Below are positions 1 through 43,448 of a stretch of 43,448 nt of DNA, one piece after another. The notes beneath the pieces are model-generated. The model had not been told where the DNA came from and did not search any database. It was given only the letters and a program-made list of their open reading frames with translations. This stretch comes from Methylococcaceae bacterium (lineage in GTDB: Bacteria > Pseudomonadota > Gammaproteobacteria > Methylococcales > Methylococcaceae): assembly GCA_028711365.1 (NCBI GenBank), contig JAQTSI010000002.1:1-43448 (forward strand), written 5' to 3'. The position numbers and the translations under genes are program-made. Each line of letters opens with the position of its first letter. Within the stretch, counting starts at the first letter, position 1.

Positions 1-262
1 CGAAGCCGCGCAGGATCATCACGATCAACACGCAGGAGTAGTGGGTGCCTGCCCAGACGGTGCCGGTGAACAGGTTGAACACCGCCCCACAAGCCCGACA
101 ACGGTAGTCCACCACCGGCGCGCGCGTACGCCGGTGCGGCGCCTGCGACGTGGGAAGGCAGTGCCCCAAGGGGCAGCAAAGCCTTTGAGGATGCAGAATG
201 TCCAGCAAATAGCGGTAACAGATTGCCTCATCGAGCAGCCCGGTCAGTGGAAAACGTATCAT
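1..262 (-). CDS. IS1595-family transposase, N-terminal zinc-ribbon part (partial CDS)
   Basis: The minus-strand ATG at 262-260 gives MIRFPLTGLLDEAICYRYLLDILHPQRLCCPLGH...VDYRCRACGAVFNLFTGTVWAGTHYSCVLIVMILRGF. This is a paralogue of the N-terminus of ORF 41744..42895 (MMRFPLSGLLDEQACYGYLLDILHPGGLCCPRGH...). It is absent from the ORF track because it runs off the window. Confidence 0.7.
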   Translation of the reverse strand, partial: MIRFPLTGLLDEAICYRYLLDILHPQRLCCPLGHCLPTSQAPHRRTRAPVVDYRCRACGAVFNLFTGTVWAGTHYSCVLIVMILRGF

Positions 263-338
263 GGGAACCTCCGCGTTTTCAGACCATTTTGGCAGAACGT
301 CACAGGAACGGCTTCACCAATTTCACGACATGAGCCAA
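1..338 (-). mobile_element. IS1595-family (ISXO2-like) insertion sequence, outer end plus 5' part only; continues beyond the window start
   Basis: nt 1-338 align colinearly, with scattered substitutions, to 42632-42974. Both copies end in GACATGAGCCAA, after which similarity stops. The segment contains the transposase start codon. Confidence 0.7.
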
Positions 339-451
339 CCGCCATAGCTTGCCCCCTTCGGGTTCGCCAGGAGGTAAAGTCCTCGCTCATTGGCGAGCTT
401 ATAGGGCTTGGGTTTCGGCTTGGCATTGCGGATCTGGATATTGTTCAGCAT
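339..451 (-). pseudogene. Remnant (first ~37 codons) of a P4-type tyrosine integrase (DUF4102 / arm-binding N-terminus), truncated by the IS1595-like insertion
   Basis: The minus-strand ATG at 451 gives MLNNIQIRNAKPKPKPYKLANERGLYLLANPKGASY. This matches the conserved I-R-N-A-K-P-x-x-K-P-Y-K-L-x-D-x-x-G-L-Y-L-L-V-x-P-x-G start of P4-like integrases. The reading frame runs into the IS end at 338/339 and stops. Confidence 0.65.
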
Positions 452-476
452 GGGGTCACCCCTCCTTGGGCGCTGG

Positions 477-547
477 TTGACGGTATCGGGTTGACGGTGC
501 CGCCACATACCGTCAAAGGTACCGTCAAAATTGACGGTATGTGGCGG
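477..547. repeat. Cluster of five TTGACGGT octamers (3 forward, 2 reverse), including a 17-bp perfect inverted repeat
   Basis: TTGACGGT occurs at 477-484, 491-498 and 531-538; ACCGTCAA occurs at 509-516 and 521-528. CCGCCACATACCGTCAA (500-516) is the exact reverse complement of 531-547. The cluster lies between the tRNA fragment and the integrase stump. Confidence 0.8.
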
Positions 548-649
548 TACCCTATGGCACCTCTTGGGACAGTAAAACGCACGAAAAAACCCGCCAAGCC
601 ATATAACTCGCGGGTTTCCATGTGTCCATTCGGGTGTTTCTCCGTTGAA

Positions 650-708
650 TTGGTACCGAGAGCCGGAATCGAACCGGCACGGTGTCACCACCGCCAGATT
701 TTGAGTCT
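650..708. repeat. attL: displaced 3' part of tRNA-Leu(CAA), left copy of a 59-bp perfect direct repeat
   Basis: 650-708 is identical to 9686-9744 (TTGGTACCGAGAGCCGGAATCGAACCGGCACGGTGTCACCACCGCCAGATTTTGAGTCT). The flanks diverge immediately outside the repeat. Confidence 0.9.
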
Positions 709-799
709 TACCCCAAACATTACCGTCTTGATTTCTTCAGATTACGGAAAATCACGGAAGCTTTACGGTTCAAGAGGTATAGCCTATCATTTGATTCAT

Positions 800-874
800 C
801 GGGCCACGCTTTCAAACCGTTTCGATTTCTCTCCAGCGTGGCCCCGGTGTGGCCCCATATTTTTTTGTGGCCCC
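800..874. repeat. Cluster of GTGGCCC(C) motifs between attL and int; candidate arm-type integrase binding sites; contains the left copy (825-855) of a 31-bp direct repeat
   Basis: AGCGTGGCCC occurs in reverse at 800-809, then forward motif copies at 835-845, 847-856 and 865-874. 825-855 (ATTTCTCTCCAGCGTGGCCCCGGTGTGGCCC) is identical to 9597-9627. Confidence 0.6.
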
Positions 875-898
875 GAACAAGTCTGATGTAATGAGGCT

Positions 899-2281
899 AT
901 GGCAACCCAAAACACCCTTCAACAATCCTCCCTTGAAGCCCTTCGGTTAGAGGCCATTGAAGCCATCCGGGCCGGAGATCTGGGCCACGTCACCGAGTTA
1001 ACCGAGCGCATGAAGGAAGCCGAGGCGATCTTGGCCAAACAGGCCAGGCCGAAGCGAGACCCACAAAAGGCCATCAATTTCACGAAAGGCGCGCTTGATG
1101 CGATCCCGATCCCCGCTCCTGGAAAACGCGAAACCTATCACGACACCAAGACGCCAGGCTTACAACTGCGGGTCACGGATACCGGAAGCAAAACATTCGT
1201 GGTGCGGCGGCGGGTGAGAAGCGGCAATGCCGAGCGTGTGACCTTGGGAACCTATCCGGCCATGACGCCGGAACAGGCGCGTAGAAGAGCTACCGAGGTT
1301 AATGCAGAAATTGCCCAAGGGATAAGTCCAACCACCGAGAAAAAGCGCATCAAACTGGCGGCCAGGACCTTGAGCGAGGTATTGGAAGAGTACATTCAGG
1401 TGCGCGGCAACCTGAAGGCTTCGACCGTGCGTGACATGCACCAGGCGTTGAAGGAGGTTTGCGGCGAATGGCTCAACAAGCCCTTGAACAAGATCACGCC
1501 GGCCATGCTGGAGGCCCGCCACCGCGAACACGCCACCCGATCCATGGCGCGCGCCAATGTCGCCATGCGTTACCTGCGGGCGCTGTTCAACTTCGCCATG
1601 GTGCGTTACCTGGATAGTGACGGCAATCCTTTGATCCTAGTCAATCCAGTATTGCGGTTATCGCGGCTGAAGCTTTGGCATCGTGTCGAAGGCAAGCAGA
1701 CCTTGATTAAGCCTTACGAACTGGCTGCGTGGTGGGCCGGGGTCGAAGGATTACCCGATACCGCCATGCGAGATTATTTCAAGCTGCTGGTATTGACCGG
1801 GCTTCGGCGCAATGAAGCCTTGTTCCTGCTATGGGAAAACGTCGATTTAATGTCGAGATCGATCACCATCAAGAACCCCAAGAACCACCGCGACTTGAAC
1901 TTGCCGTTGAGTGACTATCTATTTGAGCTATTGAATCGGCGCAAGGCCAGCGCCGTATCGGGCTATGTGTTTGCCTCGATTGACGGCAAACTGGTCGTGG
2001 ACACCCGATGGAATCAGAAAGCGATTACTCGGGCGTCTGGCGTGTCCTTCAGTCCGCATGATTGCCGCCGCACCTTCGCCACGATTGCCGAAAGCCTGGA
2101 TATTCCAGCCTATGCGCTTAAGCGGCTGCTTAATCACGCCAGCGGCGATGACGTGACGGCTGGGTATATCGTCGCAAGCGTGGAACGGCTGCGGGAGCCC
2201 ATGCAGAAAATCACCAATTACGTCTTGAAGGCAGCGGGAGTGAGAGAAACCGCCAGCATCCTGCGATTGAAACAGGGATGA
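899..2281 (+). CDS. int: Tyrosine-type site-specific integrase (P4-like, with DUF4102-like arm-binding region)
   Basis: 460-aa ORF. The N-terminal region contains TYHDTKTPGLQLRVTDTGSKTFVVRRR. The catalytic motifs are LTGLRRNEAL (Arg), HDCRRTFAT (H-x-x-R) and LLNHASGDDVTAGYI (His, Tyr). It is adjacent to attL. The start is uncertain because the ORF has a ~55-aa N-terminal extension. Confidence 0.9.
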   Translation: MATQNTLQQSSLEALRLEAIEAIRAGDLGHVTELTERMKEAEAILAKQARPKRDPQKAINFTKGALDAIPIPAPGKRETYHDTKTPGLQLRVTDTGSKTFVVRRRVRSGNAERVTLGTYPAMTPEQARRRATEVNAEIAQGISPTTEKKRIKLAARTLSEVLEEYIQVRGNLKASTVRDMHQALKEVCGEWLNKPLNKITPAMLEARHREHATRSMARANVAMRYLRALFNFAMVRYLDSDGNPLILVNPVLRLSRLKLWHRVEGKQTLIKPYELAAWWAGVEGLPDTAMRDYFKLLVLTGLRRNEALFLLWENVDLMSRSITIKNPKNHRDLNLPLSDYLFELLNRRKASAVSGYVFASIDGKLVVDTRWNQKAITRASGVSFSPHDCRRTFATIAESLDIPAYALKRLLNHASGDDVTAGYIVASVERLREPMQKITNYVLKAAGVRETASILRLKQG

Positions 2282-2290
2282 GGTGGAAGC

Positions 2291-2911
2291 ATGGCGACGC
2301 GCAAGAAAATATCGTTGTTAGATCTGGCATCTAGTAATTATTCTATATTCAGCGAGCCTATTGAATTTTCTAAGGAAGATGTTGCTGCTCTGGAAGGCTT
2401 TGGCGCGAATCAAGCGTTCATTGCCCGCTTGGCCCGTATAGCAGAATTTTTATGTGATGAAAATTTTCCGAAACCGCTTGGAATAGGCGAAAGAAATGAC
2501 GCGCTGAAGCAGTTTTGCAGTGATTGCTCCAATCTGGCGACAATATTATTTAACATACCGATAGAATTGAGGCATGCACTATTTCAGTGGCAACTTAGGG
2601 GCGGCGACTTCGAGGAATTGGCGTGTCAACTTCAAGATATGGCTGATGAGATTTCAGCAGTATTGGAATATGAGCCTCCCGATCCTAAGGAAGCTGGTGT
2701 CAAACTCCATAATGCTTCATGGGAGTGTGTGGCCGCCAAGCAAGTGTGCAAGCTGCTTCAAGAGCATGGTTTCCGTGTCGGTTATTCCGAAGGCGTCAAC
2801 GCCAAAACCCCCTCCCTCGCGCAAATCGCGCTTTCAATCGTCTTCCATTATGGCGGAAGAAACATCAACCCCATTCGATATATCAAAATGTTTTTGAAAG
2901 AAGAAATTTAA
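2291..2911 (+). CDS. Hypothetical protein, no recognisable motif; visibly AT-richer than its neighbours (cargo-like)
   Basis: 206-aa ORF starting 10 nt after the int stop. Its composition shifts to AT-rich codons. I recognise no family signature. Confidence 0.55.
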   Translation: MATRKKISLLDLASSNYSIFSEPIEFSKEDVAALEGFGANQAFIARLARIAEFLCDENFPKPLGIGERNDALKQFCSDCSNLATILFNIPIELRHALFQWQLRGGDFEELACQLQDMADEISAVLEYEPPDPKEAGVKLHNASWECVAAKQVCKLLQEHGFRVGYSEGVNAKTPSLAQIALSIVFHYGGRNINPIRYIKMFLKEEI

Positions 2912-2912
2912 C

Positions 2913-2980
2913 TGACAGGACCGCCCAAAAAATAGGGTGGGGTTGTCAGTACCGCCCGAAAAATAGGGTGGGGTGTCAGT
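2913..2980. repeat. About 2.2 tandem copies of a 30-31-bp unit upstream of the excisionase-type gene; candidate operator
   Basis: GACAGGACCGCCCAAAAAATAGGGTGGGGTT is followed by GTCAGTACCGCCCGAAAAATAGGGTGGGGT and then GTCAGT. Each unit contains the imperfect palindrome CCGCCC..GGGTGG. Confidence 0.75.
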
Positions 2981-3053
2981 TATTTTTTATCCGAAGGAAT
3001 GGGTAAATTACTCCCGAACACTTTGTTTAACCAACAAACTTCCGGAGTTACCC

Positions 3054-3332
3054 ATGAACCATCCCACCGCGCCTAGTGCGATTCTCCAAGCGCAATCCAC
3101 AGTACAAACCCCTTCCCAACAAATCGAATCCGCCATGGTTTCCGACATGGAAGCCGCGCGGATTCTTGGTCAAGCCCGGCGTACTCTCGCGGTTTGGCGG
3201 TGTACGGGCCGGTACAACCTGCCGTATGTCCGCATTGGCAGGAAAATTTTCTACCGGGTATCTGACCTGGAAGCCTTCATAAAACGCCGTGTCCATCATG
3301 GCCATCCAGATGCGGCCGGGGTGCAGGCATGA
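3054..3332 (+). CDS. Excisionase-family / AlpA-like helix-turn-helix DNA-binding protein
   Basis: 92 aa. The segment DMEAARILGQARRTLAVWRCTGRYNLPYVRIGRKIFYRVSDLEAFIKRR fits the HTH_17/excisionase pattern. A GGAG lies 7 nt upstream of the ATG at 3054. The longer ORF from 2973 starts inside the tandem repeat and is less likely. Confidence 0.7.
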   Translation: MNHPTAPSAILQAQSTVQTPSQQIESAMVSDMEAARILGQARRTLAVWRCTGRYNLPYVRIGRKIFYRVSDLEAFIKRRVHHGHPDAAGVQA

Positions 3333-3417
3333 AGAAGCCCGTTCCTGATGGCGTCAAACCCAGCCGGACCCATCGGCGCAGGAAGCGGACCTGGCAGCGG
3401 AGGCGCTCATGATCCGG

Positions 3418-3447
3418 TTGACAAACACAACCCGTCCAGGGAATACT
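3418..3447 (+). promoter_or_regulatory. Candidate sigma70-type promoter (TTGACA-N18-AATACT)
   Basis: There is a perfect -35 TTGACA at 3418-3423 and AATACT at 3442-3447. It lies in a 350-nt non-coding gap upstream of the small-ORF/replication operon. Confidence 0.35.
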
Positions 3448-3499
3448 TTAAACGCCCCGGACGCATCCGGGACTGGGCGTGAGAACCCGGTTAAGTTAA

Positions 3500-3533
3500 G
3501 GCGCACAAGCGCCAAACAGTGGGCGCTTTTTTT
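3500..3533 (+). terminator. Candidate intrinsic terminator with a competing upstream hairpin (attenuator-like)
   Basis: The sequence is GGCGC-ACAA-GCGCC-AAACAGTG-GGCGC-TTTTTTT. The central GCGCC (3509-3513) can pair either with the upstream GGCGC (3500-3504) or with the downstream GGCGC (3522-3526), which is followed by a T7 run. Confidence 0.4.
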
Positions 3534-3683
3534 GTGCCCGCTGCTTCATCATGGCGGCTTGGGCGGGGCAGGTTCGCGCCTGGCCGGTTCCTTAACGCCG
3601 GTTTCTCACCCCCGTTCAAGCCGTCACCCATTCGCTGTGAGAAGCGACCGTGACGGCTCCATTCACCTGTTAAGGAGCCATCC

Positions 3684-3953
3684 ATGAACACCCAAGCCAC
3701 GGGCGTAAACCGCCCAAAATCTGCCCTTTCCTTCGACCAGGCCGGCAAGATCGATCGCGGCATCCATCGCATCGCGATCGACATCGCTGAGCTGCTGACC
3801 TTCATCCACGATCTATCCGCCGATCATCCCGACCTTAACCGCGTGGCGCGGCGGTTATCGAGCGCATCCAAGCACCTGGAAGCCGCCAAGGACCCGGCGC
3901 GCCAGTTGTGGATCGACCGGAATGGCACCGCCGTCAAGGGAGGCCGGTCATGA
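3684..3953 (+). CDS. Hypothetical small protein (89 aa)
   Basis: An AAGGAG RBS lies 6 nt upstream of the ATG. The stop overlaps the next start (ATGA). The protein ends in AVKGGRS, as does the next ORF. Confidence 0.6.
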   Translation: MNTQATGVNRPKSALSFDQAGKIDRGIHRIAIDIAELLTFIHDLSADHPDLNRVARRLSSASKHLEAAKDPARQLWIDRNGTAVKGGRS

Positions 3954-4204
3954 TTAAAGAAATCAAGGCATTGGAACGCAAGGTCGAATGGATGCAAAAC
4001 ATCGCCTCTGCATTGTCGGCTGCCAACCTGGAGTTCGGCGAAATGCCAGACGGCGTGATTCGCTGTGATGAGTACACCATCCGAGCCATCTTCGACGGAT
4101 TTCGCGAAGAACTCTCAGGCATCTCCGCAGGGCTTTACCGTTTGTCGTTGGACGTAGCGGATAAGGCCAGGCCCGATGCCGCCGTCAAAGGAGGCCGGTC
4201 ATGA
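3950..4204 (+). CDS. Hypothetical small protein (84 aa)
   Basis: Start at the ATG at 3950 (MIKEIKALERK...), preceded by GGAGG inside the upstream gene. ATGA overlaps occur at both ends. The longer track ORF from 3908 overlaps the previous gene. Confidence 0.6.
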   Translation: MIKEIKALERKVEWMQNIASALSAANLEFGEMPDGVIRCDEYTIRAIFDGFREELSGISAGLYRLSLDVADKARPDAAVKGGRS

Positions 4205-4386
4205 GGCTGTACGGAATCTCACTGATAGACGATGACGGTTCCCGCATCACCCGTTTGATGTTCGTGGTGGACGGGAAGGTGCTGAAAATACCCCTGGCCG
4301 ATGTTCGGGCATCTGGGATGCTGGGGACACTGCCCGCTGATGATTTGGCTTTGGCCTATGTATGGCTGGCGAGGATGGACGTATGA
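4201..4386 (+). CDS. Hypothetical small protein (61 aa)
   Basis: ATGA-coupled to the upstream gene, with GGAGG 7 nt upstream. Confidence 0.5.
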   Translation: MRLYGISLIDDDGSRITRLMFVVDGKVLKIPLADVRASGMLGTLPADDLALAYVWLARMDV

Positions 4387-4416
4387 CCCAGACAGTCTCC
4401 AATCTGAAATTGGGGG

Positions 4417-4848
4417 GTGAACATGACACCCCATAGAAACGCGAAACCCCCGATGGCTGGCGGGCCGTCAGGGGCGGATGATTTCGAGAGACAGGCTAAT
4501 TCTATCAGCAAAAGGCCGTTGGCTCCCTATTCACGACGGCTGGATCCCGAGGCCCATAACAGCATCGCCGTCCTAACTGGCGATATGGCATGGGAGCGGG
4601 CGGTATCGCCTTCATGCTGGTTTCAGGGCGCGCGGCTATTGTTGCCGTTCGGCGAGAACCCCTCCCGATACACCTGGCCAGTATCGGGCCGGGATTGCAT
4701 TTTATTCAGTTTCGGAAAAGAGGAGCTTCATGAAACCTTGGTTCGCTTGAGTATGGAGCTGGTACAAGCCGGCGCCCTGTTCGTTATTTGGAACTTCGGA
4801 CCCAAGCCGGCGCTGGTATTCAGGGGGCAACAATGGATGCCAGTTTGA
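4417..4848 (+). CDS. Hypothetical protein (143 aa), coupled to the DUF3987 gene
   Basis: A G-rich RBS lies upstream. The 3' end overlaps the likely start (4833) of the next gene. I recognise no family. Confidence 0.55.
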   Translation: MNMTPHRNAKPPMAGGPSGADDFERQANSISKRPLAPYSRRLDPEAHNSIAVLTGDMAWERAVSPSCWFQGARLLLPFGENPSRYTWPVSGRDCILFSFGKEELHETLVRLSMELVQAGALFVIWNFGPKPALVFRGQQWMPV

Positions 4849-6440
4849 TTGCCACGGGTGTCAATGAATTCCTCGTCAAACCGAAAGACAGTAGTGTCGC
4901 GAGCGCAAAATCCAAGGCCACCAAGCCGGATGAAGGCATTGGCGCGGAACCTTGGGGCGATCCGGTCTTGTTTGGTACCGTGGCGGTTACTCCCGAAATC
5001 CAGTGCCACCTGCTTCCCGGGGTCTTTGGTGAGTACGCGGAGTGCCTGTCGCAGAACTTACAGACTCCTTCCGCGCTAGCAGTCATGACCGTGACGTCGA
5101 TTCTTTCAACGGCCTTGGCGCGGAAAGTCACCATTGGGCCTTGGCCGGATGATGGTTACTCTGAGCCGGTCAACGTGTGGACGCTAGCTGTCGCTGAGAG
5201 CGGTGAACGCAAGTCGCAAATTCTCGGGCGGTGTATGCGTCCGTTGGTTTTTTGGGAAAAGGAGCGAAGCCGGATGGAAAAGGCCGAGATTGAGGAAAAC
5301 GCATCTAAGCGCAAAGTCGCGGAACGTAGGGCTGACAAGCTTGAGGGTGAGGCCGCCAAAGAAGACGAAGATGAGCGCCGCGAGACGTTGACCAAGGAAG
5401 CGGCAAAGCTTCGGGCCGATCTGCCGGATGAACGGTTTCCGGTACAGATTTTCACCGGGGACGCGACGCCGGAGGCCGGGCAGGAATTGCTGGTGAAGGC
5501 GGGCGGAAGGATGGCTTTCATTAGTGATGAGCCTGGCTTGTTGCTAGTCATGGCGGGCGTCTATTCGGGCGGCGAGGCGATTCTTGACGTGTTCCTACAG
5601 GGTTACAGCGGGAATGACGTGCGAGGGAACCGCCGTTGCCGTTCGGCGATCATCGAACGGCCTGCCGTTACCTTAGGTCTGTCGATCCAGCCTGGCATCC
5701 TGTCGGACTTCCCGCAAGCGGCGAAGCGCAAGTTCCGAGCCTCCGGCCTGTTTGCCCGCTTCTTCCCCGTGTTCCCAAGGTCGAATATTGGACGGCGCGA
5801 CGTGCGGCGGCGGGTGTTGATTCCCGATGATCTGCAACGGGCGTATGACCGGGCTGTCATGGATTTGCTGGACTTTGAGCCGGACGGCGGCGAGGCGGTA
5901 CGCTTGGCCCTGGACGATGAGGCGCGGGAAGTCTGGCTTGATTTTGCCGACCAGATGGAGCGCGGACAGGCGGAAGGTGGCGATTACCAGGATATTCGCG
6001 ATTGGATTGCCAAGCTACCGGGCGGTGTGTTGCGGCTGGCAGGATTGTTCCATATGGCTGAATTCGGCAAGGATGGCGCAGGCAAACAGGTGAATGGGGA
6101 AACCATGGCTAGCGCGATTTTGTTGGCGCTTAACCTGATCGAACATGCGCGGGCGGTCTTCGGGTTGGTTGGGGCGGACAAGTCCATTGATGATGCCAAG
6201 TCGGTTTGGGCGTGGATCGAGCAAAGAAAGCTTCCCGGATTCTTGCGTTCTGAGGCCCATCGGAAATTCCATTCTCGGTTCGGCAAGGTGGAAGACCTGA
6301 TTGCAGCGCTGGAAGTCTTGAAAGGGCGAGAGTTGATACGCGGGCCGTACAAGTCGAAAGGTGAGAAGGGAGGCAGGCCCAGCGAAGGCTACCGGGTGAA
6401 CCCCATAGCCTTGGGCCTAGGCGATGGTAACTCCCTTTAA
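4833..6440 (+). CDS. DUF3987-type (YfjI-like) helicase-like replication protein of integrative elements
   Basis: The segment LPGVFGEYAECLSQNLQTPSALAVMTVTSILSTALARKV...VWTLAVAESGERKSQIL...FISDEPG matches the conserved DUF3987 core as I remember it. It includes a degenerate Walker-A-like SGERKS and a Walker-B-like ISDE. Start chosen at the ATG at 4833 (AGGGGG upstream); the track ORF begins at 4788. Confidence 0.6.
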   Translation: MDASLIATGVNEFLVKPKDSSVASAKSKATKPDEGIGAEPWGDPVLFGTVAVTPEIQCHLLPGVFGEYAECLSQNLQTPSALAVMTVTSILSTALARKVTIGPWPDDGYSEPVNVWTLAVAESGERKSQILGRCMRPLVFWEKERSRMEKAEIEENASKRKVAERRADKLEGEAAKEDEDERRETLTKEAAKLRADLPDERFPVQIFTGDATPEAGQELLVKAGGRMAFISDEPGLLLVMAGVYSGGEAILDVFLQGYSGNDVRGNRRCRSAIIERPAVTLGLSIQPGILSDFPQAAKRKFRASGLFARFFPVFPRSNIGRRDVRRRVLIPDDLQRAYDRAVMDLLDFEPDGGEAVRLALDDEAREVWLDFADQMERGQAEGGDYQDIRDWIAKLPGGVLRLAGLFHMAEFGKDGAGKQVNGETMASAILLALNLIEHARAVFGLVGADKSIDDAKSVWAWIEQRKLPGFLRSEAHRKFHSRFGKVEDLIAALEVLKGRELIRGPYKSKGEKGGRPSEGYRVNPIALGLGDGNSL

Positions 6441-6454
6441 TTGGCTGAATTGCT

Positions 6455-6737
6455 AAGAAGATATTTTTTAATACTATCTATCTATATGAAATAAAAGTCG
6501 TTGTTGTCTTCTGGCTGCTTCCTACGGGAAAAAAGGGAAAAAAGGGAAAAAACCCTGAACGAGGCAAATCATGCGCCAGCTTTCACGGGTTCGAAATTGG
6601 CGACCATGGGTTGAGGCTGATGTGTCCCATGGAGTCCGGGGAGTTTTTTACCTTTTTTCCCTAAATTCCCGTAGGTGTAGAGTTCTGGATCATGGGGAAG
6701 ATGGGGTTTTTTCCTTTTTTTCCCTTTTTTACCGTAG
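6455..6737. promoter_or_regulatory. Candidate replication origin: AT-rich stretch plus inverted arrays of GGGAAAAAA iterons
   Basis: There is an AT-rich run at 6455-6500. CCTACGGGAAAAAAGGGAAAAAAGGGAAAAAACC lies at 6521-6554. Reverse-orientation copies lie at 6638-6675 (..TTTTTTACCTTTTTTCCCTAAATTCCCGTAGG) and 6703-6737 (GGGGTTTTTTCCTTTTTTTCCCTTTTTTACCGTAG). The block sits directly downstream of the replication gene. Confidence 0.55.
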
Positions 6738-6846
6738 ATAAAGCGGTGCAAGCTTTTGGCTGGCTACTTTTCCAGGGTCCTTCCTTGGACCAATCAAAAG
6801 CGGGACGGAGGCTCGCGGTTTTTGCCTAGTTTGAATGATTTCAATT

Positions 6847-6871
6847 GGTTGCATGATAGGTTGCTGGTTGC
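6847..6871. repeat. Three direct GGTTGC repeats upstream of the capsid-module genes; candidate operator or activator site
   Basis: GGTTGC occurs at 6847-6852, 6859-6864 and 6866-6871. A TTGAAT (6831-6836) lies just upstream. Confidence 0.4.
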
Positions 6872-6889
6872 ATCCCCTTAACACGAGAC

Positions 6890-7156
6890 ATGTACATGAG
6901 AAAACTACCCGCTCCTTTTGGCATCTGCCCGGAATGCGCCCTCGATGAGCGCCAAACTTTTCCCGTTCCTGGCCTTCCTGGAACACTTCAATCGTACTGC
7001 CCGCACCACCAGGCCGGCGCTATGCTGAACCTATACGCCCCCCGTCCTCTGTGGACGATTTACACGCCGCTGAGCGCAGATGAATGGCAAGACCTGGTTG
7101 CCGACTCCTCAGTGACCCTGAGTCGTGCCTTGCAGCAAGGCGAGGTGAAGTACTGA
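6890..7156 (+). CDS. Hypothetical small protein (88 aa) with a CxxC...CxHH motif, possibly zinc-binding
   Basis: The ORF contains CPEC and CPHH motifs. Its stop overlaps the next start (ATGA at 7154-7158). Confidence 0.5.
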   Translation: MYMRKLPAPFGICPECALDERQTFPVPGLPGTLQSYCPHHQAGAMLNLYAPRPLWTIYTPLSADEWQDLVADSSVTLSRALQQGEVKY

Positions 7157-7581
7157 TGCAATCCCTGCTATTTAGACCGCAACCCAAACAGCGCAAGGCC
7201 CCGCCCGATCTTGCCGAGCTGGTCCTGGCGCTACGGGAGGGGCGACCGGTTCAGCAAGAGGCGCGGATACGGTTGTTGTTCGGCCTGGAAGACTGGATGC
7301 AATCCCCCGAGTTGTCGCTGGATACTGCCCTGGGGCTCAAGGGCACGCGTCAGCCGCGCGCCATTCGCGACGAAGCCCTGCGCCAGATGGCCAACTTGAT
7401 CCCCGGGTCAACGGATGCGAAGTGCCAGTGCATTCTGGGCGTCGTCGAACAAGCTCAACTGGCTGAGCCGCTTGGAGATGAGCCGCAGATTATGCGCCTG
7501 GCGAGGATGGCCTTGGCGAGTGGGTTGCGCATACCCGGAACTGTCCGTCGATTGCGCGACATCCTGGACGGCGCGAAGTAA
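7156..7581 (+). CDS. Hypothetical protein (141 aa) immediately upstream of the capsid gene
   Basis: The ATG at 7156 overlaps the upstream stop. I recognise no family. The track ORF from 7084 overlaps the previous gene. Confidence 0.55.
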   Translation: MQSLLFRPQPKQRKAPPDLAELVLALREGRPVQQEARIRLLFGLEDWMQSPELSLDTALGLKGTRQPRAIRDEALRQMANLIPGSTDAKCQCILGVVEQAQLAEPLGDEPQIMRLARMALASGLRIPGTVRRLRDILDGAK

Positions 7582-7648
7582 ATTTCTTCAGTTTTTCAGT
7601 TCAAAATCATGGGGTAATCTGTTCCTGAATCCATTTCAGGGGCAGCCC

Positions 7649-9469
7649 ATGACTCAAATTTCCTACCGCTTTGCCTTGCTGGGAAAGCCCGATACGGCAG
7701 CCCGCACCGTGGAAGCCAGCCTGGCATCCGAAGCCCCCACGTTGATCGACGGCTGGAACGAAATCCTTGACCTATCAACCGGCTCAGTAGACCTCACCCG
7801 GGCCCGTGACGGCTTGCCGTTGCTGTTTTGCCATAAGCCCGATCAACCCATCGGCATTGTTGAGAACGTCCGCCTCGAGAACCGCAAGCTACGGGGAACG
7901 CTGCGCTTTGGCACCAGCCCGAAGGCTGAAGAAATATGGGCCGATGTTGAAGCCGGCATCCTTCGAAATGTTTCCATTGGCTACCGCGTCCTGGCGACCA
8001 AGCCGGAGGGCAAGGGCGCTGTCCGCGTCACCCAGTTCGAATTGATGGAAGCTTCCATCGTGTCCCTGCCAGCCGATCCCAGTGTCGGGGTTGGCCGATC
8101 TTTTAATATGACCCATGAGAATTCAACTATGACTTCCAATACCGCAACCGATCCCGTCACTACTGAGCGTGAACGCTGTGCCGAGATTACCGGCATGTGC
8201 CAGGTTCATCGGGTCCCCGATGAAACCCGAGATGACATGATCCGAAACGGAACTCCCGTCGAAGAGGCCCGCGCCATCACCCTGGGCATCATGCAGCGCA
8301 GATACACGATTGAATCCGCTGCCGTCCACACGTTCACGCCCACCAGCGAAGGCATCGGCTTGAGCGAGCGCGAGGCCCGTCATTTCTCCATTGTCCGCGC
8401 GATCAATGCCGCCTGTTCGGGTGACTGGCGCGGGGCCGTCTTTGAGCGCGAATGCAGCGATCTGGTTTCCAAGCGCATCGGCCGCACCAGCCCGAACGGT
8501 TTCTTTGTACCCGTGGAGGCGCTATCGGTTCGGGCACCCTACAGCACCGGCGCCAGCGCCACCGGCGGCGCTTTGGTGGCCACCGAGTTGCGGGCGGAAG
8601 CCTTTGTTGACGTGCTGCGCAATCGCACCCAAGTCTTGAACATGGGCGCAACCTTGTTGCCAGGGCTGGTGGGCAATATCGACATCCCGCGCCGAACCGC
8701 ACCGACGCCGGCCTATTGGGTGACCGGCAACAATGACAACATCACCGAGGGCGAAGGCACCTTCGACAAGATCAGCCTGTCACCGAAAACCATTGGCGCT
8801 TTGAGCCAGTACAGCCGTAACATGCTGTTGCAGTCCACGCCCGCCATTGAATCCCTAGTGCGCAATGACTTGGCGATGGTATTGGCCCTGGGTGTGGATC
8901 TGGCCGCGATTGCCGGCACCGGAACGGCGAACCAGCCGCTGGGCATCCTCAACACGCCGGGCATCGGTAGCGTGGTGGGTGGCACCAACGGCGCGGCGCT
9001 CACCCTGGATCATCTGATCGCCCTGGCCAGTGCGGTCGAGCAGGCCAATGCCAACGGTCCTTCCAGCGGCTTCCTGTTGAACGCGGCATCTATCGCGGCC
9101 TTGAGCCGGCTCAAGAGTACGACGGGCCAATATCTGTGGGAGCGCGGCACCGACTCGCCGAGCTTTGGGCCCATCGCCGGCAAACCGGACACCGCGGGGA
9201 TGTTGAGCATCCTGGGATACCGTGCCGCAGTCACCAACCAGCTTCCGGCCAACCTGACCAAGGGCACCGGAACGGGTCTATCCGCCCTGATCTTCGGCAA
9301 CTGGGCCGATCTGATCATCGGCGAATGGGGCGTGCTGGAAATCATCGCCAATCCTTATGGCAGCGGGTTCGCATCGGGCAGCGTCCAGATTCGCGCCATG
9401 CAATCCCTGGATATTGGCGTGCGACATGCGGCTTCCTTCGCCGTCATGTCCGATGCGATCACCGTGTAA
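7649..9469 (+). CDS. Fusion protein: HK97-family prohead serine protease (Peptidase_S78/U35-like) plus linker plus HK97-fold major capsid protein
   Basis: The N-terminal ~150 aa carries LPLLFCHKPDQPIG (His62), NVSIGYRV (Ser109) and ELMEASIVSLPADP, typical of HK97 gp4-type proteases. The C-terminal part carries GGALVATELRAEAFVDVLRNRTQVLNMGATLL...TFDKISLSPKTIGALSQYSRNMLLQS...LAAIAGTGTANQPLGILN, typical of Phage_capsid (HK97 family). There is no stop between the domains. Start chosen at 7649 (AGGGG upstream); the track ORF from 7415 overlaps the preceding gene. Confidence 0.85.
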   Translation: MTQISYRFALLGKPDTAARTVEASLASEAPTLIDGWNEILDLSTGSVDLTRARDGLPLLFCHKPDQPIGIVENVRLENRKLRGTLRFGTSPKAEEIWADVEAGILRNVSIGYRVLATKPEGKGAVRVTQFELMEASIVSLPADPSVGVGRSFNMTHENSTMTSNTATDPVTTERERCAEITGMCQVHRVPDETRDDMIRNGTPVEEARAITLGIMQRRYTIESAAVHTFTPTSEGIGLSEREARHFSIVRAINAACSGDWRGAVFERECSDLVSKRIGRTSPNGFFVPVEALSVRAPYSTGASATGGALVATELRAEAFVDVLRNRTQVLNMGATLLPGLVGNIDIPRRTAPTPAYWVTGNNDNITEGEGTFDKISLSPKTIGALSQYSRNMLLQSTPAIESLVRNDLAMVLALGVDLAAIAGTGTANQPLGILNTPGIGSVVGGTNGAALTLDHLIALASAVEQANANGPSSGFLLNAASIAALSRLKSTTGQYLWERGTDSPSFGPIAGKPDTAGMLSILGYRAAVTNQLPANLTKGTGTGLSALIFGNWADLIIGEWGVLEIIANPYGSGFASGSVQIRAMQSLDIGVRHAASFAVMSDAITV

Positions 9470-9551
9470 CGATTTGCTTCCTGCGGGAAAACCGCCTATC
9501 GGGCGTGGCGGATAAATAACCACCGGCGTGTTCTCTCGGGAACACAACACG

Positions 9552-9587
9552 GCCCTTCCCTTTGGTTCCTGGGGAAGGGCTTTTTTA
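9552..9587 (+). terminator. Rho-independent terminator after the capsid gene
   Basis: The GCCCTTCCC (9552-9560) / GGGAAGGGC (9572-9580) stem is followed by TTTTTT. Confidence 0.75.
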
Positions 9588-9596
9588 TTGCCTTCT

Positions 9597-9627
9597 ATTT
9601 CTCTCCAGCGTGGCCCCGGTGTGGCCC
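9597..9627. repeat. Right copy of the 31-bp direct repeat (candidate arm-type integrase site, opposite arm)
   Basis: Identical to 825-855. It lies 58 nt inside attR, whereas the left copy lies 116 nt inside attL. In the excised circle the two copies would flank the att core. Confidence 0.6.
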
Positions 9628-9640
9628 GAAAATTTCGGGC

Positions 9641-9685
9641 AAAATAAAAAGGGCTTGCCAATAACAGGCAAGCCCTTGTTTTTTC
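9641..9685. terminator. Bidirectional intrinsic terminator between the element end and the tRNA 3' end
   Basis: The sequence is an A-run, GGGCTTGCC (9651-9659), a 7-nt loop, GGCAAGCCC (9667-9675), then a T-run. Confidence 0.7.
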
Positions 9686-9744
9686 TTGGTACCGAGAGCC
9701 GGAATCGAACCGGCACGGTGTCACCACCGCCAGATTTTGAGTCT
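9686..9744. repeat. attR: right copy of the 59-bp direct repeat, forming the 3' part of the intact tRNA-Leu
   Basis: Identical to 650-708. Confidence 0.9.
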
Positions 9745-9773
9745 GGTGCGTCTACCAGTTTCGCCATCTCGGC
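9687..9773 (-). tRNA. tRNA-Leu (anticodon CAA)
   Basis: The minus strand reads GCCGAGATGGCGAAACTGGTAGACGCACCAGACTCAAAATCTGGCGGTGGTGACACCGTGCCGGTTCGATTCCGGCTCTCGGTACCA. It has a 7-bp acceptor stem (G1:U72), anticodon loop CTCAAAA, a long variable arm, T-loop GGTTCGATTCC and an encoded CCA. Confidence 0.9.
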
Positions 9774-9864
9774 CTTTCAGATGACAATATGATAACGAAT
9801 ATTTGACACAAACGCTAGATGTCCCGGTATGATTTTCTCCCGGTCGACTGACTACCCATCCATC

Positions 9865-10896
9865 ATGACTCGAGAGGCGCCATCCTTGTCGCATTGCCAT
9901 GCTCATCACCACCAACCCAAGGCAGGAAGGACGGGTTTGCGTCTAGCCGTCGCGGGTTTGATCACCCTGGGCTTTGTGGTTTTCGAAGCCGTTGCCGGGC
10001 TCTACGCCAATAGCCTGGCTCTACTCACCGACGCTGCCCACAATTTGACCGATACCCTGGCTTTGGGTCTGAGCTGGTACGCCCATCGGCTGGCGAGCCG
10101 TCCTGCCCATGCCGGCAAGACCTTTGGTTACCACCGGGCCGGGATTCTGGTGGCTCTACTCAATTCCTCCACCCTGGTCCTGATCGCTGTTGCGATCTTC
10201 CACGAGGCCTGGGGGCGGTTTTCAGCACCGCCGGCGGTGGCTTCCGATATGTTGATGACCGTGGGGGGGGCAGCTTTCACGATCAATTTGCTCACCGCCT
10301 GGCTAGTGCACCATGGCAGCGAGCAGGATCTGAATCTGCATAGCGCTTTCTTGCACCTGATGGGCGATGTGTTTTCCACCTTGGGCGCCATCGCGGCGGG
10401 CTTGGGAATATGGCTGACCGGCAAGCAATGGTTGGATCCGGCTGCCAGCGTGCTCATCGGTTTGCTGATCTTATGGAATGCCTGGACCATCCTGCGCGAG
10501 ACCTTGACCATCTTACTGGAGGCTACACCGGTCGATATCGACATGAGCCGGATGGTGCTGGATTTCCTTCAAGTGGAAGGCGTACGCGGGGTGCATGACC
10601 TGCATGTCTGGAGCATTTCCCGCAGTATCCGCCTGCTTTCCGCCCATATCGTCACCGACGACATCTCCATCGCCGAGGGAGCGAACATCCAGCGCAGCCT
10701 GGGTATGCTCATGCGCGAAAAATACGGCATCGACCACTCGACCCTGCAATTGGAATGCGAGGGCTGCGAACCCGATCTATTGTATTGCGACATCAGCAAA
10801 CGCCATTCACCCGGGCTAGACGGCTCGGTAAAACAGTCGCACCGCGGAGAGGATGGCAAGCCCGGCCAGTACCATTCCGCCGAACAGGGTTCCTGA
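9865..10896 (+). CDS. Cation diffusion facilitator family transporter (CzcD/ZitB-like), with His-rich N-terminus
   Basis: It carries HCHAHHH, ALLTDAAHNLTD, HLMGDVFSTLG and the C-terminal VHDLHVWSI signatures of CDF proteins. The start is uncertain (9829 or 9865). The 3' end overlaps the convergent lplT by 81 nt. Confidence 0.85.
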   Translation: MTREAPSLSHCHAHHHQPKAGRTGLRLAVAGLITLGFVVFEAVAGLYANSLALLTDAAHNLTDTLALGLSWYAHRLASRPAHAGKTFGYHRAGILVALLNSSTLVLIAVAIFHEAWGRFSAPPAVASDMLMTVGGAAFTINLLTAWLVHHGSEQDLNLHSAFLHLMGDVFSTLGAIAAGLGIWLTGKQWLDPAASVLIGLLILWNAWTILRETLTILLEATPVDIDMSRMVLDFLQVEGVRGVHDLHVWSISRSIRLLSAHIVTDDISIAEGANIQRSLGMLMREKYGIDHSTLQLECEGCEPDLLYCDISKRHSPGLDGSVKQSHRGEDGKPGQYHSAEQGS

Positions 10897-12018
10897 CTGG
10901 ATGGCGTTGATTCCCCATGGGATGGACAGGGTGTAAAGCCCGATCATCGCCAGCATGGCGAGGTTTTCGAATAGATTCTGTATAGCCACGGCGTGGCCGG
11001 CGCCCACGGTTTCATGGCCTCTCTCCTGCAACAAGGCGTTGAGGGGCACCACGAACAGGCCGCCACACAAGCCGATCACCGCCAACAGTAGCGCGGCTTC
11101 CATCAATCCGGTTGCCCTCATCAGTGCAATGATCACGGGTCCCAGCAACAGGCCGGGAAGCAGCACCCGGTTCACCGTGTCCAAGCGGATCCACATCGAA
11201 GCCAGCGCCGCACCTAAGGCGATGCCTACGGCCACCGCGGCATTGAGGTTGGCCGGGGTGCTGGTATCGTTCAGTTCCAATGCCAGGGGAGTCCAGGCCA
11301 CCAGCAATAGACGCAGGGTCGCACCGGTTCCCCAGAATAGGCTGGTGCAAGCCAGGGAAAAGCGGACATCGCGATCTTTGATCAGGGCCCAACTCGCCTG
11401 AACGAAATCCACGATCAGCGCGCGGGGATCGAGCCCCTCTCCGGGATGGACCGCCGGCAGCTTCGGAATCGCCAAATTCGCCAGCATGGCGACGGTATAA
11501 CAACCGAGCACGCTCCACAGGGCCAGATCGATGGATCGGTCCGCCAGCCAGCCGCCGGAACCGACACCGAGCAGGATGGCGACGATGGTGGAGCCTTCCA
11601 TCATGCTGTTGACTTTGACCAGTCGGTCGGGCCCTACCAACTCGGACAGGATGCCGTATTTAGCTGGGGAATAGGCTGCCGCTCCAATTCCTACCAGCCC
11701 ATAGGCGAGCAACGGATGAGCTCCCGCCAGCATCGCCCCTGCGCCGAAGAATTTCAGTCCGTTGGATAGCAGCATGACGCGACCTTTAGGCAGGGCGTCG
11801 GCGAAAGGTCCGGCGAATGGCGCCAATACCACAAAAGCCAACACGAAGAATTCCTGCAACAACGGAACCCATTCCTCGGGACGATGCTGCGATCGCACCA
11901 GGGCGATGGCCGCGAACAGCAATGCGTTATCGGCCAGGGCAGAGAGGAATTGGGCGATCAGAACGGCGGCCAATGCGCGTCCAGGAGGAGTAGGGGATGA
12001 GATGTGAATGTCCGGCAT
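10816..12018 (-). CDS. lplT: Lysophospholipid transporter LplT (MFS)
   Basis: AQFLSALADNALLFAAIALV, PFAGPFADALPKGRVMLLSNGLKFFGA and GAAAYSPAKYGILSE closely parallel E. coli LplT. Confidence 0.8.
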   Translation of the reverse strand: MPDIHISSPTPPGRALAAVLIAQFLSALADNALLFAAIALVRSQHRPEEWVPLLQEFFVLAFVVLAPFAGPFADALPKGRVMLLSNGLKFFGAGAMLAGAHPLLAYGLVGIGAAAYSPAKYGILSELVGPDRLVKVNSMMEGSTIVAILLGVGSGGWLADRSIDLALWSVLGCYTVAMLANLAIPKLPAVHPGEGLDPRALIVDFVQASWALIKDRDVRFSLACTSLFWGTGATLRLLLVAWTPLALELNDTSTPANLNAAVAVGIALGAALASMWIRLDTVNRVLLPGLLLGPVIIALMRATGLMEAALLLAVIGLCGGLFVVPLNALLQERGHETVGAGHAVAIQNLFENLAMLAMIGLYTLSIPWGINAIQSGTLFGGMVLAGLAILSAVRLFYRAV

Positions 12019-12027
12019 AAATTATGA

Positions 12028-12243
12028 CTAGGGTTCGAGCGTGAGATCGGTTTTTTCGATCCCCAGTTTTCGACCGCCATCCAGTTTGTTCTGAATGCAA
12101 AATATTATATGGTCGCCGAGCGCTTTCTGGGCGGTGGGTTCGGAGGGATAGGGCCCCATCGTGCCTTCTCTCGCATCGAAATACCATTCCATCACGCCGG
12201 TATTCGGGTTGCGTTGGGAAAAAACGCGCTGTAATTGAAACAT
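12028..12243 (-). CDS. Hypothetical small protein (71 aa)
   Basis: Clean ORF directly downstream of lplT; no family named. Confidence 0.4.
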   Translation of the reverse strand: MFQLQRVFSQRNPNTGVMEWYFDAREGTMGPYPSEPTAQKALGDHIIFCIQNKLDGGRKLGIEKTDLTLEP

Positions 12244-13398
12244 CGTGAGAACTCACCGCTTAAAGTAAGCCGCAGAGGATGACGTGATCGTGAAATCGGA
12301 AGGAATTCATTGGGCCATCAAAGGAAATAATAGCATCATTTTGAGCCACTCCCGATGATGGCCTGAGTTCGTCAGTCATGGTGATTTGGACCGAAGCCAT
12401 GCAAAACGCCTTGACATTACCCGCCAAGAGGTGAAGCCATGATCGGACGCTCGCCCTTTCATCAATCACTTGTGCGGCTTCAATTATCCCCTATGGTTGA
12501 GGGCAGATCACCGCAAAGGTGGCAAGTAGGTAAGCATAAAAAATTTGGTAGCCCTGATATGATCGTCAGCCATGTCCTTTATTTCGACCGCCATCGACCA
12601 TCGTTCATGCGAACGCGGACCGGCTTGCGAGGCGGGGTTTCGGGCGGGAGGCCCACCGAAACCAGCAGTTGATCCCGTTCGGCGGGCGTCAATTCGTAAT
12701 GATTCCTCGCCTTGAGCCCAGCCGGCAAGACGATGCTGCCGAACCGAATGCGGATCAGCCGGCTTACCGCGACATTCTGCGACTCCCACAAGCGGCGTAC
12801 GATGCGGTTGCGGCCTTCCTTGAGGGTGACGTGGAACCAGCGGTTGGCGCCTTCGCCGCCGGCTTCCTCGATGGTCTCGAAATGGGCCGGGCCGTCATCC
12901 AGTTCGACGCCTTTTTTCAGCCGTTCGATCATCTCCTCGCCGATCTGTCCTAGGACGCGCACGGCATATTCGCGCTCGATCTGCTGGGAGGGGTGCATGA
13001 GTTTGTTGGCCAACTCGCCGTTGTTGGTGATCAGCACCAAGCCCTGGGTATTGATGTCAAGCCGACCGATGCTGATCCAGCGGCCGATTTCCAGCCGAGG
13101 TAACTGGGTGAAGATCAGCGGCCGGCCTTCGGGGTCGCGGCGGGTGACCACTTCCCCAGTGGGTTTGTGATAGATCAGCACTCGGGTGGCCTGGTTGAAA
13201 CGTTTCTCCACGTTCACCGGGCGGCCCCGCACCGTCAACCGGTCGCCTTCCTTCCAGCGATCGCCCAATTTAGCGGGATTGCCGTTGAGCAGGACTTCGC
13301 CGTTTTTGATCCATTCCTCGATCTCCCGGCGGGAAGCCAGGCCGGCATGGGCCAGCACCTTCTGTATGCGTTCACCGTCGCCTGATGCCGCCGTGGAA

Positions 13399-14022
<624 letters not shown>

Positions 14023-14023
14023 C

Positions 14024-14833
14024 TCAGCCTTGCACGGCGGCCATGGGACGAACCTGCAATTCGCCCAAGGGGTCTTCCTGGATGATTTCGATCAGCCGCT
14101 CCTTGCACAATTCCAAAATAGCCAGCAAAGAGACCACCGCCCCTTGTCTTCCTTCACGGCGATGGAACAATTCGGTGAAGGCGATCAGCGGAGTCTCCTT
14201 GAGCCGGCTCAACACGCTGGCCATGCGCTCGCGTACCGACAGGGGTTCACGCAGGATGCGGTGATGAGTGGAGCGGTCGGCTCGCCGCAAGACTTGCTCG
14301 AAAGCCAGCAGCACCTCCTGTAGATCCACCATCGGATAGACCTTGCGCACCGTCACCGTGCTGCAATCCACCCCACCCGGTTCGAACAGGTCGCGCTCGC
14401 AACGCGGCAACTTGTCCAGATCTTCCGCCGCCGCCTTGAAGCGCTCGTATTCCTGCAGGCGGCGGACCAGTTCGGCGCGGGGGTCTTCCTCCTCCGCCTC
14501 CGCGCTCTCGGGCCGGGGCAATAACAGACGGGACTTGATCTCGGCCAGGATGGCCGCCATCAGCAGATATTCCGCCGCCAGTTCCATGCGCAATTGAGTC
14601 ATCATGTCGATGTAGGCGATGTATTGCCGGGTGATGGCGGCGATGGGAATATCCAGGATATCCAGGTTTTGTCGGCGAATCAGATACAGCAGCAGGTCCA
14701 GTGGGCCCTGAAAAGTTTCCAGGAAGACTTCCAAAGCATCCGGTGGGATATACAAATCCTCGGGCAGATCGGTGAAGGGAGCGCCGTTGATCACGGCGAT
14801 GGGCGTCACCGCCGTTTCACTGTTTTCGCTCAT
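14024..14833 (-). CDS. scpA: Segregation and condensation protein A
   Basis: FQGPLDLLLYLIRRQNLDILDIPIAAITRQY is the ScpA N-terminal signature. Confidence 0.85.
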   Translation of the reverse strand: MSENSETAVTPIAVINGAPFTDLPEDLYIPPDALEVFLETFQGPLDLLLYLIRRQNLDILDIPIAAITRQYIAYIDMMTQLRMELAAEYLLMAAILAEIKSRLLLPRPESAEAEEEDPRAELVRRLQEYERFKAAAEDLDKLPRCERDLFEPGGVDCSTVTVRKVYPMVDLQEVLLAFEQVLRRADRSTHHRILREPLSVRERMASVLSRLKETPLIAFTELFHRREGRQGAVVSLLAILELCKERLIEIIQEDPLGELQVRPMAAVQG

Positions 14834-14842
14834 GCCAAAGGC

Positions 14843-15490
14843 TTACAGCCCTGCGATGGCATGCATCAGTCCCAGCAGGATGGAAAGCGGCAAGCCCAGG
14901 ATATAGGACAGCACATGGGTCACCATCAACAACAATAGGATATAGAAGCCGTAAGGCTCGATCATGGAAAATTTATAGCCCAACCGGGGTGGCAACAGGC
15001 CGACCGCGATTCGTCCGCCATCCAAAGGAGGCAAGGGCAATAGATTCAGCAGCATCAACAGCAGGTTCATGAAAATGCCGGCCTCGCCCATGAGTCCCAA
15101 TGGTTGGGTCAAAAAATCGGAGTGGAGATACACGGCCAGCCGCACCATCAGCGCCCAAAATATCGCCATCAGCAGGTTGGCGGCGGGGCCGGCCACGGCC
15201 ACCAGGGCCATGTCACGCCGGGGATTGTGCAGTTTGCCGAAATCCACCGGCACGGGCTTGGCCCAGCCGAAGATGAACCCGCCCATGGCCAGCAGGATGC
15301 CGGGGACCAGCAGGGTGCCGATGGGGTCGATATGATGCAGGGGGTTCAAGGAGAGCCGGCCCATGCGTTCGGCCGTCCGATCACCCAGTTTCATGGCCAC
15401 CCAGCCATGGGCCACCTCATGCAAGGTGATGGCGAACAGCACGGGCAAGGCCCAAACCGATATTTTCTGAACCAGGTTCAATTCTTCCAT
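14843..15490 (-). CDS. Site-2 protease family (peptidase M50) membrane metalloprotease
   Basis: It has the HEVAHG zinc motif, is polytopic, and has LPPLDGG. Confidence 0.8.
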   Translation of the reverse strand: MEELNLVQKISVWALPVLFAITLHEVAHGWVAMKLGDRTAERMGRLSLNPLHHIDPIGTLLVPGILLAMGGFIFGWAKPVPVDFGKLHNPRRDMALVAVAGPAANLLMAIFWALMVRLAVYLHSDFLTQPLGLMGEAGIFMNLLLMLLNLLPLPPLDGGRIAVGLLPPRLGYKFSMIEPYGFYILLLLMVTHVLSYILGLPLSILLGLMHAIAGL

Positions 15491-15508
15491 TGGGGGAATG
15501 TATCCGAA

Positions 15509-16129
15509 TTATTTGAGGGATTTCGCAACGGCCTTGCCCTGGCGAATGATTTCCGGCGCATCTTCCGTGAATCCGATGATGGTGGTGGGCTCGTAGGGCA
15601 CGAGTTCGGCGTCGATGATCAAATCCACCTCTCTTTCCAGCCTTTCGCGGATCTCGTAAGGCTCGGACAGGGCCTCTCTCTCTCCCGGCATGATCAAGGT
15701 GGAGCTGAACAAGGGCTCGCCCAACTCCTTGATCAACGCTTGCGCAATCGGGCTGTCGGGGATACGGATGCCGATGGTCTTGCGCTTGGGATGCTGAAGC
15801 CTTCGCGGCACATCCTTGGTGGCCTTGAGGATGAAGGTGAAAGCGCCGGGGGTCAGCGATTTGATCAGGCGAAAGGCTTCGTTGCCGATCTTGGCGAAAG
15901 CCGAAATCTGGGAAAGATCGCGGCAAACCAAGGCGAAGCGATGTTCCTCTCCCAGTTGACGGATGCGCCGTATGCGCTCCAGGGCGTCCTTGTTGTCCAT
16001 CTGGCAGGCGAGGGCATAGGAAGAATCCGTCGGATAGACGATGACTCCCCCCGCGCGGATGATCTCGACGGCTCGCCGAATGAGCCGATCCTGCGGGTTC
16101 TGCGGATGGATTTGAATATATTGCGCCAT
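15509..16129 (-). CDS. yciO: YciO / Sua5-YrdC family (threonylcarbamoyl-AMP synthase-like) protein
   Basis: 206 aa, with VIVYPTDSSYALAC and PGAFTFIL motifs. Confidence 0.8.
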   Translation of the reverse strand: MAQYIQIHPQNPQDRLIRRAVEIIRAGGVIVYPTDSSYALACQMDNKDALERIRRIRQLGEEHRFALVCRDLSQISAFAKIGNEAFRLIKSLTPGAFTFILKATKDVPRRLQHPKRKTIGIRIPDSPIAQALIKELGEPLFSSTLIMPGEREALSEPYEIRERLEREVDLIIDAELVPYEPTTIIGFTEDAPEIIRQGKAVAKSLK

Positions 16130-16168
16130 GGCGTGCTAGTTTACTACAGAAGTGAAGGCGAAAGCGCC

Positions 16169-16295
16169 CCGATGGCCGCAGGGTGTGCGATTCAAAGTGA
16201 TGCCCATCGAAGCCCGCGGGAAGGGCGTCGCTTTGAATCCACCCGGTCGCAGGAATGCTGGGAGATAGCAGCCGTCATGGACGGTTCGCCATCGG
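16169..16295 (+). ncRNA. Candidate structured RNA element (unknown family)
   Basis: A closing helix is formed by CCGATGGC (16169-16176) and GCCATCGG (16288-16295). Inside it is a 17-bp helix, 16189-16205 with 16223-16239, containing two U-G wobbles that pair only on the + strand, extended by GGGTG/CACCC. Small hairpins lie at 16258-16274 and 16272-16284. Confidence 0.3.
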
Positions 16296-16389
16296 CTTGC
16301 CTTTTAAGCTGGGTTTAAGGCTGCAAGCCGAAACTGGCATCCTTGCTGCTTAACATCGGCAATGTGATCCCACGATAAGGCTCATCCTC

Positions 16390-16620
16390 ATGCACAAGGC
16401 AAATCATCATTCTTCGGCGTTTATGGAACTGCAAATCTTGTATGACCGCCTGGAAAAGCCCTACGCGCCAGGCGACATCGTCAGACTGAACTTGGTTTAT
16501 CAGCGGATTTACGGCAGTTTGACCGACGAAGAAAAGCGCCTGGCCGAATACTATGTCGACCAGCTCATCGAAAGCCCCAAGAAAAGGATCTTGCCGCCCG
16601 ACAGGGTCGGAGCCCATTGA
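16390..16620 (+). CDS. Hypothetical small protein (76 aa)
   Basis: ORF only; no motif recognised. Confidence 0.4.
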   Translation: MHKANHHSSAFMELQILYDRLEKPYAPGDIVRLNLVYQRIYGSLTDEEKRLAEYYVDQLIESPKKRILPPDRVGAH

Positions 16621-16720
16621 GGCTTTCTCGCTTCGGGCTTCACTAATCACCGCCAAAACGGTTAAAGTAGGCGCTTCAGGTCCGATCCGTCTGCCGTGAC
16701 CGGGCAAATCCGAACCGATT

Positions 16721-17071
16721 TTGGAGCGAAACATGACCGACTGCCTGTTCTGCAAGATGGTCGCCGGCGACATCAAGCCGGCCGTGGTATACGAAAATGA
16801 TCATATCCTGGCGTTCCGCGACATCCATCCGCAAGCACCCACTCATGTGCTGATCATCCCGAAAATCCATGTCCCCACCCTGGATGAATTGGAGGATCCT
16901 CGGTTGGCGGGAGAATTGTTGATCGCGGCGCGCCAGGTGGCTGCCCAGGAAGGCCTGGCCCTCGATGGCTACCGGACCGTCATCAATTGCCGCGCCAATG
17001 GCGGACAGGAAGTCTATCACCTGCACATACACCTGCTCGGGGGGCGCCGCCTGACTTGGCCACCGGGTTAA
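16721..17071 (+). CDS. Histidine triad (HIT) family nucleotide-binding protein
   Basis: CLFCKMVAG and the HLHIHLLGG histidine triad are present. Confidence 0.85.
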   Translation: MERNMTDCLFCKMVAGDIKPAVVYENDHILAFRDIHPQAPTHVLIIPKIHVPTLDELEDPRLAGELLIAARQVAAQEGLALDGYRTVINCRANGGQEVYHLHIHLLGGRRLTWPPG

Positions 17072-17173
17072 CGCCATACTTTGCCGCCGGGTTTTAATGA
17101 TTTAGAATGCCTGCGCCGCCAATCGGGTCACAGTGCAAACTCTTCACGACAAAGCGCCAAGGTAATCTCATCC

Positions 17174-17788
17174 ATGCGACTGCTTGCCACCTTACTCACC
17201 CTTCTCATGGTCTTCTCTTCGTCCTTGATGGCGGCAGAAGCCCACAAAGCCCATAAGGCGCCCAAAAAAATGACCGAACACAGCATCCAGGTAAAATTCG
17301 AAACCACTCTCGGCAATTTCGTCGTCCAGTTGGACAAGGCCAAAGCCCCTGCCAGCGTGGAAAACTTCCTCTCCTACGTGAAGGAAGGTTTCTATGACGG
17401 CACCGTTTTCCATCGCGTCATACCCGGCTTCATGGCCCAGGGCGGTGGGTTCACCACCGATTACCAGCAAAAACCCACCCACGCCCCGATCAAGAACGAG
17501 GCGGACAATGGCCTGCTCAACAAGCGCGGCTCGATCGCCATGGCTCGCACCAGCGATCCTCACTCGGCCACCGCGCAGTTTTTCATCAATTTCATCGACA
17601 ACGCTTTCCTGAATCACAAGAATCCTAGCCCGCAAGGCTGGGGATATGCGGTATTCGGCGAAGTGGTGGAAGGCATGGACGTCGTGGATGCCATGGGCAA
17701 GACGCCGACCGGCGCCGGCGGTCCATTTCCGACCGATGTGCCGAAGACGCCCATCGTGGTCAACAAGGCCTCGGTGCTGAGCGAATAA
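17174..17788 (+). CDS. ppiA: Periplasmic peptidyl-prolyl cis-trans isomerase (cyclophilin type)
   Basis: It has a signal peptide ([20 protein letters not shown]) and the [15 protein letters not shown] and SIAMAR cyclophilin motifs. Confidence 0.9.
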
Positions 17789-17862
17789 TCCCGCAAGCGG
17801 AGAATCATGGCGAGTTCATTCCCCGGCGATCGCGGCATGCTCCGCGGCTTGTGCAATCGGTG

Positions 17863-18588
17863 ATGGCCGAAGCCCTCTTCATCTCCGATCTCCACCTCTG
17901 CGCCGCCCGTCCCGAGAACAGCCGCCGTTTCCTGAACTTCCTCGAGGCGCGCGCGTGGGGCATACAGCGGCTTTATATCCTAGGTGACTTGTTTGATGCC
18001 TATATCGGTGACGACGATCGCTCATCTCCTCATCGTGAGATCAAAATCGCCTTGAGGCGGCTCAGCGATGGCGGAACGGCGGTTTTCTTCCAACACGGCA
18101 ACCGCGATTTCCTGGTGGGCGAAAGGTTCTGTCGCGAGACCGGCGTGAGTCTATTGGACGATTACGCCATCATCGATCTTTACGGCGAGCCGGTCCTGAT
18201 CACCCATGGCGACCTGCTGTGCACCGACGATCTGCTTTACCAGGCCGCCAGGCGCCGCGTCCGCAGCGAGGAATGGAAACGCAAGGCCTTGTCCAAGCCC
18301 CTGTTCATTCGCCAACTCTACGCCCGTTGGTACCGGTTCAAGAGCGGCGTCGACAAGCGCCATAAACCCACCGAGATCATGGATGCCAACCCGGATGCGG
18401 TCATCGAGGCCCTGCGCCGATTCGAAGTCAGCACGCTGATTCACGGGCACACCCACAGGCCGGCGGTGCATGAACTGGAAGTCGATGGAAAACCGGCCCG
18501 GCGGCTGGTATTGGCGGAATGGGATTGCCACGGCTCGGTGCTGGCTTGGAAAGCCGAATCAGGATGGCATAGGGAACGAATCGAATGA
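17863..18588 (+). CDS. lpxH: UDP-2,3-diacylglucosamine diphosphatase
   Basis: LFISDLHL, GDLFD, GNRDF, HGD and HGHTHRP metallophosphoesterase motifs occur in LpxH order. Confidence 0.9.
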   Translation: MAEALFISDLHLCAARPENSRRFLNFLEARAWGIQRLYILGDLFDAYIGDDDRSSPHREIKIALRRLSDGGTAVFFQHGNRDFLVGERFCRETGVSLLDDYAIIDLYGEPVLITHGDLLCTDDLLYQAARRRVRSEEWKRKALSKPLFIRQLYARWYRFKSGVDKRHKPTEIMDANPDAVIEALRRFEVSTLIHGHTHRPAVHELEVDGKPARRLVLAEWDCHGSVLAWKAESGWHRERIE

Positions 18589-18623
18589 CGCTTTTTGCAG
18601 CGGGAACCAATGGTTAGAGAGTA

Positions 18624-20015
18624 ATGATCCAGCAGACTTTGATATTCGACCCTGAATTGATCGGCCGCCACGACCGTCAGGGACCGCGCTACACCTCGTA
18701 TCCGACCGCGGTGCAGTTCGTGGAAAGCTTTGGTGTTCAGGACTATGTGGAGCATGCGAGGCGCACCAACGACGCGGCCCATCCTGCGCCGCTCTCCCTG
18801 TATTTTCATATCCCGTTTTGCGCGACGGTCTGTTATTACTGCGCCTGCAACAAGGTGGTGACGAAGAACCAGGCCCACACGGTCCGTTACCTGCAATGCC
18901 TGCACCGGGAAATCGAAACCCAGGCCAGCCTGTTCGACAACTGTCGGCCGGTCGAGCAATTGCATTGGGGCGGCGGCACGCCCACCTTTCTCGATCAGGC
19001 GCAGATGCAGGCACTGATGGAGCAAACCCGCCGGTATTTTTCCTTGCGGACGGACGACGAGGGTGAATATTCCATCGAAATCGACCCCCGCACCGTCGAT
19101 GCCGAAAAAATTCGCTTCCTGCGTGGGTTGGGATTCAACCGCCTCAGCTTGGGCGTGCAGGATTTCGACCCCACCGTGCAGCGCGCCGTCAACCGCATCC
19201 AGTCGCAGGAACAGACCCTAGGCATCATCGATGCTGCCCGCGCCACTGGATTCAAGTCCATCAGCGTGGATCTCATCTACGGCCTGCCTCACCAGAGCGT
19301 CGACAGCTTCGATCGCACCGTCGATCGCGTCATCGAGTCCGGCCCGGATCGCGTTTCGGTGTTCAATTACGCCCACCTGCCGCATATGTTCAAGACCCAG
19401 CGGCAGATCGACGAAACCGCCCTGCCGCCTGCCAAGGAAAAGTTGCAGATCCTCCAGCACGCCATCGAGCATCTGACCGGGGCCGGTTATGTTTACATCG
19501 GCATGGACCATTTCGCCAAGCCCGATGATGAACTGGCACTAGCCCAACGAGAAGGCCACCTGTCGCGCAATTTCCAGGGTTACGCCACCCACGGTCATTG
19601 CGACATCGTGGGGTTGGGGGTCAGCGCCATCGGCCGTGTCGGCAGCAGTTACAATCAAAACGAGCGCGACTTGGAGCGTTACCAGGAACGCATCGAAAAT
19701 GAGGGGCTGGCGGTGTTTCGTGGCGTCGAACTGAGTCCGGATGACGAATTGCGCCGCGCCATCATCAACCAGCTCATTTGCCACTTTCAATTGCGTTTCG
19801 CCGAATTCGAAGCCCGCTATGGCATCGACTTCGGCGCCTATTTCGGCCCCGAACTGGAGAAGTTGGCCGATCTGGAAGGTGATGGCTTGCTGGCTTTGGA
19901 CGCCGGCGGCATCGCCGTCAAACCCGCCGGGCGGCTGTTGATCCGCAACCTCTGCATGGTCTTCGATCGTTACCTGCGCGATGGCGGCAGCGCCCGTTTC
20001 TCCAAGGTGATCTAG
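18624..20015 (+). CDS. hemN: Oxygen-independent coproporphyrinogen III oxidase (radical SAM)
   Basis: YFHIPFCATVCYYCAC is the CxxxCxxC cluster motif. The ORF also has GPRYTSYPTA and a length of 463 aa. Confidence 0.9.
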   Translation: MIQQTLIFDPELIGRHDRQGPRYTSYPTAVQFVESFGVQDYVEHARRTNDAAHPAPLSLYFHIPFCATVCYYCACNKVVTKNQAHTVRYLQCLHREIETQASLFDNCRPVEQLHWGGGTPTFLDQAQMQALMEQTRRYFSLRTDDEGEYSIEIDPRTVDAEKIRFLRGLGFNRLSLGVQDFDPTVQRAVNRIQSQEQTLGIIDAARATGFKSISVDLIYGLPHQSVDSFDRTVDRVIESGPDRVSVFNYAHLPHMFKTQRQIDETALPPAKEKLQILQHAIEHLTGAGYVYIGMDHFAKPDDELALAQREGHLSRNFQGYATHGHCDIVGLGVSAIGRVGSSYNQNERDLERYQERIENEGLAVFRGVELSPDDELRRAIINQLICHFQLRFAEFEARYGIDFGAYFGPELEKLADLEGDGLLALDAGGIAVKPAGRLLIRNLCMVFDRYLRDGGSARFSKVI

Positions 20016-20223
20016 CAGCGGGAAAGGCGTTCTGAGGATATGGCTGAAAACGACTTCCCTGATCGATCGAAACTTTCGTTCAAAGTACCGTCATGCCGGC
20101 AGGGAAGGGCCGTTGGAGTGGGAACGAACCCCTGCGGATTGGGCTGATGGTGCTTTAGTCGGGGCAGGATTCATGAATGTATCCCATGCCGCAAGGACGA
20201 AGAGCCTTCCATGAAGTGGAGGG

Positions 20224-20476
20224 TTCCCCCCAACATTTTTCGTCCTCCCCAAATGTTTTGGGGGACGCACAAAAACATTTCCCCCGCTCCCAGGAACTTT
20301 TAAGGGACTCCCTAAAACTTTTTCCCTGCTCCCCAAAACTTTTAGGGGGCTCCCCGAGACATTTTCCCCATTCCCAAAAACTTTTAGGGGACTCCCCAAG
20401 ACTTTTTCCGCTCTCCCCGAAGGCTTTGGGGAACGCCCTAATGTTTTTTCCGCCTTCCCTGGAATTTTCGGGGATT
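20224..20476. repeat. Tandem array: 6 copies of a 42-bp unit; each unit is two related 21-mers, one CCCC..CCCC type and one palindromic CCCC..GGGG type
   Basis: Palindromic half-units start at 20245, 20287, 20329, 20371, 20413 and 20455, with an exact 42-bp period (e.g. CTCCCCAAAACTTTTAGGGGG). They alternate with units such as CTCCCCGAGACATTTTCCCCA. ORFs are open on both strands across the array. Confidence 0.85.
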
Positions 20477-20505
20477 GCCCAAGCGAGAACCGCGGCTACG
20501 GAAAC

Positions 20506-20706
20506 TTAGAAATCGCCGGTATTTTGGAGGGCGCAGAGAATTTCTCTTTCCGCTTCTACCCAATCCTCTTCTTCGAAACCGGGCTCGAAACCTCTCTTTT
20601 GGGCTCGGTAATAGGCGGCTTCGGCGATTCTGCGCTGCAGGATCGCTTTCTCGACTTCGATCAAAGTCGCGGCGCTATCCGTGCCATTGGTTTTTATCGT
20701 AGTCAT
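20506..20706 (-). CDS. DUF2934-like small protein
   Basis: IAEAAYYRAQKRGFEPGFEEEDWVEAEREI matches the A-Y-x-x-x-x-x-R-G...D-W-x-x-A-E pattern of DUF2934. Confidence 0.6.
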   Translation of the reverse strand: MTTIKTNGTDSAATLIEVEKAILQRRIAEAAYYRAQKRGFEPGFEEEDWVEAEREILCALQNTGDF

Positions 20707-20892
20707 GGAAATTCACCTCGAAAAGCAATGTTGTAGCCGGCAAAATCATTACGTTTGATCAAGTGATTTGGCAGCCGATTGATCCCTGCGATCGACAGTC
20801 TTCGAAACCCGGTGCTTGGCGCTGAGATTACCCATGTTTAACTTCAGTGTAAACCCTGCCGCCACTTTCAGCGACGAGTACACACATTCCAT

Positions 20893-21990
20893 CTAGACCA
20901 CGATCAACATGTTATCCAAGGCCAATTTAGCCTCCCGCGCCACCTCCTCGGGTACCTTGATGCGGTTCACCACATGGCCTGCCGTCAGGTTTTCCAATAC
21001 CCAAGCCAGATGTTGGGGGTCGGTGCGGAACATGGTGGAACACATACACAAAGTAGGCGACATGAAATGCACATTCTTGCCCTGGTGTTTCACTTCCTCG
21101 TGCAGGCGATTGACCAGGTTCAACTCGGTCGCCACCAGCCAACGGGTATTGGGCGCGCCCTCGCGGACGATTTTCAGGATGGATTCGGTAGAGCCGATGT
21201 AGTCGGATTTCTCGCACACCTCGAAACAGGCCTCCGGGTGAGAGACGACTAGAGTTTCCGGATATTGTTCCTTGAAGCGGTCGATGTGTTCGGGCTGGAA
21301 CATCTGGTGCACCGAACAGAAACCTTTCCACAGGATGATCTTTGCCCGCTCGATCTGCTGCGGGGTCAGACCGCCCAAGGGCTGGGTGAAGTCCCACAGC
21401 ACCATTTCCTCCAGGGGGATACCCATCCGGTAGCCGGTGTTCCGCCCCAGATGCTGGTCGGGGAAGAACAGTACTTTTTCCTTGCGGGCGAAACTCCATT
21501 CCAGGATTTTGCCGGCGTTGCTGGAAGTGCAGACGATGCCCTCATGGCGGCCGCAGAAGGCTTTGAGATCGGCAGCAGAGTTGATATAGGTGAGCGGGGT
21601 GATGGTGGTTTCCGGGTCCAGAATCTGGGCCAGCTCCTTCCAGCAACGCTCGACATTGATCAGATTGGCCATATCCGCCATGGAGCAGCCGGCGGCCAGA
21701 TCGGGCAGGATGGCGATTTGATTCGGGCGGGAGAGAATATCCGCCACTTCGGCCATGAAATGCACGCCGCAGAAGACGATGTATTCGGCTTGCGATTGTG
21801 CCGCCAGCCGGGACAGCTTGAGGGAGTCGCCGGTGAAATCGGCGTGGCGGAATACCTCGTCACGCTGGTAATGGTGGCCTAAGACCACGCAACGGCCGCC
21901 GAGCTTTTCCTTGGCGGCACCGATGCGCGCATCGCACTCGGCGTCGTCCAGCAGGGCGAATTGCTCGAAGGGTAGGGGATTAGCACTCAT
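20893..21990 (-). CDS. nadA: Quinolinate synthase
   Basis: VLGHHYQRDEV, FCGVHFMAE, CSMADMA and CSVHQ motifs are present. Start taken at MSANPLPFEQ (21990); the track ORF extends to 22035. Confidence 0.9.
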   Translation of the reverse strand: MSANPLPFEQFALLDDAECDARIGAAKEKLGGRCVVLGHHYQRDEVFRHADFTGDSLKLSRLAAQSQAEYIVFCGVHFMAEVADILSRPNQIAILPDLAAGCSMADMANLINVERCWKELAQILDPETTITPLTYINSAADLKAFCGRHEGIVCTSSNAGKILEWSFARKEKVLFFPDQHLGRNTGYRMGIPLEEMVLWDFTQPLGGLTPQQIERAKIILWKGFCSVHQMFQPEHIDRFKEQYPETLVVSHPEACFEVCEKSDYIGSTESILKIVREGAPNTRWLVATELNLVNRLHEEVKHQGKNVHFMSPTLCMCSTMFRTDPQHLAWVLENLTAGHVVNRIKVPEEVAREAKLALDNMLIVV

Positions 21991-22077
21991 GGGGAAAACC
22001 GAAAGGATAGGAAGCTGAAAAGAATAACATATCATCGCATTGCCAATGACCGCCAGTGAATTGCTCCGAAATGGATG

Positions 22078-23307
22078 CTAACGCGGGGAGAAAACCAAGT
22101 ATCCCCCCAATCCCACCATGACCAATCCGCTGATCAGTTTCAGCCAGCGTCCTTCCTTCTCCTGCAACCGTCTCTGGCTGAGGGTGATGACGCCGATGCC
22201 GAGGATGACGATGTCGTCGAGCATATAAGCCAGGTTGTACAGTAGCAGATAACCGTAATAGCCGAACAGGCTGGGCTCATGAAGGGTGAGGATGCGGGTA
22301 TAGAGGGCGGGGAATCCGGAAGTGCAGAGAAACTCCACGATCTGTACCAGCACGGCCAATATCACCGCGCCGACGATCGCTCCGGCGAGATGCTTCGCCT
22401 GCAGGATGTTACGAATCCGCGCGTAGATCCCCGGCTTGGCGGATTTCGGTATGGACAGCGAAACGCCGAAACCGAAGGCCCAGAAATCCTTGAGATTGAT
22501 CGTCCCGGCCAGGATGGCGATGGCGGCGATGACCAACTCGGAGGTACGCGACAGACCGATGAACAGGAACAGATTGAGCCAGGCCGCCATGAACACGAAA
22601 TAGGCGATGCCCTCCACGGCGACGAAAGTCCCGGCTATCGCCAGCATCCGGCCCCGGTCGTTCATCGGCGCCAGCAGGGAAATCATCAGGATCAAGACCC
22701 ACATGGAGCAGGGGTTGAAACCGTCCAGTAGCCCCATGGCCAGGGTGAAGGCGGGCAGGCCAATCTCATCCAGCGACAGCTTATGGCCCAAAAAGTCGAT
22801 GGCAAAACTTTCCGGTTGGCTCTCGGCGCTGGGCGCGGACGGTTCCGGCTTGCAACTCAGGCTCTCCTCCGCCTCGCAGCTACCCGAGGCATCCGCCGAC
22901 GGTGCGGCTTGTCTTCGCGGATGGCTCAGGGCATCGTGAATGAGCCTGCCGGTGGTGAGTTCGTCGGAATAGCCCAGGATCAATTGTCCACCGACGGCGA
23001 AGGCCGGCACCCTGGCCGATGGGATCTTGAGGCGTTCGGCGATTCGCTTCAATCGGTCCAAAGTGTCAGGATCCTGGCTCACATCATGGATCACGATATG
23101 CAGTTGAGGGCGTTCCTGTTTTAATTGGTCGAGGAATTCCTCGGCTTTGGCGCAATGGGGGCAACCCTCGCGCACGAAAACCTCGATATCGGGCATAGTC
23201 TCGGCGACTTCGGCGTTTCGCCCCATTGCCGTTTCGGCCAGGGTAGGGCAGGTCACGATCAGCCCTATACAGCACAGGCAGGTCGCCAGGAATTTGAGTC
23301 TTGTCAT
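22078..23307 (-). CDS. Secreted glutaredoxin/thioredoxin-fold domain (CPHC) fused to a polytopic membrane domain (DsbD/CcdA-like NPC motif)
   Basis: It has a signal peptide, then VFVREGCPHCAKAEEFL...VPAFAVGGQLILGYSD, then about 6 TM segments with GFNPCSMWVL. Confidence 0.6.
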   Translation of the reverse strand: MTRLKFLATCLCCIGLIVTCPTLAETAMGRNAEVAETMPDIEVFVREGCPHCAKAEEFLDQLKQERPQLHIVIHDVSQDPDTLDRLKRIAERLKIPSARVPAFAVGGQLILGYSDELTTGRLIHDALSHPRRQAAPSADASGSCEAEESLSCKPEPSAPSAESQPESFAIDFLGHKLSLDEIGLPAFTLAMGLLDGFNPCSMWVLILMISLLAPMNDRGRMLAIAGTFVAVEGIAYFVFMAAWLNLFLFIGLSRTSELVIAAIAILAGTINLKDFWAFGFGVSLSIPKSAKPGIYARIRNILQAKHLAGAIVGAVILAVLVQIVEFLCTSGFPALYTRILTLHEPSLFGYYGYLLLYNLAYMLDDIVILGIGVITLSQRRLQEKEGRWLKLISGLVMVGLGGYLVFSPR

Positions 23308-23488
23308 GGTTTATCAGATCTTGCTCGGACGATGAAAAAGCGATGGATACGGTGACCGATATTCTATCGTTCAATGGTGACTGGATGTCATCAACAAGTC
23401 ATTTCATCTTCCCGGCTATCGTGTACACTTCGGCCCAGCGGACCTTGGTTTATGGTAGCCGTTCCTTATCACTTATTTAGCGGAGAAA

Positions 23489-24961
23489 ATGTCCATGGCG
23501 GAATTAGCCGAATATGTCGAGGGTCTTCCCAATATCTGCGGCCAGGAGGCCGAATTAGAGGCGGTTCTCAAACAGCGGCCGGATACGGTTTATGCTCACG
23601 AACGGCGCATTCCCTTCGGTCAGATCAAGAGCGCCTGCGCCATCGCTTTACACATGCATCAGCCCTTGATCCCGGCCGGGGGAGGCGATCTGCATACGGC
23701 GGGGATCATCAGCAATCTCCAATACATGATGGAACATCAGGGCATCGGCGACAACCACAATGCCCCGGTATTCCACTGGTGTTACAAGCGTATCGGCGAA
23801 TTCGTCCCGCAATTGATCCATGAAGGCAAACAGCCCAGGGTCATGCTGGAATACTCGGGAACCCTGTTCCATGGGCTGCGGAAGATGGGCCTCAACGATG
23901 TGTTCGATAGCCTGAAAACCATCACCTGCAACCCCGATTACCGCCATGCCATGGAATGGCTGGGGGCGCCTTGGGGCCATGCCGTCGCCCCTTCCACCCC
24001 GGCGCAGGATTTCAGGCTGCATGTGAAAGCCTGGCAGCATCATTTCGCCGCCATTTTCGGCAAGGAAGCTTTGGCCCGGGTCAGAGGATTCTCGCCCTCG
24101 GAAATGGCCCTGCCCAATCACCCGGATGTGGCCTATGAATACATCAAGACCCTGCGCGATTGCGGTTTCACCTGGCTGTTGGTGCAGGAACATTCCGTCG
24201 AGCGGCCGGAAAATGGCCAGGGCCCTGAGCGCAAACATTTGCCCCATCGCCTGGTTTGCCAAAACTCCAAGGGCGAGAGCATAGACATCATCGCCATCAT
24301 CAAGACCCAGGGCAGCGACACCAAACTGGTGGCGCAAATGCAGCCTTATTACGAAGCCAAGAGCCTGTCGCGCTGGGAGTTGGCCGGCAAGAGCGTGCCT
24401 CCTCTGGTCACGCAGATCGCCGATGGCGAGAACGGCGGGGTGATGATGAACGAGTTCCCGCCCAAATTCATGGAAGTGGCGCGCGAATCCACCGGGTCCG
24501 ATTCGCCGATGATGAATGTCACCGAATACCTGGAATACCTGTTTGCGATGGGAATCAAGGAGAGCGATTTCTCGGTGATTCAGCCGATCCACCAGAAAGC
24601 CATCTGGGATCGTTTCACGCCGGGTGAAGGTCCGGACAAACTGAAGCAGACCATCGAGGACCTGCGCCAGCACGACCATCGCTTCCACATGGAAGGCGGC
24701 AGTTGGACCAACGATATTTCCTGGGTGAGAGGCTATGACAATGTGTTAGGTCCCATGGAAGACGCCAGTTCACTGTTCTATGAGAAGATTCTCAAGCCCG
24801 GCATTGCCACCCATGACCCGCGCTATCGCAATGCCTTGTTCCATCTGATGACCGCGCAGACCAGTTGCTATCGCTACTGGGGCCAGGGGCTTTGGACCGA
24901 TTACGGCAGGGAGATCTGCCGCAGGACCATGGAGATCCTGCAGCATGATTTCCAGCGTTAG
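23489..24961 (+). CDS. Glycoside hydrolase family 57 protein
   Basis: ALHMHQP near the N-terminus and the overall length fit GH57. A GGAG RBS is present. Confidence 0.7.
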   Translation: MSMAELAEYVEGLPNICGQEAELEAVLKQRPDTVYAHERRIPFGQIKSACAIALHMHQPLIPAGGGDLHTAGIISNLQYMMEHQGIGDNHNAPVFHWCYKRIGEFVPQLIHEGKQPRVMLEYSGTLFHGLRKMGLNDVFDSLKTITCNPDYRHAMEWLGAPWGHAVAPSTPAQDFRLHVKAWQHHFAAIFGKEALARVRGFSPSEMALPNHPDVAYEYIKTLRDCGFTWLLVQEHSVERPENGQGPERKHLPHRLVCQNSKGESIDIIAIIKTQGSDTKLVAQMQPYYEAKSLSRWELAGKSVPPLVTQIADGENGGVMMNEFPPKFMEVARESTGSDSPMMNVTEYLEYLFAMGIKESDFSVIQPIHQKAIWDRFTPGEGPDKLKQTIEDLRQHDHRFHMEGGSWTNDISWVRGYDNVLGPMEDASSLFYEKILKPGIATHDPRYRNALFHLMTAQTSCYRYWGQGLWTDYGREICRRTMEILQHDFQR

Positions 24962-25392
24962 CTATCCGGTGCGTGACGGAAACCGATCGCGATTCGGTTC
25001 CAGGCATTGATCAAGGCGACGGCATGGGTCAGATCGACGATCTCCGGGTCGTTGAAATGCGTTGAGAGGGCGGCAAAGACCTCGTCCGGGGCGTGAGTCG
25101 ATGCGATATGGGTGAGCGACTCCGTCCAGGCAAGGGCCGCCTTCTCCCGTTCAGTGAAAAAAGGCGACTCCCTCCAAGCCGCCAGGGTGTCCAGCCGGGC
25201 ATCGAGTTCGCCGGCCCGGCGCAGATCCTGGGCGTGCAAGCGTACGCAGTAGGAGCAGCCGTTGATCTGCGACACGCGCAGGAACAGCAGGTCCGCCAGT
25301 TTGGGATCGAGCACGCCGTGGGCGAGATAGTCGTTGACTTGGGCCAGCATTTTGACCGGCTGCGGGGCGATGGAACAATAGTCGAGTCTCAT
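24958..25392 (-). CDS. Carboxymuconolactone decarboxylase / AhpD-like family protein
   Basis: The QINGCSYCVRLH CxxC motif is present. Confidence 0.75.
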   Translation of the reverse strand: MRLDYCSIAPQPVKMLAQVNDYLAHGVLDPKLADLLFLRVSQINGCSYCVRLHAQDLRRAGELDARLDTLAAWRESPFFTEREKAALAWTESLTHIASTHAPDEVFAALSTHFNDPEIVDLTHAVALINAWNRIAIGFRHAPDS

Positions 25393-25871
25393 GGGTGTAT
25401 TCCTCTTGTGTGGGCTTGTTCAACAGGGGTGCGCTCGAGCCAATCATCCAGGCTGAGGGGATATCGGCCCCAGGCGGCCAGGAACAATGCCGCACTCAGC
25501 GCCGAGAAGACGGAATAGTCGAAAGGCGATTTGATGCCGAACGAGATCGCCATGGCGGAGCCGAACAGCAGCAACAGCCCTGCCGTCAGTAGTGCCCCCT
25601 CCCGGGTGAATACTCCCAGCAATAGCATCGTGCCGAAGGCGAATTCGCACACCGTCGCCGTCACGCCGAGCAGAGGCTGGATGGCTTTCGGCATGAACGA
25701 ATTCACCTGGGCGTTATAGGCCAGAAAATGGTCGAAGCTGCCCCAGGATACGCCGGGTTCGCCGGGCCGACCGTAGAGACCGAGGCGGTCGGCGACCGAT
25801 AGCAGGAATGTCAAGGCCAGGGCGAGGCGGACGACGACGGTGAGATAATCGATTTTTTGATAGGAGTTCAT
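25389..25871 (-). CDS. DoxX-family membrane protein
   Basis: Four-TM small protein; ATGA-type 4-nt overlaps with both neighbours. Confidence 0.65.
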   Translation of the reverse strand: MNSYQKIDYLTVVVRLALALTFLLSVADRLGLYGRPGEPGVSWGSFDHFLAYNAQVNSFMPKAIQPLLGVTATVCEFAFGTMLLLGVFTREGALLTAGLLLLFGSAMAISFGIKSPFDYSVFSALSAALFLAAWGRYPLSLDDWLERTPVEQAHTRGIHP

Positions 25872-26335
25872 CGGCTTGTCTCCAAGGGGAGGGTGGCGGG
25901 TGAATCCAGCGGAATGACGAAGTAAACCATCAGTTTGGCCGGTTCGACTAGGCTGGCATTGCGTATGACGAGATGCGGCTGTTTCGGGCTCTCATACCAG
26001 ATTTGTCCCTGGCTGTAGGTGATGGGGGCTACGCCTTCTAGCTGCGACACGACCGAGCCTTGAAGGACATAGGCCAGCACCGAGCCGGGGTGATAGTGGG
26101 GAGGCGCACTGGGGCCGGGCGGGAATTCCACCTCTTGCGCCGCGAGTTGTTTGCCGGGCGCATCGGGCAGGGTTTGTTTGAACAGGGTGTGGACCTTGAC
26201 CGGGTCATCGGCATGGGCCAGGGTCATGCTTGCCAGTGCCAGCATGACGGCGACAGCCGCGGATCGATACGCCTTCCATTCCCGATTCGGGCGAATATCG
26301 GTTAGGTTTGCGGCAGGATTGAAAGCGGATTGCAT
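25868..26335 (-). CDS. Secreted cupin-domain protein
   Basis: It has a signal peptide and the PPHYHPG cupin motif. Confidence 0.6.
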   Translation of the reverse strand: MQSAFNPAANLTDIRPNREWKAYRSAAVAVMLALASMTLAHADDPVKVHTLFKQTLPDAPGKQLAAQEVEFPPGPSAPPHYHPGSVLAYVLQGSVVSQLEGVAPITYSQGQIWYESPKQPHLVIRNASLVEPAKLMVYFVIPLDSPATLPLETSR

Positions 26336-26359
26336 GAATACCTCCGGGATGGGTTGCCA

Positions 26360-27250
26360 CTAGGCGGCAAGGCTTTGCACGAACTGTTGCAGCGAAGTTC
26401 CGATTTCGACGGGCGAATCTTCCTGAAGATAATGGATGCCCTTGACGGAAACCTCGCGCTGATTCGGCCAATGGCGGCAGAATTCGAGGGCAGGGCCGGT
26501 GAGCAAGGCGCCGGGCTCGGCGGTGATGAGCAGTTTTGGCAGGGCACTTTGCGACAGCCATTCACCGTAACGCTCGACGATCTGTGCAACATCGGCGGGA
26601 TCGCCTTCGATCGGCAGTTCGCGGGACCAGGCCAGGGTCGGCAAGCGCGCCTGCCGAGTCTGGAAGGGTTCGCGATAAGCCGCCATTTCCGGGTCGGACA
26701 GCGTTCGCAGGATGCTCTTCGGCAGCACGGTCTCGACGAAAAAGTTCTGCTCCAGCACCAGTTGCTCACCCTGCTCCGACCGTAAGGCGCGGAACATCGC
26801 AGCGCGGCCGTTGGGAAAATCCTCCCAGCGCCTCGGCTGGACGATCGCCTCCATGTAAGCGATTGCCTTGATCTGGGAGGGATAGAGGAAAGCGCGGTGA
26901 AAGCCTAACGCCGATCCCCAATCGTGCAATACGAGCAGGATATTGCTGGAAAGTCCCAGGGCATCGAACCAGGCATCGAGATAGCGGACATGGTCGGCGA
27001 AGCGGTATGCCTCATCCGGCGCTTTGCCGGACCGGCCCATGCCGACCAGATCGGGTGCCAGGCAGCGTCCCTGCCCGCCGAGGAAGGGGATGATGTTCCG
27101 CCACAGATAGGAAGAGGCGGGATTGCCGTGCAGGAATACGATCGGATCGCCCACGCCTGTGTCCACATAGCTGATCTCGCTATCGAGCACGCGCATAGTC
27201 CCGCGGGGGTGAAGATCGACCTCGGTGAGTGATACTTCGGCCATGGCCAT
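26360..27250 (-). CDS. Haloalkane dehalogenase (HLD-II, DhaA-like alpha/beta hydrolase)
   Basis: [28 protein letters not shown] (nucleophile Asp-Trp), YMEAIV (acid Glu) and [10 protein letters not shown] (His) parallel DhaA. Confidence 0.85.
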
Positions 27251-27352
27251 AACTCCAGTTGATGTGATTTAAGAGCGCCAACGGTTCTCGTGGCTGTGCG
27301 ATAGGATGAGACCGAGATAGGCATTGCAAAAGAGCCACAAAGCGGGAATGTC

Positions 27353-28792
27353 ATGGGTCCAATTTTCGAACTGGCTATCGATCTGCCGCCGCGCGGTTCC
27401 CGCGAACGGCTGCGCGCCCTGCATCGGCAGTTGCGCGCGGCGATCCTGGAGGGACGATTGCAAGCCGGTATGAGATTGCCGGCGACGCGCGAACTGGCGG
27501 CACTGCTGGGGGTTTCGCGCAATACGGTGGTTGCGGCTTACGATCGCTTGCTGAGTGAAGGCTACATTGCCGTACGCCAAGGTGCCGGCAGCTATGTCGC
27601 GGAAGTCCCACGGGGATTGGGCCGTAGCGACAAATCCCGCATGACCGATACTCGCCTCGGCCCTTTCTGGCGCCATCCACCGCCATTGCCCATGGCGGCA
27701 TTGCAGGCTTCCTATCGATTCGACTTTCGGGTCGGCCTTCCCGACCAATCGGCTTTTCCATTTCCGGTCTGGAGACGATTGTCGGCGCGCGCGCTGCGCA
27801 CCTTGTCGAGGGCGCCCTCGGCCTATGCCCACCCCCAAGGCCAAGTATCCTTGCGGGAGGCGATCGCCGCGCATATCTCCTTCGTTCGCGCCATATCAGC
27901 CCGAGCGGACGATATCGTGATCACGGCGGGAGCCCAGCAGGCCTTTGAACTCCTAGCCCGCATCCTGGTGACGCCCGGCCAGACCACCGTCGCGGTGGAA
28001 GATCCCGGATATCCGCCGATGCGCACCGTTTTCGCCGCTGCCGGCGCAAGCCTCGTTGCCGTTCCCGTCGATGCCGAAGGCCTGATCGTCGATCGGCTGC
28101 CGCCGTCTACCCGGGTGATCTGCGTGACCCCCTCGCATCAATTCCCGCTCGGGCATGCGATGTCGCTGTCGCGCCGCGCCGCTTTGCTAGCATTCGCGCG
28201 AACCCACGAGGCCATCGTCATCGAGGACGATTATGACGGCGAGTTCCGCTACGCCGGGCAAGCGCGTGATGCCCTGCAGACACTCGATGGGGCGGGATCG
28301 GTCTTCTATGTGGGTAGCTTTTCCAAGAGCTTGTTTCCGGCGCTCAGATTAGGCTTCGTGGTGACTCCGACCTGGGCACGCTCGGCTCTGGTCGCGGCCA
28401 AGCAGTTGAGCGATTGGCATGGCCCGATTCTCGCCCAGGACACATTGGCGGCTTTCATCGCGGAAGGCCATCTGGCGCGCCATATCCGCAAGATGCGCAA
28501 GGTTTACGAGGAACGCCGCATCAGCCTGATCGAGGCGATCGAGCGCCATTGCCAGGATCTGCTGGAGCCTATTCCGGGGGATGCGGGCCTTCATCTTTCG
28601 GCAATGGCGAGAGGGGGGTTGCAGGCGACGGACTGGGCGGCGAAAGCCGGCGAGGCGGGAATCGGCCTGCTGGCGCTGGATCGATTCGGTGTTGCCCGAC
28701 CGCAGCCTAACGGGCTCGCTTTCGGTTTCGGCCTGATCCAGTCCGACCGGATCGAAGCAGCGATCGGTCAGCTTGCCGGGTTGATGCGTTAG
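27353..28792 (+). CDS. MocR/PdxR-type regulator (GntR HTH fused to a PLP aminotransferase-like domain)
   Basis: The N-terminal wHTH is LPATRELAALLGVSRNTVVAAYDRLLSEGY. The C-terminal fold-type-I domain has SFSKSL (the PLP Lys). It is divergent from the dehalogenase operon. Confidence 0.8.
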   Translation: MGPIFELAIDLPPRGSRERLRALHRQLRAAILEGRLQAGMRLPATRELAALLGVSRNTVVAAYDRLLSEGYIAVRQGAGSYVAEVPRGLGRSDKSRMTDTRLGPFWRHPPPLPMAALQASYRFDFRVGLPDQSAFPFPVWRRLSARALRTLSRAPSAYAHPQGQVSLREAIAAHISFVRAISARADDIVITAGAQQAFELLARILVTPGQTTVAVEDPGYPPMRTVFAAAGASLVAVPVDAEGLIVDRLPPSTRVICVTPSHQFPLGHAMSLSRRAALLAFARTHEAIVIEDDYDGEFRYAGQARDALQTLDGAGSVFYVGSFSKSLFPALRLGFVVTPTWARSALVAAKQLSDWHGPILAQDTLAAFIAEGHLARHIRKMRKVYEERRISLIEAIERHCQDLLEPIPGDAGLHLSAMARGGLQATDWAAKAGEAGIGLLALDRFGVARPQPNGLAFGFGLIQSDRIEAAIGQLAGLMR

Positions 28793-28888
28793 CTCTTGTC
28801 GGCAAAGACTTAAGTCATCGAGAGAGGATGGGATCAGCTGAGAAGAGTGCGATGGCGAACGACCGCAGCCAGCATGAATGCCTCCTTG

Positions 28889-29175
28889 GGAAGCGTCATC
28901 GCTTCCGGTTTAAGGATCGTTGGCTATGCGTTAGCCAACGATCCTGGCTGCGTAAGCATCGTACCTTTCCTCGTAACCGACTTCGCTTCCCCCACAAGCG
29001 TCGCACCTAGGGAGGGAAGCGATGATGGCTGATTGTGAGGCTTCGCAGCTTACGCGTTAAGCGCTGGCGCTTCACAGTGATGCATCGTACCTTCCCAGTC
29101 AACTCAGCATGGCTGACAGGGAAGTGACGGAGCCGCCCGGCGAAGCGTCAAAGGTTTTGCTCAGGGCGGCTTTAC
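28889..29175. other. Densely structured 290-nt intergenic region between convergent genes (possible ncRNA, or a decayed MITE or gene remnant)
   Basis: A 14-bp perfect hairpin lies at 28913-28945. Other helices are 28889-28906, 28983-29022 (9 bp), 29091-29124 (11 bp, 1 mismatch) and 29132-29170, the last followed by a T-rich tract. There is a long-range 8-bp complement between 28950-28957 and 29048-29055, and a direct repeat of GCATCGTACCTT at 28956 and 29082. Confidence 0.3.
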
Positions 29176-29230
29176 TCTTTCTCATGCCTTAGGGGTAAAG
29201 TCTTTACAGAAGGATCGGGGGAATCTCTCA

Positions 29231-30622
29231 TCAAGTCTCGTTTTTCAGCAGTAGGTTCTCCAGGGACTGCCGATCCAGTTGTTCCTTGTCCACCTTGAGA
29301 TAGGCCACTCCATCCTCGGCGAGCACCACCGCTTCGGCGATTCCAGCCACTTCTCGCAACCGTTCCGTCAATGATCGGGCTTCGAGTTCGGTCAACTCAC
29401 CGAGATTGACCAGGAGGGAACTGAGATGGCGTGGCGCCACCATACCCACGGCGACCCCTGCCCAAAGCAGGGCGATCAGGGCGCAGAAAGCGAATACCTG
29501 GGGTAGGCCGTAAACGCCATAGATGAGCCCACCGCTGACGCCTCCGACGAAAGCCCCGAGGAACTGGGCGGTGGAATAAACGCCCATGGCGGTGCCCTTC
29601 AACTGGGGAGGGGCGACTTTCGAGATCATGGAAGGCAGGGTCGCTTCCAGCAGGTTAAACCCGGTGAAGAAGACGAAAAGCATGGCCCCGATGCCGAACA
29701 GGTTGTTTCCCGCTAGCAGCAAGCCCGTTTCGGCGGCGGCGATGACGCCGATGAAGGAGACGAAGACCAGCTTCATCTTGCGCTTCTTTTCCGCCAGGAT
29801 GACGAAGGGAACCATGCCGGCCATGGAGAACAGGAATACCGGAAGATAAACCTGCCAATGGCGCGCGGTTTCCCATTGCACGCCATCGCGCAGCACCAGG
29901 GGAATCGCCACGAAGGTAGCGGTCAGGATGGTGTGCAGGGAGAAAATACCGAAATCCAGCCGCAGCAACTCGGGGTTGGTCAACACTTTGCCGAATTGCG
30001 CCGGCTGGGCCTGCGTATCGCGGTGAAAACGGCTGATCCGCGGGGTAGGGACTACCAGGTAAAGTACGGCGATGCCGGCGATGGCCAATCCTGCAATGAC
30101 CCAGAAAATGCCTTTGACCCCGATCCAGCCTTCCATCACCGGTCCTGCGACCATGGATATGGCGAAGGATATGCCGATGCTGACGCCGATCATGGCCATG
30201 GCCTTGAGGCGGTGTTCTTCCCGGGTCAGATCGGCGGCCAGGGCCATGACCACGGCGGCGATGGCGCCCGCCCCCTGGATTGCTCGCCCCAGGATGACGC
30301 CGTAGATCGAATCGGCGAGCGCGGCCACTATACTACCGGCGGCGAAAATCACCAGACCGATGGCAATGACGATCTTTCTTCCCATCCGATCCGACCACAT
30401 GCCGAAAGGGATACCGAGCAGGGCTTGGGTCAGGCCATAAGCGCTGATCGCCAATCCGATCAGCGCAGGCGTGGCGTCTTCCAAATGGCGGGCATAGATC
30501 GAGAACACCGGCAAAATCATGAACAAGCCCAGCATCCTGAGCATGTAGATGCCCGCCAGGGAAAGGCTGGCGCGAACTTCCGCGCGAGTCATCGGTGTGT
30601 CAATTTCCAACACCTGCTTCAA
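29231..30622 (-). CDS. MFS transporter with a C-terminal soluble domain (YajR-like architecture)
   Basis: It has 12 TM segments with the GMWSDRMGRK MFS motif, plus a ~70-aa non-membrane C-terminal tail. Confidence 0.7.
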   Translation of the reverse strand: MKQVLEIDTPMTRAEVRASLSLAGIYMLRMLGLFMILPVFSIYARHLEDATPALIGLAISAYGLTQALLGIPFGMWSDRMGRKIVIAIGLVIFAAGSIVAALADSIYGVILGRAIQGAGAIAAVVMALAADLTREEHRLKAMAMIGVSIGISFAISMVAGPVMEGWIGVKGIFWVIAGLAIAGIAVLYLVVPTPRISRFHRDTQAQPAQFGKVLTNPELLRLDFGIFSLHTILTATFVAIPLVLRDGVQWETARHWQVYLPVFLFSMAGMVPFVILAEKKRKMKLVFVSFIGVIAAAETGLLLAGNNLFGIGAMLFVFFTGFNLLEATLPSMISKVAPPQLKGTAMGVYSTAQFLGAFVGGVSGGLIYGVYGLPQVFAFCALIALLWAGVAVGMVAPRHLSSLLVNLGELTELEARSLTERLREVAGIAEAVVLAEDGVAYLKVDKEQLDRQSLENLLLKNET

Positions 30623-30654
30623 AACAGGATCTCCTCTTTACAATGGCTGTGGGG

Positions 30655-31323
30655 TTAGCGATTGGCCTTGGCGTAGTCGGCAAAGAAAGCCTTCAATTTT
30701 TCGTTGATGGCCTGGACGACCGGTTGTACCAGCGCATCCTGCCCGCCGGCGGCGGCTTTGACGATCGTAGCTTCCCATAGCACCGCATCCACATGCTGGG
30801 GAACGCTGAGAGGATGTTTCACCTGGTCAGAGTCCTGGGTAGTCAGCTCGGCAGAGCGGTTCACCGCGTGGGCGTAGTGGGCGAGAACGGCGATGTGCGC
30901 GGTAATGGCAGAAGGATCGATGGATTCCGTGCCCGTGAGTTCGATGACCAATTTCAGGCGTCCGGTGAGATGGGGAAGTAGCGCGACATCGTTGGCATTG
31001 CGGGCCTTGTGAAACTTCACCTCATTTTGTACGGCGAGGGTTTCCAGGTTTTTATAACTCTCCAGACAAATTTGTTTTAATGCGGAACTTTTAGCTTCCT
31101 CGGTGGGACAATAGAAAATCATCCCCGGCCAGCCATGTAGCCGGCTCAAGTTGGTTTCTTGCATGTGCTCGATGATCTTTCGCTCGGCGCTGTCGGATAC
31201 CTGGGGAATTTCCCGGGTATCGTTTTGCTCCTGCGCGTAGGCTCCGGGCATGTCACCGAGTTGGGCGACGAGGAACAGGGCCGATGCGAGATGGCTCGGG
31301 TGGAAAAGGTTCGGTTTCAGCAT
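30655..31323 (-). CDS. Hypothetical secreted protein (222 aa)
   Basis: ORF with an N-terminal hydrophobic signal-like segment; no family recognised. Confidence 0.5.
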   Translation of the reverse strand: MLKPNLFHPSHLASALFLVAQLGDMPGAYAQEQNDTREIPQVSDSAERKIIEHMQETNLSRLHGWPGMIFYCPTEEAKSSALKQICLESYKNLETLAVQNEVKFHKARNANDVALLPHLTGRLKLVIELTGTESIDPSAITAHIAVLAHYAHAVNRSAELTTQDSDQVKHPLSVPQHVDAVLWEATIVKAAAGGQDALVQPVVQAINEKLKAFFADYAKANR

Positions 31324-31393
31324 AATTGCGCTCCTTTAACTCTTAGGGATTGGCGAAGGTAGTCGATCTTCGCTCAGGATGATGGGGCAGGGG

Positions 31394-31834
31394 TCAGTCA
31401 TCTCCGGCGTCGATGTCGACTTGCCCGCTCAGCCGGCGGCTGAGGTGGGACCAGGACATGCCCAGGGTCAAAACGGTACTGACCACGATTTCCGTCAAAT
31501 GCGCAATGGTTTTCACATTATCGGGGTCGAACAGGTTCATCTCGGCGAAAAGCCAGATCACCCCTCCGCATAAAGCGAGCGTCAAAATGACCCCCAAAAT
31601 ACCCAGGGAGTGTCGGGTGGCATTCGCATAAATCACCCAGCCGGTCAATAGTATGATACCGGCGAGGAATTTTAGCGCGTTGGAACCAAGCAGGCCCGTT
31701 TCCGGCTGGCTCAAACTGGCTTTGATCCAGTGAAAATAGGAATAGCCCTCCGGATTATAGGTGGCGTAAACCAAGGCTAGGGCAAACACGAATCGGAGCA
31801 GGATGCCCGAACTGGCTAAACTGTCTTTTTGCAT
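31394..31834 (-). CDS. Hypothetical membrane protein (146 aa, about 4 TM)
   Basis: Hydrophobic segments; no family recognised. Confidence 0.5.
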   Translation of the reverse strand: MQKDSLASSGILLRFVFALALVYATYNPEGYSYFHWIKASLSQPETGLLGSNALKFLAGIILLTGWVIYANATRHSLGILGVILTLALCGGVIWLFAEMNLFDPDNVKTIAHLTEIVVSTVLTLGMSWSHLSRRLSGQVDIDAGDD

Positions 31835-32199
31835 GGATGGAATTATCGTGCGTTTTGTGGAATGGGTGAGGCATTTAATAAAACGTGTGAGAGTGCGTCA
31901 AGCGAATCGGCTGAACTGAGCTTCGCACCCACGTGAAACTTCAAGGCCGAAGCGGCACATGATGGTAAATGAGCAAGGGATTTTACAGTTTTTCCTACCG
32001 GATTGGTGGGATTCAAAGCGGATGCCTGGCGAATGTCGTGGGAGCCAAAGGGCTCAGATCGAATAGCGGGTTCGCGTTATAATGCGAAGGGGCGCAGAAT
32101 CCTGGTGAAACCGTTGGATTGCGACGAGCTTCACGGTTGATTTTTTCCAGCGTAGACAGCATATTGCCAAGCAGTCGCCGCAGACCTGCGAGGAAACCT

Positions 32200-33099
32200 A
32201 TGAAGATTCTGATGACGGGAGGAACCGGCTCCATAGGCCGGGTGTTGTGCCGCCAGTTGCAAGCGGGTGGGCATGAACTGACCGTGCTGAGCCGGACACC
32301 GATGAAGGTCGGCGCGATTTGCGGGAAGGGAATCACCGCCATTTCTTCCCTGGCCGAACTAAAACCCTCGGTGCATTTCGATGCGGTGGTGAATCTGGCA
32401 GGCGAGGTGGTGATAGGGCCGCCTTGGACCGAAAAACGGAAAAAACAACTATGGGATAGCCGTGTCGGCTTGACGGAACGACTGGTGGATTTCCTGCGAA
32501 CAGCCGAAGTCAAGCCTGCGGTGTTGATCAATGCCTCCGCGACAGGTTATTACGGCGACGGGGGCGACAGCATCATCGACGAGGATACCCAAGGCTCGGG
32601 TGGCTTCGGGCACCTCCTTTGCGACGGCTGGGAAAAAGCCGCGAAGGAAGCCGAAAGTTTGGGAGTCAGGGTATGCCTCGTCCGATTCGGCCCGGTGCTG
32701 ATGCCCCATGGCGGTTTGCTCAAGAGTATGCAGCCCGTTTTCAAGCTGGGTCTGGGAGCAAGGCTGGGCGATGGCAGGCAATGGATGCCCTGGATTCATT
32801 ACCATGACCTGCTGAACATGGTCGAGCTTCTACTGGAGAAACCGGAACTGAGCGGCACATTCAACGGCGTATCTCCACAGCCTGTAACCAATGCCGAATT
32901 TACGGCTTGTCTGGCCAGGCATCTGCATCGTCCGGCTTTCCTGTTCGCGCCGGCATTTGCTCTGAAGCGGGTGCTGGGCGAAATGGGCAGATTTCTGCTG
33001 GAAGGGCAGCGAGCCTTGCCCAAGCGATTGATCGAGGCCGGATTCGAATTCCGCCACGCGAGCCTGGATTCGGCGCTGAGCGAGATCTTCGGTCAATAA
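32200..33099 (+). CDS. TIGR01777/YfcH-type NAD-binding epimerase-like protein (with DUF1731 C-terminus)
   Basis: It has the MKILMTGGTGSIG Rossmann motif. Start at 32200, preceded by a TATAAT at about 32083; the track ORF from 32119 is an upstream extension. Confidence 0.8.
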   Translation: MKILMTGGTGSIGRVLCRQLQAGGHELTVLSRTPMKVGAICGKGITAISSLAELKPSVHFDAVVNLAGEVVIGPPWTEKRKKQLWDSRVGLTERLVDFLRTAEVKPAVLINASATGYYGDGGDSIIDEDTQGSGGFGHLLCDGWEKAAKEAESLGVRVCLVRFGPVLMPHGGLLKSMQPVFKLGLGARLGDGRQWMPWIHYHDLLNMVELLLEKPELSGTFNGVSPQPVTNAEFTACLARHLHRPAFLFAPAFALKRVLGEMGRFLLEGQRALPKRLIEAGFEFRHASLDSALSEIFGQ

Positions 33100-33134
33100 T
33101 TTTCAAGATTTTTCAACAACCTCAAGAGTAACCC

Positions 33135-34079
33135 ATGAAAAAGACAAGCGGATTCATGCTCGGTGTTTTGATTGCCATAACCTTGACCCTAGGCGCCAGC
33201 GAAGCCTTCGCCGCGCGATTGGGAGGGGGCAAATCCTTCGGCAGTCGGCCTTCCTATAGCACTCCCTATAATCGGTCGAACACGATGAATCAAGCCGCTC
33301 CGTCGCAACAGCCGGCATATCAGCCTTCCGCCGCAACCCAACGCAATCAATTGGCCCGCGAAGCCATGAGCCGCCGCGGCGGCTTGATGGGGATGTTGGG
33401 CGGTTTGGCCCTGGGGGGGCTATTAGGCGCCCTATTATTCGGCGGCGCATTCGAGAATATCAACTTCATGGACATCCTGATTTTCGGCGCCATCGCATTC
33501 ATGCTATTCAAATTGTTCGCTTCCCGCCGCCCAAGTGGCAATGCGCAGACCGCCATGGGAGGACAGGAATTTCGCCAGGGTGATTTCGATCCATCCCGTA
33601 GCGCAGAACCCACGGAGCCTTCGGCCAGAGGACAGGCGGGTTTCAATACCGATGTCCTGTTCAGGAAGGAAGGGCAGGCTGCGGCTTCCGCGGCGCCTTC
33701 CTTGCCCGCCGATTTCGACGCCCAGGCTTTCCTCACTGGCGCGAAGGCGGCCTATACCCACCTGCAGCGGGCTTGGGACCAGGGCGATCTGGCTGAACTG
33801 CGCGGTTTGAGCACCGATAAAGTGTTTTCCGAACTGCAGGAGCAAATCAGACAACGTGTGGGTGAAACCCGCACCGAGCTGTTGAAGGTGGAGGCGGAAC
33901 TGCTGGAAGTGCGCGATAGCGGTTCCGAGCGGGTGGCCACGGTGTTATTCGACGTCCTGATGCGCGAATCCGCCGGAGAAAACCCGACCCCGGTGAAGGA
34001 AGTCTGGCATTTCGTCCGCGATCGATTCAGCAAACAGCCGACCTGGTTCCTGGACGGCATTCAGCAACTAGACGCGTGA
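33135..34079 (+). CDS. Tim44-like domain protein
   Basis: It has a signal peptide, a Gly-rich TM segment (GGLMGMLGGLALGGLLGALLFGG) and a C-terminal Tim44-like domain. Confidence 0.65.
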   Translation: MKKTSGFMLGVLIAITLTLGASEAFAARLGGGKSFGSRPSYSTPYNRSNTMNQAAPSQQPAYQPSAATQRNQLAREAMSRRGGLMGMLGGLALGGLLGALLFGGAFENINFMDILIFGAIAFMLFKLFASRRPSGNAQTAMGGQEFRQGDFDPSRSAEPTEPSARGQAGFNTDVLFRKEGQAAASAAPSLPADFDAQAFLTGAKAAYTHLQRAWDQGDLAELRGLSTDKVFSELQEQIRQRVGETRTELLKVEAELLEVRDSGSERVATVLFDVLMRESAGENPTPVKEVWHFVRDRFSKQPTWFLDGIQQLDA

Positions 34080-34145
34080 TCTTTACTTAGCGTAAAACAA
34101 AACAGGCCGGCGGTAACCGCCGGTCGGGTGCAGGAGTTGTGAATC

Positions 34146-34568
34146 GTGTGGCTTAAAGCGCTCCATCTCGTTTTTATGGTGACCTGGTTCGCCGGGCTGT
34201 TCTACCTGCCCCGGCTATTCGTCTATCACGCCATGAGCTCCGATATCGTCAGCATTGAGCGCTTCAAGATCATGGAAAGAAAGCTGTATTTCGGCATCAT
34301 GACCCCGGGCATGATCCTGACCTTTGCCTGCGGCATCGCGATGTTGGTGGATTATGCCTGGGATGCCTACGGTTCCAGCGGCTGGCTGCATTTGAAGCTC
34401 ACCTTGCTGGTGCTGTTGCTGGCCTATCACCTCTGGTGTGGCAAGATCCTGCGGGATTTCAAGCACGACCGTAACCCCCATAGTCATGTCTATTTTCGCT
34501 GGATCAATGAGATTCCGGTGCTATTCCTGTTCTCCATCATACTCCTGGCGGTCATCAAGCCGTTCTAA
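34146..34568 (+). CDS. hemJ: Protoporphyrinogen oxidase HemJ
   Basis: It has a GTG start. WLKALHLVFMVTWFAGLFYLPRLFVYH is the HemJ signature. Confidence 0.85.
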   Translation: MWLKALHLVFMVTWFAGLFYLPRLFVYHAMSSDIVSIERFKIMERKLYFGIMTPGMILTFACGIAMLVDYAWDAYGSSGWLHLKLTLLVLLLAYHLWCGKILRDFKHDRNPHSHVYFRWINEIPVLFLFSIILLAVIKPF

Positions 34569-34579
34569 TTGGGCTTTCC

Positions 34580-35410
34580 TCAGTAGATGGGAAGCGGTAC
34601 CAACGAAAGTTGCAGCGCCGTCAACAGTGGCCAGGCGAATTTCAGGCCGATGAGCATCAGCACCGACGCCAACAAGGGTCGTAGAATATATTCCGGCACC
34701 TTGGCGCTCAGATGACTGCCGACCCAGATTCCAGGCAGTGAGCCGACCAACAGACTGGCGAGCAGGGTGAGGTCGACATTCCCCAAATGCCAGTGGCCCA
34801 GACCGGCGACCGCAGTCAGGGGAATGGCGTGGGCCAGGTCGGTGCCGACGATGCGCAGAGAGGGCATGCGCGGATAGAGGAAAAACAGCGCCACCGTGCC
34901 CAATGCCCCGGCGCCGACCGAGGAAAAAGTAACCAGGACTCCCAGGATCAGGCCGACAAAAACCGTCGCCGTCCCCTGAAAACGGTCGAAACGCCCGGGA
35001 TAATGGGAATCGCTTTCCAGCGCGGCTTTCATCAACTTGTTGCGCAGGAATAAGGCAGTGGATGTCAAGATCAGCGCCACCCCCAAGGCGTTGCTCATGA
35101 TCGCGGTGATGGTTTCCTTGGGAACGTCCAGATATTCCAACCCGAAAATCACCGCCAATGCCGCCGGGATGCTGCCCAGACACAGCTTGCCGACGATTTT
35201 CCATACCACCGAGCCATGGCTGCGGTGGTGCACGATTACCCCACTGGTTTTGGTGATGGCGGCGAAGAGCAAATCGGTGCCCACGGCCGTGGTGGGTGCG
35301 AAACCGAACAGGAACACCAGCAGCGGGGTCATCAGCGAGCCGCCACCCACGCCGGTCAGTCCGACCAACAATCCCACCGAGAGGCCGGATACAATGTAAG
35401 CGTAATTCAT
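34580..35410 (-). CDS. TauE/SafE family sulfite exporter-like membrane protein
   Basis: GLTGVGGGSLMTPLL and a repeated 4-TM architecture. Confidence 0.8.
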   Translation of the reverse strand: MNYAYIVSGLSVGLLVGLTGVGGGSLMTPLLVFLFGFAPTTAVGTDLLFAAITKTSGVIVHHRSHGSVVWKIVGKLCLGSIPAALAVIFGLEYLDVPKETITAIMSNALGVALILTSTALFLRNKLMKAALESDSHYPGRFDRFQGTATVFVGLILGVLVTFSSVGAGALGTVALFFLYPRMPSLRIVGTDLAHAIPLTAVAGLGHWHLGNVDLTLLASLLVGSLPGIWVGSHLSAKVPEYILRPLLASVLMLIGLKFAWPLLTALQLSLVPLPIY

Positions 35411-35557
35411 GAAATGCTTTGTTGAATGGGTTGTGAAATAACCAAAAATTATAACGGATTAGTGCATTAGGCATTCAAAACTAAATGCTATATGCTTATG
35501 AGAAACAAGCGTCGTGCTCGCAGTACATCCTGATAACAAGAAGAAGAGGGGGCAACG

Positions 35558-36628
35558 GTGACGGCTTTATTATTGATCGCAGGCATGGCTGTGTTGGTGG
35601 CGGGGGCGGAGTTTCTGGTGCGCGGGGCATCCAGACTGGCCGTGTCGGTGGGCGTTTCACCGCTGGTCGTGGGCTTGACGGTCGTCGCTTTTGGCACCAG
35701 TTCGCCGGAACTGGCAGTCAGTACTCACGCCGCATTCACCGGTGAGGCCGATATTGCCGTGGGCAACGTGGTCGGCAGCAATATATTCAACATCCTGTTC
35801 ATTCTCGGCCTATCCGCCATGACGGCTCCCCTCATGGTGGCTCAACAACTCATCCGGCTGGATGTGCCGATCATGATCGGAATCTCCATCCTGCTGCTCA
35901 TCCTCGGCCTGGACGGCAGGATCGGCCATTTCGATGGGCTGCTGCTGTTCTCGCTGATCATGGTTTACACGGTTTTCCTGATCCGTCAGAGTCGCCAGGA
36001 AAGTCGGGCCGTGCGGGAAGAATATCAGCGCGAATATGGGATGGATTCGAAGGAAAGGAGCACCGGGAAGATCGACTTCGCTTATATCATCGGCGGGGCG
36101 GTCATGCTGGTGCTGGGTTCTCGCTGGTTGGTGAATGGGGCGGTTCGGATGGCCGAATATTTCGGCGTCAGCGAGTTGATGATCGGCCTGACCATCATCG
36201 CCGCCGGCACTTCTCTGCCGGAATTGGCGACCTCGGTGGTGGCCAGTCTACGCGGCGAGCGCGACATCGCCGTCGGTAACGTGGTAGGCAGCAACATCTT
36301 CAACATCCTCGCCGTGCTGGGTCTGACCGGCTTGGTCTCACCCCAGGGCGTTCCGGTTTCTCTCGACGCTTTACGCTTCGATATCCCCATCATGATCATG
36401 GTGGCCTTGGCCTGCATCCCGGTATTTTTCAACGGCGCGATCATCCAGCGCTGGGAAGGATTCGTGTTCCTGGTCTATTATCTGGCCTATCTCTCCCATC
36501 TGCTACTCGCCGCGACGGGGCATCCGGCTCTACCCAACCTGGACGCGGTGGTGCTCTCCCTGCTGCTGCCCGCCACCGCCCTGGCCGTGCTGGTGTTGCG
36601 CAAACCAAGGAAAGCCGAACTTGTTTGA
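35558..36628 (+). CDS. Calcium/sodium antiporter (CaCA family, YrbG-like)
   Basis: There are two alpha-repeats, GTSSPELAVS and GTSLPELATS, each followed by GNVVGSNIFNIL. Confidence 0.85.
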   Translation: MTALLLIAGMAVLVAGAEFLVRGASRLAVSVGVSPLVVGLTVVAFGTSSPELAVSTHAAFTGEADIAVGNVVGSNIFNILFILGLSAMTAPLMVAQQLIRLDVPIMIGISILLLILGLDGRIGHFDGLLLFSLIMVYTVFLIRQSRQESRAVREEYQREYGMDSKERSTGKIDFAYIIGGAVMLVLGSRWLVNGAVRMAEYFGVSELMIGLTIIAAGTSLPELATSVVASLRGERDIAVGNVVGSNIFNILAVLGLTGLVSPQGVPVSLDALRFDIPIMIMVALACIPVFFNGAIIQRWEGFVFLVYYLAYLSHLLLAATGHPALPNLDAVVLSLLLPATALAVLVLRKPRKAELV

Positions 36629-36643
36629 AGAGGGGAGGGATCC

Positions 36644-39493
36644 TTAGGCGGTTAACAATATCCGCACCGCATCCAGCCGCAGACGCGAGGACTGGATGTG
36701 GCCATGCAACTCCAGGGTATTCTCTTTGATATGGTCCAATTCCTGCTGGCGCACATAAGGATTCACTTTTCTAAGGGCGCTTAGGCGCTTCAGTTCCGCC
36801 GTGGCATAGTCCAGCATCTGTTTGGTTCCGGCGGCGATGATGCCGGGCAGTTGCTTTTGCGCGGTTTGTTCTGACTGCTTGAGCATCCTTTCGATGAGCT
36901 TACGTTGTCCGCGCAGCCAGCCTGAAACCTCTTCGCGATCCATCGGCCTGAAAATGTTCACCAGGCTATCAAAATCCAGATTGCTGTTGTCATTGCCATA
37001 CGCGTCCACCAGAATGCGGATCACGGTTTGGGGCATGTAACGCCCCGCGGCCAGATGTTTTGGCGCGGGGCATTCGACCAGATAGACCGTTTCCAGCAAC
37101 AACTGGCCGGAGTCCAGATCATCATGGCGAACCAGGCCGAAAGCGGCATTGCCGTAGGCATTGTTCAATATCAGATCCATGGCGCCCCATACCATGGGAT
37201 GTTCCCAACTCAAAAAGAGCATGTCTTCCCGCGCCAAGGCGATGTCGCGCTTCAAGGTAACAGTCACCCCATCCTCGGGCAGTTCGGGGAAGTTGGGAAC
37301 CCGCATATGGTCCCCGGGGATGAGAATGTGGCAATACTGCGAATGTTCTTCCACATTGACGCCATAACACTCGAACACCTCATCCAGATAAGGCCATAAG
37401 TCGTCCCTGTGTTCCGATTCCCGGATTTGTTCCACCAAAGTTTCCGCCTCCTGCCTGCGGCAGGAGTTCAATTCCAGAAGCCGGTCGCGGCCTAGATGCA
37501 ATTCCTGCAGGACTTCCTCATTGAGTTTTCGGCTGCGGGCGATGAGCTCTGTTTGCCGGGTATCGTCCGGTTGTCGCAATAACGACTCCAACTCCTCCCT
37601 GAGCTTGGCGAACACCGTCGAACCCGCAGGGCATTGGGTGTTGAAGGCATCCAATCCTTGGTGATACCACGCGAACAACAGGGCTTGCGCGCTATTTTCG
37701 AGCCAAGGTACATGTATTTGAATGGTTTCGCGCTGGCCGATGCGATCCAGGCGCCCGATGCGCTGTTCCAACTGATCCGGATTTAGCGGCAGGTCGAACA
37801 ACACCAGATGATGGGCAAATTGGAAATTGCGGCCTTCGCTGCCGATTTCCGAGCAGACCAACACTTGAGCGCCTTCTTCCTCGTCGGCGAACCAGGCCGC
37901 CGCACGGTCGCGGGCGACGATGCTCAAACCCTGGTGGAACACCGCCGCGCCTATGCCGCCAAGAACGCGCAGGGCTTCTTCCAGATCGATGGCGGTCTGT
38001 AATCGAGCGCAGATGACCAACGCCTTGGCGGGTTTGAGGCGGCTGAGGATATCCACCAACCAACGCACGCGGGGGTCAACCCGCCACCAGGGCATATTTT
38101 CCCCGCACTGGCGATAGCGGCTTTCCGGGAACAGCAAATCATCCAGGTCGATGGTTTGCCCATCCACCGGATCATATTGCTTGGGCCAGGGCAGGGGGGT
38201 TGGGTGAAGCTTACGCTCAGGAAACCCCTTGACTGTGGCCCGGGTGTTGCGGAACAGGATGCGACCGGTGCCATGCCGGTCGAGGATCAAGCGGATCAGA
38301 TCTTGCCGGGCCGGCTGCGAATTTTCAGGATCGTCCAATCGGCTCAGCAATTCCTCGGCTCGGTCATTGACCACCAAGGCCTTGAGCTGACCCAAACTGT
38401 CGGTATCCAGTTTTTTCTCCCCGGTCAGGCATTCGATCAGCTTGGCCAGGGGTTCGTATTGTTTTTCCTCGGCCAGAAATTCCTCGAAAAGATAGAAGCG
38501 GTCCGGGTCGAGCAGACGCAAACGGGCGAAATGGCTTCGCTTGCCCAATTGTTCCGGTGTCGCGGTGAGCAACAACAGGCCGGGAATGGTCTCGGCCAGT
38601 TTCTCCACGAATTGGTAATCCTCGCTGGGTTTCTCTTCTGACCACTCCAAATGATGGGCTTCGTCCACCACGCACAAATCCCAGCCCCCATCCAGCGCAT
38701 CCCGACATCGTTTGGGTTCATCGCGAAAGAAAGCCAACCCACATAGCACCAGTTGTTCGCTCAGGAAAGGATTTCCGGATTCGTGCTGGTCATAGCGTTC
38801 GTCGTCGAACAAGCTGAAACGTAAATTGAAGCGCCGCCGCATTTCCACCAGCCATTGATGCAGCAGCGGTTCCGGCACCAGCACGAGGATACGCGAAGCC
38901 CGCCCGGTGAGCACTTGATGGTGCATGATCAATCCGGCCTCGATGGTCTTGCCCAGTCCTACTTCATCCGCCAGCAGGACGCGCGGGGCATGGCGACCGG
39001 CCACTTCGTGGGCGATATAGAGTTGATGGGGAATCAGGCTGGTGCGCGCTCCACATAAACCGCGAACGGTGCTCTGTTCCAGTTCTCCCATCTTCAACAA
39101 GGTGCGATAGCGTAGCTTGAACAACTCGGTAGGATCGATCTGTCCGATGAACAGACGGTCCTGCGGCTTGTTGAACTGCAAGTAGTGGTTCAGTTCCACT
39201 TCTTCAAGAACCACCGTTTCGTCATCCTCGTTGATGCCGTGATAGCTCAGGATGCCATCTTTTTCCTCGATTTTGTCCACTTTCATTGCCCAGCCTTCCA
39301 CGCTTTCCGCCCGTTCGCCTTGGTCGAAACGGACTCGGGCGAGCGGGGCATTATCGGCGGCATAGGTGCGTCGTTCGCCGCAGGCGATGAACAACACGGT
39401 GACGCGGTTATATTCGAAGGAAATGATGGTGCCCAGGCCCAGTTCAGGCTCCGTTTCGCTGATCCAACGTTGTCCCGGAACGAAATTTGCCAA
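36644..39493 (-). CDS. rapA: RNA polymerase-associated SWI2/SNF2 ATPase RapA (HepA)
   Basis: FVPGQRWISETEPELGLGTI is the RapA N-terminus. LADEVGLGKTIEAG, DEAHHL and the helicase C motifs are present. Length is 949 aa. Confidence 0.92.
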   Translation of the reverse strand: MANFVPGQRWISETEPELGLGTIISFEYNRVTVLFIACGERRTYAADNAPLARVRFDQGERAESVEGWAMKVDKIEEKDGILSYHGINEDDETVVLEEVELNHYLQFNKPQDRLFIGQIDPTELFKLRYRTLLKMGELEQSTVRGLCGARTSLIPHQLYIAHEVAGRHAPRVLLADEVGLGKTIEAGLIMHHQVLTGRASRILVLVPEPLLHQWLVEMRRRFNLRFSLFDDERYDQHESGNPFLSEQLVLCGLAFFRDEPKRCRDALDGGWDLCVVDEAHHLEWSEEKPSEDYQFVEKLAETIPGLLLLTATPEQLGKRSHFARLRLLDPDRFYLFEEFLAEEKQYEPLAKLIECLTGEKKLDTDSLGQLKALVVNDRAEELLSRLDDPENSQPARQDLIRLILDRHGTGRILFRNTRATVKGFPERKLHPTPLPWPKQYDPVDGQTIDLDDLLFPESRYRQCGENMPWWRVDPRVRWLVDILSRLKPAKALVICARLQTAIDLEEALRVLGGIGAAVFHQGLSIVARDRAAAWFADEEEGAQVLVCSEIGSEGRNFQFAHHLVLFDLPLNPDQLEQRIGRLDRIGQRETIQIHVPWLENSAQALLFAWYHQGLDAFNTQCPAGSTVFAKLREELESLLRQPDDTRQTELIARSRKLNEEVLQELHLGRDRLLELNSCRRQEAETLVEQIRESEHRDDLWPYLDEVFECYGVNVEEHSQYCHILIPGDHMRVPNFPELPEDGVTVTLKRDIALAREDMLFLSWEHPMVWGAMDLILNNAYGNAAFGLVRHDDLDSGQLLLETVYLVECPAPKHLAAGRYMPQTVIRILVDAYGNDNSNLDFDSLVNIFRPMDREEVSGWLRGQRKLIERMLKQSEQTAQKQLPGIIAAGTKQMLDYATAELKRLSALRKVNPYVRQQELDHIKENTLELHGHIQSSRLRLDAVRILLTA

Positions 39494-39613
39494 GTTGAGT
39501 TATCTCCATAAATTTAAAGTAATTAACTGTCGCTTATTTTACCAGACGATGAAAGATGCGTGTTGCCAAGCCGCCGAGGTCAGTGCGGCTGCCACCTCCT
39601 ACATTGCATTTAA

Positions 39614-39629
39614 CATAATGTGCATTATG
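39614..39629. promoter_or_regulatory. Perfect inverted repeat CATAATG-TG-CATTATG upstream of the DUF3653-like gene; candidate operator
   Basis: Read directly from the sequence, 74 nt upstream of the ATG at 39703. Confidence 0.25.
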
Positions 39630-39702
39630 CGCAATTGGGTAGCACTAGTGAAACACTGGCGGAACCGGATAAAATCCTGGACTCAAACGACAAGGATGCA
39701 CC

Positions 39703-40152
39703 ATGAAAAAAAGCAAGAAAATCCCCCGTTCAGACTTCTACCGACTGCGGCTTAAGACCGGGCTCGGCAACCTCGACAAGGCCGCCGAGCTCTGCGGCGT
39801 CACAACACGCACCATTCAAAATTGGGACAAAAAAGGCGCACCAGCGACGGCTATGCGCCTTTTGCAGTTATACGACCGTAAGTACTGTTCCGGCATCGGC
39901 CCGCAATGGGAAGGCTTTTGCTTTTCCCGAGGCGTCCTGATTCACGCCAGGCTCAAGCTTCGCTTTACCCCCGAAGGCCTGAAGAGGTGGCCACAGATCA
40001 TCAGCGATTTGAAAAAATTGGAACAGCAAGCCAACAACCGCCCAAACTGTCCGATGACTCCCTTAATCAATTGGCTCAACGCGACCGGCTGGGGCCGGCC
40101 ATTGATCGAAAACCTGACTCACCGCAAAAAACTTTCTTCGCCGATCCGGTAA
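39703..40152 (+). CDS. DUF3653-like phage-related HTH protein
   Basis: The pattern AAELCGVTTRTIQNWDKKGAPATAMRLLQL....WEGFCFSRGVLIHA...FTPEGL resembles DUF3653 (HTH followed by W-x-G-W/F...G-x-L). Confidence 0.5.
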   Translation: MKKSKKIPRSDFYRLRLKTGLGNLDKAAELCGVTTRTIQNWDKKGAPATAMRLLQLYDRKYCSGIGPQWEGFCFSRGVLIHARLKLRFTPEGLKRWPQIISDLKKLEQQANNRPNCPMTPLINWLNATGWGRPLIENLTHRKKLSSPIR

Positions 40153-40161
40153 AGCGGTCTT

Positions 40162-40219
40162 TGGGGCGCGTAGGGAGGCATTCGAACCCCCAGACGGCCG
40201 GGCTCGCGAGCAGCGCCCC
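40162..40219 (-). other. tRNA-like 3' fragment (degenerate T-arm, acceptor and CCA), not an intact tRNA
   Basis: The minus strand reads GGGGCGC TG CTCGCGAG CCCGGCCGTCT GGGGG TTCGAATGC CTCCC TACGCGC C CCA. It has a T-loop-like GGTTCGAAT with a 2-nt insertion. There is no D-arm or anticodon arm. Confidence 0.3.
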
Positions 40220-40411
40220 AGGTAAAACGTGGCGCCATCGTTCAGAGCGTTCCGCGGTTCGCCAGATCGTCACGCTCCACGATAGCGCGTTGATGCCAGT
40301 CCACACCGATCCGCCTGGCCCGCATCCACACCGCTCTGTCCCTAGCGGGACACATCACTGAACCCCCGGGAAAGTCGTCCTGACACGAAAAAGCCCACCC
40401 CAGCAAAACCG

Positions 40412-40708
40412 TTACAAATGACTAGCAATGTCCATGCGGTCATGAAGAACGCGGACAATTTCAACTTGTCCGCTGGACGCAAAATGGTAAAAAACGAGAT
40501 GCCTACCGACCCGGCGTTTGCGGTAACCCTCCCGAATCTCGCTGCAATCGAGACCTTGAGCGGGATCATCAGCGATCTGGTAGAAGGCTTGGTCCAGCAG
40601 AGCAAGATACCGATTCCGCTGATCCCGTCCCCATTAGTCTTGAGTGTAGCGGGCAATAGACTTGAGATCATCCAGGGCTTTCCGCGTCAGGATGAACCCA
40701 ACCCTCAT
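40412..40708 (-). pseudogene. parE: ParE/RelE-family toxin gene interrupted by an in-frame TAA at codon 25
   Basis: The ATG at 40708 overlaps the parD stop (ATGA). Translation gives [97 protein letters not shown]. The stop is at 40636-40634. The rest is a colinear ParE. Confidence 0.8.
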
Positions 40709-40947
40709 ACGGCCCCTTCGTGATCCATTTCTTGGATAAGACCGCCAAGCGTGTAGGTTACCAGGCCGCTTTCCTCGCCTTCCTTGAGCGCGGCCCGCAA
40801 CACCTCGCGGCGGGTTTCAAGATCCTCAAGGGCGCGAAGACCCGCGCGGATGACCTCGCTGGCAGAGCCAAAACGCCCCTGCTGGATTTGGCGAGCAATG
40901 AACCGCTCAAAATGAGGCCCAAGGGTAACACTGGTGTTTTTCTGCAT
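40705..40947 (-). CDS. parD: ParD-family (CopG/RHH) antitoxin
   Basis: [44 protein letters not shown] is the ParD signature. Start taken at 40947. Confidence 0.85.
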
Positions 40948-40970
40948 GGGGTTGACCCTGTTGTTAGCTG

Positions 40971-40995
40971 TACCAATGAATAGCATATATTGGTA
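40971..40995. promoter_or_regulatory. Inverted repeat TACCAAT-N11-ATTGGTA upstream of parD; candidate autoregulatory operator
   Basis: Read directly from the sequence, 24-48 nt upstream of the parD start on the minus strand. Confidence 0.3.
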
Positions 40996-41181
40996 ACAGT
41001 CAGATTTCCATGCCAGACGCAGCGCCAGAAACCTATGATAACTTTACACGACTGAGCCTTGTCGATCGGCGCCGGGTGACGACTCGGCATCAAGAAGCGC
41101 CGCCAAAAACGAGAAAAAAACAAATGGACTCAGGAAACCATCAGACGACTGGAAAACGAAGCCATCGTGGGAGGTAATCAG

Positions 41182-41454
41182 ATGAAGGATCAAGCCGCCA
41201 TAGCGGATAAAGAGCATGAACGGGCGGAATCCGCCATCAAAGACAGAGAAAACGCGCGCGTCGCCGAACAAGCCGTGCAAGCCCGACTGGAAAGCGCAGC
41301 CCGGGAACTGGAAGCCCTGAAAGAGACCGCCAGCGAAGCGAGACAAGCCGAAAAGAAAGCCCTGGAAGAAGCCGCCCTGTTACGTGGTAAGCTGGAAGCA
41401 CTCACAAAGCCCGAACCCAAAACCACCCACAAAGCCAAAAAGGTAACGACATGA
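41182..41454 (+). CDS. Hypothetical coiled-coil protein (90 aa, E/A/K-rich)
   Basis: GGAGG lies 8 nt upstream of the ATG at 41182. The stop overlaps the next start (ATGA). Confidence 0.5.
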   Translation: MKDQAAIADKEHERAESAIKDRENARVAEQAVQARLESAARELEALKETASEARQAEKKALEEAALLRGKLEALTKPEPKTTHKAKKVTT

Positions 41455-41696
41455 CCGAAAACGTTGAAAACCTAATCCTCGAACACCTCAGACACATCCG
41501 GCGCCGCGTGGATGAAATCGCAGAAGACATGAAAGACGTAAAGCAACGATTACACATCTTAGAAGACGGCCAAACCATCACACGACGTGAGGTATTGCTA
41601 AACGAAGAGACCAGTTCAAGACAGCAAATAAGCATCGATAGAATCCTCAACCGCCTAGAACGCGTTGAAAGACGACTAGACATCATCAACGAATAA
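41451..41696 (+). CDS. Hypothetical coiled-coil protein (81 aa)
   Basis: It is translationally coupled to the previous ORF and followed by a strong terminator. Confidence 0.5.
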   Translation: MTENVENLILEHLRHIRRRVDEIAEDMKDVKQRLHILEDGQTITRREVLLNEETSSRQQISIDRILNRLERVERRLDIINE

Positions 41697-41725
41697 AAAA
41701 AGCCGGGGCAACCCGGCTTTTTATT
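41694..41725. terminator. Bidirectional intrinsic terminator
   Basis: AAAAAAA-AGCCGGG-GCAA-CCCGGCT-TTTTATT, between convergent ORFs. Confidence 0.8.
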
Positions 41726-41743
41726 ATCGAAGGAAAACCCAAG

Positions 41744-42137
41744 TCACTTACCCAAAGGACTCAGATCAGCCAATGTACGAAGCTGAGGATTGCGCTTGGG
41801 TCCGGAATACGCGGTGACCCGTTTTCCATCAACTGTGCACTCTAAATCATAACCCCAGCCAGTACACCTTGCAGGATCAATACGACGACGCCAACCGGTT
41901 GATGATTCAGCAACAATAAAACGAACACGATCGATCTCGCCCTGTCCTGATATACGCCAATCATCCGAATAAGGCAGGGATTGCGGAGGAGAAGGTACAG
42001 ACGGAACTGAAGGAATTGAAGCGGGAGGGGAATCAGGAACAGCGACAGGAGCAGGAACAGGCTCGGAAACCGATGCGTTAACAGCAGGGGAAGACGGCTT
42101 GTTATTATGACGCGTGAAAAAACCGACGACGCTCCAT
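41744..42137 (-). pseudogene. 3' part of an unknown gene (Pro/Ser-rich linker plus ~80-aa C-terminal domain), now fused in frame to the truncated IS1595 transposase
   Basis: Within ORF 41744..42895 the transposase homology ends at ..ARDDDGDGI (about nt 42137) and composition drops from GC-rich to AT-richer. The remainder has no start codon of its own. Confidence 0.5.
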
Positions 42138-42974
42138 AGAAACAGGATACCGTCGCCGTCGTCGTCCCTGGCGTACTCGCCCGCCGAGTGGCACACCGTC
42201 CGGTGGCCGCGCCCGGTCGCGGCCACCCGGTTGTAGGCGGGCGACTCGTCGGTGTTCAGCGTGGTGGCCTCGTTCGTCTTCGCCTCCACCTCCGGCTGGA
42301 TGGTGTCCTGCGTGGTGTCGTCGCAGACTTCCAGGCGGATCTGGCCGCTCTCCCGCCCGACGACGCCCATCACCGGCGGGCGGTCGTTCGCCATCGTGCC
42401 GCGCCCGCGCCTCTTGTTGGCCCGGCGGCGCGGCGGATCCGCCGGGTCGCGGTGGGGCCTGCCCTTCTCCCCGGCGTTCTGGAACGCCTCGTCGGCCTCG
42501 GTCTCCGCGTCCGCCAGCGGCGTGGCGTCCCGGCGCAGCAGCGCCGCCGCCTGCATCTCGTGCCGGTAGGCCAGCAGCGTGCCGTAGTCGCAGCCCAACT
42601 CGTCGGCCAGTTGCAACGTCGGGACGCCTTGCGCGAAGCCGCGCAGGATCATCACGACCACGGAGCAGGCGTAGTGGGTGCCCGCCCAGACCGTGCCGGT
42701 GAACAGGTTGAACACCGCCCCGCACTCGCGGCAACGGTAGTCCACCACCGGCGCGCGGGCGCGCCCGTGCGGCGCCTGCGCGGCGGGAAGGCGGTGTCCA
42801 CGCGGACAGCAAAGCCCGCCCGGGTGCAGAATGTCCAGCAAATAACCATAGCAGGCCTGCTCGTCAAGCAGCCCGGACAGGGGAAAGCGCATCATGGGAA
42901 CCTCCGCATCATTGTTAGGCCATTTTGCCAGAACGCTGCTCGGACGGCTTCATGGATTTGCCGACATGAGCCAA
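42138..42974 (-). mobile_element. IS1595-family (ISXO2-like) element, 3'-truncated copy: outer end plus transposase codons 1 to about 253, lacking the end of the DDE domain
   Basis: The transposase N-terminus has a zinc ribbon (CPRGH...CRECG) and a DDE part (..TDESPAYNRV...HRTVCHSAGEYARDDDGDG). The end sequence GACATGAGCCAA at 42963-42974 is shared with the copy at 1-338. Confidence 0.75.
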
Positions 42975-43448
42975 TTTCTTTTACGAAGGGGAGCGAATGA
43001 ATACCGATGGTTTTCAAGCCTTCGTCGATTCCTTTGCGAAAAAGTACCCGGCTGATTTTCATGTGCTTCAGGTGGACAATGCTAAGTTCCATTGTGCAGC
43101 CAAATTGGAGCTGCCAGACAATATGATGCTATTGTATCAGCCGCCCTATAGCCCAGAGGTTAACCCAATTGAACAAGTATGGTCATGGGTGAAAGGCAAG
43201 ATCGCCGGAGAAATATTTGAAACGGTTGATCATCTCAAAGAGCGCGTCAATAACATCCTCGCTGGTGCGGGGAATGCCATATTCCAATCCATCGTACATC
43301 GCAAGTTCATATTGGATGCACTATTCCCTTATCACTCCAATTTTGGCCACTTTTTTGCGGGTTTACCGCTCGTGGGTAGATTGCCGATATGGCGCAGGAG
43401 GTTCTGCATTGGCTCGGGGGACAGCGGTGGGCCTTGGGCGAGGCGCTG
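42975..43448 (+). pseudogene. IS630-family transposase, C-terminal DDE fragment; 5' end cut by the IS1595-like element; reading frame open to the window end
   Basis: Translation gives ..NTDGFQAFVDSFAKKYPADFHVLQVDNAKFHCAAKLELPDNMMLLYQPPYSPEVNPIEQVWSWVKGKI. The DNAxxH and PPYSPExNPIE motifs are typical of IS630/Tc1-mariner DDE transposases. The frame is open from the IS junction at 42975. Confidence 0.7.

Follow-up and report, generated by a model that had tools for sequence, protein, structure and literature searches.

A 9-kb element in tRNA-Leu of a Methylococcaceae-like host carries a protease-capsid fusion as its sole recognisable virion gene and is probably a helper-dependent phage satellite

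The stretch of DNA analyzed here (the window; 43,448 nt from a Methylococcaceae bacterium) contains a 9-kb element in tRNA-Leu(CAA) of a Methylococcaceae-like (methanotroph-like) host. It is an intact, integrative and replicative element of the satellite type; the one virion gene that can be recognised in it encodes a fusion of prohead protease, scaffold and major capsid protein (MCP). These features support the original prediction of a satellite rather than a decayed prophage. Judging packaging from the genes, we consider the element a probable helper-dependent phage satellite, functionally of the PICI/P4 type. If so, it is a phage parasite that makes its own shell and borrows the rest from a helper. 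The group of capsid-carrying islands to which it belongs is widespread and recurs in unrelated hosts.

The perfect 59-bp direct repeat claimed for the ends of the element was confirmed, with a spacing of 9,036 bp (Table 1). The tRNA-Leu(CAA) gene was located at 9687-9773 on the minus strand by tRNA call and Rfam, and the repeat starts at tRNA position 30 and continues one base beyond the 3′ end, thereby taking in the anticodon loop. The att sites are intact, as is the integrase. The att arms share a 43-nt repeat (821-863 versus 9593-9635, 91% identity), and all four exact matches of GTGGCCCC in the 43-kb window fall in these two arms. The arm repeats are candidate binding sites of the integrase, which has an Arm-DNA-bind_3 domain. 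ORF calls, Pfam and PHROGs reproduced the expected gene order of integrase, orphan ORF, HTH_17 protein, DUF3987 protein, two small ORFs and protease/MCP, and the two terminators placed after the capsid gene both fold well.

Table 1. Features of the element (window coordinates; a dot marks features given without strand)
Feature	Position	Strand	Remarks
attL	650..708	.	Partial copy of the tRNA-Leu(CAA) 3′ part; 59-bp core repeat, perfect match to 9686-9744
Candidate arm-type integrase sites, int-proximal arm	821..874	+	43-nt repeat and three GTGGCCCC copies
Tyrosine integrase, 460 aa	899..2281	+	Arm-DNA-bind_3 2.4e-18, Phage_integrase 1.2e-16, phrog_1 6.8e-56
Orphan ORF, 206 aa	2291..2911	+	Low GC; int-alpA position
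Tandem 31-nt repeat, 2.1 copies	2913..2980	+	Between probable cargo ORF and xis-like gene
Excisionase/AlpA-like HTH_17 protein	2973..3332	+	HTH_17 6.5e-9, phrog_66 9.7e-6
Promoter-like site TTGACA-18-AATACT	3418..3447	+	Upstream of RNA leader; consensus match only
isrK-like leader RNA	3454..3533	+	Ends in intrinsic terminator 3507-3528
C4-type antisense RNA, putative RNA immunity factor	3547..3631	+	Rfam RF01695
Downstream C4 target pair	3637..3676	+	3637-3643 GTGAGAA and 3669-3676 GTTAAGGA
Three small ORFs, 89, 84 and 61 aa, translationally coupled	3684..4386	+	ATGA overlaps
143-aa ORF, GTG start	4417..4848	+	Overlaps replication gene start
DUF3987 replicative helicase-type protein	4788..6440	+	DUF3987 6e-83, phrog_2373 'DNA helicase' 3.8e-52
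Ori-like iteron block, phased A-tract 9-mers	6521..6737	.	GGGAAAAAA x3 and two inverted ~34-nt copies
o88, 88-aa predicted zinc-binding protein, CxxC...CxH	6890..7156	+	Island-specific family linked to capsid gene
o141, orphan 141-aa all-helical protein	7156..7581	+	Start overlaps o88 stop (TGATG)
Prohead protease (S78)-scaffold linker-HK97 MCP fusion, 606 aa	7649..9469	+	Pfam, PHROGs, NCBIfam
Intrinsic terminator 1, 3′ of capsid gene	9551..9581	+	-20.8 kcal/mol, z -3.35; T-run to about 9589
43-nt arm repeat, second copy	9593..9635	+	Int-distal arm of attP
Intrinsic terminator 2, bidirectional	9649..9677	.	-20.9 kcal/mol, z -5.0
attR core	9686..9744	.	Within intact tRNA-Leu(CAA) gene (9687-9773, minus)

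The capsid fusion matches Phage_capsid (4.1e-44), Peptidase_S78 (5e-9), phrog_617 (6.5e-126) and TIGR01554 (1.6e-38), and the protease match includes the invariant residues H62 and S109. Its scaffold linker is 155 aa, a length as short as in only 2.8% of phage homologues; the median is 170 aa in islands versus 196 aa in phages (Mann-Whitney p = 1e-5, phylogeny ignored). Pfam, PHROGs and a set of 43 custom HMMs, made from head modules taken from 129 related phages, revealed no homologue of a portal, large or small terminase (TerL, TerS), connector or tail protein between 600 and 9800, and no lysis gene was detectable in the element. We recognised no cos or pac site in the element, and IMG/VR gave no match to two candidate 27-mers from the region preceding o88. 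The flanks in the window consist of housekeeping genes; no helper phage was found there or identified elsewhere. Phages with this type of capsid have genomes of 42-44 kb and lambda-type Nu1/GpA terminases, and in the annotated relative Mica a cos site is predicted by PhageTerm. Lambda-type terminases cut at cos sites.

Upstream of the fusion, o88 belongs to a family for which an exhaustive search gave 44 matches; some 35 of these are small proteins, 75-116 aa long, and C13, C16, C37, H39 and W55 are invariant. The family HMM matched in portal-less loci only (0 of 129 phage loci), and the genes always end no more than about 500 bp before the MCP gene. An AF2 model of o88 (pLDDT 89.5) had no fold match in PDB or BFVD. 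The adjoining o141 has no homologue among 5.8e9 proteins and no PHROG, Pfam or PADLOC match; its GC3 of 0.73 is consistent with coding (AF2 pLDDT 62.6), and it may be an unrecognised packaging or assembly factor.

More than 15 related tRNA-flanked islands were found. It had originally been asked whether such loci are always of this size and always lack portal and terminase. The six islands with long att repeats of 46-59 bp measure 9,036, 8,559, 9,291, 8,822, 9,403 and 9,736 bp, and several islands carry a small terminase. Recurrent families among 148 ORFs from 14 islands comprise capsid, S78, integrase, AlpA/HTH_17 and replication proteins. Of 33 families, the 25 most frequent include none for portal or terminase, and none of the 148 ORFs was matched by the custom HMMs for portal and TerL. 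The capsid gene is the one gene conserved across islands, and pairwise dN/dS values of roughly 0.1-0.3 indicate purifying selection. In a neighbour-joining tree the capsid protein of the window groups with island-only capsids, and the island clades lie dispersed among those of phages. For replication the islands have satellite-type modules (DUF3987, Toprim, AAA_25). Island-type loci are essentially absent among the IMG/VR hits; detection bias is possible there, but this absence lends encapsidation no support.

Capsid-only gene content does not characterise the family. A small terminase (phrog_57 or Phage_Nu1; present in L004, L005, L062, L173, L010 and L177) or a tape-measure-like gene is a frequent addition in sister islands. 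In Nitrosospira sp. Nsp11, positions 9334-9395 of the island (L002) are 100% identical over 62 bp to positions 5307-5368 of a co-resident prophage (L013), in which the segment ends at the terS ATG, i.e. directly upstream of terS; the two capsid proteins are only 42% identical. This feature of a relative, not of the window element, could reflect a shared late promoter rather than cos. Because sister islands carry terS and a helper-identical segment beside the helper's terS, their sequences point to helper exploitation and terminase-driven packaging in these relatives.

The left half of the element resembles that of other satellites. The 206-aa orphan ORF has no match in Pfam, PHROGs, PADLOC or NCBIfam and is low in GC (0.45, GC3 0.45, versus about 0.58 and 0.7 in its neighbours). 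The int-alpA interval is a hotspot for accessory genes in P4-like elements and PICIs, and this ORF is probably cargo. The 31-nt tandem repeat behind it may be an operator, and the xis-like gene likely starts at the ATG at 3054, giving 92 aa.

Ahead of the replication genes, a 350-nt leader had been described as structured. The structure is actually a C4 antisense RNA preceded by an isrK-like hairpin/terminator. The C4 RNA matches RF01695 over its full length (70.4 bits, gathering score 45, E 7.7e-12) and folds at -46 kcal/mol (z -5.2); the isrK-like leader scores 33.5 bits with RF01394, under the gathering score of 50. The promoter-like site upstream has 10/12 consensus matches, and such sites are not above shuffled expectation in this region. 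Two single-stranded parts of the C4 RNA, 3603-3609 and 3589-3596, are exact complements of the boxes in the downstream target pair and also of an upstream pair within the isrK-like leader (3479-3485, GTGAGAA, and 3495-3501, GTTAAGG). The box at 3669-3676 overlaps the Shine-Dalgarno sequence of the ORF starting at 3684, the first of the replication operon, upstream of which the sequence reads ...gttaaggagccatccATG. P4 CI pairs with seqA/seqC, and P1 C4 pairs with a1b1/a2b2; by analogy, the C4 RNA would repress the replication operon. The C4 module is absent from every sister island compared, and its regulatory role is therefore deduced from P1 and P4 only.

Four small ORFs with ATGA overlaps had been proposed to follow. 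Three are so coupled (3684-3953, 3950-4204 and 4201-4386), with a 26-nt repeat carrying the RBS and ATGA at both junctions, but the fourth (4417-4848) starts with GTG after a 30-nt gap. The coupled ORFs have GC3 values of 0.64-0.77, consistent with coding, and belong to no known family in Pfam, PHROGs, PADLOC or NCBIfam; nor does the 143-aa ORF in Pfam or PHROGs. A faint PADLOC match of the 89-aa ORF to JetA (E 0.008) was regarded as chance. The DUF3987 gene likely starts at the ATG at 4833, and its product is 47% identical to a Toprim+DUF3987 protein of another island (L001). The predicted iteron block is present, with three copies of GGGAAAAAA at 6526-6552 and inverted ~34-nt copies at 6640-6675 and 6703-6737. 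Like the origins of PICIs, the block immediately follows the replication gene, and by this analogy it is a putative replication origin.

These features suggest how a helper-dependent satellite of this kind might work. In the integrated state, C4 RNA would be processed from the leader transcript, pair with the two target boxes and hide the Shine-Dalgarno sequence of the first ORF of the o89-o84-o61-o143-DUF3987 operon, so that replication and late functions would be held off as in the P1 immI and P4 CI systems. On helper induction or infection, the element would be excised by Int and the HTH_17 protein and replicate from the iteron origin, and o88, o141 and the polyprotein would then be expressed. 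The polyprotein would supply protease, scaffold and shell from one product, and its shortened scaffold segment would bias assembly towards a small shell with room for a single 9-kb genome but not for the helper's genome of roughly 40 kb. Portal, terminase, head-completion proteins and tail would be provided by a helper whose lambda-like head module is of the same capsid family. The o88 protein may be a family-specific accessory factor in capsid expression or assembly.

Other readings have to be weighed against this one. Rather than build the whole shell, the island capsid protein might interfere with the helper, co-assembling with or poisoning its capsid so that size is redirected or assembly blocked, with packaging in mixed or helper-derived capsids; the gene would then serve chiefly against the phage or for size redirection. 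Such a role has a model in SaPIbov5 Ccm, which targets the helper capsid protein gp33 and forms no capsids alone (PMC5052747); the 42-47% identity of island and phage capsid proteins is possibly near enough for co-assembly, and the linker is shorter in islands. Unlike Ccm, however, the fusion has its capsid domain at full length and its S78 protease complete, with H62 and S109 invariant, and therefore everything needed for an autonomous shell, and the narrow island size of 8.6-9.7 kb fits a dedicated small shell; we regard interference as rather unlikely. It is more doubtful still that the element travels as multimers in normal helper-sized capsids, with a capsid gene that is dispensable for transfer and a relic or of other use. 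VEIMEs (PMC9618062) and PICMIs (PMC10803314) are packaged as concatemers without capsid remodelling, and 9 kb is roughly a quarter to a fifth of the 42-44-kb phage genomes. But VEIMEs and PICMIs encode no MCP, the island capsid gene is conserved and under purifying selection, and the terminases of the phage relatives are of the cos-cutting lambda type.

Most homologues of the capsid gene lie behind portal and terminase genes in full head modules (55/84 genome loci and nearly all IMG/VR loci), as expected if int, rep and capsid were leftovers of a full-size temperate phage. This origin is nevertheless very improbable given the perfect att repeat, the intactness of every ORF, the recurrence of the compact architecture and size in unrelated hosts, the separate island capsid clades under purifying selection, the island-specific o88 gene and the satellite-type replication modules. 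Hardly more credible is a tailless entity that needs no helper, whether a mobilisable compartment of the encapsulin kind or a 'mini virus' without portal whose DNA is packaged via Rep, as 5-11.6-kb elements with HK97 MCP, integrase and Rep and without portal or tail have been interpreted (bioRxiv 10.1101/2025.06.18.659913). The encapsulin alternative, raised originally, found no support: the fusion matches Phage_capsid/TIGR01554 and prohead protease and no encapsulin family, and there is no cargo-type neighbour. The terS genes of sister islands, the Nsp11 segment and the lack of a packaging ATPase in the element also argue against helper independence.

We found no published description of this island group, but to call it a new class that matches none is overstated, with precedents in cos-type SaPIs (Ccm), MCP-type tycheposons and 'twilight' HK97 elements. 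Satellite P4, like the element, is integrated in tRNA-Leu and replicates itself with a helicase-type protein (alpha in P4, DUF3987-type here), and in both P4 and P1 immI, immunity comes from a small structured RNA that is processed from the leader of a replication operon and pairs with complementary boxes up- and downstream, a design that the C4-family RNA of the window matches exactly. P4 itself lacks a capsid gene. Its external scaffold Sid changes the size of P2 capsids, and it also has psu, delta and epsilon; none of these four was detected in the window element with Pfam and PHROGs.

The cos-type SaPIs (SaPIbov4/SaPIbov5) are also integrative and self-replicating, with a single HK97-fold capsid-type gene of shortened scaffold (delta) region; they have no functional terS of their own and need the helper terminase, as predicted for the window element. 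In SaPIbov5 the sole capsid-type gene encodes Ccm, an HK97-fold capsid homologue that directs small capsids and whose delta domain is 44 aa shorter than that of the helper, and a copy of the helper cos site is carried (PMC5052747), comparable to the helper-identical segment of the Nsp11 island. Gene families and hosts are unrelated, however (Staphylococcus on one side, Proteobacteria on the other); Ccm shares only about 19% identity with the capsid protein of the helper and lacks a protease, whereas the window gene encodes a complete polyprotein. Control is by Stl in SaPIs versus C4 RNA here, and size about 14 kb versus about 9 kb. The cf-PICIs, e.g. EcCIEDL933, share an own HK97 capsid protein with prohead protease and an int/alpA-like/pri-rep left half, and in some Firmicutes variants protease and capsid components are merged (PMC10085698). 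They differ in also encoding portal, head-tail adaptor, connector, terS, terL and HNH in a median of 14 kb (the SatelliteFinder cf-PICI rule asks for at least 9 of 11 core components), whereas portal, terL, terS and connector are undetectable in the 9-kb window element by Pfam, PHROGs and custom HMMs.

PICI-like tycheposons, which carry either MCP or terS (bioRxiv 10.1101/2020.12.28.424599), resemble the element in tRNA integration with partial tRNA repeats, a tyrosine recombinase, a primase/helicase and a single packaging-type gene. Their hosts are Prochlorococcus and Synechococcus, and only the window has the C4 immunity module; a Synechococcus island (L026; tRNA-Ala, 49-bp att repeat, 8.6 kb) bears a homologous fusion MCP, 40% identical to that of the window, but no o88-family gene was found in it. 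Similar in size are the 'twilight' elements of Aguilar et al. 2025, 5-11.6 kb long with HK97 MCP, integrase and replication genes but no portal, terminase or tail genes, whose dominant clade averages 8.9 kb (bioRxiv 10.1101/2025.06.18.659913). These are DTR contigs from the human gut with encapsulin-like MCP domains and a separate scaffold, whereas the window element combines a classical Phage_capsid domain with a fused S78 protease and is integrated in a proteobacterial chromosome.

The ends of the element are defined by tRNA-Leu(CAA), the sole tRNA of the window according to ARAGORN, with which Rfam concurs, and by a perfect 59-bp direct repeat whose two copies begin 9,036 bp apart, which confirms the original prediction of an element bracketed by tRNA-Leu. 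The repeat covers the tRNA from position 30 to the 3′ end, so that an intact tRNA exists only with the right copy and the left one duplicates just part of the gene; such a pair is a classic signature of site-specific integration. Two long mechanical ORFs over attL and the partial tRNA copy, at 41-886 (+) and 323-691 (-), are almost certainly not genes. Each end of the element also contains, internally, one copy of a second, imperfect repeat of 43 nt (91% identical), and these copies would flank the core on either side in the excised circle. All four exact matches of GTGGCCCC in the 43-kb window are located in the two arms of this repeat. The integrase contains an Arm-DNA-bind_3 domain, and the 43-nt repeats with their GTGGCCCC copies are candidate arm-type sites.

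Between these ends, the analysis recovered the predicted series of features, namely an integrase, a low-GC orphan, an HTH_17 protein, small ORFs, a DUF3987 protein, iterons, and a fusion of prohead protease and HK97 capsid protein followed by terminators. The GC1/GC2/GC3 profile supports the coding status of all small ORFs except an 'ORF' across the leader, where the profile is flat. The orphan orf206 has no match in Pfam, PHROGs, PADLOC or NCBIfam, and defence cargo was not indicated by PADLOC, which gave no credible match for orf206 or the small ORFs. A 26-nt repeat carries a ribosome-binding site and an ATGA junction; because it is present at both junctions, the 89-aa and 84-aa ORFs share the C-terminal peptide AVKGGRS. 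This repeat may be a duplicated coupling cassette.

Positions of the element's features in the window
Feature	Position	Strand	Remarks
59-bp direct repeat	650-708, 9686-9744		perfect
43-nt repeat	821-863, 9593-9635		imperfect
Integrase	899-2281	+	
Orphan ORF (orf206)	2291-2911		GC 0.45
Tandem 31-nt repeat	2913-2980		
HTH_17 protein	downstream of orf206		
Promoter-like TTGACA-18-AATACT	3418-3447		just 5′ of the isrK-like hairpin
isrK-like hairpin and terminator	3454-3533		33.5 bits (Rfam), below threshold
C4 antisense RNA (RF01695)	3547-3631		70.4 bits, gathering score 45; model positions 1-87 of 87
C4 unpaired loop	3589-3596		exact complements 3495-3501 (upstream), 3669-3676 (downstream)
C4 unpaired stretch	3603-3609		exact complements 3479-3485 (upstream), 3637-3643 (downstream)
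Coupled small ORFs	between HTH_17 and DUF3987 genes, from 3684		
26-nt repeat	3928-3953, 4179-4204		
DUF3987 protein	4788-6440		6e-83; phrog 'DNA helicase'
Iteron block	after DUF3987 gene, before two small ORFs		
o88, zinc-binding ORF of 88 aa	6890-7156		
o141, orphan ORF of 141 aa	7156-7581		
Peptidase_S78 + Phage_capsid fusion, 606 aa	7649-9469	+	single ORF; Phage_capsid 4.1e-44, Peptidase_S78 5e-9; then two good terminators
tRNA-Leu(CAA)	9687-9773	-	

The leader upstream of the small ORFs had been described as a 350-nt structured region. It is indeed a structured RNA, and the Rfam covariance model now identifies it as a C4-type RNA immunity module, with a full-length C4 antisense RNA preceded by an isrK-like hairpin and a promoter-like sequence. 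In the highly stable C4 fold (-46 kcal/mol, z -5.2), two segments stay single-stranded, each of which has exact complements on both sides of the C4 RNA. Of the two downstream target boxes, GTTAAGGA (3669-3676) overlaps the Shine-Dalgarno sequence of the ORF starting at 3684. Phage P1 c4/immI follows an a1b1/a2b2 design, and immunity of the satellite P4 depends on CI RNA, seqA and seqC. The C4 RNA and its paired boxes have the a1b1/a2b2 design of P1 and resemble the P4 system as well. In the integrated state, C4 would keep the operon of the four small ORFs and the DUF3987 gene (o89-o84-o61-o143-DUF3987) silent. C4 and isrK were absent from the 19 other loci scanned (18 related islands and a Nitrosospira prophage, L013), so that the module is confined to the window among these loci and is not a trait of the family. 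Three sister islands carry an int-alpA RNA motif (RF02996; L004 4696-4763, L005 1761-1829 and L070 14038-14102), which has no match in the window; in L004 and L005 it sits where the window has the tandem 31-nt repeat.

Other virion genes were sought by comparison with 80 genome loci and 80 IMG/VR loci encoding relatives of the capsid fusion (fetched loci are numbered with the prefix L). The annotated phages Mica and CRP-811, which have the same capsid type, show the order terS, terL, a small gene, a lambda-family portal gene and the capsid fusion. With Mica/CRP-811-type portal and TerL queries, a portal gene was found upstream of the capsid gene in 129 fetched loci, plus TerL where the contig was long enough. 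We built 43 HMMs from the clustered capsid-neighbour genes of these 129 phage loci, and their targets included portal and TerL, TerS of two types, connectors and tape measure. None matched the window element (600-9800) at E < 0.01, and the prediction that it has no recognisable portal, terminase or tail gene therefore holds. Pfam, PHROGs and NCBIfam likewise gave no hidden portal, terminase, connector or tail gene below E = 0.01, the small ORFs had no match in Pfam or PHROGs, and hhalign of each small ORF against TerS and connector profiles returned probabilities all below 20%. No ORF of the element matched a PHROG or Pfam family outside the integrase, excisionase-type, DNA-helicase and head/protease families. 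An assignment of o141 as TerS is unsupported, as this ORF has no homologue in 5.8e9 proteins and no PHROG match; its single-sequence AF2 model is weak (pLDDT 62.6).

The element belongs to a recurrent family. Portal-less capsid loci with sufficient flanks (L001, L002, L004, L005, L010-L012, L026, L040, L045, L047, L062, L070, L169, L173 and L176-L178) share a plan of tRNA, integrase, optional cargo, AlpA/HTH_17, a variable replication module (DUF3987, Toprim+DUF3987, AAA_25 or DnaB), small ORFs and the fusion capsid gene, which lies at or near the island end and is followed in some islands by one or two more genes. L176 matches the window almost gene for gene. Where att repeats were found, the islands measure 9,036, 8,559, 9,291, 8,822, 9,403 and 9,736 bp. 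Pfam annotation of 148 ORFs from 14 islands yielded capsid (14), S78 (12), integrase, HTH_17/AlpA and replication families, and neither portal nor terminase families were among the 25 most frequent. IMG/VR contigs were nearly all true phage fragments and had no terminal repeats, so no circular or DTR copies were seen. As side observations, L177 has a gene with a Pfam GP38 match 3′ of its capsid gene (6560-7126), and L026 (Synechococcus sp. AG-670-B23, 5878-14485) is an 8.6-kb island flanked by tRNA-Ala with a 49-bp att repeat, whose fusion capsid protein is homologous to that of the window and has a very short linker of 90 aa. L026 also shows paralogous ORFs of 422-425 aa (12986-14263 and 14623-15891) on opposite sides of the right att copy, which, if they are integrases, would suggest tandem islands.

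A neighbour-joining tree built from 134 capsid proteins places that of the window in an island-only clade with L001, L002, L004, L005 and L062, and the remaining island clades are dispersed among phage clades. This distribution indicates that the island lifestyle arose repeatedly or is old. Pairwise dN/dS of the island capsid genes is about 0.1-0.3, and the protease residues H62 and S109 are invariant in 43 homologues. These results argue that the island capsid genes are maintained and are not debris. The linker between protease and capsid domains, presumed to be the scaffold, has a median of 170 aa in islands versus 196 aa in phages (Mann-Whitney p = 1e-5, kinship ignored); at 155 aa, that of the window is shorter than in 97% of phage homologues.

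A second gene marks these islands. An exhaustive HMMER search for o88 returned about 35 small homologues with invariant C13-x2-C16, C37-x-H39 and W55. Its AF2 model is confident (pLDDT 89.5), and the fold has no match at E < 0.1 in PDB or BFVD and belongs to no Pfam family; a resemblance to Ogr/Delta zinc fingers is only an idea. When an HMM of the o88 family was run against six-frame translations of all fetched loci, matches were confined to portal-less loci (0/129 phage loci), and all ended no more than about 500 bp upstream of a capsid gene. In support, three o88 homologues looked up independently again lie 5′ of a capsid fusion, in HTH_17/AAA_25 islands. We suggest that o88 may help to express or assemble the shell of the satellite.

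The original prediction of a capsid-only element cannot be extended to the family, as sister islands add TerS-type or tape-measure-like genes. An HTH/coiled-coil protein of about 200 aa is encoded upstream of o88 in L004, L005, L062, L173 and L177 and matches phage TerS clusters and phrog_57 or Phage_Nu1, and L010 carries a clear TerS (2e-46). A tape-measure-like gene lies 3′ of the capsid gene in L040 (10890-12908; phrogs 8462 and 9483), a contig-end fragment at this position in L002 (11864-12027) is probably tape-measure-like, and L178 has an unannotated 821-aa ORF there (7949-10414).

L002 is informative with respect to helper phages, since its host, Nitrosospira sp. Nsp11, harbors both the island (L002/L006; L002 on contig FRBV01000017) and a co-resident prophage with a related head module (L013, identical to IMG/VR L120; contig FRBV01000012). 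Their capsid proteins are 42% identical. Over its first 164 bp, the island's post-capsid gene shares 97% identity with that of the prophage; each contig stops at this point, which suggests a repeat-induced assembly break. Moreover, a 62-bp segment is 100% identical between non-coding DNA of the island (L002 9334-9395) and the prophage (L013 5307-5368). It lies 52 bp upstream of the o88 gene in L002, ends at the terS start codon in the prophage, and contains the palindrome CGCGAATTTCGCG; a conserved AAAAGGTACTT box is found 16-17 bp upstream of it in island and prophage alike. In lambda-like phages, cos sits exactly there, directly before terS. The segment is thus a candidate for a shared cos site or, alternatively, a shared late promoter. 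Each reading implies that the island depends on that phage, and the two elements are a candidate satellite-helper pair.

No such partner was found for the window element. The flanks contain housekeeping genes, which encode a CDF transporter, MFS transporters, a pseudouridine synthase, HemN and RapA, in addition to an IS1595-type transposase, and there is no prophage in the window that could act as helper. RapA is 76% identical to that of Ca. Methylumidiphilus and 58-68% identical to those of other Methylococcaceae, which indicates that the host is probably an uncultured gammaproteobacterial methanotroph. Comparison of the window element with about 170 fetched loci revealed no non-coding similarity, and two 27-mers from upstream of o88 were absent from IMG/VR; in these searches, no copy of a helper cos site was recognised. 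Elsewhere in the window, an intergenic tandem array of a CTCCCCAAAACTTTTAGGGGA-like unit at 20245-20418 (period 42 or 21, about 4-5 copies, 62-75% matches, low GC of 0.52) is unrelated to the island. A sharp change of composition at 41001-43000 (AT skew +0.415 at 41-42 kb, GC 0.67 at 42-43 kb) adjoins an IS1595/ISXO2-like transposase ORF (41744-42895, minus strand).

Taken together, the best-supported reading, which we hold to be reasonably probable, is that the window element is a satellite. From its anatomy, the family comparison and the precedent of SaPIbov5, we infer that it would be excised, form a shell and be packaged. A wider model is put forward tentatively, as a possibility somewhat short of probable: the islands may be widespread, undescribed proteobacterial satellites in which a polyprotein of protease, shortened scaffold and HK97 capsid protein, together with o88, suffices for a satellite-sized shell built on a stolen portal, and in which a copied cos site or a satellite terS serves to hijack terminase, connectors and tail. 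Such elements would be a missing intermediate form between PICIs, in which the capsid is stolen, and cf-PICIs, in which this is true of the tail alone, and the present member would be controlled by a P1/P4-style C4 antisense-RNA switch. The term 'new class' in the original prediction was too strong, as satellites carrying a capsid-protein gene are already known. The features for which we found no description are the complete self-maturing polyprotein, the island-specific zinc-binding partner gene and the C4 RNA immunity. A full-text literature search of incomplete coverage, which does not by itself establish novelty, returned no description of the proteobacterial protease-MCP and o88 family.

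If the model is true, a minimal one-gene strategy, in which only the shell and its maturation protease are supplied, fills a gap between satellites that steal the whole capsid (P4, PICI, PLE) and those that build the whole head (cf-PICI). Methanotrophs, ammonia oxidisers (Nitrosospira) and Thiomonas, all of them of environmental importance and with few satellites known so far, would be added to the range of such elements. The zinc-binding o88 family, being specific to the islands, is usable as a search marker, and Nitrosospira sp. Nsp11 offers a handle in its candidate satellite-helper pair with a common 62-bp site. For nanocontainer engineering, the fused polyprotein could be of interest, as it may form a small HK97 shell that is compact and matures by itself, and an annotation as 'phage major capsid protein' outside a prophage need not point to debris.

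Among known systems, cf-PICIs are defined in the SatelliteFinder model by at least 9 of 11 core components, including portal, head-tail adaptor, connector, terS, terL and HNH (PMC10085698). The window element resembles them in its integrase, alpA-type regulator (HTH_17) and pri-rep (DUF3987 helicase) and in having its own capsid protein and prohead protease, here in one ORF, but it reaches at most 5 of the 11 components, as Pfam, PHROGs and the custom HMMs detected no portal, adaptor, connector, terS, terL or HNH. The classical PICI model comprises an integrase, regulator, pri-rep, terS and a capsid-morphogenesis component, and elements with fewer are also reported; the window element has the first three and a capsid-type gene, but no terS. 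Compared with P4-like satellites, Pfam and PHROGs detected no sid, psu, delta or epsilon in it, and its replication gene is of the DUF3987 type and not an alpha-type primase-helicase; immunity by a leader RNA of the replication operon, here C4 with its paired boxes, is a functional resemblance only. The encapsulin-like alternative was not borne out either: encapsulins are of Linocin_M18 and related families, with an adjacent cargo enzyme and no maturation protease, whereas the window protein is a Phage_capsid/TIGR01554 member with a fused S78 domain and no cargo-like neighbour.

A minimal PICMI is about 5.5 kb without capsid-remodelling genes, which we read as without a capsid gene (PMC10803314), whereas the window element has one and measures 9 kb; VEIMEs also have no capsid gene (PMC9618062). 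'Twilight' HK97 mini-elements are without portal and tail (bioRxiv 10.1101/2025.06.18.659913). PICI-like tycheposons are described as having 'either a terS or MCP' (bioRxiv 10.1101/2020.12.28.424599), and the MCP type shares with the window element its tRNA flanks, tyrosine recombinase and primase/helicase and the presence of just one MCP gene. The Synechococcus island L026, which is probably such a tycheposon, encodes a homologous MCP, and the window integrase and replication protein have no BLAST-level match in it. Among characterised systems, the cos-type SaPI is the closest analogue. SaPIbov5 has a helper cos site and encodes Ccm, a capsid homologue of HK97 fold with a delta domain that has 44 residues fewer than the helper's; Ccm steers assembly towards small capsids and blocks the helper (PMC5052747). 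The window element likewise encodes an HK97-fold protein with a shortened scaffold region, as judged from its sequence (155 aa versus a phage median of 196 aa).
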